DNA from: an uncultured bacterium
Lineage (GTDB): Bacteria; Patescibacteriota; Minisyncoccia; Phycocordibacterales; PALSA-1337
DNA length: 59,756 nucleotides
Direction: 5' to 3'
Assembly: GCA_903839725.1 (NCBI GenBank)
Contig: CAIMDG010000001.1
Span: 173,559-233,314, forward strand
Part shown: in pieces, positions 1-59,756 of the stretch
Layout of the letters: every line of letters begins with the position of its first letter
Position numbering within the stretch: position 1 is the stretch's first letter
The notes under the pieces: generated by a model
Told to the model about the DNA's origin: nothing
What the model saw: only the letters and a program-made list of their open reading frames with translations
The model's database searches: none
Made by a program: the position numbers and the translations under genes

Positions 1-601
1 TGAGTGGCTTTCCAAATGCAGTAATATCTTTTTGAATTGTTTGTATTTTTGTATCAAACTCCTCACGCATTGTGGCTACTACTTCGCTCGCTGTTACATT
101 TGGATAGAAAAAATAGGTATCTGGAAATAGATATCCTTCATATGGTTGTCCGAGTGCTACAAAAGCGGGTGCATTAAAACGAGGAATAGCTTTGAGAAGG
201 AGCCAAGCAATTTCGCGTACATTCTTGCCTTCCGGAATAGTTACTTTCAATTTTGGCAATCCTTGTGCACCCGACAACGTTCGCTCAACTACTTTAATTA
301 CTGACTGTGGAGTATTGAATAGATATTCTCCTGCTTTGATTTTACTGTGACCACTCAAGAGTACGACATATACCTTGTACATGAATGCTGAACGAATAAT
401 ACCCTGTTGAGCAAGTACGTCAGCTGTCTCTGAAAGCCCCATATCTCTCTTGATTGCTATAATTTTGCCTTCGGGAATATGTTGAGGTGCTATTGATCCT
501 GCTAGTACCATAGCAGTGGTTACGATGACGCAAAACAAAAGAGCGCTACATGCAACTCTGTTGTTTATACATATTCTTTTTGCACGGTGACGTATCGACA
601 T
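1..601 (-). CDS. mltG: Endolytic murein transglycosylase MltG/YceG-like (partial, C-terminus beyond left edge)
   Basis: Not in ORF track because it runs off the window. Reverse translation from ATG at 601 gives MSIRHRAKRI, a TM segment, then KAGEYLF, LKVTIPEG and GYLFPDTYFF, typical YceG/MltG motifs. Confidence 0.75.
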   Translation of the reverse strand, partial: MSIRHRAKRICINNRVACSALLFCVIVTTAMVLAGSIAPQHIPEGKIIAIKRDMGLSETADVLAQQGIIRSAFMYKVYVVLLSGHSKIKAGEYLFNTPQSVIKVVERTLSGAQGLPKLKVTIPEGKNVREIAWLLLKAIPRFNAPAFVALGQPYEGYLFPDTYFFYPNVTASEVVATMREEFDTKIQTIQKDITAFGKPL

Positions 602-606
602 GGGTA

Positions 607-1881
607 TTAGACAGGAAGATTACTTGGTGCGCCAGATTTCTTTGAAGGAATACGTGTGAGACCTGGTGTTCCTGAAACTGAGCCTGGGAAGTGATATACA
701 GTTGCTAGTTCCTCAACGTTGAGCACCAAGGGCTTTGCTTTGTATGGCTCATAAAAATATGAACGGCGTTTGTAAGCAGCGAGGCCTCGTCTTCCAAATT
801 TGTTTCTACGTATATTGTTGTAATCTTGCCACGGATAGGTCAATTGTGGGTGCCATTTATTACCATTAGGCTTAAAACCATTCAAATGCTCATAACGGTA
901 GTGTCCAAACGAAGAAATAACGCCCCCAACTCCAAATGGAGTGTCAAAAGATTCTTTCGGCGCAATATACAGAGCACGAATACCCACATCAAATGGAGTT
1001 TTCGATATACTACGTTCAAGAGCGGCAACAATTTCTTGTTCACCTTTGGTAATAGTAGGCAGTTTTGAATATCCAGTATCAGGATTGACTTCGCCGGCAA
1101 CTTTGGTCTTTTTGTCACGAAGTAATATTTTGTTAACTTCAGCTTCAGCTTGGTCTTTCCACAAATCTGTTTGCTTGAATAGGTGTCCTGGTTTACGCTG
1201 TTCTTTTTTGTGTCCACGAATCATGAACTGAATCCAGACTTGTTGATTCGGTGGTACACTTCCCAAAAATTCAATCATTGGCGTCATAGGATCAACTTTG
1301 AATTCTTCCTTAGGGTCTTTGTCGAGACCATAGTCAACGTAGGTTTTGATCGGATATGGATCAGCTTTGGTAAATACGAATTCACCGCACCATATACGAA
1401 TTTTCTTGGGATCAAAATGCAGACCCTTGGTATAGTCTTCACGCTCAATGATTTCTATTTCAGGATACTGTGAATACAAGCCAGACATAACGCCGGCCTT
1501 ACGACGGTCTTCTGTCCATATGAAAAATTTGACTTGTCCTTCAACAGAAATAAGTTCAAGCGAATACCATGGTCGCGTCTCACCTTTCCAATACATTGAA
1601 TACCAATTTTCTCCTGAAATGTTATGAAGAGATGTCAAAAATAGTTCCATCGCCAAAGGAGACTTGAATGTATCTTTTGGTAGTTTGAGTTCGAGAACGG
1701 TATATTTGAGCGAGAGGAATTGTTTTGACTGTACGTATTGAACCCAGACATACCAAAATATTTCAGCAAGAATAATAACAATTACAATGGGAGAAAAAAA
1801 TATTACATAATGTAACACTTCAGGCCCTATCAATGTTTTGAGTTCTGGAAAGAGTGCGTAAAATAGAGCTTCAATAGTCAT
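607..1881 (-). CDS. Hypothetical membrane-anchored protein (N-terminal TM helices, large soluble domain)
   Basis: 424-aa ORF. Hydrophobic N-terminus (VIFFSPIVIVIILAEIFWYVWV). Stop is 5 nt before the mltG start, so probably co-transcribed. No family recognised. Confidence 0.6.
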   Translation of the reverse strand: MTIEALFYALFPELKTLIGPEVLHYVIFFSPIVIVIILAEIFWYVWVQYVQSKQFLSLKYTVLELKLPKDTFKSPLAMELFLTSLHNISGENWYSMYWKGETRPWYSLELISVEGQVKFFIWTEDRRKAGVMSGLYSQYPEIEIIEREDYTKGLHFDPKKIRIWCGEFVFTKADPYPIKTYVDYGLDKDPKEEFKVDPMTPMIEFLGSVPPNQQVWIQFMIRGHKKEQRKPGHLFKQTDLWKDQAEAEVNKILLRDKKTKVAGEVNPDTGYSKLPTITKGEQEIVAALERSISKTPFDVGIRALYIAPKESFDTPFGVGGVISSFGHYRYEHLNGFKPNGNKWHPQLTYPWQDYNNIRRNKFGRRGLAAYKRRSYFYEPYKAKPLVLNVEELATVYHFPGSVSGTPGLTRIPSKKSGAPSNLPV

Positions 1882-1904
1882 GAGCTAATTATAGCAGTAC
1901 ATAG

Positions 1905-1947
1905 CATAAAAGTTAAAGTCCAGAAGAGTGAACTTCTGGACTTTAAC
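1905..1947 (-). terminator. Rho-independent terminator after the sigma-like HTH gene
   Basis: Perfect 15-bp stem (gttaaagtccagaag / cttctggactttaac) with a 6-nt loop, followed on the minus strand by a T run. Confidence 0.7.
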
Positions 1948-1966
1948 GTAGGCTTTATTGTTGAGA

Positions 1967-3001
1967 TTATGCTGCACTATACTTTCCTTCTTTGTCTTTC
2001 TTAAAATATTTTGGATTCTGAAGATTGACGATGATGGTATTTTCTTTGACGTAACGTTCCTTCATAACCTTGTCGATGATTTCATCTTTGGTAAGAGGGT
2101 TGTTCTTTGAAATGACTGAACGGATAACATCACGTACAACACCAGGAGCATATCCCCATTCTGCGAGGGCGTAGAGACCGCGACCAACGAGAACGAAACG
2201 AGGATCCTTGATGAGTTCGTTGTGGGTCGTAGCTACGTGAGCCTTTTTGTTAAAGAGAACTGTAATCTGTTTTGCAACATCTCTAAAGTGAATTGGTGAT
2301 CCATGCTTGCGGATAACGAGGAATGCATAGTCACGCATACCCTTAGTCTTGATGTTTGAAGAATCTGCAACTCCCCAATCTCCAAGAGCATTCTTGCCGA
2401 TAGATTTTGATATTGCCAACCAACGCTTCACGACTTCTTGGTTTTTGTAACGTTCTGATACATCTTCGAGATGCTCGAGGAACTTTGAAACCATTTCTGA
2501 TTCAGGAAGTAATTGCTGATTGTCGAGGTGTGCGTACAATTTACGGAGAGCATCTTCAACTTGCTTTGAGAGAGCTTCATTCACATGCCAACGATGACGG
2601 AAATCATCATCTTCTTTGAATTTCTTGAATGGTTCACCAACAACCAAAAGGAAGTGAACATGATTCTGGAGACTCTTATCCTTTGACACATGGCCAAGGA
2701 AATCATCTTCAACAACAATACCACCGAGAGAGTGGAGGAGAGTTTCTATTTCTGTAAATGCAGCCTTTTCTTGTTTGTATTCTTCAGATTTTCGAACATT
2801 GGCAATGCCATAGTTCTCGATCTGGCGAACACGCTCGCGAGTAATGCCATACTTCTTGCCGATAGCATCCAAGGTCATGCGCTTGGTATCTGTACCGAGA
2901 CCATAGCGAAACACAAGGACTTCACGTGCACGATCAGGCAAAGACGACAAAAGACGCTTTACGGTTTGTTTTGGTTTAAATGAAATAGAAGCGGTTGCCA
3001 T
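1967..3001 (-). CDS. Sigma-70 region-4-like HTH DNA-binding protein
   Basis: The N-terminus (LPDRAREVLVFRYGL...MTLDAIGKKYGITRERVRQIE) matches the sigma-70 region 4 HTH pattern. The long C-terminal domain is unassigned. Confidence 0.7.
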   Translation of the reverse strand: MATASISFKPKQTVKRLLSSLPDRAREVLVFRYGLGTDTKRMTLDAIGKKYGITRERVRQIENYGIANVRKSEEYKQEKAAFTEIETLLHSLGGIVVEDDFLGHVSKDKSLQNHVHFLLVVGEPFKKFKEDDDFRHRWHVNEALSKQVEDALRKLYAHLDNQQLLPESEMVSKFLEHLEDVSERYKNQEVVKRWLAISKSIGKNALGDWGVADSSNIKTKGMRDYAFLVIRKHGSPIHFRDVAKQITVLFNKKAHVATTHNELIKDPRFVLVGRGLYALAEWGYAPGVVRDVIRSVISKNNPLTKDEIIDKVMKERYVKENTIIVNLQNPKYFKKDKEGKYSAA

Positions 3002-3137
3002 ATGATTATTAATGACTATTAGTATAGTTACGTTTTATCATCTTCTTGTAGTAAAGTCAATCTTGTGGGGATATCCTGTACTTACTCTTATAATTACTGT
3101 GTGAATACACTACCACTAATGTGGTATAATTGTCAAA

Positions 3138-6083
3138 TTACACCACAACTATGTTAACGAGTCGTTTTGGAACGACGATAACTTTGACAACTTTTTTACC
3201 CTCAATCCACTTTTGAGTTTCTGGTAAACTTTTTGCCTTGAGTTCAAGATCTGCATTGCTACAATCGGTGGCTACTACAAAGGATCCCCTGACTTTTCCA
3301 TTCACCTGAACAATGATGGTAATTTCAGTATCAATGACTTGGGCTGGGTCATATTTGGGCCACGTAGAGACATGAATGGACTTCTTATTCCCGAGAGAGA
3401 TCCATAGCTCCTCAGTTGCATGTGGTGCAAATGGTGCCAAGAGCTTGAGTATAGATTCATAGTGTTCACGTGCTATAGAACTATTCGCATCAATTTCATT
3501 GATTGCAATCATAAGTGCACTAATGGCAGTGTTGAAACGAAGCCCTTGAATATCATCAGTAACTTTTTTTATTGCACGATGAACACTCTTTGTTATCGCC
3601 AAATTTGTTGTTGGTGTGGTTCCATTTTCATCAATTTTTTCTCTGAGTTTCCAAACCTTCTCTATAAATCGGCGACTACCGACCATGCTCGATGTACTCC
3701 ACGCTATCTGTTGTTCAAATGGACCCATAAACATTTCATACAGACGCAATGTATCAGCTCCATATGTCGCAACGATATCATCGGGGTTAACTACGTTGCC
3801 ATAGCGCTTCCCCATCTTCCTGCCATCTTCACCCATGATGAGTCCGACACTCTGTAATTTTTTGAATGGTTCGATGGTTGACACAACGCCTATGTCAAAC
3901 AAGAACTTATGCCAGAAACGTGCATAGATGAGGTGACGCGTTGCATGTTCTGCACCACCTATGTAGAGATCGACTGGTGACCAGTACTTTTCATTCTTGG
4001 CACTAACGAGAGCTTTTGTATTTTTTGCGTCCATATAGCGGAGGTAATACCACGATGAACCAGCCCACTGAGGCATCGTATTTGTTTCGCGCTTTGCTTT
4101 GCCTTTGCATTGTGGACATTTTACATTGACCCACTTTGTAATAGCCACCAAAGGAGATTCTCCTGTGCCAGTTGGTTCGTACGAAGTCACTTTCGGTAAT
4201 TTCACCGGAAGATCCTTCTCAGGAACTGCCACAACTCCACATTTCTCGCAGTGAATGAGTGGCATTGGCTCTCCCCAGTAGCGCTGACGTGAGAATACCC
4301 AATCTCGGAGTTTATATGTTGTCTTTAAACTACCTCCAGCGTATTCCGTAATAGAACGTTTTACTTCAGCAGAAGTTTTTCCATCGAATGATCCTGAGTT
4401 TATGAGCATGCCATAGTCTGTAAATGCATCTGCGTTTCCCTTGAATCGCTCCCAGAATATAGGATTGAATGGTCGACCTGCAAGATAGGTGCCTATTTCA
4501 TCTTCTGAAAGCCATATGGTTTCGTGGAGCTTCTTTTCTTCTTCTGAAATTTCAACATGATCTCCATCTATTAACTCAAAATACAACGGATGCAACAGTG
4601 CCATACGGTTTTGATTTCCATTCTTGGAATAATAACGATATACGACAGGATTACCCAACGATTTTACGAATCGAGCATTCTTGTAACCCGTCTCTTCGAG
4701 AATTTCTCGCATACCTGCCTTTTCGTATGACTCATCACCATCAACTCCTCCAGCTACACCAACAACGATGTCTTTACCGAGATCAGCAAGGCCTTTTTTA
4801 TTCAAGAATAAATATTTATTTTCTGACCAATGTTTTATGATGCATACAACTGTAGGACGAATAACTTCAGGCTCATTCGATCTCCACGCATCACTCGAAT
4901 ATTCACTCACAAATAACGGTGCAATCACTTCTTTGATCGGCAATTTGAACTTTTTTGCAAAAGCCCAATCACGTTCGTCATGTGCAGGAACAGCCATAAC
5001 CGCACCAGTACCATAATCAGCGAGTACATAATCAGAAATCCATACAGGGATCTCTGCTTTATTGACGGGATTGATAACCTTGATACCCTTAAGCTCAACA
5101 CCAGTTTTATCCTTCTTGGCATCAGTACGCTCAATCTCTGTCTCAAGCTTGGCTTTTGAAATGTACTCTTCAACTTCTCCTCTATTTAAAACAGTAGAAA
5201 GTAATTCCTGTACTAATGTGTGTTCAGGTGCGAGTACAACATACGTGACACCAAATAAGGTATCAGGTCGGGTCGAAAACACTTCAACATTTCTTTGTGT
5301 ATTACTTGATTCTTTAGAATTTGATATTTGAAATTGTATCAACGCTCCTTCACTCTTACCTATCCAATTTCGCTGAGACTCTTTGATAGCCTCAGGCCAA
5401 TCAAGAATACTTTTGTCGTTTGCTTTTGCATCCAAATCATTCAATAGTCTATCTGCGTAATCGGTAATTTTAAGCACCCACTGACGAAGTGGTTTCTTCT
5501 CAACTGGAGTGCCACAGCGCTCACAGCGCCCATCTTCGAGATCTTCGTTAGCCAAGCCAGTCTTACATGATGGACACCAGTTAATAGGCTCGAATGATTG
5601 GTACGCCAAGCCTTTCTTGAATAACTGCAAGAATATCCATTGAGTCCAACGATAGTACGCGGGATCTGTCGTGTTAATTTCTCGTGACCAATCATAGTCA
5701 AAACCTAAAATTTCCAATTGTTTCTTGTATCGAGCAACGTTTTTCTTTACGCCAATTTCAGGATGAGTCTGTGTTTTGAGTGCATAATTTTCTGCAGGAA
5801 GTCCGAAGGCGTCAAATCCCATGGGATGTAAAACGGACTTTCCATTCATGCGCTGAAAACGAGAAACAATGTCAGTTGCAATATATCCCTTGGGATGACC
5901 GACGTGAAGTCCTTCTCCTGAAGGATATGGGAACATGTCGAGTACATAAAATTTCTCCTTTCGGGAATCTTCTTTCGTTTTGTATATTTTCTTACTTGTC
6001 CATTTTTTCTGCCACTTGTTTTCTATTGCAGCTGGGTCATAGGCTGGAAATGCCTTAAGTTTCTTTTTCATAGGATGAATCAT
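3138..6083 (-). CDS. leuS: Leucyl-tRNA synthetase with an inserted Nudix domain
   Basis: Class I motifs HVGHPKGY (HIGH) and KMGKRYGN (KMSKS) are present, plus RDWVFSRQRYWGEP and the CP1 editing region. At 981 aa it is longer than typical because of the insert at aa 388-555. Confidence 0.95.
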   Translation of the reverse strand: MIHPMKKKLKAFPAYDPAAIENKWQKKWTSKKIYKTKEDSRKEKFYVLDMFPYPSGEGLHVGHPKGYIATDIVSRFQRMNGKSVLHPMGFDAFGLPAENYALKTQTHPEIGVKKNVARYKKQLEILGFDYDWSREINTTDPAYYRWTQWIFLQLFKKGLAYQSFEPINWCPSCKTGLANEDLEDGRCERCGTPVEKKPLRQWVLKITDYADRLLNDLDAKANDKSILDWPEAIKESQRNWIGKSEGALIQFQISNSKESSNTQRNVEVFSTRPDTLFGVTYVVLAPEHTLVQELLSTVLNRGEVEEYISKAKLETEIERTDAKKDKTGVELKGIKVINPVNKAEIPVWISDYVLADYGTGAVMAVPAHDERDWAFAKKFKLPIKEVIAPLFVSEYSSDAWRSNEPEVIRPTVVCIIKHWSENKYLFLNKKGLADLGKDIVVGVAGGVDGDESYEKAGMREILEETGYKNARFVKSLGNPVVYRYYSKNGNQNRMALLHPLYFELIDGDHVEISEEEKKLHETIWLSEDEIGTYLAGRPFNPIFWERFKGNADAFTDYGMLINSGSFDGKTSAEVKRSITEYAGGSLKTTYKLRDWVFSRQRYWGEPMPLIHCEKCGVVAVPEKDLPVKLPKVTSYEPTGTGESPLVAITKWVNVKCPQCKGKAKRETNTMPQWAGSSWYYLRYMDAKNTKALVSAKNEKYWSPVDLYIGGAEHATRHLIYARFWHKFLFDIGVVSTIEPFKKLQSVGLIMGEDGRKMGKRYGNVVNPDDIVATYGADTLRLYEMFMGPFEQQIAWSTSSMVGSRRFIEKVWKLREKIDENGTTPTTNLAITKSVHRAIKKVTDDIQGLRFNTAISALMIAINEIDANSSIAREHYESILKLLAPFAPHATEELWISLGNKKSIHVSTWPKYDPAQVIDTEITIIVQVNGKVRGSFVVATDCSNADLELKAKSLPETQKWIEGKKVVKVIVVPKRLVNIVVV

Positions 6084-6147
6084 AGCTCAAAACTAACTTA
6101 TTTTCAAAAGATACGGGCACTCTTTACTTTAATGCTCACGTAATAAC

Positions 6148-6175
6148 AAAAATGCCTGTCGTTGTTACGACAGGC
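6148..6175 (-). terminator. Rho-independent terminator
   Basis: 8-bp GC-rich stem (gcctgtcg / cgacaggc) with a 6-nt loop, followed by T5 on the minus strand. Lies downstream of the small ORFs at 6196-6512. Confidence 0.6.
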
Positions 6176-6195
6176 AAGAAATTTCACGCTATGAA

Positions 6196-6366
6196 TCAAT
6201 GTATTGGCAAATGACACATCTCGTAAACGAGGACGGCAGCCATCACAATGATAAGCAGAACAGGCAGAATCAAATCAGTTTTTGCGCTTCCGCTCGAGAC
6301 CGATTTGTGTTGAGAAGGTTGTTCACCTGAACAAGATTGTATTTTTCTGAAATCAAATGCGTTCAT
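6196..6366 (-). CDS. Possible 56-aa membrane peptide
   Basis: Below the ORF-track cutoff. Sequence MNAFDFRKIQ...LILPVLLIIVMAAVLVYEM has one TM segment. A terminator lies just downstream. Speculative. Confidence 0.3.
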   Translation of the reverse strand: MNAFDFRKIQSCSGEQPSQHKSVSSGSAKTDLILPVLLIIVMAAVLVYEMCHLPIH

Positions 6367-6368
6367 AT

Positions 6369-6512
6369 TTATTTCAATTTGAAAAATGCAATTACGAAGC
6401 GTCCAGCGATTCCGACTATACAGATCACAAATAGCAGAATACCGCTTGTTGCCATGATAAACCCACCACCACCGCGCATGTGAGTGCGCGTTCTATGTTT
6501 GTACGTGCTCAT
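6369..6512 (-). CDS. Possible 47-aa membrane peptide
   Basis: Sequence MSTYKHRTRTHMRGGGGFIMATSGILLFVICIVGIAGRFVIAFFKLK has one TM segment. Its stop is 2 nt before the next small ORF. Speculative. Confidence 0.3.
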   Translation of the reverse strand: MSTYKHRTRTHMRGGGGFIMATSGILLFVICIVGIAGRFVIAFFKLK

Positions 6513-6701
6513 ATGTCAAGGTCCGAATACCGAGGTGTGTCGCAACATGCGCCATCAATCTCGGAAAGTTCATTGCACACAACGGGTGTGCAAGGCAAAA
6601 TCGTAGCACCTCTATACTCTTGTGTCAATCGGATATCTGTGGTCAAATTGTAGACCTTTTTAGGCGTCAAAAAATGCCTATACTGAGGTCTTTTACAGGT
6701 A

Positions 6702-6730
6702 TTGACATATTTACAAAGTTGTATTACTAA
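6702..6730 (+). promoter_or_regulatory. Sigma-70-like promoter (TTGACA, 17 nt, TACTAA)
   Basis: Consensus -35 at 6702-6707, a 17-nt spacer, and a -10-like TACTAA at 6725-6730. No protein-like ORF lies downstream. Confidence 0.4.
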
Positions 6731-6736
6731 GAAATA

Positions 6737-6926
6737 TTCTGGCTGGCTTAGATCAGTATAGTTTGATATCTTTTTTACGAGCGCTCGAAGTACAAAGATG
6801 TCAGAGTTTGTTGGTAGGGTGCCGAACGGATGAACCCGTGGTTTTTATCTTTTCCCTATACGGGGGACGTGAACGCACTGTCCAACAAAATGCTCAAAGC
6901 CGGTGGTCGATGATCACCGGCTTTTT
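6737..6926 (+). ncRNA. Candidate small RNA of about 190 nt, unclassified
   Basis: Bounded by the promoter at 6702-6730 and the terminator at 6899-6926. More GC-rich than the flanks. The only ORF across it (6763-7155) is not protein-like. Confidence 0.3.
6899..6926 (+). terminator. Rho-independent terminator
   Basis: 7-bp stem gccggtg / caccggc followed by T5. Confidence 0.7.
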
Positions 6927-7097
6927 AATTTATACGTATTTGACTACTATGCCCTACTCAAGTACTGTTCGGAACGGAAGACGCCTCACGATGCAGGCCT
7001 TTTTGCAGAACAAAGACATGAAGTGTCATGACTCCTGGTGGCCCGCAGTTTCGGCCAAGGCTTGGCTTAGGTCAAGGTGCCACTTTGTGGCTGCAAA

Positions 7098-7142
7098 CCC
7101 CGTTCCAATAGATCTGAGGATCTGGAGCGGGGCCACTTTTTT
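7098..7142 (+). terminator. Compound stem-loop with T6 (terminator, possibly bidirectional)
   Basis: Outer stem ccccgttcc / ggagcgggg encloses inner stem agatc / gatct, followed by ccac and tttttt. Confidence 0.6.
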
Positions 7143-7323
7143 ACCTAAATCCTAAACTCTATAACAGTACCATCTTCTCAACAAGTTGGGCTTATTGTCA
7201 AAATAGCCCTATAATCCTTGAGATTCGTCGATTTGCCCGTCTATTAAGCCCACAAATGCCATTTTACGGCCTTAATAGGCGAGCAACTCTTTTTTGTTAA
7301 TTTTCAAAATGCTTACAACAAGG

Positions 7324-7332
7324 ATTATACCA
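7324..7332 (-). promoter_or_regulatory. Extended -10 promoter element TGGTATAAT
   Basis: The reverse complement reads TGGTATAAT. Identical 11-nt context (attataccaag) to the copy at 7494-7502. Confidence 0.35.
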
Positions 7333-7340
7333 AGCGGTTG

Positions 7341-7487
7341 TTACATAGCAAGCTCCTTTGGCTTGTGTTTTCCCCACCTCACTTTTGCAGCCAAACGACC
7401 AATAGTCTGGTAGTGTTTCTTACCATACTTTTTCTTGGTCTTTTGACCACCCTTTTTTCCGAGCGCTTGTGCGGCCTTGTTCTTCAC
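7341..7487 (-). CDS. Possible 48-aa lysine-rich small protein (KGG-type tail ending in RW)
   Basis: GTG start 6 nt after an extended -10. Sequence KNKAAQALGKKGGQKTKKKYGKKHYQTIGRLAAKVRWGKH resembles small basic proteins common in mobile elements. No ATG start. Confidence 0.35.
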   Translation of the reverse strand: MKNKAAQALGKKGGQKTKKKYGKKHYQTIGRLAAKVRWGKHKPKELAM

Positions 7488-7493
7488 CAGGTA

Positions 7494-7502
7494 ATTATAC
7501 CA
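7494..7502 (-). promoter_or_regulatory. Extended -10 promoter element TGGTATAAT
   Basis: The reverse complement reads TGGTATAAT, directly upstream of the small basic ORF. Confidence 0.35.
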
Positions 7503-7525
7503 AGTGCTTACTATTTACGAAAGGC

Positions 7526-8443
7526 CTATTTTCCTCTAAATTTGCGATATCTTTGTTCAGCCTGTTTTCCGTACATCATGGTGTAAACCATTGAGCTCTC
7601 AATGCAGGAGTGGCCGAGGATATTTGTGACATCTGAGTTCGATCCTCCTTTTTCTATGATATTTCTACCCATATAGTGTCTCATTGAGTGAGCATTCATA
7701 TTCTTCTCAAGACCTGCTTTATTTGAATATCCTCGCAGCATTTCACAGACGCCACTTTGTTTGAATCTGTATCCTCTGGTTTTGTTTGCTCCAGAGTTAT
7801 GGATTGATATAAATAATGCATTAGGATCACGCAGGACATTTCCACGCTTGAATCGCTCCCGACGTTCTATCCATTTCTGAATCGCCTTGCTTGTTTCTTC
7901 AGTCCAGAAAATTTCTCGTAATGGTCTGCGAGTTTTTGCTTTCTCAGTCTTAATCAATGCTTTGTTGTTTACAAGATCGAGATCATCCATGTCGAGTGCC
8001 ATAATTTCTCCATTTCTCGCACCTGTATCCCAGAGCAATCTGACAATCGCCTCGTTTCTTACATTTCTAGGATCAGTATTTTGAGGGATGACACTGAGCA
8101 ATTTCTTGTACTCCTCTTGAGTCGCAACTCGAGGTATCTTGTATTCCTTCTGAGGAATCGGTATAAGGTTTTCGTTGAGGACCCTCCACCCTCTCAAATT
8201 GCAAAATTCAAAAAACTTTTTATATGCCATACATTTTGAGACGAAGCTATTGTGTGACCATCCGATCTCTTTCATTAAATTCAAATATTCCATCATGTTG
8301 TTTAACGTGATGTCTTCAATCTGTGGGTTACGCAAAAATAGGCAAAAAAGACGAAGGTCTTTGTCATTGCCTCTGGTGGTAGTGCCGTTTATCTTAAACG
8401 TGCGCCAATTTGTAAATTCATCTATAGCATCTTTGAATAGCAT
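7526..8443 (-). CDS. Tyrosine recombinase / phage-type integrase (XerC/D-like)
   Basis: Carries WDTGARNGE (catalytic Arg), HSMRH, LGH and a C-terminal Tyr (VYTMMY). The track ORF starts at a TTG (8479); the ATG at 8443 (MLFKDAIDEF) is preferred. Confidence 0.85.
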   Translation of the reverse strand: MLFKDAIDEFTNWRTFKINGTTTRGNDKDLRLFCLFLRNPQIEDITLNNMMEYLNLMKEIGWSHNSFVSKCMAYKKFFEFCNLRGWRVLNENLIPIPQKEYKIPRVATQEEYKKLLSVIPQNTDPRNVRNEAIVRLLWDTGARNGEIMALDMDDLDLVNNKALIKTEKAKTRRPLREIFWTEETSKAIQKWIERRERFKRGNVLRDPNALFISIHNSGANKTRGYRFKQSGVCEMLRGYSNKAGLEKNMNAHSMRHYMGRNIIEKGGSNSDVTNILGHSCIESSMVYTMMYGKQAEQRYRKFRGK

Positions 8444-8456
8444 ATCAGTCAACCAA

Positions 8457-8489
8457 AAAGTCCACTCGATGCTAGTCAAAGTGGACTTT
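8457..8489. terminator. 10-bp stem-loop flanked by A and T runs at the integrase 5' end
   Basis: Stem aaagtccact / agtggacttt with a 13-nt loop. T runs follow on both strands. Confidence 0.5.
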
Positions 8490-8800
8490 TGGTGACGTCA
8501 GCTTCTTAATGAATTAATCGGCTTACGTCATTCCCAAGCTTGGGATACATACCCTTTCGGATATGCATTATCATCTTACTATCCCTACATGAATTAGCAA
8601 GATAAATGCTTGGGTCAAGTCCATTGCTAGCATCAGGCTGTTTCAGTAGCCTAATCCCTCTCGGGACAATGGGTAAATATTCGGTTGTGCACTACATCCT
8701 AGTGTAGTGATTAGCTATTGTCAAGAAGGACTTTCTATTTTGTAGTGCTGTAAAATGAAAATAGCCAAAATGTCAAGCAAAATAAGGGTATTTTGAGTAT

Positions 8801-8838
8801 TAAAAATAAAAGTCGCATCGTTTCTTAGGCGATGCGAC
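8801..8838 (-). terminator. Rho-independent terminator of the 338-aa gene
   Basis: 9-bp stem gtcgcatcg / cgatgcgac, followed on the minus strand by TTTTATTTTT. Confidence 0.7.
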
Positions 8839-8842
8839 AGTT

Positions 8843-9859
8843 TTATGCGGTTTTTTCTCGCATTTGTTTGAGGAAATTCACCACACCTGCATTTTGAGAC
8901 TGCAGAGTGGTCCTGTCACCCACTTTTGCAGGCATTGATACCCTAGGATGACTTCCTAGGAGCTCTCTTATCACAATTTCACGCCCTGTATCCCTTCCTA
9001 TACGATCAAAGAGGCTAATCGCCATCTCAAGAAAGAAGGCGGATAACTCTCGAGCGTTGTCGGTAGGCAGACTTGTCCATTTTTCAATCATACCGAATGG
9101 CAGGATATATGGAAATGCACAACTGTGTCCTTCGACAGTTTGAATTGGCACAAAGCTGTGAGCAACAGGCTCACCGACTACACGTCCGCATCCTGGCATG
9201 AATGGAATAAGGTCTCGATCAGCGATCCATTCAATAAGGTTTTCAAAACAACGTACCACCACGAGTTCGCCTTCAAACACTTGCTCGATGATAGTTTTTG
9301 TTTTGGTATCACAGAATCCAAGAATAACCATTGCAACTTCAACACCTCGATTTTCCAGTTCCTTGAGGATGTAAAGACAAGTATTACCCCTGAACGCACC
9401 TTCCTTTGCCAGAATTACTGGACGACCCGAAATCTTCCTAGCCAACTCATCGAACTGGCGATCCAAATAATCAAATCCGGGACGGGGACCATACCCAAGC
9501 ATTTTTCCATCTGTATCAAACATTCGGTTAATGCTAAGGTTTAGCTTTTCATCACCAGAATTCAAATCGGCCATCTCGGAACAGGTGACTAGAACGGCGT
9601 GCTGGTTGTTTACAGCGGTGTGCCGGTTGACCTGATCCCAGATCTCAAGCCGAAGCTCGTTCTTGTCGACGGGGTGAATCACGACATTCGGAAGCACACG
9701 AGCTACCCTTTCGAGAAGACTCTGGCGCAGTTGCTCAAACATCAGATCTTCGTGGTTTGGGACCATTAGACCTTTTGAGCGAAAAGACTGAATACTACTT
9801 GCTACGTCAAAGGAAACCACACAGGTTCCCCGACTGAGTGCCGAATTGGCAGATTGCAT
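8843..9859 (-). CDS. Hypothetical protein with a divergent phosphoribosyltransferase-like core
   Basis: GRPVILAKEGAFRGNTCLYILKELENRGVEV aligns by eye with the PurF-type PRPP loop (VVLVDDSIVRGTT), but the acidic pair is replaced by KE. Strong AGGAGG Shine-Dalgarno. About 50% GC. Confidence 0.45.
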   Translation of the reverse strand: MQSANSALSRGTCVVSFDVASSIQSFRSKGLMVPNHEDLMFEQLRQSLLERVARVLPNVVIHPVDKNELRLEIWDQVNRHTAVNNQHAVLVTCSEMADLNSGDEKLNLSINRMFDTDGKMLGYGPRPGFDYLDRQFDELARKISGRPVILAKEGAFRGNTCLYILKELENRGVEVAMVILGFCDTKTKTIIEQVFEGELVVVRCFENLIEWIADRDLIPFMPGCGRVVGEPVAHSFVPIQTVEGHSCAFPYILPFGMIEKWTSLPTDNARELSAFFLEMAISLFDRIGRDTGREIVIRELLGSHPRVSMPAKVGDRTTLQSQNAGVVNFLKQMREKTA

Positions 9860-9947
9860 AGGAACCTCCTTTTTTATGGTTGTTTAAGTGACTGTATTGA
9901 AAGAACACACCCTGTCCAGTTTATATGAAATAGTAAAAGAATACTAA

Positions 9948-10271
9948 TTATTTTTGCTCGCCTTTCATTCTATCTATCATCATTTTGTACCCACCACAAC
10001 CCTCTTTCAGCCAACGATTAATTTTTGTAATAGTTACTGGAGACTCACCTGATTCTTCTTGTATTTGAGAAAACGGAACACCCGCATCAAGTTTCTTTGC
10101 AACTTCCCAACGCATAGCAAATTCACGAAGATCTCTTTCACTCATTAGATCCCTGAAAAACGCCTTGAGCTCGTCTTCATTCTTAAGCGACAAAAACACC
10201 TTGAGCAAATCTGGAGATTTCTGTTCAAGCTCCTTCCATATCCCATTTTTTTCTTCATCTGTCATAGGCAT
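9948..10271 (-). CDS. TrpR-like YerC/YecD family protein
   Basis: 107 aa. RDLREFAMRWEVAKKL...SPVTITKINRWLK matches the Trp-repressor-like HTH pattern. Confidence 0.7.
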   Translation of the reverse strand: MPMTDEEKNGIWKELEQKSPDLLKVFLSLKNEDELKAFFRDLMSERDLREFAMRWEVAKKLDAGVPFSQIQEESGESPVTITKINRWLKEGCGGYKMMIDRMKGEQK

Positions 10272-10300
10272 ACTTTAACTAATTATAACACAAATATCTA

Positions 10301-11167
10301 CTACCAACAGAGCTGAGCTGTTTCCCCTATCTTTTGCGATAGATAATTCTGTGCAGCAGTCTCATCTCCGATTTCATCAATCAGCCCGAGTGACTTTGCT
10401 TTATCTCCAAGCATTGATGATCCGTCTGCAATACCGGTTACCTTATCTACTGATAAATTTCTATTTGCCGCAACATCATTTATGAAATTTTGTTGAATCT
10501 TTTTAATATCTCTCAAGATAAGAGCTTTTTCATCAGCGGTCATAACTTTGGCTGGATTTCCTGTGTCTTTATATTTCCCCACTGAAAGTTGAACAAACTT
10601 TTTACTAGGATCAGTATCTTGAACATACGATGCGGTTACACCAATACTTCCAACATCAGAGTTTAATGATGCGAATATTTTTCCCGCACTACTTATAGCC
10701 CAATATGCAGCAGAGGTACCTGACTGTCTGATTACGGCGACACTCGGCTTTGTCGCACTTTTTAAAGCATTGGCTATTTCTTCTCCGGCAACGGGTTGTC
10801 CGCCTGGCGAATCAACTTCAATTAGAATTGCCTTTATTGTATTGTCTTGATCTGCTTTTTGAATTAGAGACACAATATTTTCACTAGCCACAACATCTGT
10901 ATCTACCGTTGGATCTGCATCATTAGGTTTCGGAATGTAGGTATATATCGCACCATGTAGATTTATTCCGAGAACATTACAAGAAGTTTTACTTCCAGTA
11001 TCAGACGTTGAATCAACTACTGACGACATCTCTGGTTTAAATTTATTATATAAAAATAAACTAGCAATGTTTAAGATAAATATTACAATCAAAATCCCTG
11101 TAGTAAAAAATAACTGATGATGCTTTTGAAAGAATTCGCAAGTTTTTTTTCCAGAAAAATATCGCAT
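10301..11167 (-). CDS. sppA: Signal peptide peptidase SppA (S49, 36K type)
   Basis: N-terminal TM segment, then IKAILIEVDSPGGQPVAGEEI and GTSAAYWAISSAGKIFA (Ser nucleophile region). Confidence 0.8.
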   Translation of the reverse strand: MRYFSGKKTCEFFQKHHQLFFTTGILIVIFILNIASLFLYNKFKPEMSSVVDSTSDTGSKTSCNVLGINLHGAIYTYIPKPNDADPTVDTDVVASENIVSLIQKADQDNTIKAILIEVDSPGGQPVAGEEIANALKSATKPSVAVIRQSGTSAAYWAISSAGKIFASLNSDVGSIGVTASYVQDTDPSKKFVQLSVGKYKDTGNPAKVMTADEKALILRDIKKIQQNFINDVAANRNLSVDKVTGIADGSSMLGDKAKSLGLIDEIGDETAAQNYLSQKIGETAQLCW

Positions 11168-11224
11168 TTAATTTATTTTGAGAACAGTATACCACATCAT
11201 TTGAAAAAGATTGACATTCGTACT

Positions 11225-11449
11225 ATGATATTGTTTATGAATAATAGCAATGGATACATGGTCGGGGTTTGGATTGTTGGAGTTCTTTCTTTTGCTGCTA
11301 TCTGGCTTTACGCACTTGTTTCTTGGGGCTTTCTTTTGGGTCTTATGTTCGGATGGATTCCTGCTTTGATTGGAGGCACGATTTTGGGTTTTCTTTGGCC
11401 TTTAGTTGTATTGGCAGTTATTGGTCTGATTATTTTAATATCAAAGTAA
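11225..11449 (+). CDS. Small integral membrane protein (about 75 aa)
   Basis: Internal ATG of track ORF 11117-11449; the upstream part overlaps sppA antisense. Two or three TM helices (VGVWIVGVLSFAAIWLYALV..., LWPLVVLAVIGLIILI). Confidence 0.5.
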   Translation: MILFMNNSNGYMVGVWIVGVLSFAAIWLYALVSWGFLLGLMFGWIPALIGGTILGFLWPLVVLAVIGLIILISK

Positions 11450-11596
11450 GTCAACTAGTTCTACGGCATCCTCCTCGTCCAAACCTTCATCATCCATAAG
11501 CTCTTTTACTTTTTCTGCAGTCTCAATATCAACGCCTTGATTTTCGGCTATTTCTGCAATCTCTATAATTTCTGATGGATCTTTATCTTCAAGCAT
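11441..11596 (-). CDS. 51-aa hyper-acidic protein, last gene of the RM-linked operon
   Basis: Below the track cutoff. Sequence MLEDKDPSEIIEIAEIAENQGVDIETAEKVKELMDDEGLDEEDAVELVDLL has 20 D/E and 3 K. The ATG lies 13 nt after the giant gene's stop. Confidence 0.4.
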   Translation of the reverse strand: MLEDKDPSEIIEIAEIAENQGVDIETAEKVKELMDDEGLDEEDAVELVDLL

Positions 11597-11609
11597 AAAT
11601 GTTTATAAA

Positions 11610-14600
11610 TTAATCGAATCTTAGATCTTGAAGATCGGAATCGATATCTTCCTGTTTTGCGTGATTATCATACCAATCAGCAAGCTCCTTGAGTATCATG
11701 GCTGTGCGAGGCCATTCAATTTTTACCTTATCTGACATATCTTTGTAGTGTTTCGACAGCCCTCTTTCTTGATTGCCCCCATCCCCAATACCACGACACA
11801 CAACACCCCTGTTATTGAAAACTCCGACTCTAATATGTTTATCAATTAATGGGCTATTCAGTTTTTCTATCAAATTCCTAACTGCAACATGGGGCCATGT
11901 GCCATCCATATCGCTTGGTGCATGAGAAAGTAGTTCGGCAATTTTCATGTCACCACCACGAGTATAACCGTTGTCTTTGCATAATCTTCTCACTGACTCA
12001 ACCCATTGAATCAACTCTTTCTCGTCAATTGAGCCATCATCTTTTGAACCAGGTAATGTTTGCCATCGATGAAGAACTTCCCAAGCATTTTTAGCTATAG
12101 TTTCTTTTTGCTTTTGTGATAAATCCTTTTGATTTTCATCAGGGGTGTGATCGTCGTTTTTAAACATAAACGTAATCAGTTGTACAAAAAAGGAAGGGTC
12201 CTTTTCAAGTGAGCGATATATTGCTAAGCGAGATGATGTATATCTTGATATATCTTTTAGAAGCGGACCGAACGGCCACTCCAATCTAGCCATTTCTTCA
12301 ACAGTTAATTCATTACGTTCGTAAATTTGATTAAAAACGTGACCGAGATGATATTCATCCATAACATCTCCAATCTTCTTTTCTTCCTCATTGTCAGTAA
12401 ATACCAAATCCTGAAGTAGCCTTTTTAATAAGGCACTGGGTAATGATATTTTTGGGTCCCCAGCAATTTGAAGTGCAGCAGCCGGACGCTTTACATCGAG
12501 CAATTGTTCTACAGCAACCGCAGCTTCATCAGTCTTTCCATTAAGTGAATACATTCTCACCTTTTTCCAGTACCCCTCGTTAACTGCCTTTGCCTCCAAA
12601 AACAAATCATTCCAAGTATCAGAACCTGTAGGCATTCCCAGATACATCAAAGAAGCTACCTCATCTGTATATAGATTTTCTGATCTCAATCTGGCTATTT
12701 GTGATTTTACCCATTCTTTTCCTTTGATCTCAATTCGTCCCATTGTGTAGCCAATAATTAGGCCTGAATTGTTTGGAAGTTGTCCTATAAATGCATCAAG
12801 AATTTTTTTATCTTCAGCTTCATCTTTTACAACCTTACCGATCGCATTACCAAAAAGTAGAATATACTGATTTGTCTTTGCAAAATCAAAAATTGAATCA
12901 AAATTACAACTATCAAGAACCTCTCTCGCAGCCCTCTCTCGCATTTCAGTAATTTGTACCTCATTATTTTTATAGTCTTTCTGATCCCCATCTGGCAATC
13001 TTGGCCAAGGATTATTCAAAAGCCACCCGTTTTTTTGAATCACATCATTTGGGATATATTTATCAAGAACACGAGCTAATCCATCCCTATATATTTGAAA
13101 TTTCTTCTCAGAATCAAAACTATTTATCCAATTAAGTGCTTCTCGTGTTTCCTTGAGTAAATTTTCTATTTCTTCTTTTGAAAAAACAACAGGGTCCCCT
13201 TTTTCTAAAGCTTCAATTAATTTTTCTCGCATCTCTGGAGACAGTCGAATAAAATGTCCCATTGAAGAAATCTGATTCTTAGTGCGACACGCTAATTCTA
13301 TAAATATTGGGAATATACCCCTTAGATAGTCATTGTATTCCTTGTTGGTTTCCTGTTCTAAGCCAGTTCTTGTACCACCTGTTTCTCTCCATCTAAAGTG
13401 ATGTGATGGAGATATACTTCCCATATCAAAATAACCAAGAGAAATTTTCCACATCGACTCAGGTTCCTTTTTGGATAAAGACTTGAACACTGTTACTCGA
13501 TTTTCAGGCTTTACGTGAGTTTGAGGTAAACCAGGAACAAATACATCCTTGAGTGAATTTCCTGGTCTATTACCCCATCGTCCACCCTTATCGATCTTTG
13601 CTAGGTCTAGCAGTACCCCTGTTGTCTTAGTAAAATAATCCGCACTCCACGACAAACCTTCGAGTGCCCATAGTAAACCACTATGCTTACACTCTCCCCA
13701 TAGCGAATCATCATCGCCCATTAATTCTATAAATACTTCAGGTTTTTCTTTTAGCATTTTCTCGACAGATTCAAGAAATCCAATCGGCGATGCTTCTGAT
13801 AAAAGAGGACTTACATCGCTTAATGACGCCCATACCTCCCAAGTTGTTGCCTGTTCAAAAATATTTCTAACTATTTTATCAGCAAAAAAACAAATTGATG
13901 TTGTGGTCGATGATCTGTCGTCATACACAGATAATAACGCCAATGATTCAACTAGACCTGTTCTGAGCCATTCTGAATATGGATTTGATTTGCCATACAT
14001 ACTTGCAGCCCACCTTTGATCTACCGGTAGATCATATTTGGGATTAGTTTTTGTCAAAACTGCACTAATTGCATCCTCGTATTTTTTTAGTTGGTCATCT
14101 TTTAAATGACGGCCAATTAAAAACCAGACATCCAACGGTGATTTTATCATCCAAACATCTCCGACTTTTCTCAATGGAGAATCATCAATCGACAATAGAC
14201 CAATCAATTTTTTTGAAAAACTTTCATAAGTTTCGCCAGAAAGTACCTCGATGATTTTTTTATCATCATCTTGACGTTCATTCCATGAACCAGCAAACAA
14301 AACGGGAAATAAAATCGAAGCAGTATCAGCTGTTGCCCAAGATGGTGTGCTTACCGCTTTTGATTTGAATAAATGTCTTCTTAATACCGGAATACTCCTT
14401 CCGGAATCTCTAGAAATTCTTTGTGCCTCAGACTCTGACACGCCACTCTTTTTTAGGGCTTTCTCAACAGCATCTCTTTGCGTCCTCGAGAGTTTCATTA
14501 TCCTACCCATATCAATAACCTTCGAATCCATACTCAGGAATACATGATGTCCCTTTGCAACAGCAAATCCTGCTGCTTCAATACAATTACCTGGTGCAGT

Positions 14601-15407
14601 AATAATCAAAGGGTTTTGAAAGGCATCAATACAGGCCCTGAAGTCAGTAAGATTATCTACCACAACACATCTCGATAGAGCCCGAGTTTTCTCTTGATCT
14701 GGTAATAAATCGATTGATCCATACAAGAAAGCAAACGCTTCATCTGGTGCATCTCCTTGTACCTCCAAAATAGACGCCTTTTCATTTATCCATTTCTGAA
14801 TTTTCTCAACGTTGCCAGATCTTCCTCCAACAACCAGATCAGTTGTCATCTGAGGGTTGGTCGATAAGGACCATTCCTCCCAGTAATTTTCTAGACCTCG
14901 AATATCGTGCGACACAGCTTTTCCCATTTGTTTTGCTAGCCATAAAGAAACAGCCGGTGCAGACTCTAGCCACAGTTCAAGTGAATCAGTATTTACAACC
15001 CTTACATCTTTCCATTTTTGCTCTTTCTTTTTTTCTTCAGACCATTTCACCCTCCCTGGCCAGGGACGAGGTGTAACAAACACAAAAGTTGTCTCATCCA
15101 ATTTAACATCGAGAGGGTCGGCTGTTCTTTTAATATAATCAGCTTCTGCCTTACTTTGTGCTGAATTTTCTACACCAATTTCCCATCTTGATTGCCCAGT
15201 AGGAAAAAAAGGAGAAATAGTAGAGGTCTTTAAGCTTCCGTCCCAGCCACTGGTTGCTATACTGTCGCCACTTGGGAAGTGAACATTTTCTGTGGAGGAT
15301 GAGGTTGCAAAAATTAATCTACGGATTAATTCTGGCAGTGTTTGTTGACAATGACGCTGCTTTCCATTTACCCAATTTTTTAAATCGCCACTGTCAATCC
15401 ATTTCAT
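11610..15407 (-). CDS. 1265-aa protein of unknown function, RM-associated
   Basis: Long uninterrupted ORF. The track start at 15455 is a TTG overlapping the REase gene. The ATG at 15407 (MKWIDSGDLKNW) lies 5 nt after the REase stop. I found no Walker A motif. Confidence 0.85.
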   Translation of the reverse strand: MKWIDSGDLKNWVNGKQRHCQQTLPELIRRLIFATSSSTENVHFPSGDSIATSGWDGSLKTSTISPFFPTGQSRWEIGVENSAQSKAEADYIKRTADPLDVKLDETTFVFVTPRPWPGRVKWSEEKKKEQKWKDVRVVNTDSLELWLESAPAVSLWLAKQMGKAVSHDIRGLENYWEEWSLSTNPQMTTDLVVGGRSGNVEKIQKWINEKASILEVQGDAPDEAFAFLYGSIDLLPDQEKTRALSRCVVVDNLTDFRACIDAFQNPLIITAPGNCIEAAGFAVAKGHHVFLSMDSKVIDMGRIMKLSRTQRDAVEKALKKSGVSESEAQRISRDSGRSIPVLRRHLFKSKAVSTPSWATADTASILFPVLFAGSWNERQDDDKKIIEVLSGETYESFSKKLIGLLSIDDSPLRKVGDVWMIKSPLDVWFLIGRHLKDDQLKKYEDAISAVLTKTNPKYDLPVDQRWAASMYGKSNPYSEWLRTGLVESLALLSVYDDRSSTTTSICFFADKIVRNIFEQATTWEVWASLSDVSPLLSEASPIGFLESVEKMLKEKPEVFIELMGDDDSLWGECKHSGLLWALEGLSWSADYFTKTTGVLLDLAKIDKGGRWGNRPGNSLKDVFVPGLPQTHVKPENRVTVFKSLSKKEPESMWKISLGYFDMGSISPSHHFRWRETGGTRTGLEQETNKEYNDYLRGIFPIFIELACRTKNQISSMGHFIRLSPEMREKLIEALEKGDPVVFSKEEIENLLKETREALNWINSFDSEKKFQIYRDGLARVLDKYIPNDVIQKNGWLLNNPWPRLPDGDQKDYKNNEVQITEMRERAAREVLDSCNFDSIFDFAKTNQYILLFGNAIGKVVKDEAEDKKILDAFIGQLPNNSGLIIGYTMGRIEIKGKEWVKSQIARLRSENLYTDEVASLMYLGMPTGSDTWNDLFLEAKAVNEGYWKKVRMYSLNGKTDEAAVAVEQLLDVKRPAAALQIAGDPKISLPSALLKRLLQDLVFTDNEEEKKIGDVMDEYHLGHVFNQIYERNELTVEEMARLEWPFGPLLKDISRYTSSRLAIYRSLEKDPSFFVQLITFMFKNDDHTPDENQKDLSQKQKETIAKNAWEVLHRWQTLPGSKDDGSIDEKELIQWVESVRRLCKDNGYTRGGDMKIAELLSHAPSDMDGTWPHVAVRNLIEKLNSPLIDKHIRVGVFNNRGVVCRGIGDGGNQERGLSKHYKDMSDKVKIEWPRTAMILKELADWYDNHAKQEDIDSDLQDLRFD

Positions 15408-15412
15408 AGTTT

Positions 15413-16201
15413 TTAGTGTCCACGTTCGGTTTGTTTTATTTTTACAATCTCGCAAGGATCAATTTTAAATTGGAGCATAGCCGCTGATGGTCTTCCGTTA
15501 TCTCCACCCTTTCTTTGCATGCCAATTCGACCAATCCTTAGACTACCGTCTCGGGTTATTCTGACTGGACCGTTACCGTAGAAGTTCATGACCATTGCCA
15601 TCGGTAGAAGTGTCCACACGCTTATGTTCTTTTGGTAAAGAAGGAGCCATGATGCTGGGAAGCTGTCTCTGCCCTTGAAGAGATCAGCAACTATGAGTAT
15701 TTTATTTTTCTCAAAAAATTCAATCATCTCGGCCTGCTCTTTCTCACTGAGTTCATCAATAAACATTCTTCGTGGGTCTTTAGGGCTTGGCTTTAAAGGC
15801 ACTGTTTCTCCAGTAAAACATTTTAGATTCTTGGTGATCTGCTCAGGTATACCCCATAACTCGACATATTTATCGACCCATCGCTTATCGATCTGATTGA
15901 AACCTGAGCTGTTGCTTACTAATTTTATTGAAATGTTTTCGATTCCCGTACCTTCTTTAAAGTAAATAGTGATCTCAACCTGAACATCTGTTTTGTGGAA
16001 ACCTGCTATTTTTATAGCTTTCACTTTCTCTATATCATCTAGCTTGTAACCCATTACTAAGAGCCATTTTTGTGCATCCTCATCGGTTTTCCAAGCGTTG
16101 AATTTATCAACAACGTCCTGTTCATTTTTAAATCCGTTTTTAGCAGTAGAAGAACCTCGTTCAATTAATTCTTTTAATTTTAGATCAGTCTCTGATTCCA
16201 T
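15413..16201 (-). CDS. Type II restriction endonuclease, HinP1I/MspI-like
   Basis: TAKNGFKNEQDV...KTDVQVEI...ISIKLVSNSSGFNQIDKRW...QRKGGDNGRPSAAMLQFKIDP matches my recollection of R.HinP1I. Lies immediately downstream of the GCGC-type methylase. Confidence 0.65.
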   Translation of the reverse strand: MESETDLKLKELIERGSSTAKNGFKNEQDVVDKFNAWKTDEDAQKWLLVMGYKLDDIEKVKAIKIAGFHKTDVQVEITIYFKEGTGIENISIKLVSNSSGFNQIDKRWVDKYVELWGIPEQITKNLKCFTGETVPLKPSPKDPRRMFIDELSEKEQAEMIEFFEKNKILIVADLFKGRDSFPASWLLLYQKNISVWTLLPMAMVMNFYGNGPVRITRDGSLRIGRIGMQRKGGDNGRPSAAMLQFKIDPCEIVKIKQTERGH

Positions 16202-16205
16202 ATGT

Positions 16206-17237
16206 TTAAATTTGTGATGTTAGTTTAGGGTGAGCTTTAATAATTTGTTGAAATATCGCTTTCAGCACGGGGACAGAAACACTGTCGCCAAATTGTTTAT
16301 ATGCAAGATTTTTATTTTGAGGTATCTCATAATCCTCTGGGAAACCTTGCATTCGAGCACATTCTCTTGGAGTCAGCTTTCGTACTTTGCCATTGATCAA
16401 ATATGCCCCAGTTTTGCTTGCGGCTCCGCCTCCGTATGCCGATAGCGTAATGCCAGCAGCCTTGGGTGAATAAATCCGTTCTCCTTGCCCTCCGTTGTTA
16501 ATTTGACCAATTTGTAGAGGCCTGCGAGGATCTACAGGGACCGCATCTGGCTTCTTTAAATGTATATCTGGTCTATCAATTATGAAATTCTGAGTATAAT
16601 TCTCATTTTCTAAAATATCCTCGACTGTTTTAACAGTATTCGAGATTGGAGGAAATTCAAAATCCTTGATATGCAAATCTTTTCTAAAAGCAATAATATA
16701 GATTCTTTCTCGAGCTTGTGGCACTCCGTAATCGCTCGATCTTAGAATCTGAGTAAAATAATTGTATCCAATTTTATCGAGAGTATCTTTTACAACCTCT
16801 AGGGTTTTTCCATCATCGTGTTTTGCAAAATTCTTTACATTTTCTAAAAATAAAACATCAGGCTTTACTTTCTTTGCAATTCTTGCGACATCAAAGAAAA
16901 GCGTCCCCCTTGTATCATCAAAACCCTTCATCTTTCCAGAGATACTGAAGGCTTGGCATGGAAATCCTGCACAAAGCACACTATGACTCGGTACTTCTGA
17001 TTCATCTATCTTTGTTATATCCCCATCCGGCATTTCGCCGAAGTTGTTGGCATAAGTTTCTTGTGAATTCTCATCCCATTCTGAGCTGAAGACGCATTCA
17101 CCCCCATGACTTTCTAGGGCGATTCTGAAACCCCCAATGCCAGCAAAAAGATCAATGAACTCAAAGCCTCTTTTGGCTTTTTGCCAACTCTTTTTCTTTT
17201 TTTGTATTTCTACTTTAAATAAAGTGCTTACTGGCAT
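16206..17237 (-). CDS. DNA (cytosine-5) methyltransferase, M.HhaI-like (predicted GCGC)
   Basis: FIDLFAGIGGF (motif I), GFPCQAFSISGK (motif IV), ENVKNF and QARERIYI are present. The TRD segment GQGERIYS...TLSAYGGG...KTGAYLINGKVRKLTPRECARMQGFP closely parallels M.HhaI. Confidence 0.95.
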   Translation of the reverse strand: MPVSTLFKVEIQKKKKSWQKAKRGFEFIDLFAGIGGFRIALESHGGECVFSSEWDENSQETYANNFGEMPDGDITKIDESEVPSHSVLCAGFPCQAFSISGKMKGFDDTRGTLFFDVARIAKKVKPDVLFLENVKNFAKHDDGKTLEVVKDTLDKIGYNYFTQILRSSDYGVPQARERIYIIAFRKDLHIKDFEFPPISNTVKTVEDILENENYTQNFIIDRPDIHLKKPDAVPVDPRRPLQIGQINNGGQGERIYSPKAAGITLSAYGGGAASKTGAYLINGKVRKLTPRECARMQGFPEDYEIPQNKNLAYKQFGDSVSVPVLKAIFQQIIKAHPKLTSQI

Positions 17238-17241
17238 ATTT

Positions 17242-17517
17242 TTATTTGATGATTAAGTTATGCTCTATTAATTTAATAGAAAAATCCCTATTATTTAGTT
17301 TTGTAATTGTTTCTCGGCCGACCATTATTCGGCCAGAGGAGTCAATGCTTTTACCCTCGAGAATCTCTCCTGAAATTTTCACATCAAATTTCTTACCAAG
17401 TAATTTTTTAGCTTCTTTATCATTAGTGATGAAGATATATCCACGATCAGCTTCGCTTTTTGTGAGTCTTCTCACGACGCCATTATTGAGTCTCTTTAAT
17501 CCTTGGTATGCTGCCAT
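17242..17517 (-). CDS. 91-aa protein, possible B3/AbrB-like pseudobarrel DNA binder
   Basis: RRLTKSEADRGYIFITNDKEAKKLLG resembles the B3-domain N-terminal motif (LTxSD...L.IPK). Its stop is 4 nt before the methylase ATG. Confidence 0.35.
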   Translation of the reverse strand: MAAYQGLKRLNNGVVRRLTKSEADRGYIFITNDKEAKKLLGKKFDVKISGEILEGKSIDSSGRIMVGRETITKLNNRDFSIKLIEHNLIIK

Positions 17518-17578
17518 ATTGAATCATTTTACTAGGATTGCGCTAGAATAGCAATATAACAATTCATTCACAGCAAAA

Positions 17579-17587
17579 AATATACCA
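17579..17587 (-). promoter_or_regulatory. Extended -10 element TGGTATATT upstream of the RM operon
   Basis: The reverse complement reads TGGTATATT, about 60 nt upstream of the ATG at 17517. Same type as the promoters at 7324 and 7494. Confidence 0.3.
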
Positions 17588-17618
17588 TTTCTATTTTTCA
17601 GATAGGTAGAGGATCCTA

Positions 17619-18047
17619 TTATAAGTACTCCTTGTATAGTTTTATAAAATTAGGAAATTGTGAATGTAATGGTGACGGAAGATTGTCAAGGGTGAACCAT
17701 TCTACGGCATCAAACTTGTGTGGTTCACCATTTGCGACCTTGTCTGGATCAATTAAGACTTTGAAATCGAGAGCAATCCAATGCGTTTTCTTTCCTGCGT
17801 TTTCTCGATGAACATCTCTATAACCTAGGAATTCAAAACTAAGAACATCTGTGCAATATTCTTCAGCAATTTCTTTTTTAAGGGTATTAATGACTGAGTC
17901 ATTGAGTTCGATACCACCTCCCCCAGGGTCCCATGTTCCTTGTTCATCGCGGCAATTCTGACTTCTTTTATTTAATAGAAAATTTCCCTTGCCATCATGA
18001 CAAAAATAAACTACTGCATTACCGATATAGTCGACTCCTTTTTGCAT
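17619..18047 (-). CDS. Nudix hydrolase
   Basis: Nudix box GGGIELNDSVINTLKKEIAEEYCTDV. Confidence 0.85.
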   Translation of the reverse strand: MQKGVDYIGNAVVYFCHDGKGNFLLNKRSQNCRDEQGTWDPGGGGIELNDSVINTLKKEIAEEYCTDVLSFEFLGYRDVHRENAGKKTHWIALDFKVLIDPDKVANGEPHKFDAVEWFTLDNLPSPLHSQFPNFIKLYKEYL

Positions 18048-18078
18048 GATAAAGATTATAGCAAAATATTAAGGATAT

Positions 18079-18111
18079 AAAAAATCAGCTCAAGTTGTTA
18101 GCTTGAGCTGA
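18079..18111 (-). terminator. Rho-independent terminator of the PEP-CTERM gene
   Basis: 10-bp stem tcagctcaag / cttgagctga, followed by T6 on the minus strand. Confidence 0.7.
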
Positions 18112-18139
18112 TATTGATTTTGGGTTCCAGGATGTTGCT

Positions 18140-19177
18140 TTATTGTGAGCGCCTACGCATGAGTGCAAGGGCACCAACACCAAGTGCTACGAGGCTGGCT
18201 GATGCCGGCTCTGGCACCGTTGTTGGAGTCAGCAAAAAAGTATCACCATTTGGACCGATCCCTGCGATCTGCCCGTTGTCGTTAATTGCTTGGGCGGCAA
18301 TACTTAGCCCGTCTAACGCACCGCTATTGACGATGTTTAGACCGTAATACTGACCGTCTTGGTAGATACTTCCGTCAGCAATTATCTCGCCGCTATTGTT
18401 GATAGCACTCAAAGTTGACCCGGGGAACAATCTCAGGTTTCCATTATCCCAGAGAAAACTTCCGACATCACATTGGCCGATGATTTGATTGTTATCGTTA
18501 ATAGCAACTGCTTTGCTAAACGATCCCCCGAGACCGAGGTTGATCACGGATCCGTTTTGCCACATCACTGCGGTTATTACCCCTGATCCATAGGATTGGC
18601 CAACAGTGACATTGTTGTTATTGATCCCGAAGGCTCTTGCCATGTTGTCATTAGACAGAGAAGGCAAGATACTGCTAACACCATTCTGCCAGTAGAAGTT
18701 ACCCCTTGTGTTAACAGAGCCCGCACCAACAACAACATTGTTGTTGTTGATTCCGTAGGCAATGCTACCAGTATCCAAGCCTGGGGGGCCTTTAACACCT
18801 AGGTCAGTTGCTGATCCATTCTTCCAAATAAAGGCACGGTTGAAACCGGCCAAACTTGAGGAGTAGTAGGACCCAACAACACTACCAGAGTCATTGACAC
18901 TGAATGCCTTGGTCAAGGTCATACCGTTGTAGGTTCCACCACCAAAGTCACCAAGGACTGTGAACGAGCCGTTGTTCCATATGAGACCTCGGCTTGAGGA
19001 ATCATAAGGTGACATTGAGTATCCGGTAACCATTCCGGAATTGTTAATGTCAGTTATAGTTGTTGTCCAACCGGCATTTGGATTGCCGAGGTCAACCGCC
19101 GTGTAATTGAGCACGCTTGCAGATGCAGACGAGGCTAACGCAAAGATAGCTGCGAGGATAAGAACATACTTTTTCAT
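18140..19177 (-). CDS. HAF-repeat extracellular protein with PEP-CTERM sorting signal
   Basis: Signal peptide MKKYVLILAAIFALASSASA, repeated AxGINNxxxVVG...W.NG units, and a C-terminal VPEPASASLVALGVGALALMRRR. The ATG at 19177 is preferred to the track start at 19234. Confidence 0.75.
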   Translation of the reverse strand: MKKYVLILAAIFALASSASASVLNYTAVDLGNPNAGWTTTITDINNSGMVTGYSMSPYDSSSRGLIWNNGSFTVLGDFGGGTYNGMTLTKAFSVNDSGSVVGSYYSSSLAGFNRAFIWKNGSATDLGVKGPPGLDTGSIAYGINNNNVVVGAGSVNTRGNFYWQNGVSSILPSLSNDNMARAFGINNNNVTVGQSYGSGVITAVMWQNGSVINLGLGGSFSKAVAINDNNQIIGQCDVGSFLWDNGNLRLFPGSTLSAINNSGEIIADGSIYQDGQYYGLNIVNSGALDGLSIAAQAINDNGQIAGIGPNGDTFLLTPTTVPEPASASLVALGVGALALMRRRSQ

Positions 19178-19245
19178 TTTGAACCTTTCTGTAAAGAACT
19201 TTGTTTGTTTTCGTGAATACCACTCAGTATTCAACCAGTATTGAC

Positions 19246-19272
19246 ATTATAACATATCAGTTGCATTGTCAA
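19246..19272 (-). promoter_or_regulatory. Strong promoter (TTGACA, 15 nt, TGtTATAAT) for the PEP-CTERM gene
   Basis: On the minus strand: consensus -35, then an extended -10 and consensus TATAAT. The 15-nt spacer is short. Confidence 0.55.
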
Positions 19273-19278
19273 CTAAGT

Positions 19279-19455
19279 CTATTTTCCTGCAAATGGTTGA
19301 GATGCATCTCCCTTGTTTGAAAAATAGAAAGACGATGCTGCAATCGCAAGGATCATAAATTGATCTACTGGCAACTTCCCTATTATGAATCCTGTACACG
19401 CAGTGATTGTTAGCAAAACAAAGACGACTTTTGATGCTGATTGATAAATTTGCAT
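19279..19455 (-). CDS. Putative holin (58 aa, two TM segments)
   Basis: MQIYQSASKVVFVLLTITACTGFIIGKLPVDQFMILAIAASSFYF. Lies immediately downstream of the endolysin. The ATG at 19455 avoids overlap with it. Confidence 0.45.
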   Translation of the reverse strand: MQIYQSASKVVFVLLTITACTGFIIGKLPVDQFMILAIAASSFYFSNKGDASQPFAGK

Positions 19456-19459
19456 ATTT

Positions 19460-20062
19460 TTATAATTGATTAAGTAAGCTGATAATTTGTGACTTGATTC
19501 CATCCTTATTTACAGTCGATGGAAACAATCTCTTGAGTAATTCTGTGCGAACATTTTCAGGTCTTTCCTTATAATCAGCAATGTCTGCGTGAACGAGGAT
19601 GTTTTTCTCATCAAGCACGAATGCTGTGTCGGGATTGTTTGCAAAAGACTTCACAAGTTCTGTAAGAGTCTGGTATTGCCATTCGGTAATATCATTTTCG
19701 TTTGGTTCGACTACTCCATCTTGATCTACGTCATATCCGGCCGCTAGTTCAATACCGATTGTGTATTGATTTGGATTTACATACGAACCATCGAGATTCT
19801 TTAGCATGATTCGCTTAGCACGATCATCCGGATTACTTATATTTCCTGCATGCCATGCAATATCCGTGACCTTCACAAGCTGAATAACTTCGCCTTGATT
19901 ACGACCGATAATGAAATTTGAGGACGATCTGTTTGGTCGGTTAGCATTCATGAGCCAACTCACAGCTCCGTTGTATGCTCCAAGTGTAAAATGAAGGACA
20001 ACAGCCAGCTTCTTTGTGTTGCCTGGTGTGTAATTTGGTGTTTGTTGGAATTGAATATTCAT
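19460..20062 (-). CDS. N-acetylmuramoyl-L-alanine amidase (endolysin, PGRP/Amidase_2-like)
   Basis: VVLHFTLGAYNGAVSWL, AWHAG and YTIGIELA motifs. Sits in the phage lysis position. Confidence 0.8.
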   Translation of the reverse strand: MNIQFQQTPNYTPGNTKKLAVVLHFTLGAYNGAVSWLMNANRPNRSSSNFIIGRNQGEVIQLVKVTDIAWHAGNISNPDDRAKRIMLKNLDGSYVNPNQYTIGIELAAGYDVDQDGVVEPNENDITEWQYQTLTELVKSFANNPDTAFVLDEKNILVHADIADYKERPENVRTELLKRLFPSTVNKDGIKSQIISLLNQL

Positions 20063-20065
20063 GTA

Positions 20066-20437
20066 TTATTTTTTAGCTGGTAATCGTTCATCTAGAAGTG
20101 TTTCGACTTTTATGACTTCTTGCTGTAAATCAATTACTTGATCCTGCAGGTCGCTCACTTTACCCTCGATTGTATGAAGATCGTTGTCTTTGATATTCTG
20201 AATCTGTAGTTGCATCTTCTGTTGAGCATCCATCTGATCCTTTATTCTTTGAATCTCAAGATTGCTTGTATTCTGCGGACCAGTTATCCAAAAAATAAAA
20301 CCTGCGGATACACTAACGATCGTCACCGCAATTGTGACTTCACTAAAGAATACTTTTCTGATTTTGCTTTCTTGTTTTTCCATAATATTTTGTTTGAAGG
20401 ACATTTGCGCTGATTTATTTTCTATGGATATATACAC
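20066..20437 (-). CDS. Membrane-anchored coiled-coil protein (holin- or spanin-like)
   Basis: One TM segment (VTIAVTIVSVSAGFIFWI) followed by a Q/D-rich coiled coil. Adjacent to the endolysin. Start uncertain (M1, M12 or M19). Confidence 0.4.
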   Translation of the reverse strand: MYISIENKSAQMSFKQNIMEKQESKIRKVFFSEVTIAVTIVSVSAGFIFWITGPQNTSNLEIQRIKDQMDAQQKMQLQIQNIKDNDLHTIEGKVSDLQDQVIDLQQEVIKVETLLDERLPAKK

Positions 20438-20443
20438 TCATCC

Positions 20444-20596
20444 ATGTATTACGCTTTATTTTTTATATTGTTAATAATTGGTGTGACATTTGGTGGAATA
20501 TTTTTCGGGACCGCAGGCATCTTGCTCGGTGCTATTCTGGCTTTTATGGTGACGCTTGGTTTAGCTGTTCTGTTGGCGTATTTAGGAGTTGGTTAA
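20444..20596 (+). CDS. Possible 50-aa two-TM hydrophobic peptide, antisense to the phage late operon
   Basis: Below the track cutoff. Sequence MYYALFFILLIIGVTFGGIFFGTAGILLGAILAFMVTLGLAVLLAYLGVG. Fills the 20438-20543 gap and overlaps the 3' end of the 690-aa gene by 53 nt. Confidence 0.3.
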   Translation: MYYALFFILLIIGVTFGGIFFGTAGILLGAILAFMVTLGLAVLLAYLGVG

Positions 20597-22616
20597 CCGC
20601 CTTTACCCCTCCTGAGTTCAAAAGTTGCACCCAGTACTTCGCAGCGTTCAAACTACCCACCTCTGTCAATTTGTCGGCAAGGTGAGCCTTCTGGACAGCA
20701 CGGAGCGTGTTGAACCACGTGCTATTGAGCGCTGTAGTAAGCCCTACAGCAAGACTTCCACCTGCCAGTGATCCAACTGTCGACCCGACTGGACCGCCAA
20801 CGAATCCTCCGGCAGTACCTCCAGCTGTCGCACCTCCACTACCAACAATTGCGTTGAACCATGAAATGAGCGGACGAGCTTCTTTACGTTTTGCAGTCTC
20901 ATCTAAGACATCAAATAGTTTTGAATTGAGACTATAAACTTCATTGATTTTTGCGTAGTCAGGATTGTTGGTGTTGAGCAGACCTCGAATCGCTCCGTCG
21001 ATTTTTCTAACTTGTGAAAGAGTATTGTTATCATCAACAGTTTTGATACTCTTTCTTGTTTCGTACACAGTATTTCCATAATCTTGAGCAAGCTCTCGAA
21101 GATCCTGCTGATATGCTTCAGTTGGTTTGTTATAAAGATTCAACGCCTCGATATCACCCTTGAGTTTTTGTAACTGATTAATTTTTGAAGAGTTTACAGA
21201 GACCGCTTTCGGCTGAAGACCTTCAGCAACTGATTGCTTTAGTGTATTTAAATAATCATCGACGCTATTTATTCCTGCAGTATCTACGTTGTCGACGATA
21301 TCAGCCGCATCATTGATGCCACTGTGGCGAAGTTGGTCAATAATATTTTTCTTTGCATCATCAAGGACAGCTTGTAGTCCACCAGCTTTACTTACTTGAT
21401 CTACCATATCAGGTTCATTGATAATCTGATCGGCAGTCTTTAGGTGATTTACAATTGCGCTATCAATAACATTATTCTTTTCCGCCAATGCTCGGCCACC
21501 TCTTGAGTATTTTGCAATCTCGTCATCAATATTTTGAATGAGTCCTTGTGTATCAGCAGTGCCTTGAAGTTCACCAAGTTTTTCGTATTCAGCAGAAGAT
21601 AGTTTGATTCCGCTTTCAGCTTTTTGAATAAGCTGTTTTCGTGTACCCCATACATTCTGATCGAGGAGGTCAGGAATAATCTGATCAGCAGTATCTTTGT
21701 ATTTTTCTTTTGTAGCTGCGAGACCTTTCTTGTAACTTGCGATAGCTTCTTGATCAAGTGTGTTTGGGTTCACATTTCTAAGGTTAGCTACACCTGAAAG
21801 CGTTCCGCCAATTACACCAGAAACCGAACCGCTTATAAGTGCTTTCTTTACAATCGTTGGTAATGGATCGTTTGCTTGAGCTGATGAGGCTGCACCATAT
21901 GCCATACCAATCGGCACAGCCTGTTTTACGCCCTCAAGAGCCCCTTTTCCAAAGGCGGCGAGCTTTGAAGTGGCTGTTGGAATAGTCTTTTCAAATGCAC
22001 TAGTACCTATTCCTGCCTTGCCTAGAACATTACCCACAGCATTAGAAACAGGACCGGAAACTAGAAGTTTGCCTGTCTGAGCTCCTTTTGCCGCCTCTCC
22101 GTACGTTCCAAATGAGGCTATGTCAGTCGCTACTCCAGCCGCATCTCCGAGAATTTGCGTATTGCTTTTCTTAATTGATGGCACGATATTCCCGAGCTGT
22201 TCCATGTAGTCGGGGTGATTATCATTAATTGATTTAATCGCCGCATCTATGTGCGTAGTATCTTTTCCTGCTGCCTTGAGTGCTTTTCGTTGATTCAAAA
22301 GTTGAGTCATCTGCTGAACATTTTGCAGTGCCTCATCCTGTATCTGATTTGCTGCAAACGGAGCATAGATAGCATCACCAATATCTTGACCGAAGTTCTT
22401 TTCGCTTTGAATGAGAAAACCTCCGACTTTTTTTGCAACATTTGCTGCCTTGCCCCAGAATCCGGTTGTGTCGGGTGCCGGTGTAGGCGCAGGAGTTTGT
22501 TCATCAGGTGTGATCTGCCCTTTCAGCGAATTTAAATATCCCTGAATGTCATTTTGTGATGCACCTTGTTGCTCGAGCGAATCAATATTCTGTTTTACTT
22601 GGGTTCTAGTAAGCAT
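20544..22616 (-). CDS. Phage internal virion / tape-measure-like protein with Gly-rich C-terminal TM region
   Basis: 690 aa, helical and Q/A/K-rich. The C-terminus GSGGATAGGTAGGFVGGPVGSTVGSLAGGSLAVGL is a glycine-zipper membrane segment. Confidence 0.5.
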   Translation of the reverse strand: MLTRTQVKQNIDSLEQQGASQNDIQGYLNSLKGQITPDEQTPAPTPAPDTTGFWGKAANVAKKVGGFLIQSEKNFGQDIGDAIYAPFAANQIQDEALQNVQQMTQLLNQRKALKAAGKDTTHIDAAIKSINDNHPDYMEQLGNIVPSIKKSNTQILGDAAGVATDIASFGTYGEAAKGAQTGKLLVSGPVSNAVGNVLGKAGIGTSAFEKTIPTATSKLAAFGKGALEGVKQAVPIGMAYGAASSAQANDPLPTIVKKALISGSVSGVIGGTLSGVANLRNVNPNTLDQEAIASYKKGLAATKEKYKDTADQIIPDLLDQNVWGTRKQLIQKAESGIKLSSAEYEKLGELQGTADTQGLIQNIDDEIAKYSRGGRALAEKNNVIDSAIVNHLKTADQIINEPDMVDQVSKAGGLQAVLDDAKKNIIDQLRHSGINDAADIVDNVDTAGINSVDDYLNTLKQSVAEGLQPKAVSVNSSKINQLQKLKGDIEALNLYNKPTEAYQQDLRELAQDYGNTVYETRKSIKTVDDNNTLSQVRKIDGAIRGLLNTNNPDYAKINEVYSLNSKLFDVLDETAKRKEARPLISWFNAIVGSGGATAGGTAGGFVGGPVGSTVGSLAGGSLAVGLTTALNSTWFNTLRAVQKAHLADKLTEVGSLNAAKYWVQLLNSGGVKAVNQLLNTPTEQLNQASP

Positions 22617-22618
22617 GG

Positions 22619-24289
22619 CTAGTTTGGTATGTGATAAACCTTTCCTGATTGAGAAGTATAAGTTGTTGGAGACGACAAATTCTGATCAGGTTTGTTCTGT
22701 TGACCTCCAGTTGTCGGATCTCCGTATACACTTGTCTGCGATAGAAGTGATGATTTCTTTTTCTGTAGAAATTCTCGGAGTTGTTCCATGTTTGAAGCGA
22801 ATGTTTCTGGTGGAAGATTTCCATCAATGATGTCGATACCGAGCTTGAGCTTCATGTCGGTACCAGAGCCGTATCCAAGCACACCTGAAATTTCATCGGC
22901 GAGAAGTTGCTGTGCTTGATCAAACTTCGCCACAGATTTGTCACCGACTTGATACTTGGCAGGAAGGACAATTTTGTTGACCGCAGGTACTCCACTTCTA
23001 GTTGCATCAGTCGAAAGACTGATGATGGTATCAATATTTGAGAGTGCATTATCAGCCGCAGAGAGTTGTTTACGAACACCTGTATCTTTGTAGAAGTCGT
23101 ATCCTGCTTCAAAGTCAGCGGCATTAAATTGAGGGTTGAGTTCGCTTGCAAGTTGGTAGATTCCAAGTTTCTGATCTATGTTTCTTGAGTATGCATAAAG
23201 GGTGCGGAATTGATTAAACGTAAGGGCACCATAGGCAAGGTCAGAGGCTACTTTGTATTGAGGACTTTTAGAATCAAATGTTATCGGAGTGTCACTCGTT
23301 CCCGATCCACTCGTATCTGCTTTTGGCTGTGATGCCATGAGTGTAGTTTTCCCCGTTGCAGGATCGTAGGAATAACGAGCTTGTCCGGCATTGAGATTGA
23401 ATTGATTCGTATCAGCATTTGTCTTTGCCAAGTCGGCAGCATTCTTTGCAGTAGCTTGGTCTTGTGAGGTCTTTGTGTCCGTATACAACGATGTGAGTTG
23501 GTCACGAGTAAATCCGTACTGATCCTGCAACTTTTGGAAATCTGAATCACTGAGTTGTTTAGGATCAACGCCGAGTGAAATCATATTCTTAACAAAGGCA
23601 GTAATTTGATTCTTCTTTTGCTGACCTTGTGTATCCAAAAACTGCAGATATTTATCGATACCTTGTTGAATCGATGCACGCTTTGCGGTGATTTCATTTT
23701 GAGCATCTTGATTTGCATAACCAAATAGAGCAGAGATTTTTTGGTTGGCATCGTTCTGGTACGTCTGAGCTTCCTGATTGTTCATATTCTCGACATTTTG
23801 TACTTCAGACTCCCCTGTTGGACTTCCAATTCTTCCACCTGCGGCCGCAAGTGCATACGCCTGACCCTCTCTTTTCTTCCCTGTCGTATTCTTGAAGTTT
23901 GCTATTTGATCAGCTACTGCGGCATTAATTGCATCAATCTGACTCTGCATTCTTGAGCGTGTTGCAGCACGAATAGCCTCCTCATCTATCTGTTGAGTAG
24001 CTTGTGATTTTAATTGCTGACCTACTTGATTGACGTTTGGATCCTGAACATAATCCGGGACCGATACTTTCGCCACTTGAGCGATGGTCTGCTTTTGAGC
24101 TGGCGGTACGACTGCAGGTGCTGGCGTAGGTGCAGGAGCTGTATCTCCAATACTCAAACTGCGACCCGCATATATTTTATTCGGATCAGTGATTGAGGGA
24201 TTGAGTTGCAAGAGCTGTTGAATACTCTTTCCGGTCTTTGCCGCAATTCCGCTTAATGTGTCGCCATATTGTATCGTGTATACGCTCAT
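22619..24289 (-). CDS. LysM-domain virion protein
   Basis: The N-terminus YTIQYGDTLSGIAAKTGKSIQQLLQLNPSITDPNKIYAGRSLSIG is a LysM motif. A Q-rich extended region follows. Confidence 0.7.
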   Translation of the reverse strand: MSVYTIQYGDTLSGIAAKTGKSIQQLLQLNPSITDPNKIYAGRSLSIGDTAPAPTPAPAVVPPAQKQTIAQVAKVSVPDYVQDPNVNQVGQQLKSQATQQIDEEAIRAATRSRMQSQIDAINAAVADQIANFKNTTGKKREGQAYALAAAGGRIGSPTGESEVQNVENMNNQEAQTYQNDANQKISALFGYANQDAQNEITAKRASIQQGIDKYLQFLDTQGQQKKNQITAFVKNMISLGVDPKQLSDSDFQKLQDQYGFTRDQLTSLYTDTKTSQDQATAKNAADLAKTNADTNQFNLNAGQARYSYDPATGKTTLMASQPKADTSGSGTSDTPITFDSKSPQYKVASDLAYGALTFNQFRTLYAYSRNIDQKLGIYQLASELNPQFNAADFEAGYDFYKDTGVRKQLSAADNALSNIDTIISLSTDATRSGVPAVNKIVLPAKYQVGDKSVAKFDQAQQLLADEISGVLGYGSGTDMKLKLGIDIIDGNLPPETFASNMEQLREFLQKKKSSLLSQTSVYGDPTTGGQQNKPDQNLSSPTTYTSQSGKVYHIPN

Positions 24290-24295
24290 AATTTT

Positions 24296-26386
24296 TTATT
24301 CAATCTCGACGTAGGTACGAGCAATTGTAAAGTCGAGCGTGTAACTGCTACCATTTTTAATTTTTAAATATCCAACATTTTCGTTTATTGGCATATTTAT
24401 AAACTTTGGTTCAGCAAGGAAGCAGTAATTCATTGTCACCGAAGTGAATAGGTCATCTTTGTTATAGACCTGAAGAGTTATCTGATCAGAAGAACAGTAG
24501 TGAAAGAAGCTACCGTATGAAGTGTTGTTGAACAGTGCAAACATTTTTGTTCCACATTGAACGTATCGCTGGTTGAAGTTGTAGTTATCGAAGTCACGAT
24601 CACTATGGAAAAATGTTCGCCAGAATCCACCGCTAGTCGTTCCTGAGTATGGATTTCCAGATCCAAATGTCAGAGTGTTAGCAACAGTATCAACTGTGAT
24701 TTTCTTTCCACACGCACCACTTCCCTGACAGAGAATGAAAAAGTAATCACTTCCAGGAGTAATAGTGAATATGTTGTCACGTATCACTTCTTGGTTTCCG
24801 TTATTTTGTCTGTTACCGAGACTCGTATTTTGCGTTACTGCTGAAGTTGTTCCTGAGACAGTAATAAAGGCAGCATTTCTTGTATCACCGTTATTTCCAG
24901 TGTCGTAACCGGACCATAGCCAAATAAATTTATCTGTAGCGACTTGAGTTGCTGCATGATAAATTGAACCGCCAATACCTCCTTTTTGCATCGTAAGTTC
25001 AACACCTGTACTTACAGCAGTTCCAGATACTGACAGCGTAACCGTTCGGCATTCGGATGATTTCGAATAAAAGCATTGTGCTTTATCTGTTCCGTTTGCA
25101 ATAAGAATCGGACAAGTTGGTGATCCTGTGATTGTTGTGGCAGCACCATACGATGGCACTGTGCCGGTAATTGTTACGACTTGATATGAATGCTGTGTTC
25201 CGTTTTCCCATACAAGCAAAGCTTTATCTATACCGATTTTTGCGAGTGATGAACGAACAAGTGCAACGTTTGTGACCTGAACTAGTGTGTTCATTGTTAT
25301 ACCAGTACCTGAAAGTGTAGCGACACGAGTCGCTGCGAAACTGGTTGCGGCGGACTGACGATAAGAAAGCAAAATCTTATCTGTGTTTACGAGAATCATA
25401 TCAGCCGCCTCATTCAATCCGTTATTGTCGGCATCAACAATGACAGGAGTTCCGAATGTTAATACTCCATTTGCATCTGTTGATGCAATCACAAGAAAAA
25501 GACCAGTGGTACCTCCGGCTTGGGTATACAGCCATGCAACACGTGAGGCATCGACTTGGATTCCCTTTATTACGTTGTTGCTGCCGTTGGCAGTAAAAGG
25601 CGAAGGGATAGTCGCCATTATTTTGTTCTGCGTATAAATCTTTGGCGTAATCGAACGAACATTTAGATACCTTCTACTGAAATGATTCAGAATCACGGAT
25701 TTTCTGAATGTATTTGGTGCAACAGGGTTTAGTGTTGAGAGAAAGTTTTCATCATACAGACTTCCTTCGTACCAATATTGTGAGAAGTAATTCCATATAC
25801 CCTGCCTTGTTAATCCGTATGATCCGTCAGTGTTTGGTAAATCTATCGGGTACAAGACACTGTCACCATCCTGTTCATCGACTCCCGCTCTTGTAGTTCC
25901 AAGTGTAGATGCATCGAAGAAGTTTGACCCCGAGGTGAATGTCTTTGTTGTAGCTATTGAATTTCCAACTATGCCACCTATTTTCGAAGTAATTACCAGC
26001 GTGTTTCCTACCCACGTTAATGCTGCGGATACTTGAGGATGTTCAATCATTGATAGTGCATATTGGACTCCTGGACCACTATTCAAACTTGTGAGATTGA
26101 TTGCATCGACAATATTTTGCTGAGTCTGAGCTAGAGTTGAGCCAATCAAAATATTTCCATCAGAATTTGTGAGGGTCGTTTGAAATAAATATGTCTTCGT
26201 TCCTATATTTATCACATCTCCATTGGTCGGATTAACCGCAAGAGTTAGAGTGCCTTGCGATGTGATTGCAGGCCATCGAGCAATCTTCTTTCTGTATTCG
26301 CAAAGTCTCATAAATACTGAGAAATCAGCAATTTTTGAAAGTGTATTTTGTGGATTCTTATTTTTTCCTAGTGGTGCTTGAAACAT
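24296..26386 (-). CDS. Tail fibre / receptor-binding protein candidate
   Basis: 696 aa, rich in T/S/G/N and likely beta structure. Lies in the tail module. Its N-terminal module is shared with the capsid insertion domain. Confidence 0.5.
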   Translation of the reverse strand: MFQAPLGKNKNPQNTLSKIADFSVFMRLCEYRKKIARWPAITSQGTLTLAVNPTNGDVINIGTKTYLFQTTLTNSDGNILIGSTLAQTQQNIVDAINLTSLNSGPGVQYALSMIEHPQVSAALTWVGNTLVITSKIGGIVGNSIATTKTFTSGSNFFDASTLGTTRAGVDEQDGDSVLYPIDLPNTDGSYGLTRQGIWNYFSQYWYEGSLYDENFLSTLNPVAPNTFRKSVILNHFSRRYLNVRSITPKIYTQNKIMATIPSPFTANGSNNVIKGIQVDASRVAWLYTQAGGTTGLFLVIASTDANGVLTFGTPVIVDADNNGLNEAADMILVNTDKILLSYRQSAATSFAATRVATLSGTGITMNTLVQVTNVALVRSSLAKIGIDKALLVWENGTQHSYQVVTITGTVPSYGAATTITGSPTCPILIANGTDKAQCFYSKSSECRTVTLSVSGTAVSTGVELTMQKGGIGGSIYHAATQVATDKFIWLWSGYDTGNNGDTRNAAFITVSGTTSAVTQNTSLGNRQNNGNQEVIRDNIFTITPGSDYFFILCQGSGACGKKITVDTVANTLTFGSGNPYSGTTSGGFWRTFFHSDRDFDNYNFNQRYVQCGTKMFALFNNTSYGSFFHYCSSDQITLQVYNKDDLFTSVTMNYCFLAEPKFINMPINENVGYLKIKNGSSYTLDFTIARTYVEIE

Positions 26387-26397
26387 AAATTTATTTA

Positions 26398-27174
26398 TTA
26401 AGGTCTAGTAATACTTACCGCACGATCTCCCGAATAATTTATTCTCCACGTGTTCATGCCGTTGTAGATTTTTATCGGGTTATCGTTGTTGTCGTAACTC
26501 ACAAGATATGTAAGTCCGTTCTCGTTATCTCTCACATTCTTTACTCTGCCTTGAGAGTCATATGTTGTTGTTATTTTATTGAACCCGACAATTACTCCCG
26601 CAAAAACCAGAGACAAAACGTAAGCAAGGTTAACAGCATCATTTGAACCAGATGGGGTTGGTACTTTAGGAGAAGCTACAAAGGTATTATTTCCAGTAAA
26701 TGTATTGTTTCCGTTTAATGGAGCCTTGGTAGCCAATTGTGTATCGGCATATCCTTTTGAAATTAATTGTTTTGAATCATTAAAAGTTGGGTCAGCATCG
26801 TATTTAATCGGGTTCAGTGAATCGAGAGTGTCAGCACCATTCAATATGTCGACAATTATTTTTAAATTAACAAAGTCAGTGAGATAACATTTCGCACCTG
26901 CACGATGTCCGTTTAGATTTTGAACACCAGAAATTTGAACACCTTGGCGTGACACACTATAGATATTTGAGATTGCCGTTCCCGAAAGGTCAAAGATAAG
27001 ATGTTCTTCATCACCTGTTCCTCTGTCAATAATCATGCAGTACTTTGCATTTGGTAGTGCGATACTATTTTTATCTGTAATGCTTGTTAGAGCACCAGAA
27101 GTAGCACCGTTTGCGAGCTTGGTTGCAAGCGATGTTTCAAAGTTTGCGACTACTTTTGTGAGCTTGGTTGACAT
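26398..27174 (-). CDS. Tail fibre-like protein
   Basis: 258 aa. Contains NGNNTFTGNNTF and a YD-like segment (TYDSQGRVKNV...YDNNDNPIKIY). Confidence 0.45.
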   Translation of the reverse strand: MSTKLTKVVANFETSLATKLANGATSGALTSITDKNSIALPNAKYCMIIDRGTGDEEHLIFDLSGTAISNIYSVSRQGVQISGVQNLNGHRAGAKCYLTDFVNLKIIVDILNGADTLDSLNPIKYDADPTFNDSKQLISKGYADTQLATKAPLNGNNTFTGNNTFVASPKVPTPSGSNDAVNLAYVLSLVFAGVIVGFNKITTTYDSQGRVKNVRDNENGLTYLVSYDNNDNPIKIYNGMNTWRINYSGDRAVSITRP

Positions 27175-27192
27175 GGTATTAGTATCTCTCTT

Positions 27193-27222
27193 AAAAAATC
27201 ACGCTAAGACCACGGATTCATT
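27193..27222 (-). promoter_or_regulatory. Phage late-junction motif, copy C
   Basis: Minus strand reads AATGAATCCGTGGTCTTA GCGTGA T6 ... GATACT, then 6 nt, then ATG. The 18-nt core is identical to copies A and B. Confidence 0.6.
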
Positions 27223-29119
27223 GGTCTACTTTCTTGCCATCAATGCTTATATGTTCCTTTTGCCGATATACTTTTGGCAGTTTGTCTTCGTATGTGAGGA
27301 TGTCCCAATCTATTGATTCCATAATGCTCACATAACCAATTCCCTTAGCGATAAATCGCATACTTCGTCTTCGAAATTTCGGAATCTTAATCGCTTTTAT
27401 CTGCATCTCAAATGGGTACACAAGAGCTGGACCGTCACCTCCGACAGCCGCTTCACCGATCATCGTGGTACCGACACTTGATGGGCTTGTTCTGTTTACA
27501 TAGGTTGCATCGCCCCGAATAGTGCCGACGAGTGCATATCCAGTTCCATCAAAATTTGCATAAACCTCGACATACTGAGCAGAATCTATTTGTCCTCGAT
27601 ATCTGAGTCTGCGATATTTCTTCAGCCGATTCACTCCGTAGCTTTCATCTTTACTATCCCAATTATTTTGAAGTACATATCCATCATCATCAAAACCGTT
27701 TAAGATTTTATAAATTGTTTCAGTATATGGACTGCCGCCATAAAGAACGCCCGAATCTTTTGCGAGTGATTTCATTCCGAAGTTGGTTATATCGACAGTA
27801 TCTTTTACGATATCAATAATGAGCATGCGATCGTTCACAAGGCTTCCAACAGATCGGCAAGACAACACAACGAACTGCCCGTAAGTTTCCATGACAGTAT
27901 CTGAGTAGTCGAATTTTTCCCATGCAAAATGTGAGATAAGCTCAGTCGCAAGAATATCATCGCCGAGTGGGTTCTTTTCTAGGACGGTGAGTTGTGGTCG
28001 GTCAGGGTTGGCTGTATTTATAAAGACAACACCTCGACCTGTTGTGACTGCACTTTTTCTTGTAAAGACTCCGATATTTCGGCGAACAACTTGGTTATTG
28101 AATGTTGTGTCATCATCGCTGTATTTGTGCTGATAGGCACTTTGCTTTTTGAGTGAATAATAATTTCCATCAATACCAATAACGAGCTGTTGAATTGCAT
28201 CGCCGCCTTCATCTTGTCGGATCACATCACCTTCGCCTGCAACTCGAGGTGAGCTGTATGTAAAATCTGCGACACCTTTGCTTGTACTATCCTGCCAGAC
28301 ATAGTCTGCTTTGATGTTGCTTGAAAGATTTGATGGAATGGTCGTGAATGTTACAGTCCATGCTCCAGTAATATAATTAATGGTACCGATGCCACCTGCA
28401 CTTCCTTTTAGATTTCCATTTTTATCGTCTGAAAATATTTCACCGCCGCCGTCCGTACATTTTATAGTCACAAGTGCGCAGTCTGCTTTTGGATATGTAA
28501 CCTTAAATGAAAGCACTCCACTGAAAATAACTTGCGATCCATTTCCGCTTGATAAGATTTCATTTGATATTTGAGTAAAACTTACCGCCGCACGTTGAAC
28601 GTCAATTCGACTGCGGTAGAGACTTGTCGGGTCTTTTTGAATTCCCCACATGTACATTCGAGCCTTATCAACCAGTGGGTATCCTGTATAAAAATCAGTT
28701 GAAGTGTAAAGCTGTATATAGTTTCCTGGATTGGCATTCGCAAACTTAAATAATCCGCTTGGACCGCCCGCAAAAGTATAGGCACCAGTTAGTGAGCTGT
28801 AATTCGCAAAGACATAGATATCACTTGCGTTGAGTCCAGTGACAACATCAACCCATGTCGAGCCGTTGTAATACTGAATCTTCGTACTTATTTTTCTCCA
28901 AAGAATTGCAATACCACTTACTTTGTATCCGATATGAATTGCTGGGCATGAACCTGCCGCACCTTCCACGCCTACTGTCACCTTTCCACGAGCAAGTTCA
29001 ACATGACCGTCAATCGTCACCCAATTCAATGAGTCCTTTGAACTATCTTTAGGTGTATCTTCAGCATCGTTTCGATTGTGAACACCTGATATGAATTGTG
29101 ATATTTCATGGTCTGCCAT
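27218..29119 (-). CDS. Phage tail structural protein (tail-tubular-B-like by position)
   Basis: 633-aa ORF two genes downstream of the capsid gene. Assignment rests on podovirus gene order only. Ends in a TGA stop. Confidence 0.4.
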   Translation of the reverse strand: MADHEISQFISGVHNRNDAEDTPKDSSKDSLNWVTIDGHVELARGKVTVGVEGAAGSCPAIHIGYKVSGIAILWRKISTKIQYYNGSTWVDVVTGLNASDIYVFANYSSLTGAYTFAGGPSGLFKFANANPGNYIQLYTSTDFYTGYPLVDKARMYMWGIQKDPTSLYRSRIDVQRAAVSFTQISNEILSSGNGSQVIFSGVLSFKVTYPKADCALVTIKCTDGGGEIFSDDKNGNLKGSAGGIGTINYITGAWTVTFTTIPSNLSSNIKADYVWQDSTSKGVADFTYSSPRVAGEGDVIRQDEGGDAIQQLVIGIDGNYYSLKKQSAYQHKYSDDDTTFNNQVVRRNIGVFTRKSAVTTGRGVVFINTANPDRPQLTVLEKNPLGDDILATELISHFAWEKFDYSDTVMETYGQFVVLSCRSVGSLVNDRMLIIDIVKDTVDITNFGMKSLAKDSGVLYGGSPYTETIYKILNGFDDDGYVLQNNWDSKDESYGVNRLKKYRRLRYRGQIDSAQYVEVYANFDGTGYALVGTIRGDATYVNRTSPSSVGTTMIGEAAVGGDGPALVYPFEMQIKAIKIPKFRRRSMRFIAKGIGYVSIMESIDWDILTYEDKLPKVYRQKEHISIDGKKVDQ

Positions 29120-29121
29120 AT

Positions 29122-29751
29122 TTATACGAGTTTAAATCTAGCGTCACGAAGTTTGAGATTTTTCATGTAGCGTTGATATTGGATTGCATTGTCCTGCATG
29201 TTACTGCGAGCCTTTTCTGACTTCTTGATAATTTCTTCATCGATAAGCATGCCGAAGACAACCATTGGATGGTATTCGGGTGGAAGAGCCGGTGATGTGC
29301 CGACAGCAATATCGTCAGGACTTGTTTTGTAATCGTATTCGTAAGGAGTACCTGCACCAGGACTTTGCACGAAGTTAATTTTTCCGTCAGTCGGATCCAC
29401 CCAGCAGACATTGCTATATTGATTTGCATTTCGCTGTCCCATCGGGACCACAAAATACGGACTCTTTTGACTACCGATAAAAATTACCTTAAGCAGAGGC
29501 TCGCTTATTGTTGGGTCTTCGCTATAGTTTTCCATGAGCTCATCAAAGTCTGTTGGTGGAGTGATTTTTCCATCACTTCCAACGACTCCAGTCTTTTTTC
29601 TTCGAAGAAATTCCCACGGCTGTTCCATGTATATGAGTCTTAGTTTGTCGTTGGCGACAATAAGTTCCTCATCGCTTGATAGATCAGTTGTATCGTCTGT
29701 ATAGAGTTCGAATCTATCAATTATTTGTTGTCCTGTAAGTGGTGTTGCCAT
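29122..29751 (-). CDS. Phage head-tail adaptor / tail-tubular-A-like protein (by position)
   Basis: 209-aa ORF directly after the capsid gene and its stem-loop. Confidence 0.35.
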   Translation of the reverse strand: MATPLTGQQIIDRFELYTDDTTDLSSDEELIVANDKLRLIYMEQPWEFLRRKKTGVVGSDGKITPPTDFDELMENYSEDPTISEPLLKVIFIGSQKSPYFVVPMGQRNANQYSNVCWVDPTDGKINFVQSPGAGTPYEYDYKTSPDDIAVGTSPALPPEYHPMVVFGMLIDEEIIKKSEKARSNMQDNAIQYQRYMKNLKLRDARFKLV

Positions 29752-29765
29752 AAATTTATTTATTT

Positions 29766-29813
29766 CTCAGTGGTGGAAACAGCCCAGTTGCAAGTACTGT
29801 TTCCACCACTGAG
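29766..29813 (-). terminator. Perfect 17-bp stem-loop after the major capsid gene
   Basis: Stem ctcagtggtggaaacag / ctgtttccaccactgag with a 14-nt loop, 30 nt after the capsid stop. No clean T run follows. Confidence 0.6.
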
Positions 29814-29843
29814 CCCGAGCCAATGCTCAGGTCAGTGGAGTCA

Positions 29844-31040
29844 TTAAGACTGGAGCTGGACGTCGAGGAACTGAGGCTTTCCATCGGAGAATGTCTTGAT
29901 TCCGTAGATTGCATCAGCACGAACAATCTTTGCTCGCTGATATGGGTCGTCGACCATTTCCATTTCGGCAAGGTCTTGGATAACCACATCGATTGCCCCT
30001 TTCTTGCCGTAGTAGGCGTGAACGAGGTTTTTGGTAACCGTATAAGTTGCGTTACCACCGAATACAAGTCGGCCAGAGCCTGTACCTGTAATCGTGATCG
30101 TGTCTGCTGTGTCATCATCGACACCTGCAATCTGGAGATCAACCCAGTTTGACTGATCGTAGTTTGGATCAGCGTCTGTCCAAGGCACATACTTGGTGAC
30201 AGCGGTATCCTGATGGAATGCGCTGATCAAGTTGTCACGAGTTGCATCTACACCCGCTTCAATCAGCACGTTACCTGGAGTTGTGCCGAGTGATGTAACG
30301 AAAGTGTAAATGTAACCATTGAGAGAAAATGTCTGACCGTTCGTTGGGTTTGACGCCATCGTGATCACAGCTTCTCCGAGAAGATTCTCTGACAAATATA
30401 GATCTGCACCTCCGACTGGACCGGCATATCCGTTCTTGAATGCCGCAGCAGCAAGGTCGATGTTTTTAGACATGACATACTGCTCGATTACTGAGCCACC
30501 ATAACTGTCGAGAACCAATGCAAGACTTGTGAGATCTTGATTTCCACGACGCAATTTCGCACGACCCTGTGAAAGAAGTTGAGGCACATTTGTGGTCGAC
30601 AATGTGACCGGTGTACCACTTGAACTCATTGTGGTAAGGTCTCCCGCATCAAACTTCTGCAGAGCGTTCTTCACTTCAGCGAAGACATCGGCATCGATAT
30701 AACGAGAGAGTTTCTTGGCTACTTCAGCACCGATTGTCTCGGCTGGATTCAGTGGGCCTGCCTGAATCATTTCCTTCTTGGAGATACGGAAGTCTGAACC
30801 CTTGTTCTTGTTTACGAGCAAGGTTTCGCCCGAGTCATTGAGCTGGTCAATGGTTCGGTTTACACCCATCGTGATGTTACGAACACGAATTGGTGCAAGT
30901 GCGTACTTCACACGCTTTACGGAAGCACCATAAGTGAGTTGCTTCTCAAGTCGTGTGTTGGCGATCTCCATCGCCACGAGCACTTTGTCGAACACTGCCT
31001 GATAGGCATTGTCGAACTGTTCTTTAAATACTTGAATCAT
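29844..31040 (-). CDS. Major capsid protein candidate with an inserted domain
   Basis: 398 aa. Follows the scaffold-like gene and precedes the strong stem-loop. The insert at aa 224-335 resembles the N-terminus of the 696-aa fibre. Confidence 0.6.
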   Translation of the reverse strand: MIQVFKEQFDNAYQAVFDKVLVAMEIANTRLEKQLTYGASVKRVKYALAPIRVRNITMGVNRTIDQLNDSGETLLVNKNKGSDFRISKKEMIQAGPLNPAETIGAEVAKKLSRYIDADVFAEVKNALQKFDAGDLTTMSSSGTPVTLSTTNVPQLLSQGRAKLRRGNQDLTSLALVLDSYGGSVIEQYVMSKNIDLAAAAFKNGYAGPVGGADLYLSENLLGEAVITMASNPTNGQTFSLNGYIYTFVTSLGTTPGNVLIEAGVDATRDNLISAFHQDTAVTKYVPWTDADPNYDQSNWVDLQIAGVDDDTADTITITGTGSGRLVFGGNATYTVTKNLVHAYYGKKGAIDVVIQDLAEMEMVDDPYQRAKIVRADAIYGIKTFSDGKPQFLDVQLQS

Positions 31041-31082
31041 AATAATAGGTAAAATTATGCGAATAAATTTACCCTTTCAGAT

Positions 31083-32000
31083 TTAGGAATTCTTGCGATG
31101 ACGTGAGCGGTGTGTAAGTCGGTCAATCAAGCCTTCTTGATACTTACCGAATTCCTGTCCGCCTTTCTCACGAGACTGAGCAATACGCTTATGATCTTCC
31201 TCGGTTGGAGCCTTATAATCTGGTTCCTTTGGATGATTACCGCCCTGTGAGCTATAACCCTCCATTCCGCCACCGCTTTTGGCTACGTCACCATAGAGTT
31301 CCTCGAGAATGTCTTCCATCGTGCGTTTGAGGTTGTCCTCGCTCGACATAATGTACTTTCTCACAGCTTCTTTTTTGGCGACTTTTTCTAAATCAGGATT
31401 TTCAGTAATCACACGATCAAACTCTTTCGAGATTGCTGTTGTGATTTGAGCGTTGCTTATCTGTTTTGACTGAGCTTCTGTCTTCGACTTGATATCCTTA
31501 ATGTCTGAAAGGTACTCATCCTCGAATTGCTTCTTGGATTTGTTAAGAAGGACGTTAGCGAGCTTATGAACAAATTTCGGCTCGAGTTTCCATTCTTCGG
31601 CGAGTGAGTCGAGTTCGTCTTTAGCGTCCCCGACACTTGAACTACCACTCTTGATTTGCTGTTGCAGTTCTCGAATAGTAGGGATGACCTCGTCACGAAT
31701 CATCTTTTTCATTTCTCGGTTCTCTTTCTTCAGATCAACGATGAGATTGTCCTTCTCATCACCCTCCTTGGGTTTGTTGTCCTTGGAATCACCTTCCGCT
31801 CCTGCAACCTGTCCAATCGATTGACCATTTGTAGGGTTGGTATCTTTTCCGTTGCCCTTGTTATCGGACTTCGAATCCCCTGCACCGTTTCCTGATGAAT
31901 CATCAGTGGGTAGTGGTGCGCCCTTTCCTTTTGGTTCTGGCATAACGTTTTTATTTCGATGGTTTCGCCCCATCGATGCTCTGATGTGTACGCCGAGCAT
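31083..32000 (-). CDS. Scaffolding protein candidate
   Basis: Highly charged and coiled-coil rich, directly upstream of the capsid gene. The track start at 32090 lies inside junction motif B, so an internal Met (32000, 31973 or 31943) is more likely. Confidence 0.5.
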   Translation of the reverse strand: MLGVHIRASMGRNHRNKNVMPEPKGKGAPLPTDDSSGNGAGDSKSDNKGNGKDTNPTNGQSIGQVAGAEGDSKDNKPKEGDEKDNLIVDLKKENREMKKMIRDEVIPTIRELQQQIKSGSSSVGDAKDELDSLAEEWKLEPKFVHKLANVLLNKSKKQFEDEYLSDIKDIKSKTEAQSKQISNAQITTAISKEFDRVITENPDLEKVAKKEAVRKYIMSSEDNLKRTMEDILEELYGDVAKSGGGMEGYSSQGGNHPKEPDYKAPTEEDHKRIAQSREKGGQEFGKYQEGLIDRLTHRSRHRKNS

Positions 32001-32060
32001 TCGCGCAATTAACCTTTTAATAAAAGAGGTTGGCCCCTCTATGCATATAAGTGTAGAAGT

Positions 32061-32091
32061 AAAAAAACGCGCGTAAGACCACGGATTCATT
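32061..32091 (-). promoter_or_regulatory. Phage late-junction motif, copy B
   Basis: Minus strand reads AATGAATCCGTGGTCTTA CGCGCG T7 ... TACACT. Confidence 0.6.
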
Positions 32092-32128
32092 TATCAAAAA
32101 ATCACCGGAATTCCCGGTGATTTTCTTG

Positions 32129-32512
32129 CTACTTTGCCAATTCGCCAGTGGCACTTGGTCGCTTGCGAGATAATTCGGACAGTAGTGTGTCGAGGTCATC
32201 TTCAGCGCCAGTAAAACGTCTAGTCATCTGTATAGCCGCTTCAAATCTTGCGACTGCAGATATAAGTTTTCCAAGTTCAGGATTTTCATGGAGTACAGAG
32301 AATAATTCGTTCAACGATTTACGAGCTTCATTGCGAAGACGATTGATTGTGTCCTGACCTGCAGGAGTTCTTGCCCATGAGACCATGTCCTGTGAGACAT
32401 CAATCGCATTGTTGAGCTCAGTTATCTCCTCATTATTCGTTTCTTTCTGATCTGATTCGCTCAATGATTCGTGCGGACCAGTTAGAATTGGCTTTTCTTC
32501 TTTTTCACTCAT
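32129..32512 (-). CDS. Phage hypothetical protein (acidic, helical)
   Basis: 127-aa ORF. Its start overlaps the upstream gene's stop by 4 nt. Confidence 0.55.
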   Translation of the reverse strand: MSEKEEKPILTGPHESLSESDQKETNNEEITELNNAIDVSQDMVSWARTPAGQDTINRLRNEARKSLNELFSVLHENPELGKLISAVARFEAAIQMTRRFTGAEDDLDTLLSELSRKRPSATGELAK

Positions 32513-32883
32513 AGGCTTAGTTGTTTACGGACTTCCTTGTCCTCACTGATAATCATGTGAAGAATCTTCTTTGACTCTTTTTCCTGATCCTTGAATTGCC
32601 GTGCTTTATTTTCTTGAACGGACAGCATCGTAAGAACAAATCTTTTTTTAGGTGATAGCTTTCTTATGTATGCCATGAGTTCAGGATTCGCTCGACGAAT
32701 ATTTTCTGCTAGTGCTTCTTGGAGCTTGGCATTCGCCTCCATTTCTTTTGCCTGCTTTTTCACCTGCTCAATATTTCTATTAAGTTCACGTAGAGAAAAC
32801 TCAGCGACCTGACCATGCTTTATGATCCTGTAGTCGCCCTTATCTTTTGCTTTCTTTTTTAATTTATAGGTGAATGTAAGCAT
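32509..32883 (-). CDS. Phage hypothetical protein (basic coiled coil)
   Basis: 124-aa ORF inside the head module. Confidence 0.55.
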   Translation of the reverse strand: MLTFTYKLKKKAKDKGDYRIIKHGQVAEFSLRELNRNIEQVKKQAKEMEANAKLQEALAENIRRANPELMAYIRKLSPKKRFVLTMLSVQENKARQFKDQEKESKKILHMIISEDKEVRKQLSL

Positions 32884-32889
32884 GACAAT

Positions 32890-33150
32890 TTAGACAGATG
32901 CAGATTCAGCAGTAGTATTTTCTGGTTCAGGTGCATTCTCAGGAGCTGACTCTGCTTCTTGAGTATTTACTTCTGCAGAAGCAGTCTCGTTGGCAGTTGG
33001 AGTACCACCGTTCACTTCATAATCCTCACGAGCTTGTCGCTCGGTTTCAAACTCTGGGCTTCTAAAGATTACAGAACCTTGTTCGTCGTAACGCTTCCAC
33101 ATCCACTTACCGTTATTTTCTACAAACTTAACATTATTTGATTCAGACAT
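32890..33150 (-). CDS. Small phage protein, YegP/DUF1508-like N-terminus with acidic tail
   Basis: VKFVENNGKWMWKRYDEQGSVIFRSPEFETERQAREDYE fits the YegP-like pattern by eye. Confidence 0.4.
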   Translation of the reverse strand: MSESNNVKFVENNGKWMWKRYDEQGSVIFRSPEFETERQAREDYEVNGGTPTANETASAEVNTQEAESAPENAPEPENTTAESASV

Positions 33151-33182
33151 ATTTTTAATTTAATTAATTTTATAATTCCGAT

Positions 33183-35195
33183 TTACTTCATTGCCATTGC
33201 AGGAGCACCTGGAGTGGCGATAGGAGCATTACCGGTTGCATTCGGATCAGCATTTTGAGGTGTGGCTGTATCGACCATGCCACCGCCTCCACTGATCAGA
33301 CCTGCTTTTGCCGCCTGACCCACTACCGATCGTGCCGCATTCTTTTCAACGATAGGGGTCATTTGGTCGATGTAAGCAAAGACGGCGGCATGTTGTTCGG
33401 GAGTAAGTTCGTTGTCATATTTCTCAGAAAGGTCGACAAGTCTTTGTAGGAATCCAGTGTTTGCATCTTTGTATGTTGGAGCTTTTTCTCCGCCGAGAAT
33501 AATCTCGAACGCTTCGTCTGCCTGTGCCACAACTTCAACAGCATCATAGTCACTCGTATCAAGGAGGCGTTTGATAGTGTCATCATCAACTCCCGCAATT
33601 GATGCTTGAGTTTCAAACAATACCTTCTGATTTATATTTGGATCATCTTTGTACACGCCGAGGAATGTGAGTTTGTTTTTACTTTCGACAGCATTACTCT
33701 GTGCCTCAGCATTACTTGCTTCGACAAGAATGTCGTAGTCGTTATTGTATGGTTTCAAATCTCTAGCAGTGACCTGTTCAATTTCAAGACCCATGGGACC
33801 CATAATTTGAACTGCCATTTTTCTTTTCAAATCTTGCATCACGCCTTCTTTGTGCAAAACTGCAAAGCGATAGTATCCTTCCGCATAACTTTTATTTAAC
33901 AGACCAAAGCGATCGCTTGCTTGCTGAAGGTTTCCTTCATAAATTCCGAGCGTATCTGTTGAGCTTGTGCCTTTAACGTCAGCAGTGATACCGCTATCGC
34001 CCTCGACGATTGTCTCGAGCTTGTCGTACACCATGAACGGTCCTTGTATCGGAGGTGTCTGTCTCGTCTGTAGCACTTTACTGACATCCATGTTTCCTTC
34101 GATCTCAATGTATCCATCTCTGCGATATCGAACTTGCGCGAGGTTGCGAACATAATCAACATTGACTGCAGTTTGAGGACGATTGATTTGCTCTGAGTTG
34201 TCGAGTGATTGGTTGATACTCTTTTCTTGTGCCATGAAAATACCTCGGGCGTAGTCACAGTATGATGGTGTCCAAAATTCACGAGGGTCAGGGAATGACG
34301 CCCATGTCCAAATCGGATACTTCTCGCTTTTGCGAATATCCTTCCAAGGTTCACAACGAATACAGTCGCCGGATGGTGTAAGGACTAGATAATATCTATC
34401 ATCATTTTCGTCTGTTGTGATCCATGTATAGAAAATAAATTGATTCTCGTTCTTGAAACGTTCACGAGGCGCACCATTAATCTTTCGGTTATCTTTATCA
34501 ATATCCTGCTGAGTTTTCGTGCTTGTGTTGGGACCGCCATCAAGCAATTCTTGAACGACTGCTTTGTAGTAGATGCCATCTTTTACTCCCTTTGTAAGTT
34601 GAGCGCGAGTGAGCTTTGTATTCCACCATCCAAGGTATGCAGCTTTCTCTACTCCGCTTCCATCTTCTTCTTCAGTGCAAAGTCCACCCACATCTGGGTC
34701 AATGAGAAAGTCTTTCGGGTCAATGAGATTGAGTAAACTCTTATACTGACCTTTATCATTTCGTGTGAGGTACAAATATATTGCACGACCATAAATTGCA
34801 GCATCACGCTTTCCCATCAAATCTTTGAAATTCCATCGTCCAATCTTTGCATCCTTATCCCTGATGGAGTTCATCAGTTTAGCTTTCTTCAAGTCAGCTG
34901 ACTCCCCTTTTATATATTTGAATGTTAGAGGACTATCAATCTTTGAGAGAATCGTATGCACAAATCCGTGCATCTTAAAGAGAGGGACTTGAGCACGAGT
35001 ATCACCTTGCTGTTGCTGATAGGTACTACCTCCGTATGGCGACTTCACGTCAGAAGTTATACGATCGGGATTCATCATGTCCTCATTCATATTCCAAGAA
35101 GTCATGCGAGCTTTCTTGTAGCGATATGAATAATCGATTTCTTTCAGCGATTGTTCTGCCAGAGTGTCTCGGATTTTATAATGCGCAAGTGACAT
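33183..35195 (-). CDS. Portal protein candidate
   Basis: 670-aa ORF immediately downstream of the large terminase. Size and position are typical of a portal. Confidence 0.65.
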   Translation of the reverse strand: MSLAHYKIRDTLAEQSLKEIDYSYRYKKARMTSWNMNEDMMNPDRITSDVKSPYGGSTYQQQQGDTRAQVPLFKMHGFVHTILSKIDSPLTFKYIKGESADLKKAKLMNSIRDKDAKIGRWNFKDLMGKRDAAIYGRAIYLYLTRNDKGQYKSLLNLIDPKDFLIDPDVGGLCTEEEDGSGVEKAAYLGWWNTKLTRAQLTKGVKDGIYYKAVVQELLDGGPNTSTKTQQDIDKDNRKINGAPRERFKNENQFIFYTWITTDENDDRYYLVLTPSGDCIRCEPWKDIRKSEKYPIWTWASFPDPREFWTPSYCDYARGIFMAQEKSINQSLDNSEQINRPQTAVNVDYVRNLAQVRYRRDGYIEIEGNMDVSKVLQTRQTPPIQGPFMVYDKLETIVEGDSGITADVKGTSSTDTLGIYEGNLQQASDRFGLLNKSYAEGYYRFAVLHKEGVMQDLKRKMAVQIMGPMGLEIEQVTARDLKPYNNDYDILVEASNAEAQSNAVESKNKLTFLGVYKDDPNINQKVLFETQASIAGVDDDTIKRLLDTSDYDAVEVVAQADEAFEIILGGEKAPTYKDANTGFLQRLVDLSEKYDNELTPEQHAAVFAYIDQMTPIVEKNAARSVVGQAAKAGLISGGGGMVDTATPQNADPNATGNAPIATPGAPAMAMK

Positions 35196-35215
35196 AGTGT
35201 TTTAAGTATAGGAAT

Positions 35216-35246
35216 AAAAAAACGTGCGTAAGACCACGGATTCATT
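35216..35246 (-). promoter_or_regulatory. Phage late-junction motif, copy A
   Basis: Minus strand reads AATGAATCCGTGGTCTTA CGCACG T7 ... TATACT, then 9 nt, then the portal ATG. Confidence 0.6.
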
Positions 35247-35250
35247 TCGT

Positions 35251-36963
35251 TTAAATTCCGATGTATGGGTATTGCGGACCTTCTTCCACGAATTCTTCCT
35301 CGTATGCAGGCTTAACTTTGCCGTATGCAGTATTGATCATCGGCTCTGGTCGAATATCACGAGGTCTTTCAGTGCCTGCAGGTCGTGCAATGTCACTTTG
35401 ATATGCAGTTGCATCGCTTGTATCGTCATTTGATGAGTCAGGAAATCTCACAAGTTCGTTTTCTAGGTCTTTACATTCGCTTTTCAGGTGATAGATGCTT
35501 CGTGTTTCGTATCGGTAGAGCAATCCAGTGCGTATACGATCTTCTTTCGAACGTCCTTGATGTTTGAGCCACATCAATGGCAGAAATATCTGACGCATTC
35601 TTTGCTCATGCCGTAGCATTGGTTCAAGTCCTCGAGTGAATGCGGTATCTTCCCATCCAAACTTTACAGGTGGAGTTCCTGCTTGAATGAGGAATGTGTA
35701 AATGCCGAACATCTTTTCAATGATTCCTGTGGGACCGAGTTTTTCTCTCCACGCTTTCAAATGCCATTTACCTTCTCGGTCAGTCCAATTGATACAGATG
35801 CCGACATAGTCTCCGCTTTTACTTACTTCACCATCTTCTTTTCTACTTGGTGTATCAATCGTGACGTAAGCCGCAAGTTTCTTTTGCATCAATGCTTCCC
35901 ATTCAATCGGCATAAACCAGTCACGTTTGAATATTGCTTTTGATTCATCTATTGGCTGACAGAGCATCTCGGATTGAAAATCCATATCACCTTCTTCAGG
36001 AGTCCACATCGAACGTCTTTTTCCTTCAACGCTTACCTTGTTAGTTGCTTTCGCTTCTTCATCGGTCATGACCCATCGCTCTGGCCATGTCGGAGTATGC
36101 AGTCCTGTCATCAGTGTGCCTTGGCAAATCGGGACGACTCTCACTCGAAGTTCTGGATCTTGTTTGGCACGCTCTATAACACTCTGCACATTTCCGAATT
36201 CACTCAAGATGTTACCAAGATAAATTACTCGACGTCGTGCAGAGTCGAGACCTCTTTTAAATTCCTGCATGTGGGACCGAATCTGATTCGTTGATGTCTC
36301 ACTCTTGAGAGTCTTCTTGGTTTCAAAGTCATCAAGCAAAACAAATCCTGGACGCATTGCACCGTGGATACGACCTCGAACACTTTCTTGCGTGCTATGT
36401 GCTTCGACACGAATACCTTCCTTGATAATATTTCCATCGTCATCTCTCAAAGGATTTGTAACGAAGTCTTTTATTCTTTTTTGTGTTACTTCATCCTTGG
36501 TTCGTGCAGTATTATATTTCTCACCAAAGTCTTCAATGAATCTTTTATTTGTTTGAAGTTCCCACACAACATCAAAGAGAATACGTTCTGAGTTTGTGCT
36601 GTCGAACGCATCGGCATTTATGTATGGTTCGATGTCATATGCAATCATGTAAAGAATCAATCCTTTTGCAAAACTTGTCTTTGCGCTTTCACCAAACATA
36701 AACCATGCCACCTCTCTGATTTTTAAATCCAAGAGGTCATGCACGTCTGCCATCATGTCGTAGTGAAAGTCTGCAAACTCACAGCGAACATACCTCTGCA
36801 AATAATATGCAAGGAAATATCCGAAGTGTTCTTTAGCGTGATTCATACGCGCTTCCTTCCGTGATTCCCGAAGAGTCCTGAGACCCTCTGTTGTCACTGG
36901 CGGAAGTATTGTTGTTGGTTCTTGATTTATCATGGCGTTTGAACATTCCTTCATGTTCTTCAA
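35251..36963 (-). CDS. Terminase large subunit candidate
   Basis: 570-aa ORF between the small DNA-binding protein and the portal. Deviant P-loop-like FGESAKTS. The true start may be the ATG at 36846. Confidence 0.65.
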   Translation of the reverse strand: MKNMKECSNAMINQEPTTILPPVTTEGLRTLRESRKEARMNHAKEHFGYFLAYYLQRYVRCEFADFHYDMMADVHDLLDLKIREVAWFMFGESAKTSFAKGLILYMIAYDIEPYINADAFDSTNSERILFDVVWELQTNKRFIEDFGEKYNTARTKDEVTQKRIKDFVTNPLRDDDGNIIKEGIRVEAHSTQESVRGRIHGAMRPGFVLLDDFETKKTLKSETSTNQIRSHMQEFKRGLDSARRRVIYLGNILSEFGNVQSVIERAKQDPELRVRVVPICQGTLMTGLHTPTWPERWVMTDEEAKATNKVSVEGKRRSMWTPEEGDMDFQSEMLCQPIDESKAIFKRDWFMPIEWEALMQKKLAAYVTIDTPSRKEDGEVSKSGDYVGICINWTDREGKWHLKAWREKLGPTGIIEKMFGIYTFLIQAGTPPVKFGWEDTAFTRGLEPMLRHEQRMRQIFLPLMWLKHQGRSKEDRIRTGLLYRYETRSIYHLKSECKDLENELVRFPDSSNDDTSDATAYQSDIARPAGTERPRDIRPEPMINTAYGKVKPAYEEEFVEEGPQYPYIGI

Positions 36964-37372
36964 TTTCTTTTTGAGTAAGTACGACCACTCCTATGCGTTC
37001 AGTTTTGTTAACCTCGAATGATAGAGGTACCTTTCCGTCAACTCGATCAATGATCATTGTTGCCGCTTTCAGGTTGCCGTCGACAGCCATCATCACAATC
37101 TTTTTGACAATAAGTTCGTCAAAATTAACCTTTTGACCATCTTTGGTAACGCCTCCAATCTTACGGATCGCATCCCTGAACATTGTGCTGAAATGTCTGG
37201 TACCAAGAGGCTTTCCCGAGTTACCTGACGAAAACTGCCCTGTGATAGGGTCTCTGCCCGTATTTTCACCGTATTTACGGTCATTTGGAGCCTCTATCGT
37301 AGTATCATTTTTCGTCTTCGGAGCCTCCAAAAGGAGCACTTTTGGCTGATTGTTTTCATTCGGTTGATTCAT
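36833..37372 (-). CDS. Terminase small subunit candidate
   Basis: GNSGKPLGTRHF...LIVKKIVMMAVDGNLKAATMIIDRVDGKVP resembles small terminase/DUF5681-type proteins. The ATG at 37372 (MNQPNENN) is preferred. Confidence 0.45.
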   Translation of the reverse strand: MNQPNENNQPKVLLLEAPKTKNDTTIEAPNDRKYGENTGRDPITGQFSSGNSGKPLGTRHFSTMFRDAIRKIGGVTKDGQKVNFDELIVKKIVMMAVDGNLKAATMIIDRVDGKVPLSFEVNKTERIGVVVLTQKEIEEHEGMFKRHDKSRTNNNTSASDNRGSQDSSGITEGSAYESR

Positions 37373-38684
37373 TCTCGTATAGTGTCTTTTTCCATACTTC
37401 TGGCTGACCATTTCGGACCACAGACTCAATTCCTGTGTAATCGACCCATCGTTGAACAACGACATCCACAAACTTAGGATCAAGCTCTATACCGACACAA
37501 ACTCTGCCAGTTTTTTCGCAGGCTATGAGAGTGCTACCACTTCCAAGGAAAGGGTCAGCGATTAAGTCTTCAGCTTTGGAGCTATTGAAGAGTGCGTACG
37601 TGATGAGTTCGACCGGCTTCTGCGTTGGGTGCAGATACTCATTCACTTTGTCTCTTTTCATTGTCCAAATTGTGAGCTTTCCCTCTGTCTCGAGTTTCTT
37701 TTGTCGCTTTGCCCAATTGAGAATCTTCTGTTCACTGTCATGGAAGTCGAGAATTGTGCTGTGAGTTCTATCTCCATAAAACACCGCTTTTACTCCTTCT
37801 TTTGAAGCGTAGAAAAATGGTTCGTGCTTCCATCGATAGTCACCCCAACCCATCGATGCTGTCGGCTTATTCCATATCAGTTGATTGTGGACCGACATTC
37901 CATTTTTCTTTAGAGCTGATTCAAACTGTGACTGCGTTGAAGTTGAATGAAAGACGTACCAACCTGCACCTGCTTTTGTCATCTCGGCGATACAGCCGAA
38001 AACTCCATCAAGGAACACATCGAATACCTTTTCTTCCATATCATCATTCATGATTCCCTCGCTCGTATTCTTTCCTCTGCCTGAATAATTTACGTTGTAT
38101 GGTGGATCAGTGAATACGCAGTCAGCCTTTCTGCCAAGCATTACCTTTTCCCATGCTTCTTTGTTTGTTGAGTCTCCACAAGTCAAAGTATGCGGACCGA
38201 GCTGATACACGTCGCCGAGTTTACTTTTTGGCTCGACAGGACTTTCTGGGACCACATCATCATTCTCATCATCTTCAAGTATCAAATCTCTTTCAAATCC
38301 TGTAATGGTGATATCAAAACCTGTAGCATCCAAATCTTTGAGTTCATCAACCACCAATCTCATATCTTGCCCAGTAAGTGCATTGAGTTGATTGTCGGCC
38401 AAGCGATACGCTTTTATTTCTTCTTCAGTCAGGTCATCTGCCATGACGTAAGGAATCACCGGTTCGCCTTTCTTCGTATACGCTTTCTGTTCAAGCATTG
38501 TGTATCCTAGTAATTCAGTCATTGCAAGGAATCTTCCATGACCTGCAACAATAACGCCATTCTTATCTATCACAATTGGCTGTTTGCATCCGAATGCCTT
38601 GATACTATTTGCGATCTTCTCAAGATGCCATGTCGGATGTTCCTTGGCATTCTTATCGTATGGTTTTATTTCTGTGATTTGCAT
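37356..38684 (-). CDS. ParB-like nuclease domain fused to an N6/N4 DNA methyltransferase
   Basis: ParB-N motif (IVIDKNGVIVAGHGR), then DPPYNVNY (motif IV) and the C-terminal AdoMet motif DPFLGSGSTLIA. The ATG at 38684 lies 4 nt after the upstream stop. Confidence 0.85.
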   Translation of the reverse strand: MQITEIKPYDKNAKEHPTWHLEKIANSIKAFGCKQPIVIDKNGVIVAGHGRFLAMTELLGYTMLEQKAYTKKGEPVIPYVMADDLTEEEIKAYRLADNQLNALTGQDMRLVVDELKDLDATGFDITITGFERDLILEDDENDDVVPESPVEPKSKLGDVYQLGPHTLTCGDSTNKEAWEKVMLGRKADCVFTDPPYNVNYSGRGKNTSEGIMNDDMEEKVFDVFLDGVFGCIAEMTKAGAGWYVFHSTSTQSQFESALKKNGMSVHNQLIWNKPTASMGWGDYRWKHEPFFYASKEGVKAVFYGDRTHSTILDFHDSEQKILNWAKRQKKLETEGKLTIWTMKRDKVNEYLHPTQKPVELITYALFNSSKAEDLIADPFLGSGSTLIACEKTGRVCVGIELDPKFVDVVVQRWVDYTGIESVVRNGQPEVWKKTLYENESTE

Positions 38685-38688
38685 ATAT

Positions 38689-39078
38689 TTATTTTTCCAT
38701 CCATCCGACCATGCTCGATTCATTGCAGGCACCGACCTTGCCGTTATCTCCCATGTATTCATATGCAGGCTTACCGCTTTCTTGCGGAAGTATCCCAATC
38801 ACCAATCTCTCATCGCCTTTCTTGTTTCTGCATATTGTGCCGAACGTATATGCCAGTCTTTGGTCTGGATTCTTCTTTTCAAAGTGATTCCTCAAAGCGG
38901 CAAAGAATTCTCCTTGGACCGTCTCAAGATATACAATGATCGCTTCCTGATGTTCTGTTTTGAAAATCGGAAGTAGTCCATGAGCTCCAATGATCCACGC
39001 ACTCACGAAGTCAGGACGGGCGGCGAGGAATCGTGCAGATAGGCTCAGTGGATTTCTTTCTTTAATTTCTTTAGTCAT
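38689..39078 (-). CDS. Phage hypothetical protein
   Basis: 129-aa ORF, tightly packed between neighbours. Confidence 0.55.
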   Translation of the reverse strand: MTKEIKERNPLSLSARFLAARPDFVSAWIIGAHGLLPIFKTEHQEAIIVYLETVQGEFFAALRNHFEKKNPDQRLAYTFGTICRNKKGDERLVIGILPQESGKPAYEYMGDNGKVGACNESSMVGWMEK

Positions 39079-39080
39079 AT

Positions 39081-39500
39081 TTATTTTATTTGTTGATTGT
39101 TAATTGAATCTGATTCAAGAATCTTTGCGCAGAAACTACATCGTTTAATCCACCGAACGTGCTGACAATTTTTGTGACGCTGTTGCTCTGCTAGATTGCG
39201 AATGTACTCGTACGAACCCTCTACTAGTTTTTTCTTTTTCTCTTTTGTATCTCGATACGTCGTATCTAAATATCTGACCTTTTCTTTTCTCCTGTAAATG
39301 ACAGCAACTTTTTCGGGCATAAGCTCAGGTACTTTTCTTTTCCTGACCCATCCCCTTTTTCTTATATGAAAAACAACGGAGTCTCTATGGAGTCGAAAAT
39401 ATACAGAGAGCCATTCAACTTTCCACCCCAACTCCTCGTAGTGTCTTTGAATGTTTTTAAGCTGACGAGAACTTAATTTGTAATTTCGATGTTTCTTCAT
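39081..39500 (-). CDS. Phage hypothetical basic protein with C-terminal Cys pairs
   Basis: 139 aa. C-terminal CQHVRWIKRCSFC. Overlaps the Dcm stop by 4 nt. Confidence 0.55.
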   Translation of the reverse strand: MKKHRNYKLSSRQLKNIQRHYEELGWKVEWLSVYFRLHRDSVVFHIRKRGWVRKRKVPELMPEKVAVIYRRKEKVRYLDTTYRDTKEKKKKLVEGSYEYIRNLAEQQRHKNCQHVRWIKRCSFCAKILESDSINNQQIK

Positions 39501-40636
39501 AGGAGTTTTTGCATGATTGCTTGGACCGCATTTACAGTCACAGCATTACCGAGGCATTTGTATCTTTGAGTATCGCTGACTCCTTCAGTCCATCCATCAG
39601 GGAATCCTTGGAGTCTTTCACATTCTTTAGGAGTGAGTCTGCGGATCTTTATCTTCTTGGACCAGACTATCGGCGTCTGACCTCCCCCCATTCCCATTGC
39701 TTGAGTGAGTGTCGGTGATATTCCGTCTTTTCGTGCTTTCTGATGTGCCTGAAGTCCACCTACCGCATAGAGTCCTGTCTTTGCACCTAGTCCGCCTGCT
39801 TGGCTTGCGATCGTGGTTGATATTCCCTTCGGGTCATAGACTCGGTTTCCTTGGCTTCCGCCTATGATTTGACGTGGCGATCTTTTACCAACATAAGTTC
39901 CGTTTGAATCTGCGGTAACACGTGTCGTGATGGTTGGTAGGACAATATCCTCGCTGTTGTTTTCTGTGAAAGGAAATATTTTTGGTCTGGACGTGCCTCT
40001 AAGATGTCCGACAATGAACACGCGCTCCCGATTCTGAGGGACTCCGAAATTCTTAGAGTTAAGCACCTGCCACTGAACGTCGTACCCCAGTTTAGTAAGC
40101 GTGGCGATAATGGTTTTGAAAGTACTGCCATTGTCATGAGATAGCAGTCCTTTGACGTTTTCCAAAAGGAATAGCCTTGGCTTTTTACTTCTGAGAATGC
40201 GTGCGATGTCAAAAAAAAGCGTACCTCTTGTGTCTTTGAAGCCCTTCCTTTTTCCAGCAATCGAGAAAGCCTGGCACGGAAAACCTCCGACCAATAGATC
40301 GAAGTCGGGTAGCTTATTTGGTTTGATTTTTTTAATGTCTCCATAGTTTTTGTGATCTGAGAAGTGTCTTTGATAGATTTCGGTGGCGTACTTATCAATC
40401 TCCGAGTATCCGACACAAGCAAGCGATTCTTGTCGTGAGCCACTGCAGTGATCGTGTTTGCCAATCCGTCCTCTCTCGGGACCAACACTTTCAGATTTCT
40501 TGTATCCTTTACCACTCCTAGTCTTCGTAGTTGCTTCGCTTCTTCCGTTCTTCGTTCTGTTAGCTGTTTCCACATATGCGTTGTGTATTCCAAGCTCGAA
40601 TCCGCCAATGCCGGAGAATAAGCTGAAGTACTTCAT
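39497..40636 (-). CDS. Phage DNA (cytosine-5) methyltransferase
   Basis: FSLFSGIGGFELG, GGFPCQAFSIAGKRKGFKDTRGTLFF, ENVKGLL and QNRERVFIVG are present. An insert of about 50 aa, rich in basic residues, lies between motif I and motif II. Confidence 0.9.
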   Translation of the reverse strand: MKYFSLFSGIGGFELGIHNAYVETANRTKNGRSEATTKTRSGKGYKKSESVGPERGRIGKHDHCSGSRQESLACVGYSEIDKYATEIYQRHFSDHKNYGDIKKIKPNKLPDFDLLVGGFPCQAFSIAGKRKGFKDTRGTLFFDIARILRSKKPRLFLLENVKGLLSHDNGSTFKTIIATLTKLGYDVQWQVLNSKNFGVPQNRERVFIVGHLRGTSRPKIFPFTENNSEDIVLPTITTRVTADSNGTYVGKRSPRQIIGGSQGNRVYDPKGISTTIASQAGGLGAKTGLYAVGGLQAHQKARKDGISPTLTQAMGMGGGQTPIVWSKKIKIRRLTPKECERLQGFPDGWTEGVSDTQRYKCLGNAVTVNAVQAIMQKLL

Positions 40637-41052
40637 CAGGCATTAATGGTGATACTTATTTCTACTCGACCTTTTGAATCTGGTGCATAATCAGATTCGA
40701 AACTTCCATCTAGGAACTTATCGTTTTTGAATAGAGCGTCAGCGATACCTTTGAAGACATTGTCAGGATCGGCATGCAGTCCATTCATCCAGAAAATCTT
40801 TATGTCCATTCGTGCTTTTTCTGAAGCGGTTGTTGTCAGTGGCTGGTCATCTAGGAGAATCTGTTTGCCATCGCACATTACGAATTCTGGATATCCTTTG
40901 TAGAAACATCTTCGTACGTAACTTTTCCATGCATGATATTTCTTTGCTCCTGGAAGCCACAAAGCTCTACCAACTACACGAACGTACGGGACAGGATTAC
41001 CGTAGATATCTTCTGGGTTCCCCTTTATAGTGAATTGAATTGTTTTCTTCAT
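40636..41052 (-). CDS. rusA: RusA-like Holliday junction resolvase
   Basis: 138 aa. DPDNVFKGIADALF matches the RusA DxDNxxKxxxDAL catalytic motif. Confidence 0.7.
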   Translation of the reverse strand: MKKTIQFTIKGNPEDIYGNPVPYVRVVGRALWLPGAKKYHAWKSYVRRCFYKGYPEFVMCDGKQILLDDQPLTTTASEKARMDIKIFWMNGLHADPDNVFKGIADALFKNDKFLDGSFESDYAPDSKGRVEISITINA

Positions 41053-41057
41053 TTTTA

Positions 41058-41618
41058 TTAATAGTTATTTTTGTTAATGCTCATGTGTCTTGTGATCTCC
41101 CCCATGCGTTCCCTGAAGTTATCCACAGGATGCCTAATACTAGGTTTCTCTTTTTTCTCTAGGTTTTGTGTGTTAAATCTTTTAACCAGTTTTGGTAAAG
41201 AGCGTTTACCACTTTTGGTTAACTCTCTTAACTGGTTAATTTCGTTTACTACTTTATCCACATCCATATGCAGGTTTAATTTGTAGCGATTTCCTTTGGA
41301 CCGTTGCTGTACAGAAATAACTCCAACCTTGATGAGATTTTGAAGTGCGGAATTGACTGATGGTCTAGATAGTCCAGTACCAAAATCTAAGCGCTTGCCT
41401 TGGCTAGTTTTGATACCATTTTCAAACTGAGTAAAACTTATATTGTCTTCATGTTTATGGAATCCGAAAGTGCGTCTGCATATGTAAAGTAAGCATCGAG
41501 CTTCCGCCTCGGAGATTCGAGGAAGAATAAGATCCAAAATAATATTTGGAATCTGCGAACTGTTTGGTATTAAATTTTGTTTTTGGTCATCCATAGGTTT
41601 TTGAAGAGAGAGAAGCAT
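41058..41618 (-). CDS. Phage replication initiator-like winged-helix protein
   Basis: ARCLLYICRRTFGFHK...GLSRPSVNSALQNLIKVGVISV resembles the replication protein O / DnaD-like N-terminal wHTH. The start may instead be the ATG at 41594. Confidence 0.5.
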   Translation of the reverse strand: MLLSLQKPMDDQKQNLIPNSSQIPNIILDLILPRISEAEARCLLYICRRTFGFHKHEDNISFTQFENGIKTSQGKRLDFGTGLSRPSVNSALQNLIKVGVISVQQRSKGNRYKLNLHMDVDKVVNEINQLRELTKSGKRSLPKLVKRFNTQNLEKKEKPSIRHPVDNFRERMGEITRHMSINKNNY

Positions 41619-41699
41619 CGATTGCTCGATGTTTCTTCTCTGGTTATTGGGGGCTTAGCCCCCGATCTCAGCCCTCATACCACTGCGATCAGGGCTGAG
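41611..41699 (-). other. Cluster of three GC-rich stem-loops in the phage replication module
   Basis: Three stems: 11 bp (41611-41636), 6 bp gggggc/gccccc (41649-41663) and 9 bp ctcagccct/agggctgag (41667-41699). Confidence 0.5.
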
Positions 41700-41722
41700 T
41701 CAGTGGCCAAGCTACTTAGTTT

Positions 41723-42910
41723 TTACTTGCCACTCTTTTCTCCAGCCTTTGCTGTCGATTTCTTTGGCTTCTCGACCTTTGAATCTCTGAGTTCCTTATC
41801 AAACTTCTGGTCAGGAGTTAGTTCAGGCGGAAGTTCGTTTTTTGTTTCAGCAATCTTCTTTTGAACAAATTCCTGAACCCTTGCATATCCATCCTCTAGG
41901 ACATCTGGTCGCATTGCTTCAATGGCGGACCAGCTTCTTGTCTGGAAGGCATACTCAAGTGCATCAGTTTTGTTTTTCTTTTCCTGCGCACCGCTACTTG
42001 GCCAGACTGATACAAGGTATCCCTCGATTTCTTCTAGCCAACGCTTTCTTTCGAGGACCCACTTACGCTTGTCTTCCTCGGTTCGGATCAGCTCTCCGGC
42101 ATCCCTCTCCGTAGGGCTAAAACGGGCTATTGCGGGGTTTTTGATGACTGCCTCGATTGCTGGTGCGAAGTCCTCATAAGTTGGGTTTTTAAAGACCTTT
42201 CCATCAAGGAGATTGCCTCGTCCTTTGAGGACCGTTGCTTGTCGCCAAACCTCACGCTTTTTGCTTTGAATGAGTTCGTGTCGTTCCATAAGTACCAAGA
42301 CATCGAATTCGTATGCCGCGTTCTTTTCCGCTTGCATCTTTACTCCTGTCTTAGTAAATTCTTTGCGACCATCCTCATCTACTTCTTGCTCCATTCGATC
42401 TGACACACGTCCTGTGGCAATGATATGGATTGGTGATTGAACCAATGGGATCGAGAAGTTTCGATTCCAGTCGGATTTGATCGCCATCCAATCCTGAATC
42501 TGAAAATTCTGACGATTCAGTTTACGTTTGTAAGCTTCCTGAAAATCCATCCAGATGTGAGTGATACTATCGATTACCATCACATCGGAATAACCTTCCG
42601 TGCAGAGCTTCATTGCTGTTACCAAATCAGCTAGTGAGTGTGTCTCTCTGACCATTGCAGTAATCCCATGTTCCTCAAAAAGAGGCACAAGGAATTTTGC
42701 AGCTTTCTCGGTATCAATGAGCACTACTGGTTTCTTACTTCCGATCTTCTTGTGGAGACCTATTGCTACCAATGCGGCAGACCAACTTTTACCTGTACCT
42801 GGCTCTCCTTCAAATGCCGCCTTGAAGTAGGGCTTTGTGTTTCCGATGGCAGTGAAGAAACTTTCTTCTTTTGTTGCGATCGGAACGTGACTTCGTTCTT
42901 GTGTTTGCAT
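41723..42910 (-). CDS. Phage AAA/RecA-like ATPase (Sak4/AAA_24-like)
   Basis: Walker A GEPGTGKS and Walker B-like VMVIDSITHIW. C-terminal charged extension. Confidence 0.7.
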   Translation of the reverse strand: MQTQERSHVPIATKEESFFTAIGNTKPYFKAAFEGEPGTGKSWSAALVAIGLHKKIGSKKPVVLIDTEKAAKFLVPLFEEHGITAMVRETHSLADLVTAMKLCTEGYSDVMVIDSITHIWMDFQEAYKRKLNRQNFQIQDWMAIKSDWNRNFSIPLVQSPIHIIATGRVSDRMEQEVDEDGRKEFTKTGVKMQAEKNAAYEFDVLVLMERHELIQSKKREVWRQATVLKGRGNLLDGKVFKNPTYEDFAPAIEAVIKNPAIARFSPTERDAGELIRTEEDKRKWVLERKRWLEEIEGYLVSVWPSSGAQEKKNKTDALEYAFQTRSWSAIEAMRPDVLEDGYARVQEFVQKKIAETKNELPPELTPDQKFDKELRDSKVEKPKKSTAKAGEKSGK

Positions 42911-42984
42911 AATTTTTGCTTGACTCGACGAAGGGGTTCTTGATACTATGTATCTGTCATAAGGGCTCCCTCGTCGGGGGTCTT

Positions 42985-43281
42985 TTATTTTTTAAATAAC
43001 TTAGTAATTCTTTTGTCAGCCTCTGCTAACATCGTTTTGTTAATCTGACTCATGATTTCTGTGAACAATCCGTCACGAATAATTCCGTGTGCCATAACGA
43101 CTGCTTTCTCGTTTTCAGCATCAAGATTGGTCAGTTTTCCCATGATGTCTCCGGTGAATTCCGCTACTTCGTCGAGCATGTGAGCTAGGATCTGTTCATC
43201 AACAATTGCTGGTGCCTTATCCTTCACTAACTTCACCGCCTCTCTCGACAAAGTTTTCATTTTTTCTTGTGATGGTGTCAT
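42985..43281 (-). CDS. Phage hypothetical protein
   Basis: 98-aa helical ORF. Overlaps the upstream gene by 65 nt, so the start is uncertain. Confidence 0.45.
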   Translation of the reverse strand: MTPSQEKMKTLSREAVKLVKDKAPAIVDEQILAHMLDEVAEFTGDIMGKLTNLDAENEKAVVMAHGIIRDGLFTEIMSQINKTMLAEADKRITKLFKK

Positions 43282-43531
43282 TTAATGATTCTTGGATTCG
43301 TTGCTTTCTGATTTCCTCTTTTTCCTTGAGCTGTATTTGTCTCTCTCGGCTAAGAGGCACATTCTTATTCAATCGAATCTCTTTGGGTTGATAATCGATA
43401 TCGACTAGATCGCCTATGCTGAGTCGATATTTTTCTGTAAGCCATTTACCTTCTAGGATTAAAGCTGGTATGCCATATCTTCGGTAAGTAACGACTCGAG
43501 TGGTTCTTAGTTTTTGTTTCATTGCTAGCAT
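43217..43531 (-). CDS. SymE/AbrB-fold (SpoVT-type) DNA-binding protein
   Basis: YRRYGIPALILEGKWLTEKYRLSIGDLVDIDYQPKEIRL matches the SymE/AbrB-like swapped-hairpin pattern. Confidence 0.55.
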   Translation of the reverse strand: MLAMKQKLRTTRVVTYRRYGIPALILEGKWLTEKYRLSIGDLVDIDYQPKEIRLNKNVPLSRERQIQLKEKEEIRKQRIQESLNDTITRKNENFVERGGEVSEG

Positions 43532-43575
43532 CTGCCATGTACCGTGGCTGATCCCTTTTGGGACAATGATTTTGA

Positions 43576-43938
43576 TTACCTACATTTCTTTCGAATATCG
43601 AATGATTGAGGATAGAGTCCTTTTTCCTTAAACAAGAGATCTACCAAGTGAGCGTCACCTTTTATTCCGACATGCCACTGGTTTACCTCGTGGATCGGAC
43701 GATATTCTTTGTAGTCGTATATGGTTAGAACCATTGGGCGTTTCTTGTTTGTCGACTTGAAAGCCCATTCAACCCGAGTCTTTTCATCAGAGGACCGCCA
43801 TTCTCCCTCTTGGGTACGGTCATGAGGCATCCCCAACTTATCCACAAGCTCCGGATACGAGATGTGCAGGTATCCATGAAAGCCTGAGTGGATCGTGTCT
43901 CTGTTTGTGGCTGGTTTGAACTTCGATGTAGATTTCAT
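43576..43938 (-). CDS. Phage hypothetical protein (first gene of the early arm)
   Basis: 120-aa ORF. Only about 50 nt separate its start from the ychF terminator. Confidence 0.55.
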   Translation of the reverse strand: MKSTSKFKPATNRDTIHSGFHGYLHISYPELVDKLGMPHDRTQEGEWRSSDEKTRVEWAFKSTNKKRPMVLTIYDYKEYRPIHEVNQWHVGIKGDAHLVDLLFKEKGLYPQSFDIRKKCR

Positions 43939-43991
43939 AATCGTTTAATTTTGCTAATAAATTTTCGACCTTTGCAGACGGGACCGGCAAT

Positions 43992-44021
43992 AAAAAAAAT
44001 CGCCGATTTTCATCGACGATT
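43992..44021 (-). terminator. Rho-independent terminator of ychF
   Basis: On the minus strand: 10-bp stem aatcgtcgat / atcggcgatt (one G-U pair) with a GAAA loop, then T8. Confidence 0.75.
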
Positions 44022-44084
44022 CTCAGTTATTATTTTGTTGTTTTAGGCGCTTTTTTGCTTATTTTGGCCTAGAAGATGGTGGTG

Positions 44085-45182
44085 TTATATCTTGAACTCC
44101 ATCACCTCCCCATCTTTCACAATATACTCTTTACCTTCTGTTCTGAGTAATCCTTTTTCACGCGCAGCACCAAAAGAACCCGACTCAATGAGTTTGTCCC
44201 ATTCAATAACCTCAGCACGAATAAATTTATCTTTGAAATCTCCATGAATTGCAGTACCAGCCATCGGTGCAGTCCATCCACGTCCAATCGTCCATGCACG
44301 AGTCTCTTTTTCGCCAGTTGTAAAATATGTAATTAAATTCAAAAGCTCATATCCTTTCTTGATGAGGTTATCAATACCATCGTCTTTAGCGCCGAGACCC
44401 TCACGCATTTCCTTTTTATCAGTCCCCTCGAAATCTTTAAGCTCTTGTTCTATTCCCGCATCAACGACCACCCAACTTGCCTTTGAACTATTCAAAAATG
44501 CGAGCAATGCATCCCAGCGTGCATCCTTGAGCTCATCAAGGTTCTTACCGCCTGATTTCTTATTCAAGACATACATGAATGGCTTCGAGGTCAACAAGTG
44601 GAGTGATTTCAAGAATGGTAGTTCGAATTCATCAACAGCGACACTTGAAGCGAGCTTGCCATTTTCGAGTGCAGGTTTAAGTTTTTCAAGCAAGCCACTC
44701 TCGATAATAGCCTCCTTTTTACCCGCACGAACTTCTTTGCCAACATTAACTATACGCTTTGAGACAGTCTGCAAATCGGCAAGAATGAGTTCGAGGTTGA
44801 TAACTTCGATATCTGAAAGTGGATTGACCTTACCATCGACGTGAATAATATTGTCATCCTCAAATATACGAACAACTTCAGCAATAGCATCTGTTTCGCG
44901 AATGTTGGTCAAGAATTGGTTGCCGAGACCTTCACCAGCTGATGCACCTTTCACGAGACCAGCAATATCAACAAATTCTACAACTGCAGGAACAATTTTC
45001 TGTGTCTTTGAAAATTCTGAGAGTTTATACAGACGTTCATCTGGCACAGGAACAACGCCGACTGATGGATCAATCGTTGCAAATGGATAGTTAGCAACAA
45101 GTACACTCTTTTTGGTAAGAGCGTTAAAGAGGGTTGATTTTCCGACGTTTGGTAAGCCGACGATGCCGATGGATAGTGACAT
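44085..45182 (-). CDS. ychF: Ribosome-binding ATPase YchF
   Basis: GIVGLPNVGKSTLFNALT (G1), DIAGLVKGAS (G3), and a C-terminal TGS-like region ending VKDGEVMEFKI. Confidence 0.9.
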   Translation of the reverse strand: MSLSIGIVGLPNVGKSTLFNALTKKSVLVANYPFATIDPSVGVVPVPDERLYKLSEFSKTQKIVPAVVEFVDIAGLVKGASAGEGLGNQFLTNIRETDAIAEVVRIFEDDNIIHVDGKVNPLSDIEVINLELILADLQTVSKRIVNVGKEVRAGKKEAIIESGLLEKLKPALENGKLASSVAVDEFELPFLKSLHLLTSKPFMYVLNKKSGGKNLDELKDARWDALLAFLNSSKASWVVVDAGIEQELKDFEGTDKKEMREGLGAKDDGIDNLIKKGYELLNLITYFTTGEKETRAWTIGRGWTAPMAGTAIHGDFKDKFIRAEVIEWDKLIESGSFGAAREKGLLRTEGKEYIVKDGEVMEFKI

Positions 45183-45220
45183 AGGCGCTTAGCATAGCAA
45201 AAATATGTCTATATACCAAA

Positions 45221-46498
45221 TCAGAAAAAACTTTTTCGGTGTTTCAGTATCTCTTCTTCAAGAATCCACATTTTTCGTAACTCTCCTGCCAGAAAGAATG
45301 AACCAACAACCAATACAAGATCACGTGAGCCGGCATTCTTCAAATTCATTGATAATGCATCTGTCGGATCAAGAAATGTAGCAATACAAGAATTATTCTT
45401 AAGATATTTGCGGGTAATTCTCGACAGAACTTTTGGATGAGCACATTTCCTATCTCGTATTTGAAATCGTGTGATTGATACAGAATCAGCCAAAGGAATA
45501 ATTTGTTTCAATATTGCTTCACTATCCTTGCCTTCAGATATACCGATAATTACATGCAGTTTCTTGTATGATATTATTTTCAAATTTGTAATTGTACTTC
45601 TAATTTTTGATCTATTATGAGCACCGTCGAGAATCACCAATGGTTTTTCTTGCATTACTTCAAAGCGACATTGAAGACGCGATTGGTGTATACCTTTTTG
45701 GATATGAATATCATTGATCCCTATCTTTTGAGTAATGAGTGTCGCTAACTTCTTATTGTATTCTTCATAACATATTTGTTTGGGTACTAAATTGAACGGT
45801 ACATTATGTTCATTACATAATATTTTGAATAAACTCAGAATTTGTGGACGTTGTTCACTTGTACAGAATATTGAACCTTTCTTTATAATTCCTGCTTTAT
45901 CATATGCAATCTTCTGCAACGTCTTTCCAAGCACCGCAGTATGATCATAGTCAATATTAGTAATTGCAGTAATTACTGGTTTCTCAATAACATTTGTAGC
46001 GTCATATCGTCCACCCAAACCTACTTCAAGTACCACCCATTCACATTTCATACGTTTGAAATGGATGATAGCCAATGCAAAGCAAATCTCAAAATAGGAC
46101 GGCCTACCATATGGTCCGTATACATATGCATGATCGATATACGGCTTGAGATATTCCACAATGTCAGCAAATTCATTTGGATCTATGTAGAGATCTTCAA
46201 CTTTAATTTTTTCAATCGTAGTCGTGACAAAAGGTGACGTGAATGAGCCGACTTTTTTACCAGAGGCGTGAATGATTTCGTGAACCATATTGGTTACACT
46301 TCCTTTGCCCGCTGTTCCTGTAATATGTATATACTTCATCCCTTTGTCAGGATTACCAAGTAAATCAAGAAAATATCTCATGCGCTTCAAATAGACGCCG
46401 AGATTTTGTCGTTGAACAAGGTAATCACCTTTCAAAGGCATATTTGATAGTCCTTCAAGATATGAAACTGCATTGTAATATCGTGTAAATGTCTTCAT
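45221..46498 (-). CDS. folC: Folylpolyglutamate synthase / Mur-ligase family protein
   Basis: HITGTAGKGS P-loop, EVGLGGRYDATN and DYDHT motifs. Confidence 0.8.
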   Translation of the reverse strand: MKTFTRYYNAVSYLEGLSNMPLKGDYLVQRQNLGVYLKRMRYFLDLLGNPDKGMKYIHITGTAGKGSVTNMVHEIIHASGKKVGSFTSPFVTTTIEKIKVEDLYIDPNEFADIVEYLKPYIDHAYVYGPYGRPSYFEICFALAIIHFKRMKCEWVVLEVGLGGRYDATNVIEKPVITAITNIDYDHTAVLGKTLQKIAYDKAGIIKKGSIFCTSEQRPQILSLFKILCNEHNVPFNLVPKQICYEEYNKKLATLITQKIGINDIHIQKGIHQSRLQCRFEVMQEKPLVILDGAHNRSKIRSTITNLKIISYKKLHVIIGISEGKDSEAILKQIIPLADSVSITRFQIRDRKCAHPKVLSRITRKYLKNNSCIATFLDPTDALSMNLKNAGSRDLVLVVGSFFLAGELRKMWILEEEILKHRKSFF

Positions 46499-46521
46499 AG
46501 GAGTAAATGGGTTAATCTAAC

Positions 46522-46543
46522 AAAAAACCGCGCAGAGGCGGTC
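46522..46543 (-). terminator. Rho-independent terminator
   Basis: On the minus strand: accgc...gcggt stem followed by T6. Lies downstream of the 6-TM transporter gene. Confidence 0.55.
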
Positions 46544-46638
46544 TTTGATATATGCAAAGAATACGCCTCACTAACTAAGTCTGTTATGACCTGTGAAGCT
46601 AGACCATGTTTGTGTTGTATTGTTGATCAACATGATGG

Positions 46639-47259
46639 TTATGGTTGGACCTCTTTCTTTCTCATGACTTTTATATACGGATAAAAGAATCCGAGTAAAG
46701 CGAGTGCCAAGAGATTCATAATTCCTGCCAGAACAAACACTAGTGTAAATCCAAATGATTGTATAAGTAGACTTCCAATGAGACCGCCAACTGCTATTGC
46801 CACAATCATTCCGCCGACACTGAATAAACTCCATTCAAAAGCTGCAGACTTCTTGTCGATATGATGAGAAAAAATCGCATAGTATGCCGCCATAGTACAC
46901 GCATCAGCAATACCCCAGAGAACTTGCACCAGAGCGAGTTCCCATGCTTTACCAATGAATATAAAGGCAAAACTAGCCATACCAGCGAGAAATATACCCG
47001 TAAATATAACAATAAAATCATCCTTTTCTCCTGCACGCGCATCAAGATATTTTGCAATTGGAATTTGCAGCAACGATTTCACTACTGAATATATTGCTCC
47101 AGTTACTCCTATCGTTACGAACGTTGCTCCTACTATATTGTTGATAACGAATATAGAAAGTAGTGGTGACCATAATGCGGCCGCAGTGTTGATTGTGAGC
47201 AATAATGCCAATAATATCTTGATAGCAGTATTAACAGATTTTAATGAAAATATATTCAT
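46639..47259 (-). CDS. Six-TM MFS-like half transporter
   Basis: 206 aa with about six hydrophobic helices and an MFS-like loop (KYLDARAGEKD). Confidence 0.55.
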   Translation of the reverse strand: MNIFSLKSVNTAIKILLALLLTINTAAALWSPLLSIFVINNIVGATFVTIGVTGAIYSVVKSLLQIPIAKYLDARAGEKDDFIVIFTGIFLAGMASFAFIFIGKAWELALVQVLWGIADACTMAAYYAIFSHHIDKKSAAFEWSLFSVGGMIVAIAVGGLIGSLLIQSFGFTLVFVLAGIMNLLALALLGFFYPYIKVMRKKEVQP

Positions 47260-47264
47260 ATAGT

Positions 47265-47489
47265 TTATTTACCCAATAACAGTGCCAGCTCTTTTGCATT
47301 CTCCTGTGCAAATTCTTTTGCAGCATCCTCCTGACTCATACCAGTCTTTGTTTTTGCTTGTATGGCATCGGCCATCTTCTTGAAAAACTCAGGATTCTTT
47401 TCGATGAGTGTAAGCACTTTCTCAACCTCAGCTTCAGGCATACCTTTCATTTGCTTCTTGATAAGTGCACGAGTAAAAAAGTTCAACAT
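47265..47489 (-). CDS. Hypothetical small helical protein
   Basis: 74-aa ORF between zwf and the transporter gene. Confidence 0.5.
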   Translation of the reverse strand: MLNFFTRALIKKQMKGMPEAEVEKVLTLIEKNPEFFKKMADAIQAKTKTGMSQEDAAKEFAQENAKELALLLGK

Positions 47490-47506
47490 GGTAATTTGGT
47501 TTAATA

Positions 47507-48913
47507 TTATTCTATTTCGGTAATACCTTTTGGATACGTTGTGAGCGGCAATTCACTCCAGTGCTCCAAAATTGGGGTGACGTATTCCCATGATGCCATA
47601 ATCTCATCAGTTGAGGCAAACAGTGTTTGGTCTCCAATGAATGCGTCACGTATGAGTCGTTCATAGTCATTGGAAATATGCTCCGACAACGATGTGTCTG
47701 CATATTTGAACTTGAGTGTTCTTGGCTCAACTTCAAATCCTTGACCTGGGGTTTTCACAAAGAAACGAATCTTGATACCTTCATCCGGCTGTATTCTGAA
47801 TGTGAGAATATTCTGTTCATTGCCCTCTTCATTCTTAAAATAGATATCAATCTCGGCTTTACTTTCGCTCATGGCTTTACCTGTTTCTAAGTAAAATGGA
47901 ACTTTTTTCCAACGTGGCACATTGATGTATGTTTCGATACGAACAAATGTCTCTGTTTTTGACCCGGGTTTTACGCCAGCTTCATTCAGGTACCCTATAT
48001 ATTGACTACGCACGACTCGCTCCGATAAAGTTCGACGTGTAATTCCGACAAGTGATTTCAATACACGAGCTCGCTCAGCGCGAATATCAGTGGCAGAGAA
48101 TGATTTCGGTCGATTCATGGCAATGAGCGCTAACATCTGAAGCATATGGTTCTGGCCAACATCTCGCAATGCTCCAAGTGAGTCATAGAAAGTTCCGCGA
48201 CCTTCCACGGAATTCTTCTCGTACAGCTTAATGTGTACTTTGTCGATAAATTCGTGTTGCCATATTGGCTCGAACATTGAATTTGAAAATCTGAACGAAA
48301 CAATATTTTGCAATGTCTCTTTTGCAAGGTAATGATCAATACGGAAAATTTGTTCTTCTTTAAAAAGTTTACCAAGAAGCTTGTCGAGTTGACGGGCGGC
48401 GTGGATATCATTACCAAAAGGCTTCTCAATCAATATTCGTGTCCAACCAACCTCATCGCTGCAAGGTACATTCAAGCCTGACCGTGAAATATGAGACAAA
48501 ATACCTTCATACAGTGTCGGTGGAACGGATAAATGGAAGAGTTTGTTCGAACATTGACCCCATCCTTTATCGATAGTGGCTATTTTTTGTGCAAGTTGAG
48601 CATATGCGGTTGGATCATCAAACAATCCCTGCTCATATGACATATGATCGAGGAAATGCTTAATATCTTCTTCCTTGAATTGACCTGGACGAATGTTGAT
48701 ACGTTCACGGATGAATTCACGGAATTCCTCACGAGAAAATGTTCTGCGTGAAAAACCGATGATAGCAAAACGTTGAGGAAGCAACTTCTTACTATAAAGC
48801 GCAAGAAGAGCCGGAAGTAGTTTTCGACTCGCCAAATCACCAGTAATTCCTAAAATAACAAATACGGTTGGGTGAAGGGCGAAATTATTGTGTGTATCTG
48901 GCGTTTGCGGCAT
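47507..48913 (-). CDS. zwf: Glucose-6-phosphate 1-dehydrogenase
   Basis: GITGDLASRKLLPAL (NADP site), FRIDHYLAKE (active-site motif) and EKPFG. Confidence 0.9.
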   Translation of the reverse strand: MPQTPDTHNNFALHPTVFVILGITGDLASRKLLPALLALYSKKLLPQRFAIIGFSRRTFSREEFREFIRERINIRPGQFKEEDIKHFLDHMSYEQGLFDDPTAYAQLAQKIATIDKGWGQCSNKLFHLSVPPTLYEGILSHISRSGLNVPCSDEVGWTRILIEKPFGNDIHAARQLDKLLGKLFKEEQIFRIDHYLAKETLQNIVSFRFSNSMFEPIWQHEFIDKVHIKLYEKNSVEGRGTFYDSLGALRDVGQNHMLQMLALIAMNRPKSFSATDIRAERARVLKSLVGITRRTLSERVVRSQYIGYLNEAGVKPGSKTETFVRIETYINVPRWKKVPFYLETGKAMSESKAEIDIYFKNEEGNEQNILTFRIQPDEGIKIRFFVKTPGQGFEVEPRTLKFKYADTSLSEHISNDYERLIRDAFIGDQTLFASTDEIMASWEYVTPILEHWSELPLTTYPKGITEIE

Positions 48914-48937
48914 GTCGACAGTTTACCCCACAATCAG

Positions 48938-49345
48938 TTATTTCAGCAATCCTTTACTCAAAATCTCAGCAACGTATATATCCAAGTCTTCTTGAGATTT
49001 CATGTCTTGAAGGCTGAGCCACTTATATTCAACATTCTCAGTTGTATCCAAGACGGGTTCTCCAGTTGTATTCCCAATATAGGAAAGTCGAACAACATGC
49101 TTTTCAGCATTTGGAATAATATCTTGTGCATGTATTAATACCGGCTCAGACATAATTTCTAGCTGAGTTTCTTCCTTAACTTCACGCTTCAAATTCTCAA
49201 TCAATTTTGATCCTGGTTCTATACGACCACCAACAATATCCCAATTTCCTTTGGTACCCTTGTATTTATCTGTAGAACGTTTGACGAGTAGGTACTTACC
49301 CTCTGTATTCTTCAAAAATATTTTAACTCCGACTTGTAGAATCAT
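48938..49345 (-). CDS. Nudix hydrolase
   Basis: Nudix box GGRIEPGSKLIENLKREVKEETQLEI. Confidence 0.85.
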   Translation of the reverse strand: MILQVGVKIFLKNTEGKYLLVKRSTDKYKGTKGNWDIVGGRIEPGSKLIENLKREVKEETQLEIMSEPVLIHAQDIIPNAEKHVVRLSYIGNTTGEPVLDTTENVEYKWLSLQDMKSQEDLDIYVAEILSKGLLK

Positions 49346-49359
49346 ATATGTAAATAATA

Positions 49360-50097
49360 TTAATAACCTCCTGTTACGACTGGTGAATCATTGGCTTCAA
49401 TGAAATAGACTTCCCCGTCTTCTTTGATTCCAAACTCCATATAAATCGGTTCACCTGCTTTTGGTTTGAAATGATAATTATAATAATATTTCAAGGCTTT
49501 GAAAGCATAGTACTGCATTTTTTCAGTGTCCTCGGCTCCTTCTGGCGTGAACCAATTGTAACGCATATCAAATACATTTGGATCAAAACGACCGACGTAT
49601 TTGGGGCTATTCGTGGTATTCAGGTAATGAGCACCGTGCCACATCTCAATATATGTTGCCCCATCGGGAGATACGGTAATTGTACCCGCCGCTTTAGTCT
49701 TTACGAATTCTTTAACCTCTATACTCCATTCATCAAAACCTCCCGGGAGTTGTTCAGCAAAATCACAAGCTCCTGTAATGTCTGTATCTAGTAATCTTTT
49801 TATAGACCCATCTTTCTTTGAAGTGCAACGAATTATAAGTCGCTCTCCCTCTTTTATCTTAATTCTTTCCTGGATATCTTGTATTGAATTGAAAGTTCCA
49901 TAGTGTTTCAGTTGAGGAAGATGTTTCTCTTCCATTTGTTTTTCTTTAGAATTATTCTTATCAAGAAAATCATCATACTCCCCTTGAGTAATAAGACCAC
50001 TCTTCAATAAGTTTGCTGCCCAATAGTCCAAACCCTGCGAATCCTTTCTACGGGGATCCATTTCTGAACTACTTTTTTCTGTAAATATATGTTCCAC
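49360..50097 (-). CDS. Hypothetical protein
   Basis: 245-aa ORF with protein-like composition. No family recognised. Confidence 0.55.
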   Translation of the reverse strand: MEHIFTEKSSSEMDPRRKDSQGLDYWAANLLKSGLITQGEYDDFLDKNNSKEKQMEEKHLPQLKHYGTFNSIQDIQERIKIKEGERLIIRCTSKKDGSIKRLLDTDITGACDFAEQLPGGFDEWSIEVKEFVKTKAAGTITVSPDGATYIEMWHGAHYLNTTNSPKYVGRFDPNVFDMRYNWFTPEGAEDTEKMQYYAFKALKYYYNYHFKPKAGEPIYMEFGIKEDGEVYFIEANDSPVVTGGY

Positions 50098-50136
50098 TCT
50101 TCAAGTATACCTAGATACAATATGAGATACAATAAA

Positions 50137-50325
50137 CTAGAATTCCTCTCCCCATTCTTGCCATAGTGGGAAAATATGTCCTGCAACAAAGACACAAGGC
50201 AAAATAATCAATGCCAATAACGCCCATATGAGAAATAGAGTGATCTTTGAGACTACTGCAAAAATGCCAGTGATGGCTTCTTTCAAGAGTTCGAATATTT
50301 CTGCACCAACTGTTTCCATAGGCAA
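50137..50325 (-). CDS. Possible small membrane protein
   Basis: 62 aa with a long hydrophobic stretch (ITLFLIWALLALIILPCVFVAGHIF). Divergent from the histidine kinase gene. Confidence 0.4.
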   Translation of the reverse strand: MPMETVGAEIFELLKEAITGIFAVVSKITLFLIWALLALIILPCVFVAGHIFPLWQEWGEEF

Positions 50326-50371
50326 TTATGCTACCTCGTGGGGATAATCTTGGCAAGGGAGAGAAAGTAGC

Positions 50372-51961
50372 GTGATATACTTATCTTATATGTCGCCTGA
50401 CACCCACCTGATCATACACAATGTAATGTGCATCATCTCAGCGATTGTACTCGTAGGGTTGATTGTCTTCACCTATTACAATGGTCCTCGCAAAGCTGAG
50501 AATATCATGTGGTGTTTTTCTCTATTCTTTGTTGGTATATTCATCATATCTCACGTACTTGGGGTGAATATCAAAGATCCTGCCTTGTCGAGAAATGTAC
50601 TAATGTTCAACCTGTCTAATTTTTTTATAGGCTCTTGTACTGTCCATGCATTTTACGCACTCGTAGGAAAAGCAAGGGAAAAACGTTGGATTATTATTTT
50701 GGTTCATTCAGCTGCACTAATTATAACCCTTGTGCTCCTCACAAATTTTGATTCATTTTTATTACCTTCAATATCAAAACTATATTTCATCAATTATTAC
50801 AACCCGGGTATTTTGAATTGGTACCGCGTCGCTTTCGTGTATGGAGTGTGTGTTCCACTGAGTATTTATACACTCTATCAACAATATAAAACTCGCGAGA
50901 ATCGAACCGAGAGAAAAGCGTATGCCTCACTTATCGTTACTATTATTTGTGCCTTTGGTATTGCATTCATCCCGAATTTTCTTGTATACGACATTAAGAT
51001 TGATCCACTCTGGGGTATGACATCAGCTATTGTATTCTCGATTCCTTTCCTATATGGAGCAGTCAAGTATGGTTTATTCAATGTAAAAATTGTAGCGAAG
51101 CAAGCATTTTTCTACAGTATTGCGGTTGTTGCGGTTGGCGGCTTCATCACATTACTTAATTATTTAAACCAAGTACTTCAAAATCTTGCCCCTGGTTTTC
51201 CTATTTGGATTACCCCGCTCGCATCTTCTGTACTTGCCGTTACTGTTGGTGTGATCATTTGGCGACAACTTCGTCAAGGTGATTTGCTCAAGTACGAATT
51301 CGTCACAACAGTTACTCACAAATTTCGCACACCACTGACTCATATCAAATGGGCTTCTGAGAATCTTGCCAAGACTGAATTGCCAGAAGATAGTCGTGAA
51401 CAGCTGAACTATATTCAAAGTGCTAACAAAAACTTGGTTGAATTGACCTCATTGCTCATGAATGTTTCTGAAACTGAGAATAAGTCGTACGAGTATCAAA
51501 TGGGTAAGAATGATATTTCACTTGCAATTGATCAGGTTATTGTCTCACTCTCTGACCAACTGAATAGTAAACACATTCATATTTTCAAGAATGTTGAACC
51601 GAATCTATATACACGATTTGATGCTGTGCGAATTAAATTTATCATCCAAACATTCATAGAGAATGCAATGCATTACACGAATGAACATGGGCAGATTTCA
51701 GTAGCCGCAACTCTTGATGGAAAGAACATTATTTGTCGAGTTAAAGATAACGGTATTGGTATTCCAAAAGAAGAAATACCTCTATTATTCGCTAAGTTCT
51801 ACCGTGGTGCACGTGCTCGTCTCGCAGATACTGAAGGAATGGGCATTGGACTTTATATGTCGAAGGAGATAATAACTCGTCACGACGGTAAAATATGGGC
51901 GGAATCAGAGGGTACAGGAAAAGGCAGTACATTCATCTTCTCACTTCCTATAAAGAAGTAG
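50372..51961 (+). CDS. Membrane sensor histidine kinase
   Basis: Multi-TM N-terminus, H-box THKFRTPLTHIKW, and N, G1 and G2 boxes (ENAMHYT, DNGIGI, GMGIGL). GTG start; an ATG at 50390 is possible. Confidence 0.85.
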   Translation: MIYLSYMSPDTHLIIHNVMCIISAIVLVGLIVFTYYNGPRKAENIMWCFSLFFVGIFIISHVLGVNIKDPALSRNVLMFNLSNFFIGSCTVHAFYALVGKAREKRWIIILVHSAALIITLVLLTNFDSFLLPSISKLYFINYYNPGILNWYRVAFVYGVCVPLSIYTLYQQYKTRENRTERKAYASLIVTIICAFGIAFIPNFLVYDIKIDPLWGMTSAIVFSIPFLYGAVKYGLFNVKIVAKQAFFYSIAVVAVGGFITLLNYLNQVLQNLAPGFPIWITPLASSVLAVTVGVIIWRQLRQGDLLKYEFVTTVTHKFRTPLTHIKWASENLAKTELPEDSREQLNYIQSANKNLVELTSLLMNVSETENKSYEYQMGKNDISLAIDQVIVSLSDQLNSKHIHIFKNVEPNLYTRFDAVRIKFIIQTFIENAMHYTNEHGQISVAATLDGKNIICRVKDNGIGIPKEEIPLLFAKFYRGARARLADTEGMGIGLYMSKEIITRHDGKIWAESEGTGKGSTFIFSLPIKK

Positions 51962-52074
51962 TACACTCTATCGTCTCTTGTGACCAGTATCTGTGTATAA
52001 CTTGTAGTATTCAAGTGATATAATATCATCAGTATTCAGTGTACAAGCGTTTATTATTAGTTATATATAATACT

Positions 52075-52311
52075 ATGAAAGTAACACATGCAATCGCGTT
52101 CATTCTCGTTATTATTGGCGGCCTTAACTGGCTCCTCGTTGGCCTCATCTCTGGATGGGATCTCGGTGCATATTTGACCGAAGGTGTAGCACGAGTTGTC
52201 TATATCCTCGTCGGTATCTCAGCCATCCTCCTTGTTATCACTCACAAGAAGGACTGCAAGGCATGTGACAGTTGCTGCAAAAATGATGCAGCATCAACTC
52301 CTACAGCATAA
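52075..52311 (+). CDS. DUF378-like small membrane protein
   Basis: MKVTHAIAFILVIIGGLNWLLVGL matches the DUF378 pattern. Cys-rich tail. The internal ATG is preferred over the track start. Confidence 0.6.
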   Translation: MKVTHAIAFILVIIGGLNWLLVGLISGWDLGAYLTEGVARVVYILVGISAILLVITHKKDCKACDSCCKNDAASTPTA

Positions 52312-52332
52312 TTTTAGAATGCGTATCAAAGG

Positions 52333-52354
52333 ACCACCGTATGGTGGTTTTTTG
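52333..52354 (+). terminator. Rho-independent terminator
   Basis: Stem accacc / ggtggt with a GTAT loop, followed by T7. Confidence 0.75.
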
Positions 52355-52446
52355 ATTGTCGTACACTGGGTATTGAATAATGAGACAGAATAATGTATTC
52401 TTGTATTCACGTTATCGAACAACGTAATTAGTACAAAATAGAATAT

Positions 52447-52519
52447 GGGCCCGTAGCTCAGTTGGTAGAGCAGTGCTTTTGCAAAGCAAAGGTCGGAGGT
52501 TCAAATCCTCTCGGGTCCA
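52447..52519 (+). tRNA. tRNA-Ala (UGC)
   Basis: Manual cloverleaf: acceptor GGGCCCG/CGGGTCC with the G3:U70 alanine identity pair, D arm gctc/gagc, anticodon loop tTTGCaa, T arm ggagg-ttcaaat-cctct, discriminator A. No CCA is encoded. Confidence 0.9.
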
Positions 52520-52547
52520 CAGAAAGTTAGATAATCATACATAGTTA

Positions 52548-52590
52548 GACCCGAGCAAAGCACCTGCGTGCTTTGCGTAGAGGATTTGAA
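52548..52590. repeat. Inverted, interrupted copy of the tRNA-Ala 3' end
   Basis: gacccgag + 23-nt hairpin (caaagcac ctgc gtgctttg) + agaggatttgaa. This is the reverse complement of tRNA positions 52500-52517 with an insertion. Confidence 0.7.
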
Positions 52591-52669
52591 AAGGCTGAGT
52601 ATATGGAACGGAGTCTGAGCTTGTCGAAGACGAGTACCATACGAAGCCTGTACCGCACCTGTAAGGTGA

Positions 52670-52688
52670 AAATCCTCTCGGGTCCACA
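52670..52688 (+). repeat. Direct 19-nt repeat of the tRNA-Ala 3' end
   Basis: aaatcctctcgggtccaca is identical to 52503-52521. Confidence 0.8.
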
Positions 52689-52757
52689 AAAGCTTTAATC
52701 TTATACAAATAGTTTGTACACGAGCATATTGCACTTTTTTTTTGTTATACTTTTTAC

Positions 52758-53012
52758 ATGAAAACACACACCTCTGGTTACGTTATTAGAAGTATTATGA
52801 CTATCGTTGCTCTTGTATTATTTGCTTGTATCATTTTTCTCATGGGTGCACTGAAAAATACAAATTCAAATTTAACCGCAGTTATTCCACACTTTATAGG
52901 TACACACCCTCTACCTCCAGTGGCCTGCACCATGGACGCCAAAATGTGTTCTGATGGATCATATGTCGGACGATCTGGTCCAAACTGTGAGTTCGTCTGC
53001 CCTACCAAATAA
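52758..53012 (+). CDS. Small secreted/membrane Cys-rich protein
   Basis: 84 aa. TM/signal segment (IMTIVALVLFACIIFLMG), then CTMDAKMCSDGSYVGRSGPNCEFVCP (four Cys). Confidence 0.55.
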   Translation: MKTHTSGYVIRSIMTIVALVLFACIIFLMGALKNTNSNLTAVIPHFIGTHPLPPVACTMDAKMCSDGSYVGRSGPNCEFVCPTK

Positions 53013-53207
53013 TTACTCTGTTTTAAAAGTTTGCTTTACTCCACACCAAGGGCAAAACCATTTATTTTTGATTGGTGCATCTGCTATAGACCACCATTTA
53101 TTACAGAAACCACAACGGAAGTGGTTTAGGATTTCAACAGATTGTAAGCTTTGAGCCTCCGTCGATTTAAGTTTTGAGTTAGAAGTCTGTTTAGACATAA
53201 AACTCAT
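53013..53207 (-). CDS. Small zinc-ribbon protein
   Basis: 64 aa with CGFC...CPWC. Lies directly downstream of ddl. Confidence 0.5.
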   Translation of the reverse strand: MSFMSKQTSNSKLKSTEAQSLQSVEILNHFRCGFCNKWWSIADAPIKNKWFCPWCGVKQTFKTE

Positions 53208-53210
53208 GCG

Positions 53211-54194
53211 TTACGACAATTTTATGGCCAACTTAATCAAATGATCAGCAAATTGGTGTAATGTGCCTCCAACAGCACGAAGTGCTTTTGGTATAAGGGA
53301 TTCATTGGTCAACCCTGGTAATGTGTTCACTTCAAGAAAATAAATACCGCGACGAGGGTGAATGATGAAATCTGAACGTGAATAGTGTCTCAGGCCAAGT
53401 GCACTATGAACTGTTCGAGAAAGTGTTTCAAGGTCTTTCTTGAGTTGATGAGAAAATGTTGCAGGAACTATTTCTTTTGATTTACCTTTGTACTTGGCAT
53501 CAAAATCAAAGAACTCTGCATCTGGTCGTATCTCGATAGGTGGTAATGCATACAGCGGTTCATTACGAAAATTTTCGATGATTCCGCAGGTTGCCTCAAT
53601 TCCTGAAATGAATTCTTGAATAAGAACCGCTCGATCATGTTCTGCAGCTTTGAGCAGTGCTGGGGCAACATCGGCATGTCTTCGTACAATTGAAACACCG
53701 TGTGATGAGCCACCAGAAACAGGCTTGATTACTGCAGGAATAGGAAAACTTGTAAATATTTCACGAGCAAGCGCCTCTGGATTTTGTCTAATATCAACTG
53801 AGGGGATTTCCCTGCTTAAAGGGATCTTGATTCCGTGACGTGCAAGAACCTGGTTGGTCATCGTCTTATTCATGCCAACAGCCGAAGCAAGAGATTCAGA
53901 ACCTGTATACGGTACGCTATGCATTTCAAGGAATCCTTGAATCTTACCATCTTCACCATATGCACCATGTAGTGCGTTGAACATCACATCGACACGATGA
54001 ATTGCTTGCTCTGGTTTGATGGCAATACCATCAATGTGCCATATTCCTTTTTGATCAATGAAAATATCAATCACCTGATATTCATCAGAAAAATTATCAC
54101 GTAATGCAGAAAGAATAGCGCCACCCGTTTTCAGAGAGACATCAAATTCAGAACTGGGACCACCACGGAGAACACCAACACGAGTTTTTGCCAT
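53211..54194 (-). CDS. ddl: D-alanine--D-alanine ligase
   Basis: MAKTRVGVLRGGPSSEFDVSLKTG, HGAYGEDGKIQG, and an ATP-grasp C-terminus (YFLEVNTLPGLT). The ATG at 54194 avoids overlap with uvrC. Confidence 0.9.
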   Translation of the reverse strand: MAKTRVGVLRGGPSSEFDVSLKTGGAILSALRDNFSDEYQVIDIFIDQKGIWHIDGIAIKPEQAIHRVDVMFNALHGAYGEDGKIQGFLEMHSVPYTGSESLASAVGMNKTMTNQVLARHGIKIPLSREIPSVDIRQNPEALAREIFTSFPIPAVIKPVSGGSSHGVSIVRRHADVAPALLKAAEHDRAVLIQEFISGIEATCGIIENFRNEPLYALPPIEIRPDAEFFDFDAKYKGKSKEIVPATFSHQLKKDLETLSRTVHSALGLRHYSRSDFIIHPRRGIYFLEVNTLPGLTNESLIPKALRAVGGTLHQFADHLIKLAIKLS

Positions 54195-54201
54195 GCAGAT
54201 A

Positions 54202-55437
54202 TTATAGCAATAGACCTTTGTTACGTCGATTGCGATGGAATCGGATAACATACCTATGAGCTTCTGCATTCACTGCAATAATATCCTTCTTGTATGTAGT
54301 AATAATATTGTCCAAACCAACGAACTCAGACGCCTTGTGAGATGCATCTTTTGTCACAGCAACAACAGGAATGTTTATCCTACGTGCCTGCAATACGGAT
54401 TCAGCTCGTCTCACATGCATATCATTACCATCCACGACAATGAGATCAGGATAATTCCACTCAGTGTGATTGAGGCGACGATTGAGTATTTCTTCGAGCC
54501 CAGCCAAGTCATCATTCATTTGTTTTGAAATGATAAACTTTCGATATTCACTTGGTACAAGTTCCCCATTTTTTAAAACAACAAAAGCTCCGACAACATT
54601 ATTGCCTGACAAATGAGCAATGTCATAAGCTTCAATACGAAACTGTTTGTGTGAACTATCGCTTGAAAATATCTTATCTGCCTTAATAAGTGACATGTCA
54701 TTGATATGGTCGAGAGCATACAACAAACGCTTCGCTTGACCCGCTTCCTCAAAATGCATACTTTGTGCAGCACTTTTCATTTCATTTTCTATTCTTGTAC
54801 GCAACATATCTTTTTTACCTTCAAAAAAGAGAATGAGGTTGTCTATAGTTCGAGTATATCTTCGTCGAGCATTCACATCTGATTCCTTTGGTGAACGTCC
54901 GAGCGCTTGATAGAACGCATCGTGACGTGCATCAAAGGACTTTTTGTCCTTGAATGGGAACATTTTGCGCACAATTTTTAAGGCTTCTTTGATGAGTCCA
55001 CTATGTGGATATGGACCAAATAATTTTTTGATTGGGTATTCAAGGGTCTTGTTTTTGAGATGTTGATCGAGATCTCGGGCGCGGGCCAAGAATACACGTG
55101 GCCACGTATCATCTGTAATCACAATATAATTTGAACTTTTATCATCACGTTCATCAACATTGTAGTATGATTGATATTTTTTTATGTGGGCACTTTCCAA
55201 AATGATTGCCTCAAGTACTGAATCTGTCACGGACCATTCAAGCGAAACTGCTTTGGTAACCATATCAACGATTCGTGGGCCTCGAGTAGAAATGAGGTCA
55301 CTACTAAAATAGCTCTTAACTCTATCTTTGAGAGAAGTTGCACGGCCAATATACAAGGGTCTTTTTTGATAATCCTTGAATATATAGATACCCGGAGTAT
55401 CGGGCAATTTCTGCTTACTGACATATTGACGCTTCAT
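54202..55437 (-). CDS. uvrC: Excinuclease ABC subunit C, short form lacking the C-terminal (HhH)2
   Basis: GIY-YIG (PGIYIFKD...LYIGRATSLKDRV), UVR domain (MHFEEAGQAKRLLYAL), and RNase-H-like domain (RIEAYDIAHLSG). Only 411 aa. Confidence 0.85.
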   Translation of the reverse strand: MKRQYVSKQKLPDTPGIYIFKDYQKRPLYIGRATSLKDRVKSYFSSDLISTRGPRIVDMVTKAVSLEWSVTDSVLEAIILESAHIKKYQSYYNVDERDDKSSNYIVITDDTWPRVFLARARDLDQHLKNKTLEYPIKKLFGPYPHSGLIKEALKIVRKMFPFKDKKSFDARHDAFYQALGRSPKESDVNARRRYTRTIDNLILFFEGKKDMLRTRIENEMKSAAQSMHFEEAGQAKRLLYALDHINDMSLIKADKIFSSDSSHKQFRIEAYDIAHLSGNNVVGAFVVLKNGELVPSEYRKFIISKQMNDDLAGLEEILNRRLNHTEWNYPDLIVVDGNDMHVRRAESVLQARRINIPVVAVTKDASHKASEFVGLDNIITTYKKDIIAVNAEAHRYVIRFHRNRRNKGLLL

Positions 55438-55514
55438 AATATTAAGAGTATGGTATTTCTAGGAGTAATACAAGTATTCTAAAAACAAACCTCAACCACG
55501 TATATAGGAACAAT

Positions 55515-56156
55515 ATGTCACGATTGATACGCTCAATTACGAATGACTTCAGTTTGGAATCAAAGGAAGTGTCGCATGAAGAATGGCCGACGGTCAGCTC
55601 GAGTCTTCTCTGGCTCATTCTCTTCTGGATTTCCTTCATCAGTTTTTGTTTTACGCTCGGGTCTGACGGAGGGTCGAATGCCGGTTTTTATTCACAACTG
55701 ATCTTTGGTATTTCATTCGCCTGTTTGACGTATGAAGATTTGCATAAACGCGAACCACTGGAAACTGATGAGTGGACCATCCTTTCACACGCTTACGGAA
55801 TTTTCCTCTCCCTGTTCTACATTGGATGGAAGAATCACGTATGCGACGGGTCTATCCTGGCCTGGCTGATTGTAATAGGACTTTCAGCCTCTCTCACGCA
55901 CAAAGTCTCGCAAGGTTTTGCATACTTCCTCAACCACTATGACGAGGACAGTGAACCGAGGGATGTTCAAGGGTTCTTTAATCGCATCATTCTCCATTCA
56001 TGGATCGGTGCTTTTGTTATTGTAATTTTCGGCATTGTTGCCGCAATCTTCAAAAGCATGTGGAACCTCTTGTGTCTTGCAGGAAGAACAGGACAAAGCA
56101 TACTCGACTACTTCGTGCGTCGCTACAAGAGTCGCATAGAAGATGTGATCGACTAA
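55515..56156 (+). CDS. Hypothetical multi-TM membrane protein
   Basis: 213-aa ORF with several hydrophobic helices. Confidence 0.5.
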   Translation: MSRLIRSITNDFSLESKEVSHEEWPTVSSSLLWLILFWISFISFCFTLGSDGGSNAGFYSQLIFGISFACLTYEDLHKREPLETDEWTILSHAYGIFLSLFYIGWKNHVCDGSILAWLIVIGLSASLTHKVSQGFAYFLNHYDEDSEPRDVQGFFNRIILHSWIGAFVIVIFGIVAAIFKSMWNLLCLAGRTGQSILDYFVRRYKSRIEDVID

Positions 56157-56220
56157 AGTATCGCTCAAGAAACGCAAAGCCGGACTACATGCCCGGCTTT
56201 TTTCTATATAAAACTTATAT

Positions 56221-58818
56221 TTATTTTTTGAGCATCTTCTTTAAATACCCGCCTGTATAACTCTTTTCATTCGCAGCGACATCCTCAGGTGTTCCCTTTG
56301 CTATGATTTTTCCTCCACGTTCGCCACCTTCTGGTCCAATATCGATGACATAGTCAGCATTCTTGATGAGATCAAGGTTGTGTTCAATAACAACCACAGT
56401 ATTTCCCTTGTCGACTAATTTTTGCAAAATATCTATCAATTTTTCTACATCTGCATAGTGCAAACCAACTGTCGGCTCATCAAGCAAGTAAATAGTCTTC
56501 TGGAGATGAGCGCGATAGAGTTCTGATGAAATTTTGACGCGTTGAGCTTCGCCGCCAGACAATGTAGTTGCTGATTGGCCGAGCTTCACATATCCAAGAC
56601 CAACGTCCATAAGTGTCTTCAAACGATCTTCAACTGCAGGAATATCCTTGAAGAATTCAAGAGCTTCTTCGATAGTGAGATCGAGGACTTCTGAAATATT
56701 CCTTTTGCGATATTTGATATCGAGAGTCTCTTTGGTGAAGCGTTTACCATTACATACATCACAGGTGACATACACAGTTGGTAAGAAGTGCATTTCAACA
56801 GCAATTTCACCATTTCCTTCACACGCTTCACAGCGTCCACCAGGACGATTGAATGAGAATCTACCTGCACCCCATCCTCGAGCACGTGCTTCTGGCTCTG
56901 AAGCAAACAAATCACGTATATGAGTCCATGAACCGGTGTATGTTGCAGGATTCGAACGAGGTGTACGACCGATTGGACTTTGGTCAATCAAAATGACACG
57001 ACTCACATATTCTGAACCTTTAAATTCTTTACAATTGATCACATCATTACTGCGATGTCTCATTTCGAGACGTGCGGCAAGATTGCGGTGAAGGATTTCA
57101 TACATGAGTGAAGATTTACCTGAACCAGAGACACCTGTAATTGCATTCAAGGTTCCGAGTGGAATATCAACATTCAAATCTTTAATATTGAACACGTTTC
57201 CTCCACGAATCATGATCTTGCCTTTTGGTTCACGACGTTTACCTGGTACGGCGATTTTTGCTTCACCGCGTAGATACGAAAGTGTAAGTGAGTTGGATGT
57301 ATTTTTCTTTGCTGTTAATAAATCATCAAGGTATCCAGCAACTACAACTTCACCGCCATGCACACCGGCACCAGGACCAATATCAACGATATAATCAGAT
57401 GCAAACATAGTATCCTCATCATGTTCAACCACAACAATAGTATTACCGAGATCACGCAGGCGGATCAACGTCTTGATGAGACGATCATTATCGCGTTGAT
57501 GCAAACCAATCGTTGGTTCATCGAGTACGTAAAGTGCCCCAACGAGTCCTGAACCGAGCTGTGAAGCAAGGCGAATACGCTGTGCCTCACCACCAGAAAG
57601 TGTATGTGCGCGTCGTTCGAGTGTGAGGTACTCGATACCGACATTCACCATGAATGAAAGACGCGACTGGATTTCTTTCAAAATAACTTTTGCAATCTCT
57701 CGTTCTGCATCAGTAATTTTTATAGTATCAAAGTAGGTTACTGCCTTTTCAATAGACATCGAAGTTACATCAACAATATTTTTATCGACAATTTTCACAT
57801 TCAAAGCCTCGTCACGGAGACGTGCACCCTTACAGACTTTACAAATCTCTTCTGCGAAGAACCCTTCGGTGCCAAGACCATTACATGCGACGCATGCACC
57901 ATAGGGAGAGTTAAATGAGAATAAACGAGGTTCAACTTCTGGATATGAGAAACCATCATATGGACACATGAATTTAACAGACATGAGTTGTTCCTCACCT
58001 TCACGATATTCAATACGAATAAGACCATCTGCTTCTTGTATAGCGCGTTCGAGGGCCTCTGAGAGACGCTCGTGGCCATCACTTCCCTTGGTGACATCCT
58101 TGAGTTCACTTACGAATATTTCATCAACAAGCACATCGATATCGTGTTTCTTGTTTTTTTCAAGAACAATTTGATCGCGAAGTTTCATGATCTTTCCATC
58201 AATACGAACACGATCATATCCTTTACCGAGAAGATCATAAAGCATCTGATAGTATTCACCTTTGCGTCCAACAACGACTGGAGCATAAATGCGAACTTTG
58301 GCACTTGAAATATCAACACCATATACTTTCTTGGCTTTGGTAGTTTTTGAAGTCACAGTCTTCAATATTGTGTCGAGAATTTCTTCTTTGGAAATGCGAC
58401 TGATCAAACGACCACACGTGAGACAATGTGGCTTTCCAACACGGGCAAATAGAATACGGAGATAATCATAGATTTCAGTGATAGTTGCGACAGTTGAACG
58501 AGGATTATTTGAACGAGATTTCTGATCAATGGCGATGGCTGGAGATAGTCCAGTGATCTCATCGACATCTGGCTTTTGCATCTTATGCAAAAATTGGCGA
58601 GCATATGCGGACAATGACTCAACGTAACGACGCTGACCTTCAGCGAAGATGGTATCAAATGCTAATGATGATTTTCCTGAACCAGAGAGGCCGGTAATGG
58701 CAATCATGGTGTTGCGAGGCATTTCAACAGTGATGTTTTTGAGGTTGTGGGTGCGAGCACCTTTGACGATGATTTTTTCTTCACCGTGAATGGGTGTATG
58801 TTTTCGTGCGGGTGTCAT
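56221..58818 (-). CDS. uvrA: Excinuclease ABC subunit A
   Basis: Two ABC modules ([35 protein letters not shown] twice) and zinc-finger Cys clusters. Confidence 0.95.
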
Positions 58819-58873
58819 AGTGGGCGGATAATATCACATTTTTGGTGATATTACAACAGTATTTGGAGATTCA

Positions 58874-58996
58874 CACCCCTCGTATAACTAAGCTTTCTTC
58901 CGTCGCCTGCGGGCGCTGATCGCTGGGCCTCCGTCGGCCCGACTCACTAGTCGCCATCCTCGGTGCACTACAGAAAGCTTAGTTATACGAGGGGTG
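58874..58996. repeat. 25-bp perfect inverted repeat around a 73-nt, 70% GC core
   Basis: Left arm cacccctcgtataactaagctttct (58874-58898), right arm agaaagcttagttatacgaggggtg (58972-58996). The core contains several short GC hairpins. Confidence 0.8.
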
Positions 58997-59112
58997 CCTC
59001 ACCTGCCAAATCATCATTGGCGAACATAGATATGTACCTAAAGGCTAGGATAATGAGACGATATCCCGCTGGGAATTGTTTCAGGAAGAAGAGTGTCGTA
59101 CCTGAGTTCCAA

Positions 59113-59370
59113 CTATCTATTGAGATGTTTTCTCATCCACCACTTCTTTATGATAGGTAATGACTGGGTAGAAAGCACGTAACCAATGGTAGGAATAAGT
59201 GCACTTAGAAGAAAATTTGATATACCGATGAAATATAAGACAAGGGTCGCAACTATATAGGTAACGATAGCGATTGAAACTTTTCTGAAGAAACTGACTT
59301 CCCATGATTTTTCGGCCTCGACACGTAGATTACGTTCTTTGAGTTGTAGAATTTCTTGTTCGAGATCCAT
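59113..59370 (-). CDS. Small membrane protein (coiled coil plus two TM segments)
   Basis: 85-aa ORF downstream of the response regulator. Confidence 0.5.
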   Translation of the reverse strand: MDLEQEILQLKERNLRVEAEKSWEVSFFRKVSIAIVTYIVATLVLYFIGISNFLLSALIPTIGYVLSTQSLPIIKKWWMRKHLNR

Positions 59371-59377
59371 GGCAGTA

Positions 59378-59756
59378 TTATTTGATCATATTATTTATCT
59401 CATCAATGATTTGGTCGAGAGACAGCGCGGCTTTGACGAAGAATCGCTGAACGCCCATCATTTTTGCTTTTTCGATATCACTTGGTTTGCTGAGGTTCGA
59501 AAGGATCATCACAGGTATTTTACTCAATTGTGAATTTGATTTTATTTTCTGCAAAATATCGAAACCACTCATTCCGGGGAGCATGAGATCAACAATGATA
59601 GCATCGGGAATAAAATTCTTGACTGCTTTGAGTGCATCTTCACCGTTAGTAGCATGAAGTAGGTTGAATCCTGAACTAATAATCTTTTTTCCGAGAATAG
59701 TACCAATAAGCTTATCGTCTTCAACCCACAATATCTTTTTACGTGGATCAGAAGTA
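59378..59756 (-). CDS. Response regulator receiver domain protein (5' end beyond window)
   Basis: KKILWVEDD, IVDLMLPGMSG and the KPSD region are CheY-like. The reading frame stays open to the right edge. Confidence 0.8.
   Translation of the reverse strand, partial: TSDPRKKILWVEDDKLIGTILGKKIISSGFNLLHATNGEDALKAVKNFIPDAIIVDLMLPGMSGFDILQKIKSNSQLSKIPVMILSNLSKPSDIEKAKMMGVQRFFVKAALSLDQIIDEINNMIK

Follow-up and report, generated by a model that had tools for sequence, protein, structure and literature searches.

Few enzymes are as conserved as the aminoacyl-tRNA synthetases, yet the leucyl-tRNA synthetase (LeuRS) encoded in the 59,756-nucleotide stretch of DNA analysed here (the window) nests a predicted nucleotide pyrophosphatase of the Nudix type. 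Is this domain a genuine part of the enzyme, is it peculiar to one genome, and what might such a hydrolase do within a synthetase?

The host gene, leuS, is located on the minus strand at positions 3138..6083, as are all the features described below for it. It forms a single unbroken open reading frame of 981 aa, in agreement with the continuous frame initially reported. The product reaches 1019.6 bits against TIGR00396, the leuS_bact equivalog (cut-off 548.4), and its full-length AF2 model superimposes on LeuRS crystal structures with TM values of up to 0.71/0.80. Most signature motifs can be read directly in the translation. The HIGH signature of the aminoacylation site is HVGH (aa 60-63; 5895..5906), and H60, G62, and H63 are invariant in an alignment of 41 LeuRS. 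The N-terminal three quarters of the CP1 editing domain (aa 238-387; 4923..5372) are recognized by Pfam PF13603 (E 3e-61, aa 238-390 corresponding to profile positions 1-143), the model being broken off at position 143 of 185. The remaining C-terminal part of CP1 (aa 557-595, YGMLINSGSFDG...YKLRDW; 4299..4415) follows the insert and was delimited by alignment to T. thermophilus LeuRS, residue 376 onward. Within CP1, the Thr-rich editing motif STRPDT (aa 270-275; nt 5259-5276) and the GTG...HDERD editing motif GTGAVMAVPAHDERD (aa 358-372; nt 4968-5012) are both intact, and their residues are invariant among the 41 LeuRS. The KMSKS-type loop reads KMGKR (aa 756-760; 3804..3818). K756, M757, K759, and R760 are again invariant, the clade consensus is KMSKR, and both lysines are kept in KMGKR. 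Finally, an anticodon-binding-type helical domain (aa 830-939; 3267..3596) is matched by Pfam PF08264 (E 5e-22). The original prediction of intact HIGH, KMSKS, and editing motifs therefore holds for HVGH, STRPDT, and GTGAVMAVPAHDERD, but the KMSKS element is a variant, not the canonical pentapeptide. The window's LeuRS is a housekeeping bacterial-type enzyme of a Patescibacteria (Paceibacteria/Parcubacteria-like) bacterium.

The insert occupies a hairpin loop of CP1, designated site B, and comprises 169 residues (aa 388-556; 4416..4922) between KFKLPIKEVI (aa 378-387) and YGMLINSGSFDG (aa 557-568). About 170 residues had been announced at 4419-4922; the size is right and one end was short by one codon (4416). 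The insertion point corresponds to T. thermophilus LeuRS 363/376, where 12 residues stand, and insert-free relatives have approximately 10-20 residues there. The Nudix box GGVDGDESYEKAGMREILEETGY (aa 445-467; 4683..4751) satisfies on direct reading every position of GX5EX7REUXEEXGU, at the very coordinates where a perfect box had been predicted, and supplies the catalytic residues E451, R459, E460, E463, and E464. In a six-frame translation of the whole window it is the sole strict match to GX5EX7REUXEEXG, and 200 shuffles gave 0 matches. Pfam PF00293 matches aa 442-536 with 31.6 bits (E 1.9e-7), above its gathering threshold of 21.1. The AF2 model of the insert alone (aa 388-556) has a pLDDT of 93.1 and a pTM of 0.88. 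A Foldseek search with this model returned 540 PDB matches at E <= 1e-3, and the best 50 of the 540 are all Nudix proteins with a probability of 1.0. The domain also has motifs specific to its own family, KHWSE[DN]KYL and an NR approximately 20 residues after the box, as well as an additional N-terminal strand. Compared with the closest genome, dN/dS is 0.16 for the insert versus 0.07 for the LeuRS core. With the profile match above threshold, the perfect box, and the Nudix fold of the model, the claim of a complete Nudix domain in LeuRS is borne out, and there is very little doubt that such a domain is nested in CP1. The nesting has three levels, the Nudix domain being carried by a surface hairpin of CP1, which is itself inserted in the Rossmann fold. 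As judged from its intact conserved metal-binding and catalytic box, the insert is apparently an active hydrolase.

Could the arrangement nevertheless result from an assembly chimera, from a frameshift-masked gene pair, or from an intein-like element that would be cut from the mature protein? The insert has a little less GC (0.38-0.40) than its flanks (0.43-0.46) and, beyond that, only the unusual length of the protein points in this direction. Against it, the frame is continuous, the identical protein is found on 13 contigs, the same in-frame construction recurs in many metagenomes and in approximately 72 independently assembled genomes, and the full-length AF2 model is confident over the linkers. 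The artefact envisaged with the original prediction is thus not borne out, and the probability of an artefactual origin is negligible. Concerning inteins, no Hint-family Pfam match was obtained, and the junctions (KEVI|APLF and AFTD|YGML) have no splice-junction residues.

Alignment to the LeuRS family, also suggested at the outset, allowed us to map the insert and showed that its distribution is lineage-wide in Paceibacteria. At least one Nudix domain is present in 114 of the 120 closest LeuRS homologues. It is at site B in 95 of these 120, a figure that is biased upward because the search query itself contained the Nudix domain. In GTDB species representatives, approximately 72 of 75 loci (with Paceibacteria/Parcubacteria names) have a Nudix domain inside leuS at site B. 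It had been considered that the insert might turn out to be an already known and widespread LeuRS module whose Nudix box is not conserved. It is indeed common in the clade, but the box is conserved, being perfect in 86 of the 95 homologous site-B inserts. Degenerate boxes (E to Q, R to A) occur in 9/95 inserts at site B, in 28/83 at site A and in a free-standing copy from Doudnabacteria; degenerate copies mostly share their protein with an intact one.

The LeuRS of relatives contain up to three Nudix domains distributed over two sites, and Ser_hydrolase (PF06821) and HAD (PF13419) domains occur at three further sites. Sites A, B, and C are located within CP1 or at its hinge. Among the 120 closest homologues, 19 mosaic insert architectures can be distinguished, and nearest neighbours differ in architecture. 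The inserts average 32% identity and the core 72%, and the two values are uncorrelated. Insert-free and insert-bearing LeuRS can share up to 87% core identity, and a relative at 88.8% amino-acid identity shows a clean 161-aa Nudix indel at the other site. The window's insert is thus one module of a lineage-wide, fast-reshuffled set of hydrolases in Paceibacteria LeuRS, not a singular oddity. The original prediction knew of no described LeuRS-Nudix fusion, and our literature search on this architecture likewise found no description.

The same Nudix family is also represented outside LeuRS. An exhaustive search gave 686 clusters, and most of the best 150 of these 686 are LeuRS. Free-standing members are found 1-135 nt upstream of leuS in three of the six informative cluster contexts, a tight spacing of 1-3 nt being recurrent, and this operon form also occurs with an insert-free LeuRS. 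In a Doudnabacteria genome, a free-standing member is located 2.4 kb upstream of leuS. Free-standing members also adjoin HAD, CYTH, HD-nucleotidase, and other Nudix genes. A ProRS contains another member, which separates its anticodon-binding domain from its C-terminal domain. Finally, proteins of approximately 280 aa associate a mini-CP1 with a Nudix domain; they have kept the box and lost the Thr-rich and Asp editing residues. The operon, fused, mini-CP1, and ProRS forms of one Nudix family argue for a real functional link to aminoacyl-tRNA synthetases, and it is probable that the family is functionally coupled to LeuRS. The two free-standing Nudix genes that had been pointed out elsewhere in the window (17619-18047 and 48938-49345) encode real Nudix proteins according to Pfam (E 1e-11 and 2e-17, respectively) but belong outside the family of the insert, scoring 15-19 bits against the family HMM, for which the insert scores 190.

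What the insert may hydrolyse has to be approached through its resemblance to characterised enzymes, and this resemblance is remote. ApnN compounds are products of synthetases, and RppH/NudH is among the Nudix enzymes that hydrolyse Ap4A (PMC7705103). Among NCBIfam models, those of RppH/NudH are the commonest match (19/20 inserts), and YtkD matches 12/20. The window's insert obtains 23.3 bits with the RppH/NudH models (PRK00714), below the equivalog cut-off of 116-118 bits, and the best E value among 20 family members is 2.4e-8, all of them being far below the cut-off. RppH entries occupy Foldseek ranks 3-5 and 7-9, including the Ap4A-bound structure 7SP3, but the TM values of the insert with E. 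coli RppH (0.54-0.59) are no better than with unrelated Nudix enzymes. With characterised Nudix structures as a whole, TM is 0.55-0.6 and identity 15-22%. In a profile search of the PDB, the Ap4A hydrolases 3I7U (E 5e-9) and 1F3Y (E 5.6e-8) rank second and fourth, the matches covering only part of the domain. ADP-ribose pyrophosphatases, NudB, NudE, and NudC score nearly as well as RppH and the Ap4A hydrolases. These comparisons weakly suggest that RppH/NudH and the Nudix-type Ap4A hydrolases are the nearest characterised relatives of the insert.

Considering all these data, the best overall explanation, whose chances we would put a little short of even, is that of an accessory Nudix enzyme tied to LeuRS and clearing by-products of the ApnA type. 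The domain would behave as an autonomous enzyme, dispensable for aminoacylation and editing, because close relatives lack it. Fusion would lock a 1:1 stoichiometry and a proximity that the operon form already approximates. The substrate would be a nucleoside-diphosphate-linked compound that arises as a by-product of the adenylate chemistry shared by synthetases. Ap3A, Ap4A, Ap5A, and p4A would be the likeliest candidates, cleaved to AMP/ATP at source in a cell whose nucleotide metabolism is very limited. From sequence likeness, a substrate of the ApnA type can be proposed tentatively, with more doubt than confidence; it is compatible with the weak resemblance to RppH and Ap4A hydrolases and with the repeated association of the family with synthetases. 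In addition, the insert is acidic (pI 5.1, family median 5.6) and the LeuRS body basic (pI 9.1), a contrast more in keeping with a domain that handles small molecules than with one that binds RNA. On the other hand, LeuRS produces only modest amounts of Ap4A compared with other synthetases, and it is not obvious why an enzyme scavenging Ap4A in general should be coupled to LeuRS specifically. Also weighing against this explanation are the fast evolution of the inserts, uncorrelated with that of the core, and the degenerate boxes of several family copies, some of which may be non-catalytic. The removal of mis-activated adenylates, envisaged in the original prediction, is chemically unlikely for a Nudix enzyme because aminoacyl-adenylates are acyl-phosphate anhydrides, not nucleoside-diphosphate-X compounds.

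Other functions may be envisaged. The domain could be a generic house-cleaning or salvage Nudix enzyme, acting on ADP-ribose, NDP-sugars, damaged (d)NTPs, NADH, or CoA and having no mechanistic coupling to LeuRS. Its link to leuS would then merely reflect a constitutive essential gene, a tiny genome, and insertion-tolerant CP1 loops. We hold this to be unlikely, if worth serious consideration. Other house-cleaning domains (PF06821, PF13419) are present in the LeuRS of relatives, and the genes around free-standing members include HAD, CYTH, HD-nucleotidase, and further Nudix genes. In addition, RppH scores hardly better than ADP-ribose pyrophosphatases, NudE, and NudB, the domain is acidic, and inserts are gained or lost between close relatives. 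But the family is narrow (686 clusters), and its link to LeuRS is overwhelming. Counting the two sites in LeuRS and the one in ProRS, the family has invaded synthetases on three or more separate occasions, and its gene coupling with leuS at 1-3 nt is recurrent. General house-cleaning is apparently covered elsewhere, since the two ordinary Nudix genes of the window belong to different families. It is also conceivable that the box serves in binding, not in turnover, the Nudix fold modulating LeuRS either as a sensor of ligands or through a structural or interaction role. The sizeable minority of degenerate boxes at sites A and B and in Doudnabacteria persists, which indicates that the fold has value without full catalysis. 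As all the catalytic residues are present in the window's protein and in 86/95 site-B inserts, as dN/dS is 0.16 for the insert, and as degenerate copies are usually paired with an intact one in the same protein, a non-catalytic role is quite improbable here.

Two further possibilities were considered. In one of them, LeuRS would serve as a tRNA-binding platform for an RNA-end enzyme with an RppH- or NudC-like activity on tRNA-Leu or its precursors. The targets would be a 5′-triphosphate, Np4 or NAD caps, or a 3′-pyrophosphate left by a toxin, and, in relatives, the co-inserted esterase and phosphatase domains would make up the rest of an end-repair set. Among characterised relatives, RppH ranks first both in the NCBIfam vote and in the comparison of folds, and YtkD is matched by 12/20 inserts. 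Moreover, sites A, B, and C are in or at the hinge of CP1, which receives the tRNA 3′ end, stand-alone proteins retain a CP1 remnant around the Nudix domain, and the quick mosaic turnover resembles that of conflict-driven systems. We nevertheless judge this role improbable. RppH scores are far under the family cut-off, the domain is acidic, unlike the RNA-binding RppH, the mini-CP1 proteins no longer have the editing residues (Thr-rich and Asp) by which the CCA end is held, and the insertion in ProRS is not obviously at the acceptor end. The other possibility is a built-in immunity, in which the Nudix domain, together with the Ser-hydrolase and HAD domains in relatives, would destroy, right where they attack, nucleotide-analogue inhibitors targeting LeuRS, for instance agrocin-84-type mimics of aminoacyl-adenylates. 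The rapid reshuffling of the cassettes into 19 architectures in 120 close homologues would suit such a role, and NCBIfam NF040702, an IleRS with an N-acetyltransferase domain, illustrates that class I synthetases do gain accessory catalytic domains. But the known LeuRS inhibitors of the agrocin-84 type are phosphoramidates, not pyrophosphates, and the family also exists in operon form with an insert-free LeuRS. A PADLOC search with the window's insert gave no defence match, which speaks against both possibilities, and immunity is the one to which we attach very little probability.

A broader and more speculative view may combine several of these elements. Paceibacteria LeuRS would be a modular platform, a conflict-driven 'repair or immunity hub', in which swapped hydrolase cassettes act jointly on LeuRS-bound ligands and do more than mere house-cleaning. 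Five fixed permissive sites in or around the editing domain and the zinc-binding modules would accommodate these fast-evolving cassettes, namely a serine esterase, a HAD phosphatase, and from one to three Nudix domains, swapped between close relatives and descending from a Nudix gene ancestrally in operon with leuS. The cassettes would, for instance, repair damaged or toxin-modified tRNA-Leu ends (3′-pyrophosphate, 3′-phosphate, N-acyl-aminoacyl esters) or destroy adenylate-mimic antibiotics. This view, too, appears improbable as a whole. If it is true that the cassettes act on tRNA ends or antibiotics, a new quality-control or immunity function would reside inside a synthetase.

Returning to the preferred reading, ApnA clearance at LeuRS, the locus offers a testable route to a long-standing question, namely whether the ApnA by-product made by synthetases must be cleared at source. 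It is also a Rosetta-stone case, in which an uncharacterised Nudix family becomes linked to synthetase chemistry. From a practical viewpoint, the natural permissive insertion sites of CP1 may be of use in engineering, and annotations deserve caution, as multi-domain proteins of 950-1560 aa are labelled just 'leucine--tRNA ligase'.

It remains to place this enzyme among known systems. With canonical bacterial LeuRS (T. thermophilus 1H3N/2BTE, E. coli 4AQ7/4ARC, N. gonorrhoeae 7NU3; identity 33-36%, TM up to 0.71/0.80), it has in common and in the same order the Rossmann core with its HIGH and KMSKS-type elements, CP1 with the Thr-rich, GTG, and HDxRD motifs, the anticodon-binding helical domain, and the C-terminal domain. 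It differs from T. thermophilus LeuRS by the 169-aa Nudix domain in place of the 12-residue loop (363/376) and by the absence of the leucine-specific domain (about 580-637 in T. thermophilus), and its loop is KMGKR instead of the canonical KMSKS. With RppH/NudH (YgdP, IalA) and the Ap4A hydrolases of A. aeolicus (3I7U) and lupin (1F3Y), the insert shares the Nudix fold and a complete GX5EX7REUXEEXGU box. Its relationship to RppH/NudH is only remote (23 bits versus 116, TM about 0.58, identity 17-19%). The insert is acidic whereas RppH is basic, and it is embedded in another enzyme whereas RppH and Ap4A hydrolases are free-standing. NF040702 ('isoleucine--tRNA ligase, N-acetyltransferase domain-containing'), compared by model name alone, likewise associates an essential class Ia synthetase with an unrelated small-molecule enzyme domain. 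There, however, the domain is a GNAT in another host, whereas the Nudix domain of LeuRS sits within the editing domain and belongs to a set of interchangeable hydrolase inserts numbering up to five. The pairing of an Ap4A-making synthetase with an Ap4A-removing Nudix enzyme recalls the animal LysRS - Ap4A - NUDT2/HINT1 axis (PMC7705103). In that axis, separate proteins participate in a signalling pathway; bacterial LeuRS and Nudix are fused or in operon, with no indication of a signalling role. Finally, a survey of domain insertions describes PF13603 as a classic inserted module, insertion-exclusive and with 'zero instances of host function' (Protein Sci 2026; PMC13114784). In contrast, PF13603 hosts here a Nudix domain and, in relatives, also a serine hydrolase. 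An ultra-small bacterial radiation thus breaks the rule that the LeuRS editing domain is a pure insert never hosting other domains (PMC13114784).

The leuS gene of the window (3138..6083, minus strand) is a single uninterrupted ORF encoding 981 amino acids. Its product scores 1019.6 bits with the bacterial LeuRS equivalog model TIGR00396 (cut-off 548.4), and Pfam recognises a class I catalytic domain, the PF13603 editing domain, an anticodon-binding domain and a NUDIX domain. The PF13603 match (aa 238-390) covers only positions 1-143 of the 185 of the profile, and PF00293 follows at aa 442-536 (31.6 bits, cut-off 21.1). The extra segment, aa 388-556 (nt 4416-4922, minus strand), is flanked by KFKLPIKEVI and YGMLINSGSFDG; alignment places it between residues 363 and 376 of T. 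thermophilus LeuRS, within the editing domain. Direct reading confirmed the Nudix box originally predicted at nt 4683-4751 of the minus strand (GGVDGDESYEKAGMREILEETGY, aa 445-467), which is the only strict Nudix box in a six-frame translation of the whole window and did not appear in any of 200 shuffles. The catalytic and editing motifs had also been predicted to be intact. This holds for HIGH (as HVGH) and for the editing motifs STRPDT and GTG...HDERD, all invariant among relatives, but not for 'KMSKS', which reads KMGKR. In T. thermophilus LeuRS (about residues 580-637) and in E. coli, a leucine-specific domain precedes KMSKS, whereas the alignment with the T. thermophilus enzyme shows that the window LeuRS (aa about 751-757) and its clade are devoid of it.

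When modelled alone, with 20 homologous inserts in the alignment, the insert gave a pLDDT of 93.1, a pTM of 0.88 and the expected order of strands and helices. Among the matches listed by Foldseek against the PDB, only Nudix enzymes were found (TM about 0.5-0.6, identity 15-22%), the top ones being 2b0v, 2azw, several E. coli RppH structures, including the Ap4A complex 7sp3, a Thermus ADP-ribose pyrophosphatase and NudC. The full-length LeuRS model (pLDDT 80.5) is confident across the insert and its linkers, and the rest superposes on LeuRS crystal structures. As judged from these models, the insert is genuine and adopts the Nudix fold. Bacterial LeuRS and the Nudix superfamily can both claim the protein as a true member.

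The insert is neither an artefact nor rare. A chimeric assembly, envisaged at the outset, was not borne out: the identical LeuRS protein is present on 13 contigs, and the same build was found in about 72 species-representative loci. An impression of extreme rarity came from a word-indexed search with the insert only, which returned the single match P0001; exhaustive HMMER and full-length searches showed this to be an artefact of sensitivity. A mobile or spliced element is also rejected, because no significant repeats were detected at the borders of the insert and intein features are absent there. The only border signatures are direct repeats at chance level and a 21-nt imperfect inverted repeat (4383-4403 / 4861-4881, 86% complementary). 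One arm of the latter lies just beyond the C-terminal border and the other about 40 nt within the N-terminal border, and it is probably due to chance. PADLOC defence models matched neither this insert nor the esterase and HAD inserts of relatives; two relatives gave a generic Nudix match only (26 bits).

The extent of the phenomenon was assessed with the 120 best LeuRS homologues of the window protein (55-87% identity), named, where names are given, Patescibacteria, Paceibacterota, Parcubacteria and Taylorbacteria. Mapping of their inserts onto P0087, an insert-free relative of 810 aa, defined five sites. Site A, at about position 221 just before CP1, is occupied by a single Nudix domain or by two in tandem; of its 83 domains in all, 55 have a perfect box. 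Site B, that of the window protein, spans positions 380-388 and holds 95 Nudix domains, although the figure of 95/120 is inflated because the query itself carried the Nudix. Site C, in early CP1, receives a Ser_hydrolase domain (PF06821), site D, at position 450, another Ser_hydrolase PF06821, and site E, at position 494 in a zinc module, a HAD domain (PF13419). Insert-bearing relatives (within P0003-P0121) have a LeuRS of 930-1564 aa with further enzyme domains at fixed sites; the window LeuRS has the site-B Nudix and none of the other inserts. One reading considered from the start was that of a known, common LeuRS module devoid of a conserved Nudix box. The module is indeed common, since 114 of the 120 homologues carry at least one Nudix domain, but its box is conserved, being perfect in 86 of the 95 site-B domains. 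When one genome for each GTDB species was scanned with patterns (C[IV][IV]KHWSE and similar) drawn from a six-sequence alignment and covering only part of the insert family, 75 loci were retrieved; the match lies in leuS, at site B in about 72 of them and at site A in three. Among the names of these genomes are Taylor-, Nomura-, Kaiser-, Adler-, Vogel-, Jorgensen- and Zambryskibacteria as well as Paceibacterota. Four loci with bacterial-type LeuRS-Nudix genes (L012, L019, L029, L044) carry the record labels Woesearchaeota, Nanoarchaeota or Methanosarcinales. At L044 (580-1068, 1068-4568), the start of a leuS of 1166 codons directly adjoins a gene for a YbaK-like Cys-tRNA(Pro) deacylase, and an AlaX/AlaRS-editing-like ORF is close by. 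At another locus (L021:122-2323), leuS is closely preceded by a second LeuRS-like region, which has no CP1 part.

Comparison with the closest genome, L002 from an uncultured bacterium, shows 82% identity in the LeuRS core and 77% in the insert, with dN/dS values of 0.07 and 0.16, respectively. The insert is therefore under purifying selection. On a larger scale, the 120 homologues display 19 architectures and nearest neighbours are often unlike: P0107, without insert, and P0024, with a site-B Nudix, share 87% core identity. In L078, a metagenomic relative with 88.8% amino-acid identity, a clean in-frame Nudix of 161 aa occupies site A, where the window protein has six residues; no flanking repeats accompany this indel. 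Mean identity is 32% for the Nudix inserts and 72% for the cores, and Nudix domains of sites A and B intermix upon clustering. The two identities are uncorrelated (Spearman -0.08), so that a single ancient insertion followed by simple vertical co-evolution is unsupported, within the limits that saturation sets on the co-divergence test. Taken together, the mixed architectures, the clean indel, the uncorrelated identities and the intermixed sites point to repeated duplication, site-to-site transfer and loss, rather than to one ancient insertion.

The Nudix family of the insert is narrow. When 1.84 billion representatives were searched exhaustively by HMMER with the insert profile, no more than 686 clusters were retrieved at E <= 1e-3, of which 232 at E <= 1e-10. 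The best 150 of the 686 are for the most part LeuRS, whole or fragmentary, that have the domain at site B; the set also includes about 40 free-standing proteins (154-206 aa), some ten proteins close to 280 aa in length, and one ProRS. The 280-aa proteins (among them P0001, encoded at L001:5174-6007, P0124, P0128, P0132, P0133, P0142, P0144 and P0145) correspond to the C-terminal half of CP1 in degenerate and shortened form, and their Nudix sits in the loop that it also occupies in LeuRS. These proteins have kept the Nudix box and lost the Thr-rich region and the catalytic Asp of editing, and look like partial duplicates of a LeuRS-Nudix gene. The ProRS, P0245, and four further clusters (P0270-P0273) are of the archaeal type (641-674 aa), and in them a Nudix of this family separates the anticodon-binding domain from the C-terminal one. 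Because their closest insert-free relatives are named Nanoarchaeota and Woesearchaeota, a class II synthetase has acquired the family independently here, possibly within the DPANN archaea.

In three of the six clusters whose context is informative, the gene of the free-standing member is the immediate upstream neighbour of leuS. P0149 (three contigs, gap of 3 nt) precedes a LeuRS gene without any insert, and P0188 (gap of 1 nt) and P0221 (gap of about 135 nt, leuS being in view on two contigs) precede LeuRS genes with an insert. These arrangements, with gaps of 1-135 nt, are observed at L081:3451-3936, L082:492-977, L083:639-1124, L090:3833-4324 and L091:3476-3967, and on a contig of JGI 3300071358. 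In Candidatus Doudnabacteria (L053:410-8417), a family member with a degenerate box (GGLELGQ...AEIEEETGY) is located 2.4 kb ahead of a leuS without inserts, in the order metG-unknown-tatD-family Nudix-unknown-HD/YfbR-like nucleotidase-unknown-different Nudix-leuS. Other free-standing members adjoin HAD, CYTH or unrelated genes. The HAD beside one of them (L079) is not a close homologue of the site-E HAD and thus gives no support to a conserved Nudix and HAD pair. The two free-standing Nudix genes announced in the window (17619-18047 and 48938-49345, both minus strand) are genuine (Pfam E-values of 1.3e-11 and 1.7e-17); their scores of 15 and 19 bits with the insert-family HMM place them in other families of Nudix proteins. 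The operon form, the fusion at several sites and the second synthetase host make a Rosetta-stone argument, from sequence comparison, that the insert's family would be functionally tied to synthetases, LeuRS above all.

The DNA around leuS shows features of its own. Downstream, a gene of 344 codons (1967-3001, minus strand) has, by eye, a sigma-70 region-4-like HTH at the N-terminus of its product. This looks like conserved synteny, because a Sigma70_r4/HARE-HTH protein likewise follows leuS in the contig of a relative. Upstream, a block of about 165 nt (about 6961-7143, minus strand, in the orientation of leuS) has counterparts upstream of leuS at L028:2659-2827, L077:5640-5801 and L078:about 991-1160. 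It is 88% identical across the four genomes, the LeuRS proteins of which are far more diverged, and lies 90-890 nt from leuS. The block has sharp conservation boundaries, an invariant run of 50 nt (CAGGAGTCATGACACTTCATGTCTTTGTTCTGCAAAAAGGCCTGCATC) and a stable predicted consensus fold (-50 kcal/mol) with compensatory changes in three pairs. No match was found in Rfam, with ARAGORN (tRNA/tmRNA) or in viral contigs, and the block is a candidate for a structured RNA or for a leader of leuS. Farther upstream, the adjoining 360 nt (7144-7504) are 77% identical to L050:8-370, the DNA immediately upstream of leuS in another genome, and hold a very basic ORF of 48 aa (7341..7487, minus strand; MKNKAAQALGKKGGQKTKKKYGKKHYQTIGRLAAKVRWGK...). 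After it, an ORF at 7526..8479 (minus strand) encodes a putative tyrosine recombinase, by the look of its sequence.

What would the domain do in a LeuRS? All Nudix catalytic residues are present, so that an active pyrophosphohydrolase is the default reading; a non-catalytic role, in which these residues would serve no hydrolysis, is an alternative to it. Hydrolysis of mis-activated aminoacyl-adenylates, put forward in the original prediction, is unlikely because these compounds have no pyrophosphate bond. Among family models, RppH/NudH matches 19 of 20 inserts, NudB 17, NudE 14 and YtkD 12. The RppH/NudH matches reach 23 bits against a cut-off of 116, so that membership of the RppH equivalog is ruled out. 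In a profile search of the PDB, the Ap4A hydrolases 3i7u and 1f3y rank second and fourth. RppH/NudH is one of the Nudix enzymes that hydrolyse Ap4A and Ap5A, and ApnN and p4A are classically made by synthetases (PMC7705103). With a pI of 5.1 (family median 5.6), the insert is acidic, against a pI of 9.1 for the LeuRS body, which favours a small-molecule substrate rather than direct RNA binding. The acidic pI speaks against another possibility, an RppH-like action on the ends of tRNA-Leu, with which the RppH/NudH matches would agree.

Together, the catalytic residues, the RppH and Ap4A-hydrolase matches, the production of ApnN and p4A by synthetases and the acidic pI make the clearance of ApnA-type by-products the best-supported mechanism, which we infer only tentatively. 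The accessory Nudix would remove these adenylylated compounds beside LeuRS, the enzyme that makes them, and would be dispensable for both aminoacylation and editing. It may also be imagined that the insert is a generic house-cleaning Nudix, fused to LeuRS for co-expression only. The recurrent placement directly upstream of leuS, the capture by ProRS and the fusion at several sites of LeuRS speak rather for a functional tie. Finally, the insert might detoxify inhibitors.

As to earlier knowledge, the original statement that no LeuRS-Nudix fusion was known agrees with the full-text literature, in which no description of this architecture was found, subscription-only papers lying outside that search. 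PF00293 is already on record for these proteins in automated pipelines, and some of them bear the JGI label 'leucyl-tRNA synthetase/FMN phosphatase'; the sequences are therefore public and the phenomenon appears undescribed. A survey of domain insertions published in 2026 states that the editing domain of LeuRS is never itself a host (PMC13114784). The Nudix-in-LeuRS lineage is a counter-example to this rule, with a nesting at three levels, Nudix inside CP1 inside the Rossmann fold. Synthetases with an accessory catalytic domain are of a known kind, and the LeuRS-Nudix architecture is rated as a variant of it.

Follow-up and report, generated by a model that had tools for sequence, protein, structure and literature searches.

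Avs8A, the closest known relative of the protein described here, is a phage-sensing immune nuclease in which binding of the HK97-fold major capsid protein leads to DNase activity (bioRxiv 10.1101/2025.07.02.662641), and KpAvs8 responds to its phage target despite degenerate Walker motifs (PMC13581612). The terminase/portal-sensing proteins Avs3 and Avs4 bind ATP via canonical Walker motifs (PMC13601566). We analysed a 59,756-nucleotide stretch of DNA from an uncultured bacterium (the window; positions are counted from its first letter), in which a 1265-aa protein, here called the giant, is encoded next to a GCGC restriction-modification (RM) pair. The giant is a member of a very large unnamed family and a distant, P-loop-less relative of Avs8.

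An earlier note on this DNA had read the giant, the RM pair and the small genes around them as a five-gene operon, and had proposed that they might act as one coupled or multi-component defence system. We consider instead, with a probability of about 0.6, that the locus holds two independent defence modules, a GCGC RM cassette and a giant that acts as a single-gene, NLR-like, Avs8A-related immune sensor, while the acidic 51-aa gene p51 belongs to the backbone. Of the earlier reading we keep that a mobile element carries these genes as defence cargo and that the giant very probably serves in defence; a joint system is not supported.

A cargo slot in a prophage-like element

The earlier note had placed the genes in a mobile cargo island beside a prophage, and we found terminase, phage methylase, Sak4-like, Amidase_2 lysin and integrase genes there. 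The large terminase (35251-36963) matches phrog_38 (2.5e-39). On one side, the Amidase_2 lysin gene (minus strand, 19460-20062; PF01510, 1.5e-17) starts a conserved prophage block that bounds the cargo, and it is syntenic in the related loci L024, L039 and L047. At the opposite side of the cargo lies a tyrosine integrase gene (minus strand, 7526-8479; PF00589, 2.1e-26), which occupies the same position relative to p51 in L024, L025 and L036. Sister elements carry different cargo here: type II RM, ResIII-type RM, a Ppl-like gene, the giant, type I RM with an OLD-like gene, or NOV_C/DUF3644/PDDEXK genes. On this synteny, the region from the lysis module to the integrase is a cargo slot with interchangeable defence modules. 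The arrangement resembles the P2/P4-type defence hotspots of prophages and satellites, here in an uncultured host lineage: the flanks are kept (the lysis module on one side, p51 and the integrase on the other) and the defence cargo between them is interchangeable.

Within the slot, all five tightly spaced minus-strand ORFs of the proposed operon are present: a 91-aa ORF (p91, 17517-17242), a 343-aa methylase (17237-16206), a 262-aa endonuclease (16201-15413), the giant (15407-11610 counted from ATG; an alternative TTG start at 15455 would give 1281 aa) and p51 (11596-11441), with gaps of 4, 4, 5 and 13 nt. The single extended -10-like element described ahead of them, TGGTATATT (minus strand, 17579-17587, upstream of p91), can also be read from the sequence, and it is a candidate promoter for the RM cassette and, via read-through, for the giant gene. 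It is a candidate only, because promoter-like matches in the region are no commoner than in shuffled sequence (12 found, 18.7 expected). No minus-strand terminator-like site lies at any junction between the five genes, and the sole one on that strand is a weak 5-bp stem within the giant gene. As to the convergent gene said to end the operon, a plus-strand ORF does exist at 11117-11449, but it is merely an ORF and is absent from relatives; in L024 a co-directional S49 peptidase gene comes next after the 51-aa ORF.

Independent modules and a recombination junction

The two RM genes proved to be what the earlier note had taken them for. The methylase (minus strand, 16206-17237) is a C5-cytosine DNA methyltransferase (PF00145, 2.9e-97) that resembles an M.HhaI orthologue, and its match to M.HhaI (10mh, 6e-119) spans residues 20-330 of 343 and takes in the target-recognition region. 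The endonuclease (minus strand, 15413-16201) belongs to the R.HinP1I family (PF11463, 2.5e-71; R.HinP1I, 1ynm, 6.8e-75). On these matches the M.HhaI-like and HinP1I-like identities are certain, and the predicted specificities are GCGC for the methylase and G^CGC for the endonuclease. GCGC is only mildly depleted in the window (observed/expected 0.74).

The basic p91 (minus strand, 17242-17517; pI about 10) is a constant companion of the pair. Only six homologues were found; it had no match in Pfam, NCBIfam, PADLOC, PHROG or PDB, no profile identifies it as an HTH_3 C-protein, and to call it a controller or regulator would be a guess. In L039-L042 and L047, p91 again precedes these M and R genes, at an unchanged distance of 4 nt. 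L039-L042, which are sister prophages, have the p91-M-R triad but neither the giant nor p51, and the triad there has a stop codon of its own and then a GC hairpin; in L039 the R gene terminates in ...CEIVKI*, ahead of the hairpin. In L047, also a sister prophage, a Ppl-like defence gene comes after the triad, where the window has the giant. With M and R adjacent and forming a stand-alone cassette, we regard the triad, on its gene content, as a self-sufficient three-gene type II unit of predicted activity. Compared with the described HhaI/HinP1I systems, M and R are close homologues over their full length, but a lineage-specific 91-aa ORF always precedes the methylase gene, and the R gene of the window has no terminator and seven additional codons at its junction.

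Those seven codons (KQTERGH) form a C-terminal extension made by the junction with the giant gene, which is placed at 15418-15430. The window is homologous to L039 (RM cassette, 84%) as far as 15430, and to L024, L025 and L026 (giant) as far as 15418, 15413 and 15413, respectively. In these last three loci the cassette upstream of the giant has been exchanged exactly at the giant's ATG. L024 and L025 have a ResIII-type RM upstream and the giant begins 5 nt past its restriction subunit, and in L026 there are two uncharacterised genes, with the giant overlapping an upstream one. Judged by these breakpoints, the tight spacing between the R gene and the giant is a lineage-specific recombination junction. 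Recombination in this lineage joined the giant to the R gene at a distance of 5 nt, with loss of the RM terminator, so the giant is probably transcribed from the RM promoter; co-transcription is thus plausible in this genome but not ancestral.

The acidic p51 (minus strand, 11441-11596) has 20 D/E and 3 K/R among its 51 residues and a pI of about 4. Synonymous changes equal or exceed non-synonymous ones in the comparisons with L024 and L025 (16/14, 18/14 and 19/7), and its 40 homologues are 68-100% identical. L033-L038 have it without the giant, and L026 and 23 distant loci have the giant with no p51 behind it. On this distribution p51 is part of the conserved, lineage-specific backbone, sits at the edge of the cargo slot and is not the giant's partner.

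The giant itself occurs without p91-M-R or p51 in more than 30 other loci (23 genome loci together with L027-L032, L043-L046 and L058). Searches of the 23 genome loci by tblastn recovered none of p91, M, R and p51, and no neighbour gene is conserved among them. The triad alone, p51 alone and the giant alone are therefore all found, which speaks against a single system of RM, giant and flanking small proteins. What had been called a five-gene operon consists of three independent modules in a prophage defence slot, the RM cassette, the small backbone gene and the giant.

This modularity also bears on the idea that the giant guards the adjacent restriction system and aborts infection when a phage inhibits RM, as PrrC does with EcoprrI, or works with the RM pair and the small proteins as a multi-component system. 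The spacing fits such a role. No terminator separates the giant from the R gene 5 nt before it, the giant is invariably no more than 5 nt behind an upstream gene in four close relatives, which makes some functional link to that gene conceivable, and, given the spacing or overlap in L024, L025 and L026, this lineage never has it uncoupled from a cassette upstream; in several distant loci RM genes lie within 8 kb. However, the RM type changes from locus to locus (type II GCGC, ResIII-type with two N6 methylases, type I, Eco57I/XamI), and the RM genes lie at variable distance, on either strand, or are lacking altogether (L027, L029-L031). The triad is found terminated and alone or with a Ppl-like gene, none of the four putative partners accompanies the giant in the 23 loci, p51 is independent of it, and Avs8A is reported to sense the phage capsid protein directly. 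We regard either form of this model as very unlikely and favour two modules that share a slot.

Anatomy and family of the giant

Profile searches place the giant, whose function the earlier note could not assign, in no curated family. Neither Pfam, NCBIfam nor PADLOC yielded a family at E <= 0.1, nuclease and STAND HMMs included, and a PDB profile search returned nothing. We found by AF2 modelling that residues 1-440 are predicted with confidence (pLDDT 93, pTM 0.91). Residues 1-165 (minus strand, 14913-15407) form a restriction-endonuclease-like domain (PD-(D/E)xK, Mrr-like), the putative effector, with an alpha-beta-beta-beta-alpha-beta order (H17-35, E41-43, E57-61, E71-77, H83-96, E106-111) and weak Foldseek matches to phage endonucleases (ranks 33 and 50). 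Its conserved residues are E26, D56, E76, K86 and R94. The loose D...E...K spacing noticed in the first ~170 residues is real, as D56, E76 and K86 are kept in all 243 aligned family members, save for alignment gaps in one or two close relatives. The order of elements fits a PD-(D/E)xK core, which has an Asp where strand 2 begins and the (D/E)xK motif in strand 3, and D56 and E76 are at the positions expected for it. The canonical (D/E)xK spot is G78 (Gly or Ser in the family, at position +2 after E76), and K86, the sole invariant Lys, lies in the following helix, 10 residues past E76. Because the catalytic lysine is off its canonical position, nuclease activity is uncertain.

Residues of about 166-440 (minus strand, 14088-14912) resemble a STAND-type NOD, with a nucleotide-binding-like domain, a helical domain and a winged helix. 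The Walker A motif that the earlier note could not find in the ORF is indeed absent, and this holds across the family: GxxxxGK[ST] was found neither in the window protein nor in 149 diverse representatives, and GK[ST] in none of the 243 members. Its site is taken by GDAPDE (218-223, in the context Q-G-D-A-P-D-E-A; family form GDxPDE), modelled as a strand (213-217), a 3-residue loop and a helix (221-233), and E223 is kept in 241 of 243 members. Walker B (CVVV-D/E) occurs in 105 of 120 close relatives but in only 48 of 123 distant ones. Since the family has acidic residues (D/E-E223) in place of the Walker A Gly-Lys-Ser/Thr, assembly would presumably be independent of nucleotide binding or hydrolysis. 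When residues 1-440 were compared with the PDB, Foldseek ranked Avs4 (8dgf, 4e-7) and Avs3 (8dgc, 9e-7) at the top with probability 1.0, followed by ORC, CED-4, Apaf-1, a plant NLR and RFC. The Foldseek TM-scores are low (0.23-0.31) and hhalign of the giant NOD alone to the Avs8 NOD is not significant (E 0.08); the basis for assigning a NOD is therefore the Foldseek probability and E-value together with secondary-structure order.

The remaining residues, from about 441 to 1265 (with the stop codon, minus strand, 11610-14087), form a predicted all-alpha solenoid, the putative sensor. The model of residues 401-1265 is all-helical (pLDDT 88) and matches importin-beta, CAND1 and other HEAT-type solenoids in Foldseek, and the region carries a conserved motif common to Avs8A (...LAWSxEYFxR...NRPxNSLxDIFxPGxPQTHAxPEER...). 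The impression that everything after the first domain is helical is thus right for residues ~440-1265, but residues ~170-440 are modelled as an alpha/beta NOD-like module.

At 50% identity the family comprises about 4,200 clusters, and it has no Pfam, NCBIfam or PADLOC model of its own. D56, E76, K86, R94, R196, H287 and R344 are invariant in all aligned members, and pN/pS among the close relatives is about 0.06-0.07. The spread is patchy across phyla, with plasmid and prophage copies; three of the 23 giant-bearing genome loci are pseudogenes and one is interrupted by an IS element. Homologues are neighboured by ThsB_TIR, type I and type II RM, DndB, Abi, SIR2, RES-Xre, AbiE, CBASS and recombinase genes. 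The expected recurrence near defence genes was found: most annotated contexts include recombinases and RM, Abi, TA, CBASS or TIR genes. In L029-L031 the homologues have housekeeping neighbours, and no defence gene lies within 8 kb.

The giant could also be a STAND-type signal-transducing transcription regulator of the MalT/AfsR kind, or another non-immune scaffold, its nuclease-like domain being non-catalytic and binding DNA or a ligand. Fourteen of 37 scanned top representatives, a sample enriched for long members, have an N-terminal XRE-type HTH (HTH_3), which would fit a regulatory role. HTH domains are the only recurrent Pfam matches over these members, PGAP labels those that bear them "transcriptional regulator" (including "helix-turn-helix transcriptional regulator"), and in one locus a separate HTH_3 gene lies directly upstream of the giant. 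The loss of Walker A and of the canonical ExK lysine, and the loci with housekeeping neighbours only, would fit as well. However, an HTH is missing from the window protein and from most of its close relatives, XRE-type HTH domains often serve as autoregulators fused to or adjoining defence genes, and the HTH of a Thalassospira member matches the PADLOC "Control_protein" and capH models. Furthermore, D56, E76 and K86 are kept family-wide, we found no conserved regulated neighbour or operon, and patchiness, pseudogenes and carriage on plasmids and prophages all speak against it, as does homology to a proven immune nuclease family. We consider a regulator unlikely.

It is also quite unlikely, in our estimate, that the giant serves the mobile element itself, through superinfection exclusion, addiction or DNA processing in prophage or plasmid maintenance, and not host anti-phage immunity. 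The location in a prophage cargo slot, a match to PHROG 18693 across the full length, the 12 of 25 plasmid matches that are on conjugative plasmids, and the adjoining serine recombinases, integrases and TA modules agree with such a role. However, no recombinase, replication or partition gene is a fixed partner, and many copies are chromosomal and outside recognisable elements. The idea also largely overlaps with the immune-sensor reading, because prophage-borne defence is itself superinfection immunity.

Judged by analogy, the most likely function of the giant is that of a single-gene NLR-like abortive-infection nuclease. As in Avs3, Avs4 and Avs8, the solenoid would bind a conserved phage protein, and this binding would free the NOD to oligomerise. 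Oligomerisation would gather the nuclease domains, which would then degrade DNA so that infection is aborted.

Comparison with Avs8A, Avs3 and Avs4

When the giant family was aligned by hhalign to a 7-sequence Avs8A alignment, we obtained a probability of 96.9% and an E-value of 1.9e-10, collinear from 4-1265 against 6-1283, compared with 0.3 for a column-reversed control. The single sequence also aligned collinearly (3e-6), and the nuclease domain alone aligned with the Mrr-type domain of Avs8A (6.4e-5), pairing E76 with the Q of the FQxKK motif. The PADLOC PD-Lambda-4_A model does not match the window protein; a Shewanella baltica family member has a weak collinear match (9.5e-5, 18 bits). 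These profile alignments show remote homology between the giant and Avs8A (PD-lambda-4A). The homology is at superfamily level, not membership by Avs8's own model, because identity is only about 18%.

Avs8A (E. coli ECOR07 WP_000963924.1) and the giant are near equal in length (1264-1283 and 1265 aa) and share the order of an N-terminal Mrr/PD-(D/E)xK-type nuclease, a NOD and a long alpha-helical repeat sensor. They have the motifs LPELxxRL, (A/H)P(A/S)VxLW and LAWSxEYFxR...THAxxEER in common, and both occur on mobile elements as well as in defence islands. They differ at the nucleotide-binding site: G(L/V)(S/A)GVGK(T/S) is present in seven of seven Avs8A homologues examined, whereas none of the 243 giant-family members has Walker A, the Avs8A GLSGVGKT aligning to GDAPDE, and conservation of the Walker B acid does not extend to the wider giant family. 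The nuclease motif is PD...QxK in Avs8 and D56...E76-x-G78 with the invariant K86 in the giant. In E. coli a 248-aa Avs8B gene comes next after EcAvs8A, whereas the giant has no conserved downstream gene, p51 being independent.

Avs3 (SeAvs3, 8dgc) and Avs4 (EcAvs4, 8dgf) are the best PDB structural matches, with alignment across the whole query of residues 1-440. They have no sequence-level similarity to the giant by PDB profile search or PADLOC, and their sensors are described as TPR-like, whereas the giant's best fold matches are HEAT/importin-like solenoids. The scheme is nevertheless the same, an N-terminal nuclease effector, a NOD and a C-terminal helical repeat sensor, and the models indicate that the giant has, at the level of fold, the tripartite layout typical of Avs and NLR-like proteins.

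Gene organisation and the restriction-modification pair

The five minus-strand ORFs lie exactly where the earlier note had placed them: a basic 91-aa ORF (p91, 17517-17242), an M.HhaI-like methylase (M, 343 aa, 17237-16206), an R.HinP1I-like endonuclease (R, 262 aa, 16201-15413), a protein of 1265 aa counted from its ATG (the giant, 15407-11610) and a 51-aa acidic protein (p51, 11596-11441). The gaps between them are, in order, 4, 4, 5 and 13 nt. A promoter-like TGGTATATT was found at 17587-17579; consensus promoter matches in the region numbered 12 against 18.7 expected from shuffled sequence, which is no excess, and no terminator-like site was found on the minus strand at any of the gene junctions.

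M matched PF00145 (2.9e-97) and M.HhaI (6e-119, residues 20-330 aligned, with the target-recognition region inside the alignment), and R matched PF11463 (2.5e-71) and R.HinP1I (6.8e-75). Because of these matches, the pair is certain, at the level of homology, to be a GCGC restriction-modification (RM) system; profile and structure-sequence searches agree with the identities first proposed for both proteins. The RM pair and the "operon" are in themselves ordinary. Neither a PDB nor a family match was obtained for p91, and a by-eye resemblance to the AbrB/SpoVT fold was unsupported and was dropped. We also observed that GCGC is absent from a 7.8-kb stretch (window 9725-17540) running from the S49 peptidase gene through p51, the giant, R and M to p91; the whole window has 60 sites, about 1 per kb (observed/expected 0.74), and the lower GC content of the site-free stretch makes the significance modest.

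Three modules in a prophage cargo slot

The five genes had been proposed to form a single RM-coupled or multi-component defence system. Three lines of evidence split them, and sequence comparison argues for three modules rather than one system. The first concerns the giant. Scanning genome contigs with the single protein gave no match and an alignment-seeded scan was needed; with one genome per species, this recovered 23 loci in at least 10 lineages, including Omnitrophota, Elusimicrobia, Margulisiibacteriota, several candidate-phyla-radiation groups, Gammaproteobacteria, Aminicenantes, Bdellovibrionales and Terriglobia. By tblastn, none of p91, M, R and p51 was present at these 23 loci, and all-against-all clustering of the flanking ORFs revealed no recurrent neighbour.

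The second line concerns p91 and the RM pair. Only six p91 homologues were found. In four comparison loci (L039-L042) the gene order is Amidase_2, NUDIX, p91, M and R.HinP1I (255 aa), after which comes an unrelated gene in convergent orientation. In a sister element from the window's own lineage (L047), p91-M-R (R again 262 aa) is followed by a 969-aa protein unrelated to the giant, which matched the PADLOC Ppl model (2.7e-27); there the same slot holds a known single-gene defence (Ppl-like). The third line concerns p51. Since non-synonymous changes do not outnumber synonymous ones and 40 homologues exist (68-100% identity), p51 is, by its sequence signature, a real gene. At three loci (L033-L035) it lies opposite type I RM and OLD-like genes, and at three others (L036-L038) it follows ResIII, methylase, NOV_C, DUF3644, PDDEXK and T5orf172 genes, with an integrase 2 kb beyond it in L036 and L037; the giant is absent from all six. 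Conversely, p51 is absent from L026, the locus of the closest giant homologue (93% identical). The protein has a pI of about 4 and two helix-Gly-x-Asp-helix-like repeats and recurs at the edge of defence cargo (11441-11596, minus strand; L033:7001-7156; L036:7001-7177), and a tyrosine integrase lies about 2-3.4 kb from it in the window, L024, L025 and L036-L038. A boundary or backbone gene, a DNA mimic and a regulator are candidate roles.

The junction that brought the RM pair and the giant together is visible at base resolution. The alignment of the window with L039 (84%) runs from 18066 to 15430. In L039, R ends in CEIVKI, a TAA and then a GGGGG...CCCCC hairpin; the window departs after GAGATTGTAAAAAT, and its R runs on for seven further codons (KQTERGH) to a TAA 5 nt ahead of the giant ATG. 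On the other side, homology with the giant's nearest relatives (L026, 93%; L024, 88%; L025, 86%) ends 6-11 nt 5' of the giant ATG (window 15413-15418). Upstream of that point L024 carries two N6 methylases and a 961-aa ResIII-type restriction subunit, L025 carries the same helicase, and L026 carries two ORFs of 360 and 338 aa (L026:245-2348) that overlap the giant start. In each of the three, the upstream gene ends 5 nt before the giant ATG or overlaps it. The two L026 ORFs gave nothing in Pfam, PADLOC or PDB searches and are, by position, a candidate undescribed defence or RM module.

The flanks are shared. The window, L024 and L025 have in common a downstream backbone of p51, a Trp-repressor-like gene and an integrase (L024 also has the S49 peptidase), and L024 also has the upstream Amidase_2 block. 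In the window an Amidase_2 lysin (19460-20062), a LysM protein and a terminase (35251-36963; phrog_38, 2.5e-39) lie on one flank and the integrase (7526-8479) on the other, which bears out the mobile cargo island beside a prophage that had been suggested. Because the flanks are kept while the cassette upstream of the giant differs among relatives, the region is a cargo slot, bounded by a prophage lysis module and an integrase, in which cassettes are exchanged. The adjacency of RM pair and giant is one such exchange, at 15418-15430, a local accident rather than a conserved design. Read-through from the RM promoter into the giant is plausible because the RM terminator was lost. Close gene spacing in a prophage cargo slot therefore does not amount to a system at the operon level.

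Other features of the island were noted. A 364-aa PEP-CTERM/DUF3466-like secreted protein is encoded between the NUDIX gene and the lysin (18140-19234, minus strand); its gene is absent from L039, L047 and L024 and is thus further variable cargo. A candidate gene of 110 aa with hydrophobic, membrane-like segments (11117-11449, plus strand) shares 9 nt with the 3' end of p51 and also runs into the start of the S49 peptidase gene, within about 600 nt (10852-11466) that blastn left unaligned to L024. The prophage also carries two phage-type DNA methyltransferase genes on the minus strand, at 37356-38798 (a ParB-methylase fusion; phrog_498, 1e-131) and 39497-40636 (phrog_116, 3e-102), possibly serving self-protection against host or rival RM systems.

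The giant: fold, family and lost nucleotide site

The giant had been described as a protein of unknown function, and it indeed matched no curated family: searches of Pfam, NCBIfam, PADLOC and PDB sequences and a PDB profile search gave no match. Its sole family match was PHROG 18693, to which no function is assigned (full length, 1.4e-168). No searchable paper mentions the accessions or PHROG ids of family members; the 589 STAND clades of the Nature 2026 Avs survey lay outside this comparison. When the N-terminal 440 residues were used for a profile search of the full library, 4,225 clusters were returned at E ≤ 1e-3 and 2,320 at E ≤ 1e-30 (clusters at 50% identity). Members in Shewanella baltica OS195, Cupriavidus metallidurans CH34, Rhizobium and Ralstonia are named "HTH transcriptional regulator", "HigA antitoxin" or "hypothetical" by PGAP. 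Lengths are uniform at about 1255-1280 aa, with a longer subset of about 1330-1430 aa that has an N-terminal XRE-type HTH (14 of 37 scanned). Among close relatives pN/pS is about 0.06-0.07, that is, strong purifying selection, and among the 23 genome loci three copies are pseudogenes and one is broken by an IS element.

Decayed copies with many stop codons or frameshifts lie in L016, L022 and L023, and an IS-like insertion with two genes (518 and 250 aa) breaks the copy at L021:10001-14417 after residue 644. In short members (L049:4908-7676, Buttiauxella pBTX_57; NC_017580.1 13376-16036) the tblastn match begins near residue 357-359, and the nuclease and most of the NOD (see below) are missing; the Buttiauxella gene is preceded by a 106-aa ORF, with a group II intron nearby. 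These may be sensor-only variants or remnants.

AlphaFold2 was run on two overlapping pieces, residues 1-440 (pLDDT 93, pTM 0.91) and 401-1265 (pLDDT 88). In the models, the order of elements in residues 1-165 is alpha-beta-beta-beta-alpha-beta, as in restriction-endonuclease-like folds; a Rossmann-like alpha/beta domain covers about 190-300, a helical bundle 310-350 and a winged helix 360-425. Residues of about 190-425 are thus predicted to have the layout of a STAND NOD (nucleotide-binding-like, helical and winged-helix module). The C-terminal 800 residues are predicted to form an alpha-solenoid, with importin-beta, CAND1 and transportin as best matches. Foldseek against PDB with residues 1-440 placed Avs4 (8dgf, 4e-7) and Avs3 (8dgc, 9e-7) on top, with alignments across the whole query, followed by ORC, an archaeal AAA+ protein, CED-4, Apaf-1/Dark, a plant TIR-NLR and RFC; a viral structure library gave NLR-, STAND- and RFC-like proteins and weak endonuclease matches. 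Upx, a large sensor with a PD-(D/E)xK domain, was considered and rejected: its nuclease is C-terminal, it is described in the literature as lacking a NOD, and no Upx structure was among the Foldseek matches.

The loose D...E...K pattern seen earlier corresponds to D56, E76 and K86, which, together with R94, R196, H287 and R344, occur in all aligned members of a 243-member alignment; E223 is kept in 241. The absence of a Walker A motif, also noted earlier, extends family-wide, with GxxxxGK[ST] in 0 of 243 members. At the former P-loop the giant reads Q-G-D-A-P-D-E-A, and in the model only three loop residues separate strand 213-217 (ILEVQ) from helix 221-233. Of 120 close relatives 105 retain the Walker-B acid, but only 48 of 123 distant ones do. 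By this alignment, the P-loop is lost across the whole family. Such a loss from an otherwise intact NOD makes the family a natural case in which to ask whether nucleotide binding is required for bacterial NLR-like sensors to assemble.

Genomic contexts, proposed mechanism and kinship with Avs8

We sampled the contexts of about 35 giant homologues. Nearby genes include ThsB_TIR and an AAA_15/SMC-like ATPase (L027), an integrase and type I RM (L032), a serine recombinase and type I RM (L043) and, at another locus with a separate HTH_3 gene directly 5' of the homologue, Eco57I/XamI RM, DndB and a recombinase. A Thalassospira plasmid carries Abi, SIR2, two RES-Xre pairs and AbiEii near the family member, and a Rhizobium gallicum plasmid carries AbiEii/AbiEi, the family member, an Avs8-like gene and two restriction endonucleases. 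The 145 neighbours at the 23 genome loci include four N6/N4 methylases, a CBASS cyclase with a 4TM effector, PD-T4-3 and resolvases, and also ordinary housekeeping genes. Proximity to RM or other defence genes, which the earlier note had asked to check, was seen at several loci (RM, Abi, TIR, CBASS) but not throughout: in one locus group the homologue has been inserted cleanly between priA and the shikimate operon, where no defence gene is close by. Twelve of 25 plasmids with a family member are conjugative. The pattern is that of a defence gene which is horizontally mobile and stands alone, not that of an accessory to a particular RM system; a PrrC-like role, in which the giant guards RM, was rejected on these context data.

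On Rhizobium plasmids we also observed tandem pairs of NLR-like genes, in which a giant-family gene has a distant Avs8-like gene directly after it on its own strand. The Avs8-like protein is 20-22% identical to EcAvs8A, and AbiE and restriction genes flank the pair (L058:1880-9840, R. gallicum pRgalIE4872c; NZ_CP022669.1 297710-304594; NZ_CP006879.1 39232-43769).

The Shewanella baltica member gave a weak collinear match (9.5e-5) to the PADLOC PD-Lambda-4_A model, and PD-lambda-4 has been renamed Avs8 in the literature. We recovered the E. coli Avs8AB locus through the 5' sequence of the published construct and aligned E. coli Avs8A with six diverse plasmid homologues (n = 7); all seven have G(L/V)(S/A)GVGK(T/S) near residue 241. 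Profile-profile comparison of the family alignment with this Avs8A alignment gave a probability of 96.9% (E 1.9e-10), collinear over 4-1265 versus 6-1283, and a column-reversed control gave E 0.3. The nuclease domains alone gave E 6.4e-5; the NODs alone were not significant (E 0.08). By this comparison the giant is a remote homologue of Avs8A, at about 18% identity. A 51-aa ORF after E. coli Avs8B was considered as a p51 counterpart; the sequences are unrelated and the equal length is a coincidence.

By homology and architecture, the giant is most likely a single-protein pattern-recognition receptor. Its sensor would bind a phage protein, its NOD would mediate oligomerisation, and the clustered nuclease domains would then cut DNA and abort infection. 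We would give roughly three chances in ten to a bolder proposal: that the family is a very large NLR-like receptor clade (about 4,200 clusters at 50% identity, with members as far apart as candidate-phyla-radiation bacteria and Proteobacteria) without nucleotide binding, in which E223 with R196, H287 and R344 serves as a built-in pseudo-ligand in the former ATP site, oligomerisation is gated by the sensor only, and the catalytic Lys is relocated. If true, the whole family would signal by an ATP-independent variant of the STAND mechanism and would serve as a natural test of the part that the nucleotide switch plays in NLRs.

The family is large, unannotated and mechanistically informative. Thousands strong and without a Pfam, NCBIfam or PADLOC model, it now has a predicted fold, a homology link to Avs8A and a testable mechanism, and if defence-finder models included it, many genomes would be annotated differently. 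Compared with Avs8A, the giant keeps the architecture and shares the motifs LPELxxRL, (A/H)P(A/S)VxLW and LAWSxEYFxR...THAxxEER, whereas its nucleotide site is lost and its putative catalytic Lys has moved. The Avs8A Walker A aligns opposite GDAPDE, and the Q of the Avs8A FQxKK opposite E76. KpAvs8 has degenerate Walker motifs (PMC13581612), so a degenerate nucleotide site in a protein of the Avs8 family has a precedent. Relative to known Avs proteins, the giant family differs in the family-wide replacement of the P-loop by an invariant Glu, in a non-canonical D-E...K triad and in an optional N-terminal HTH.
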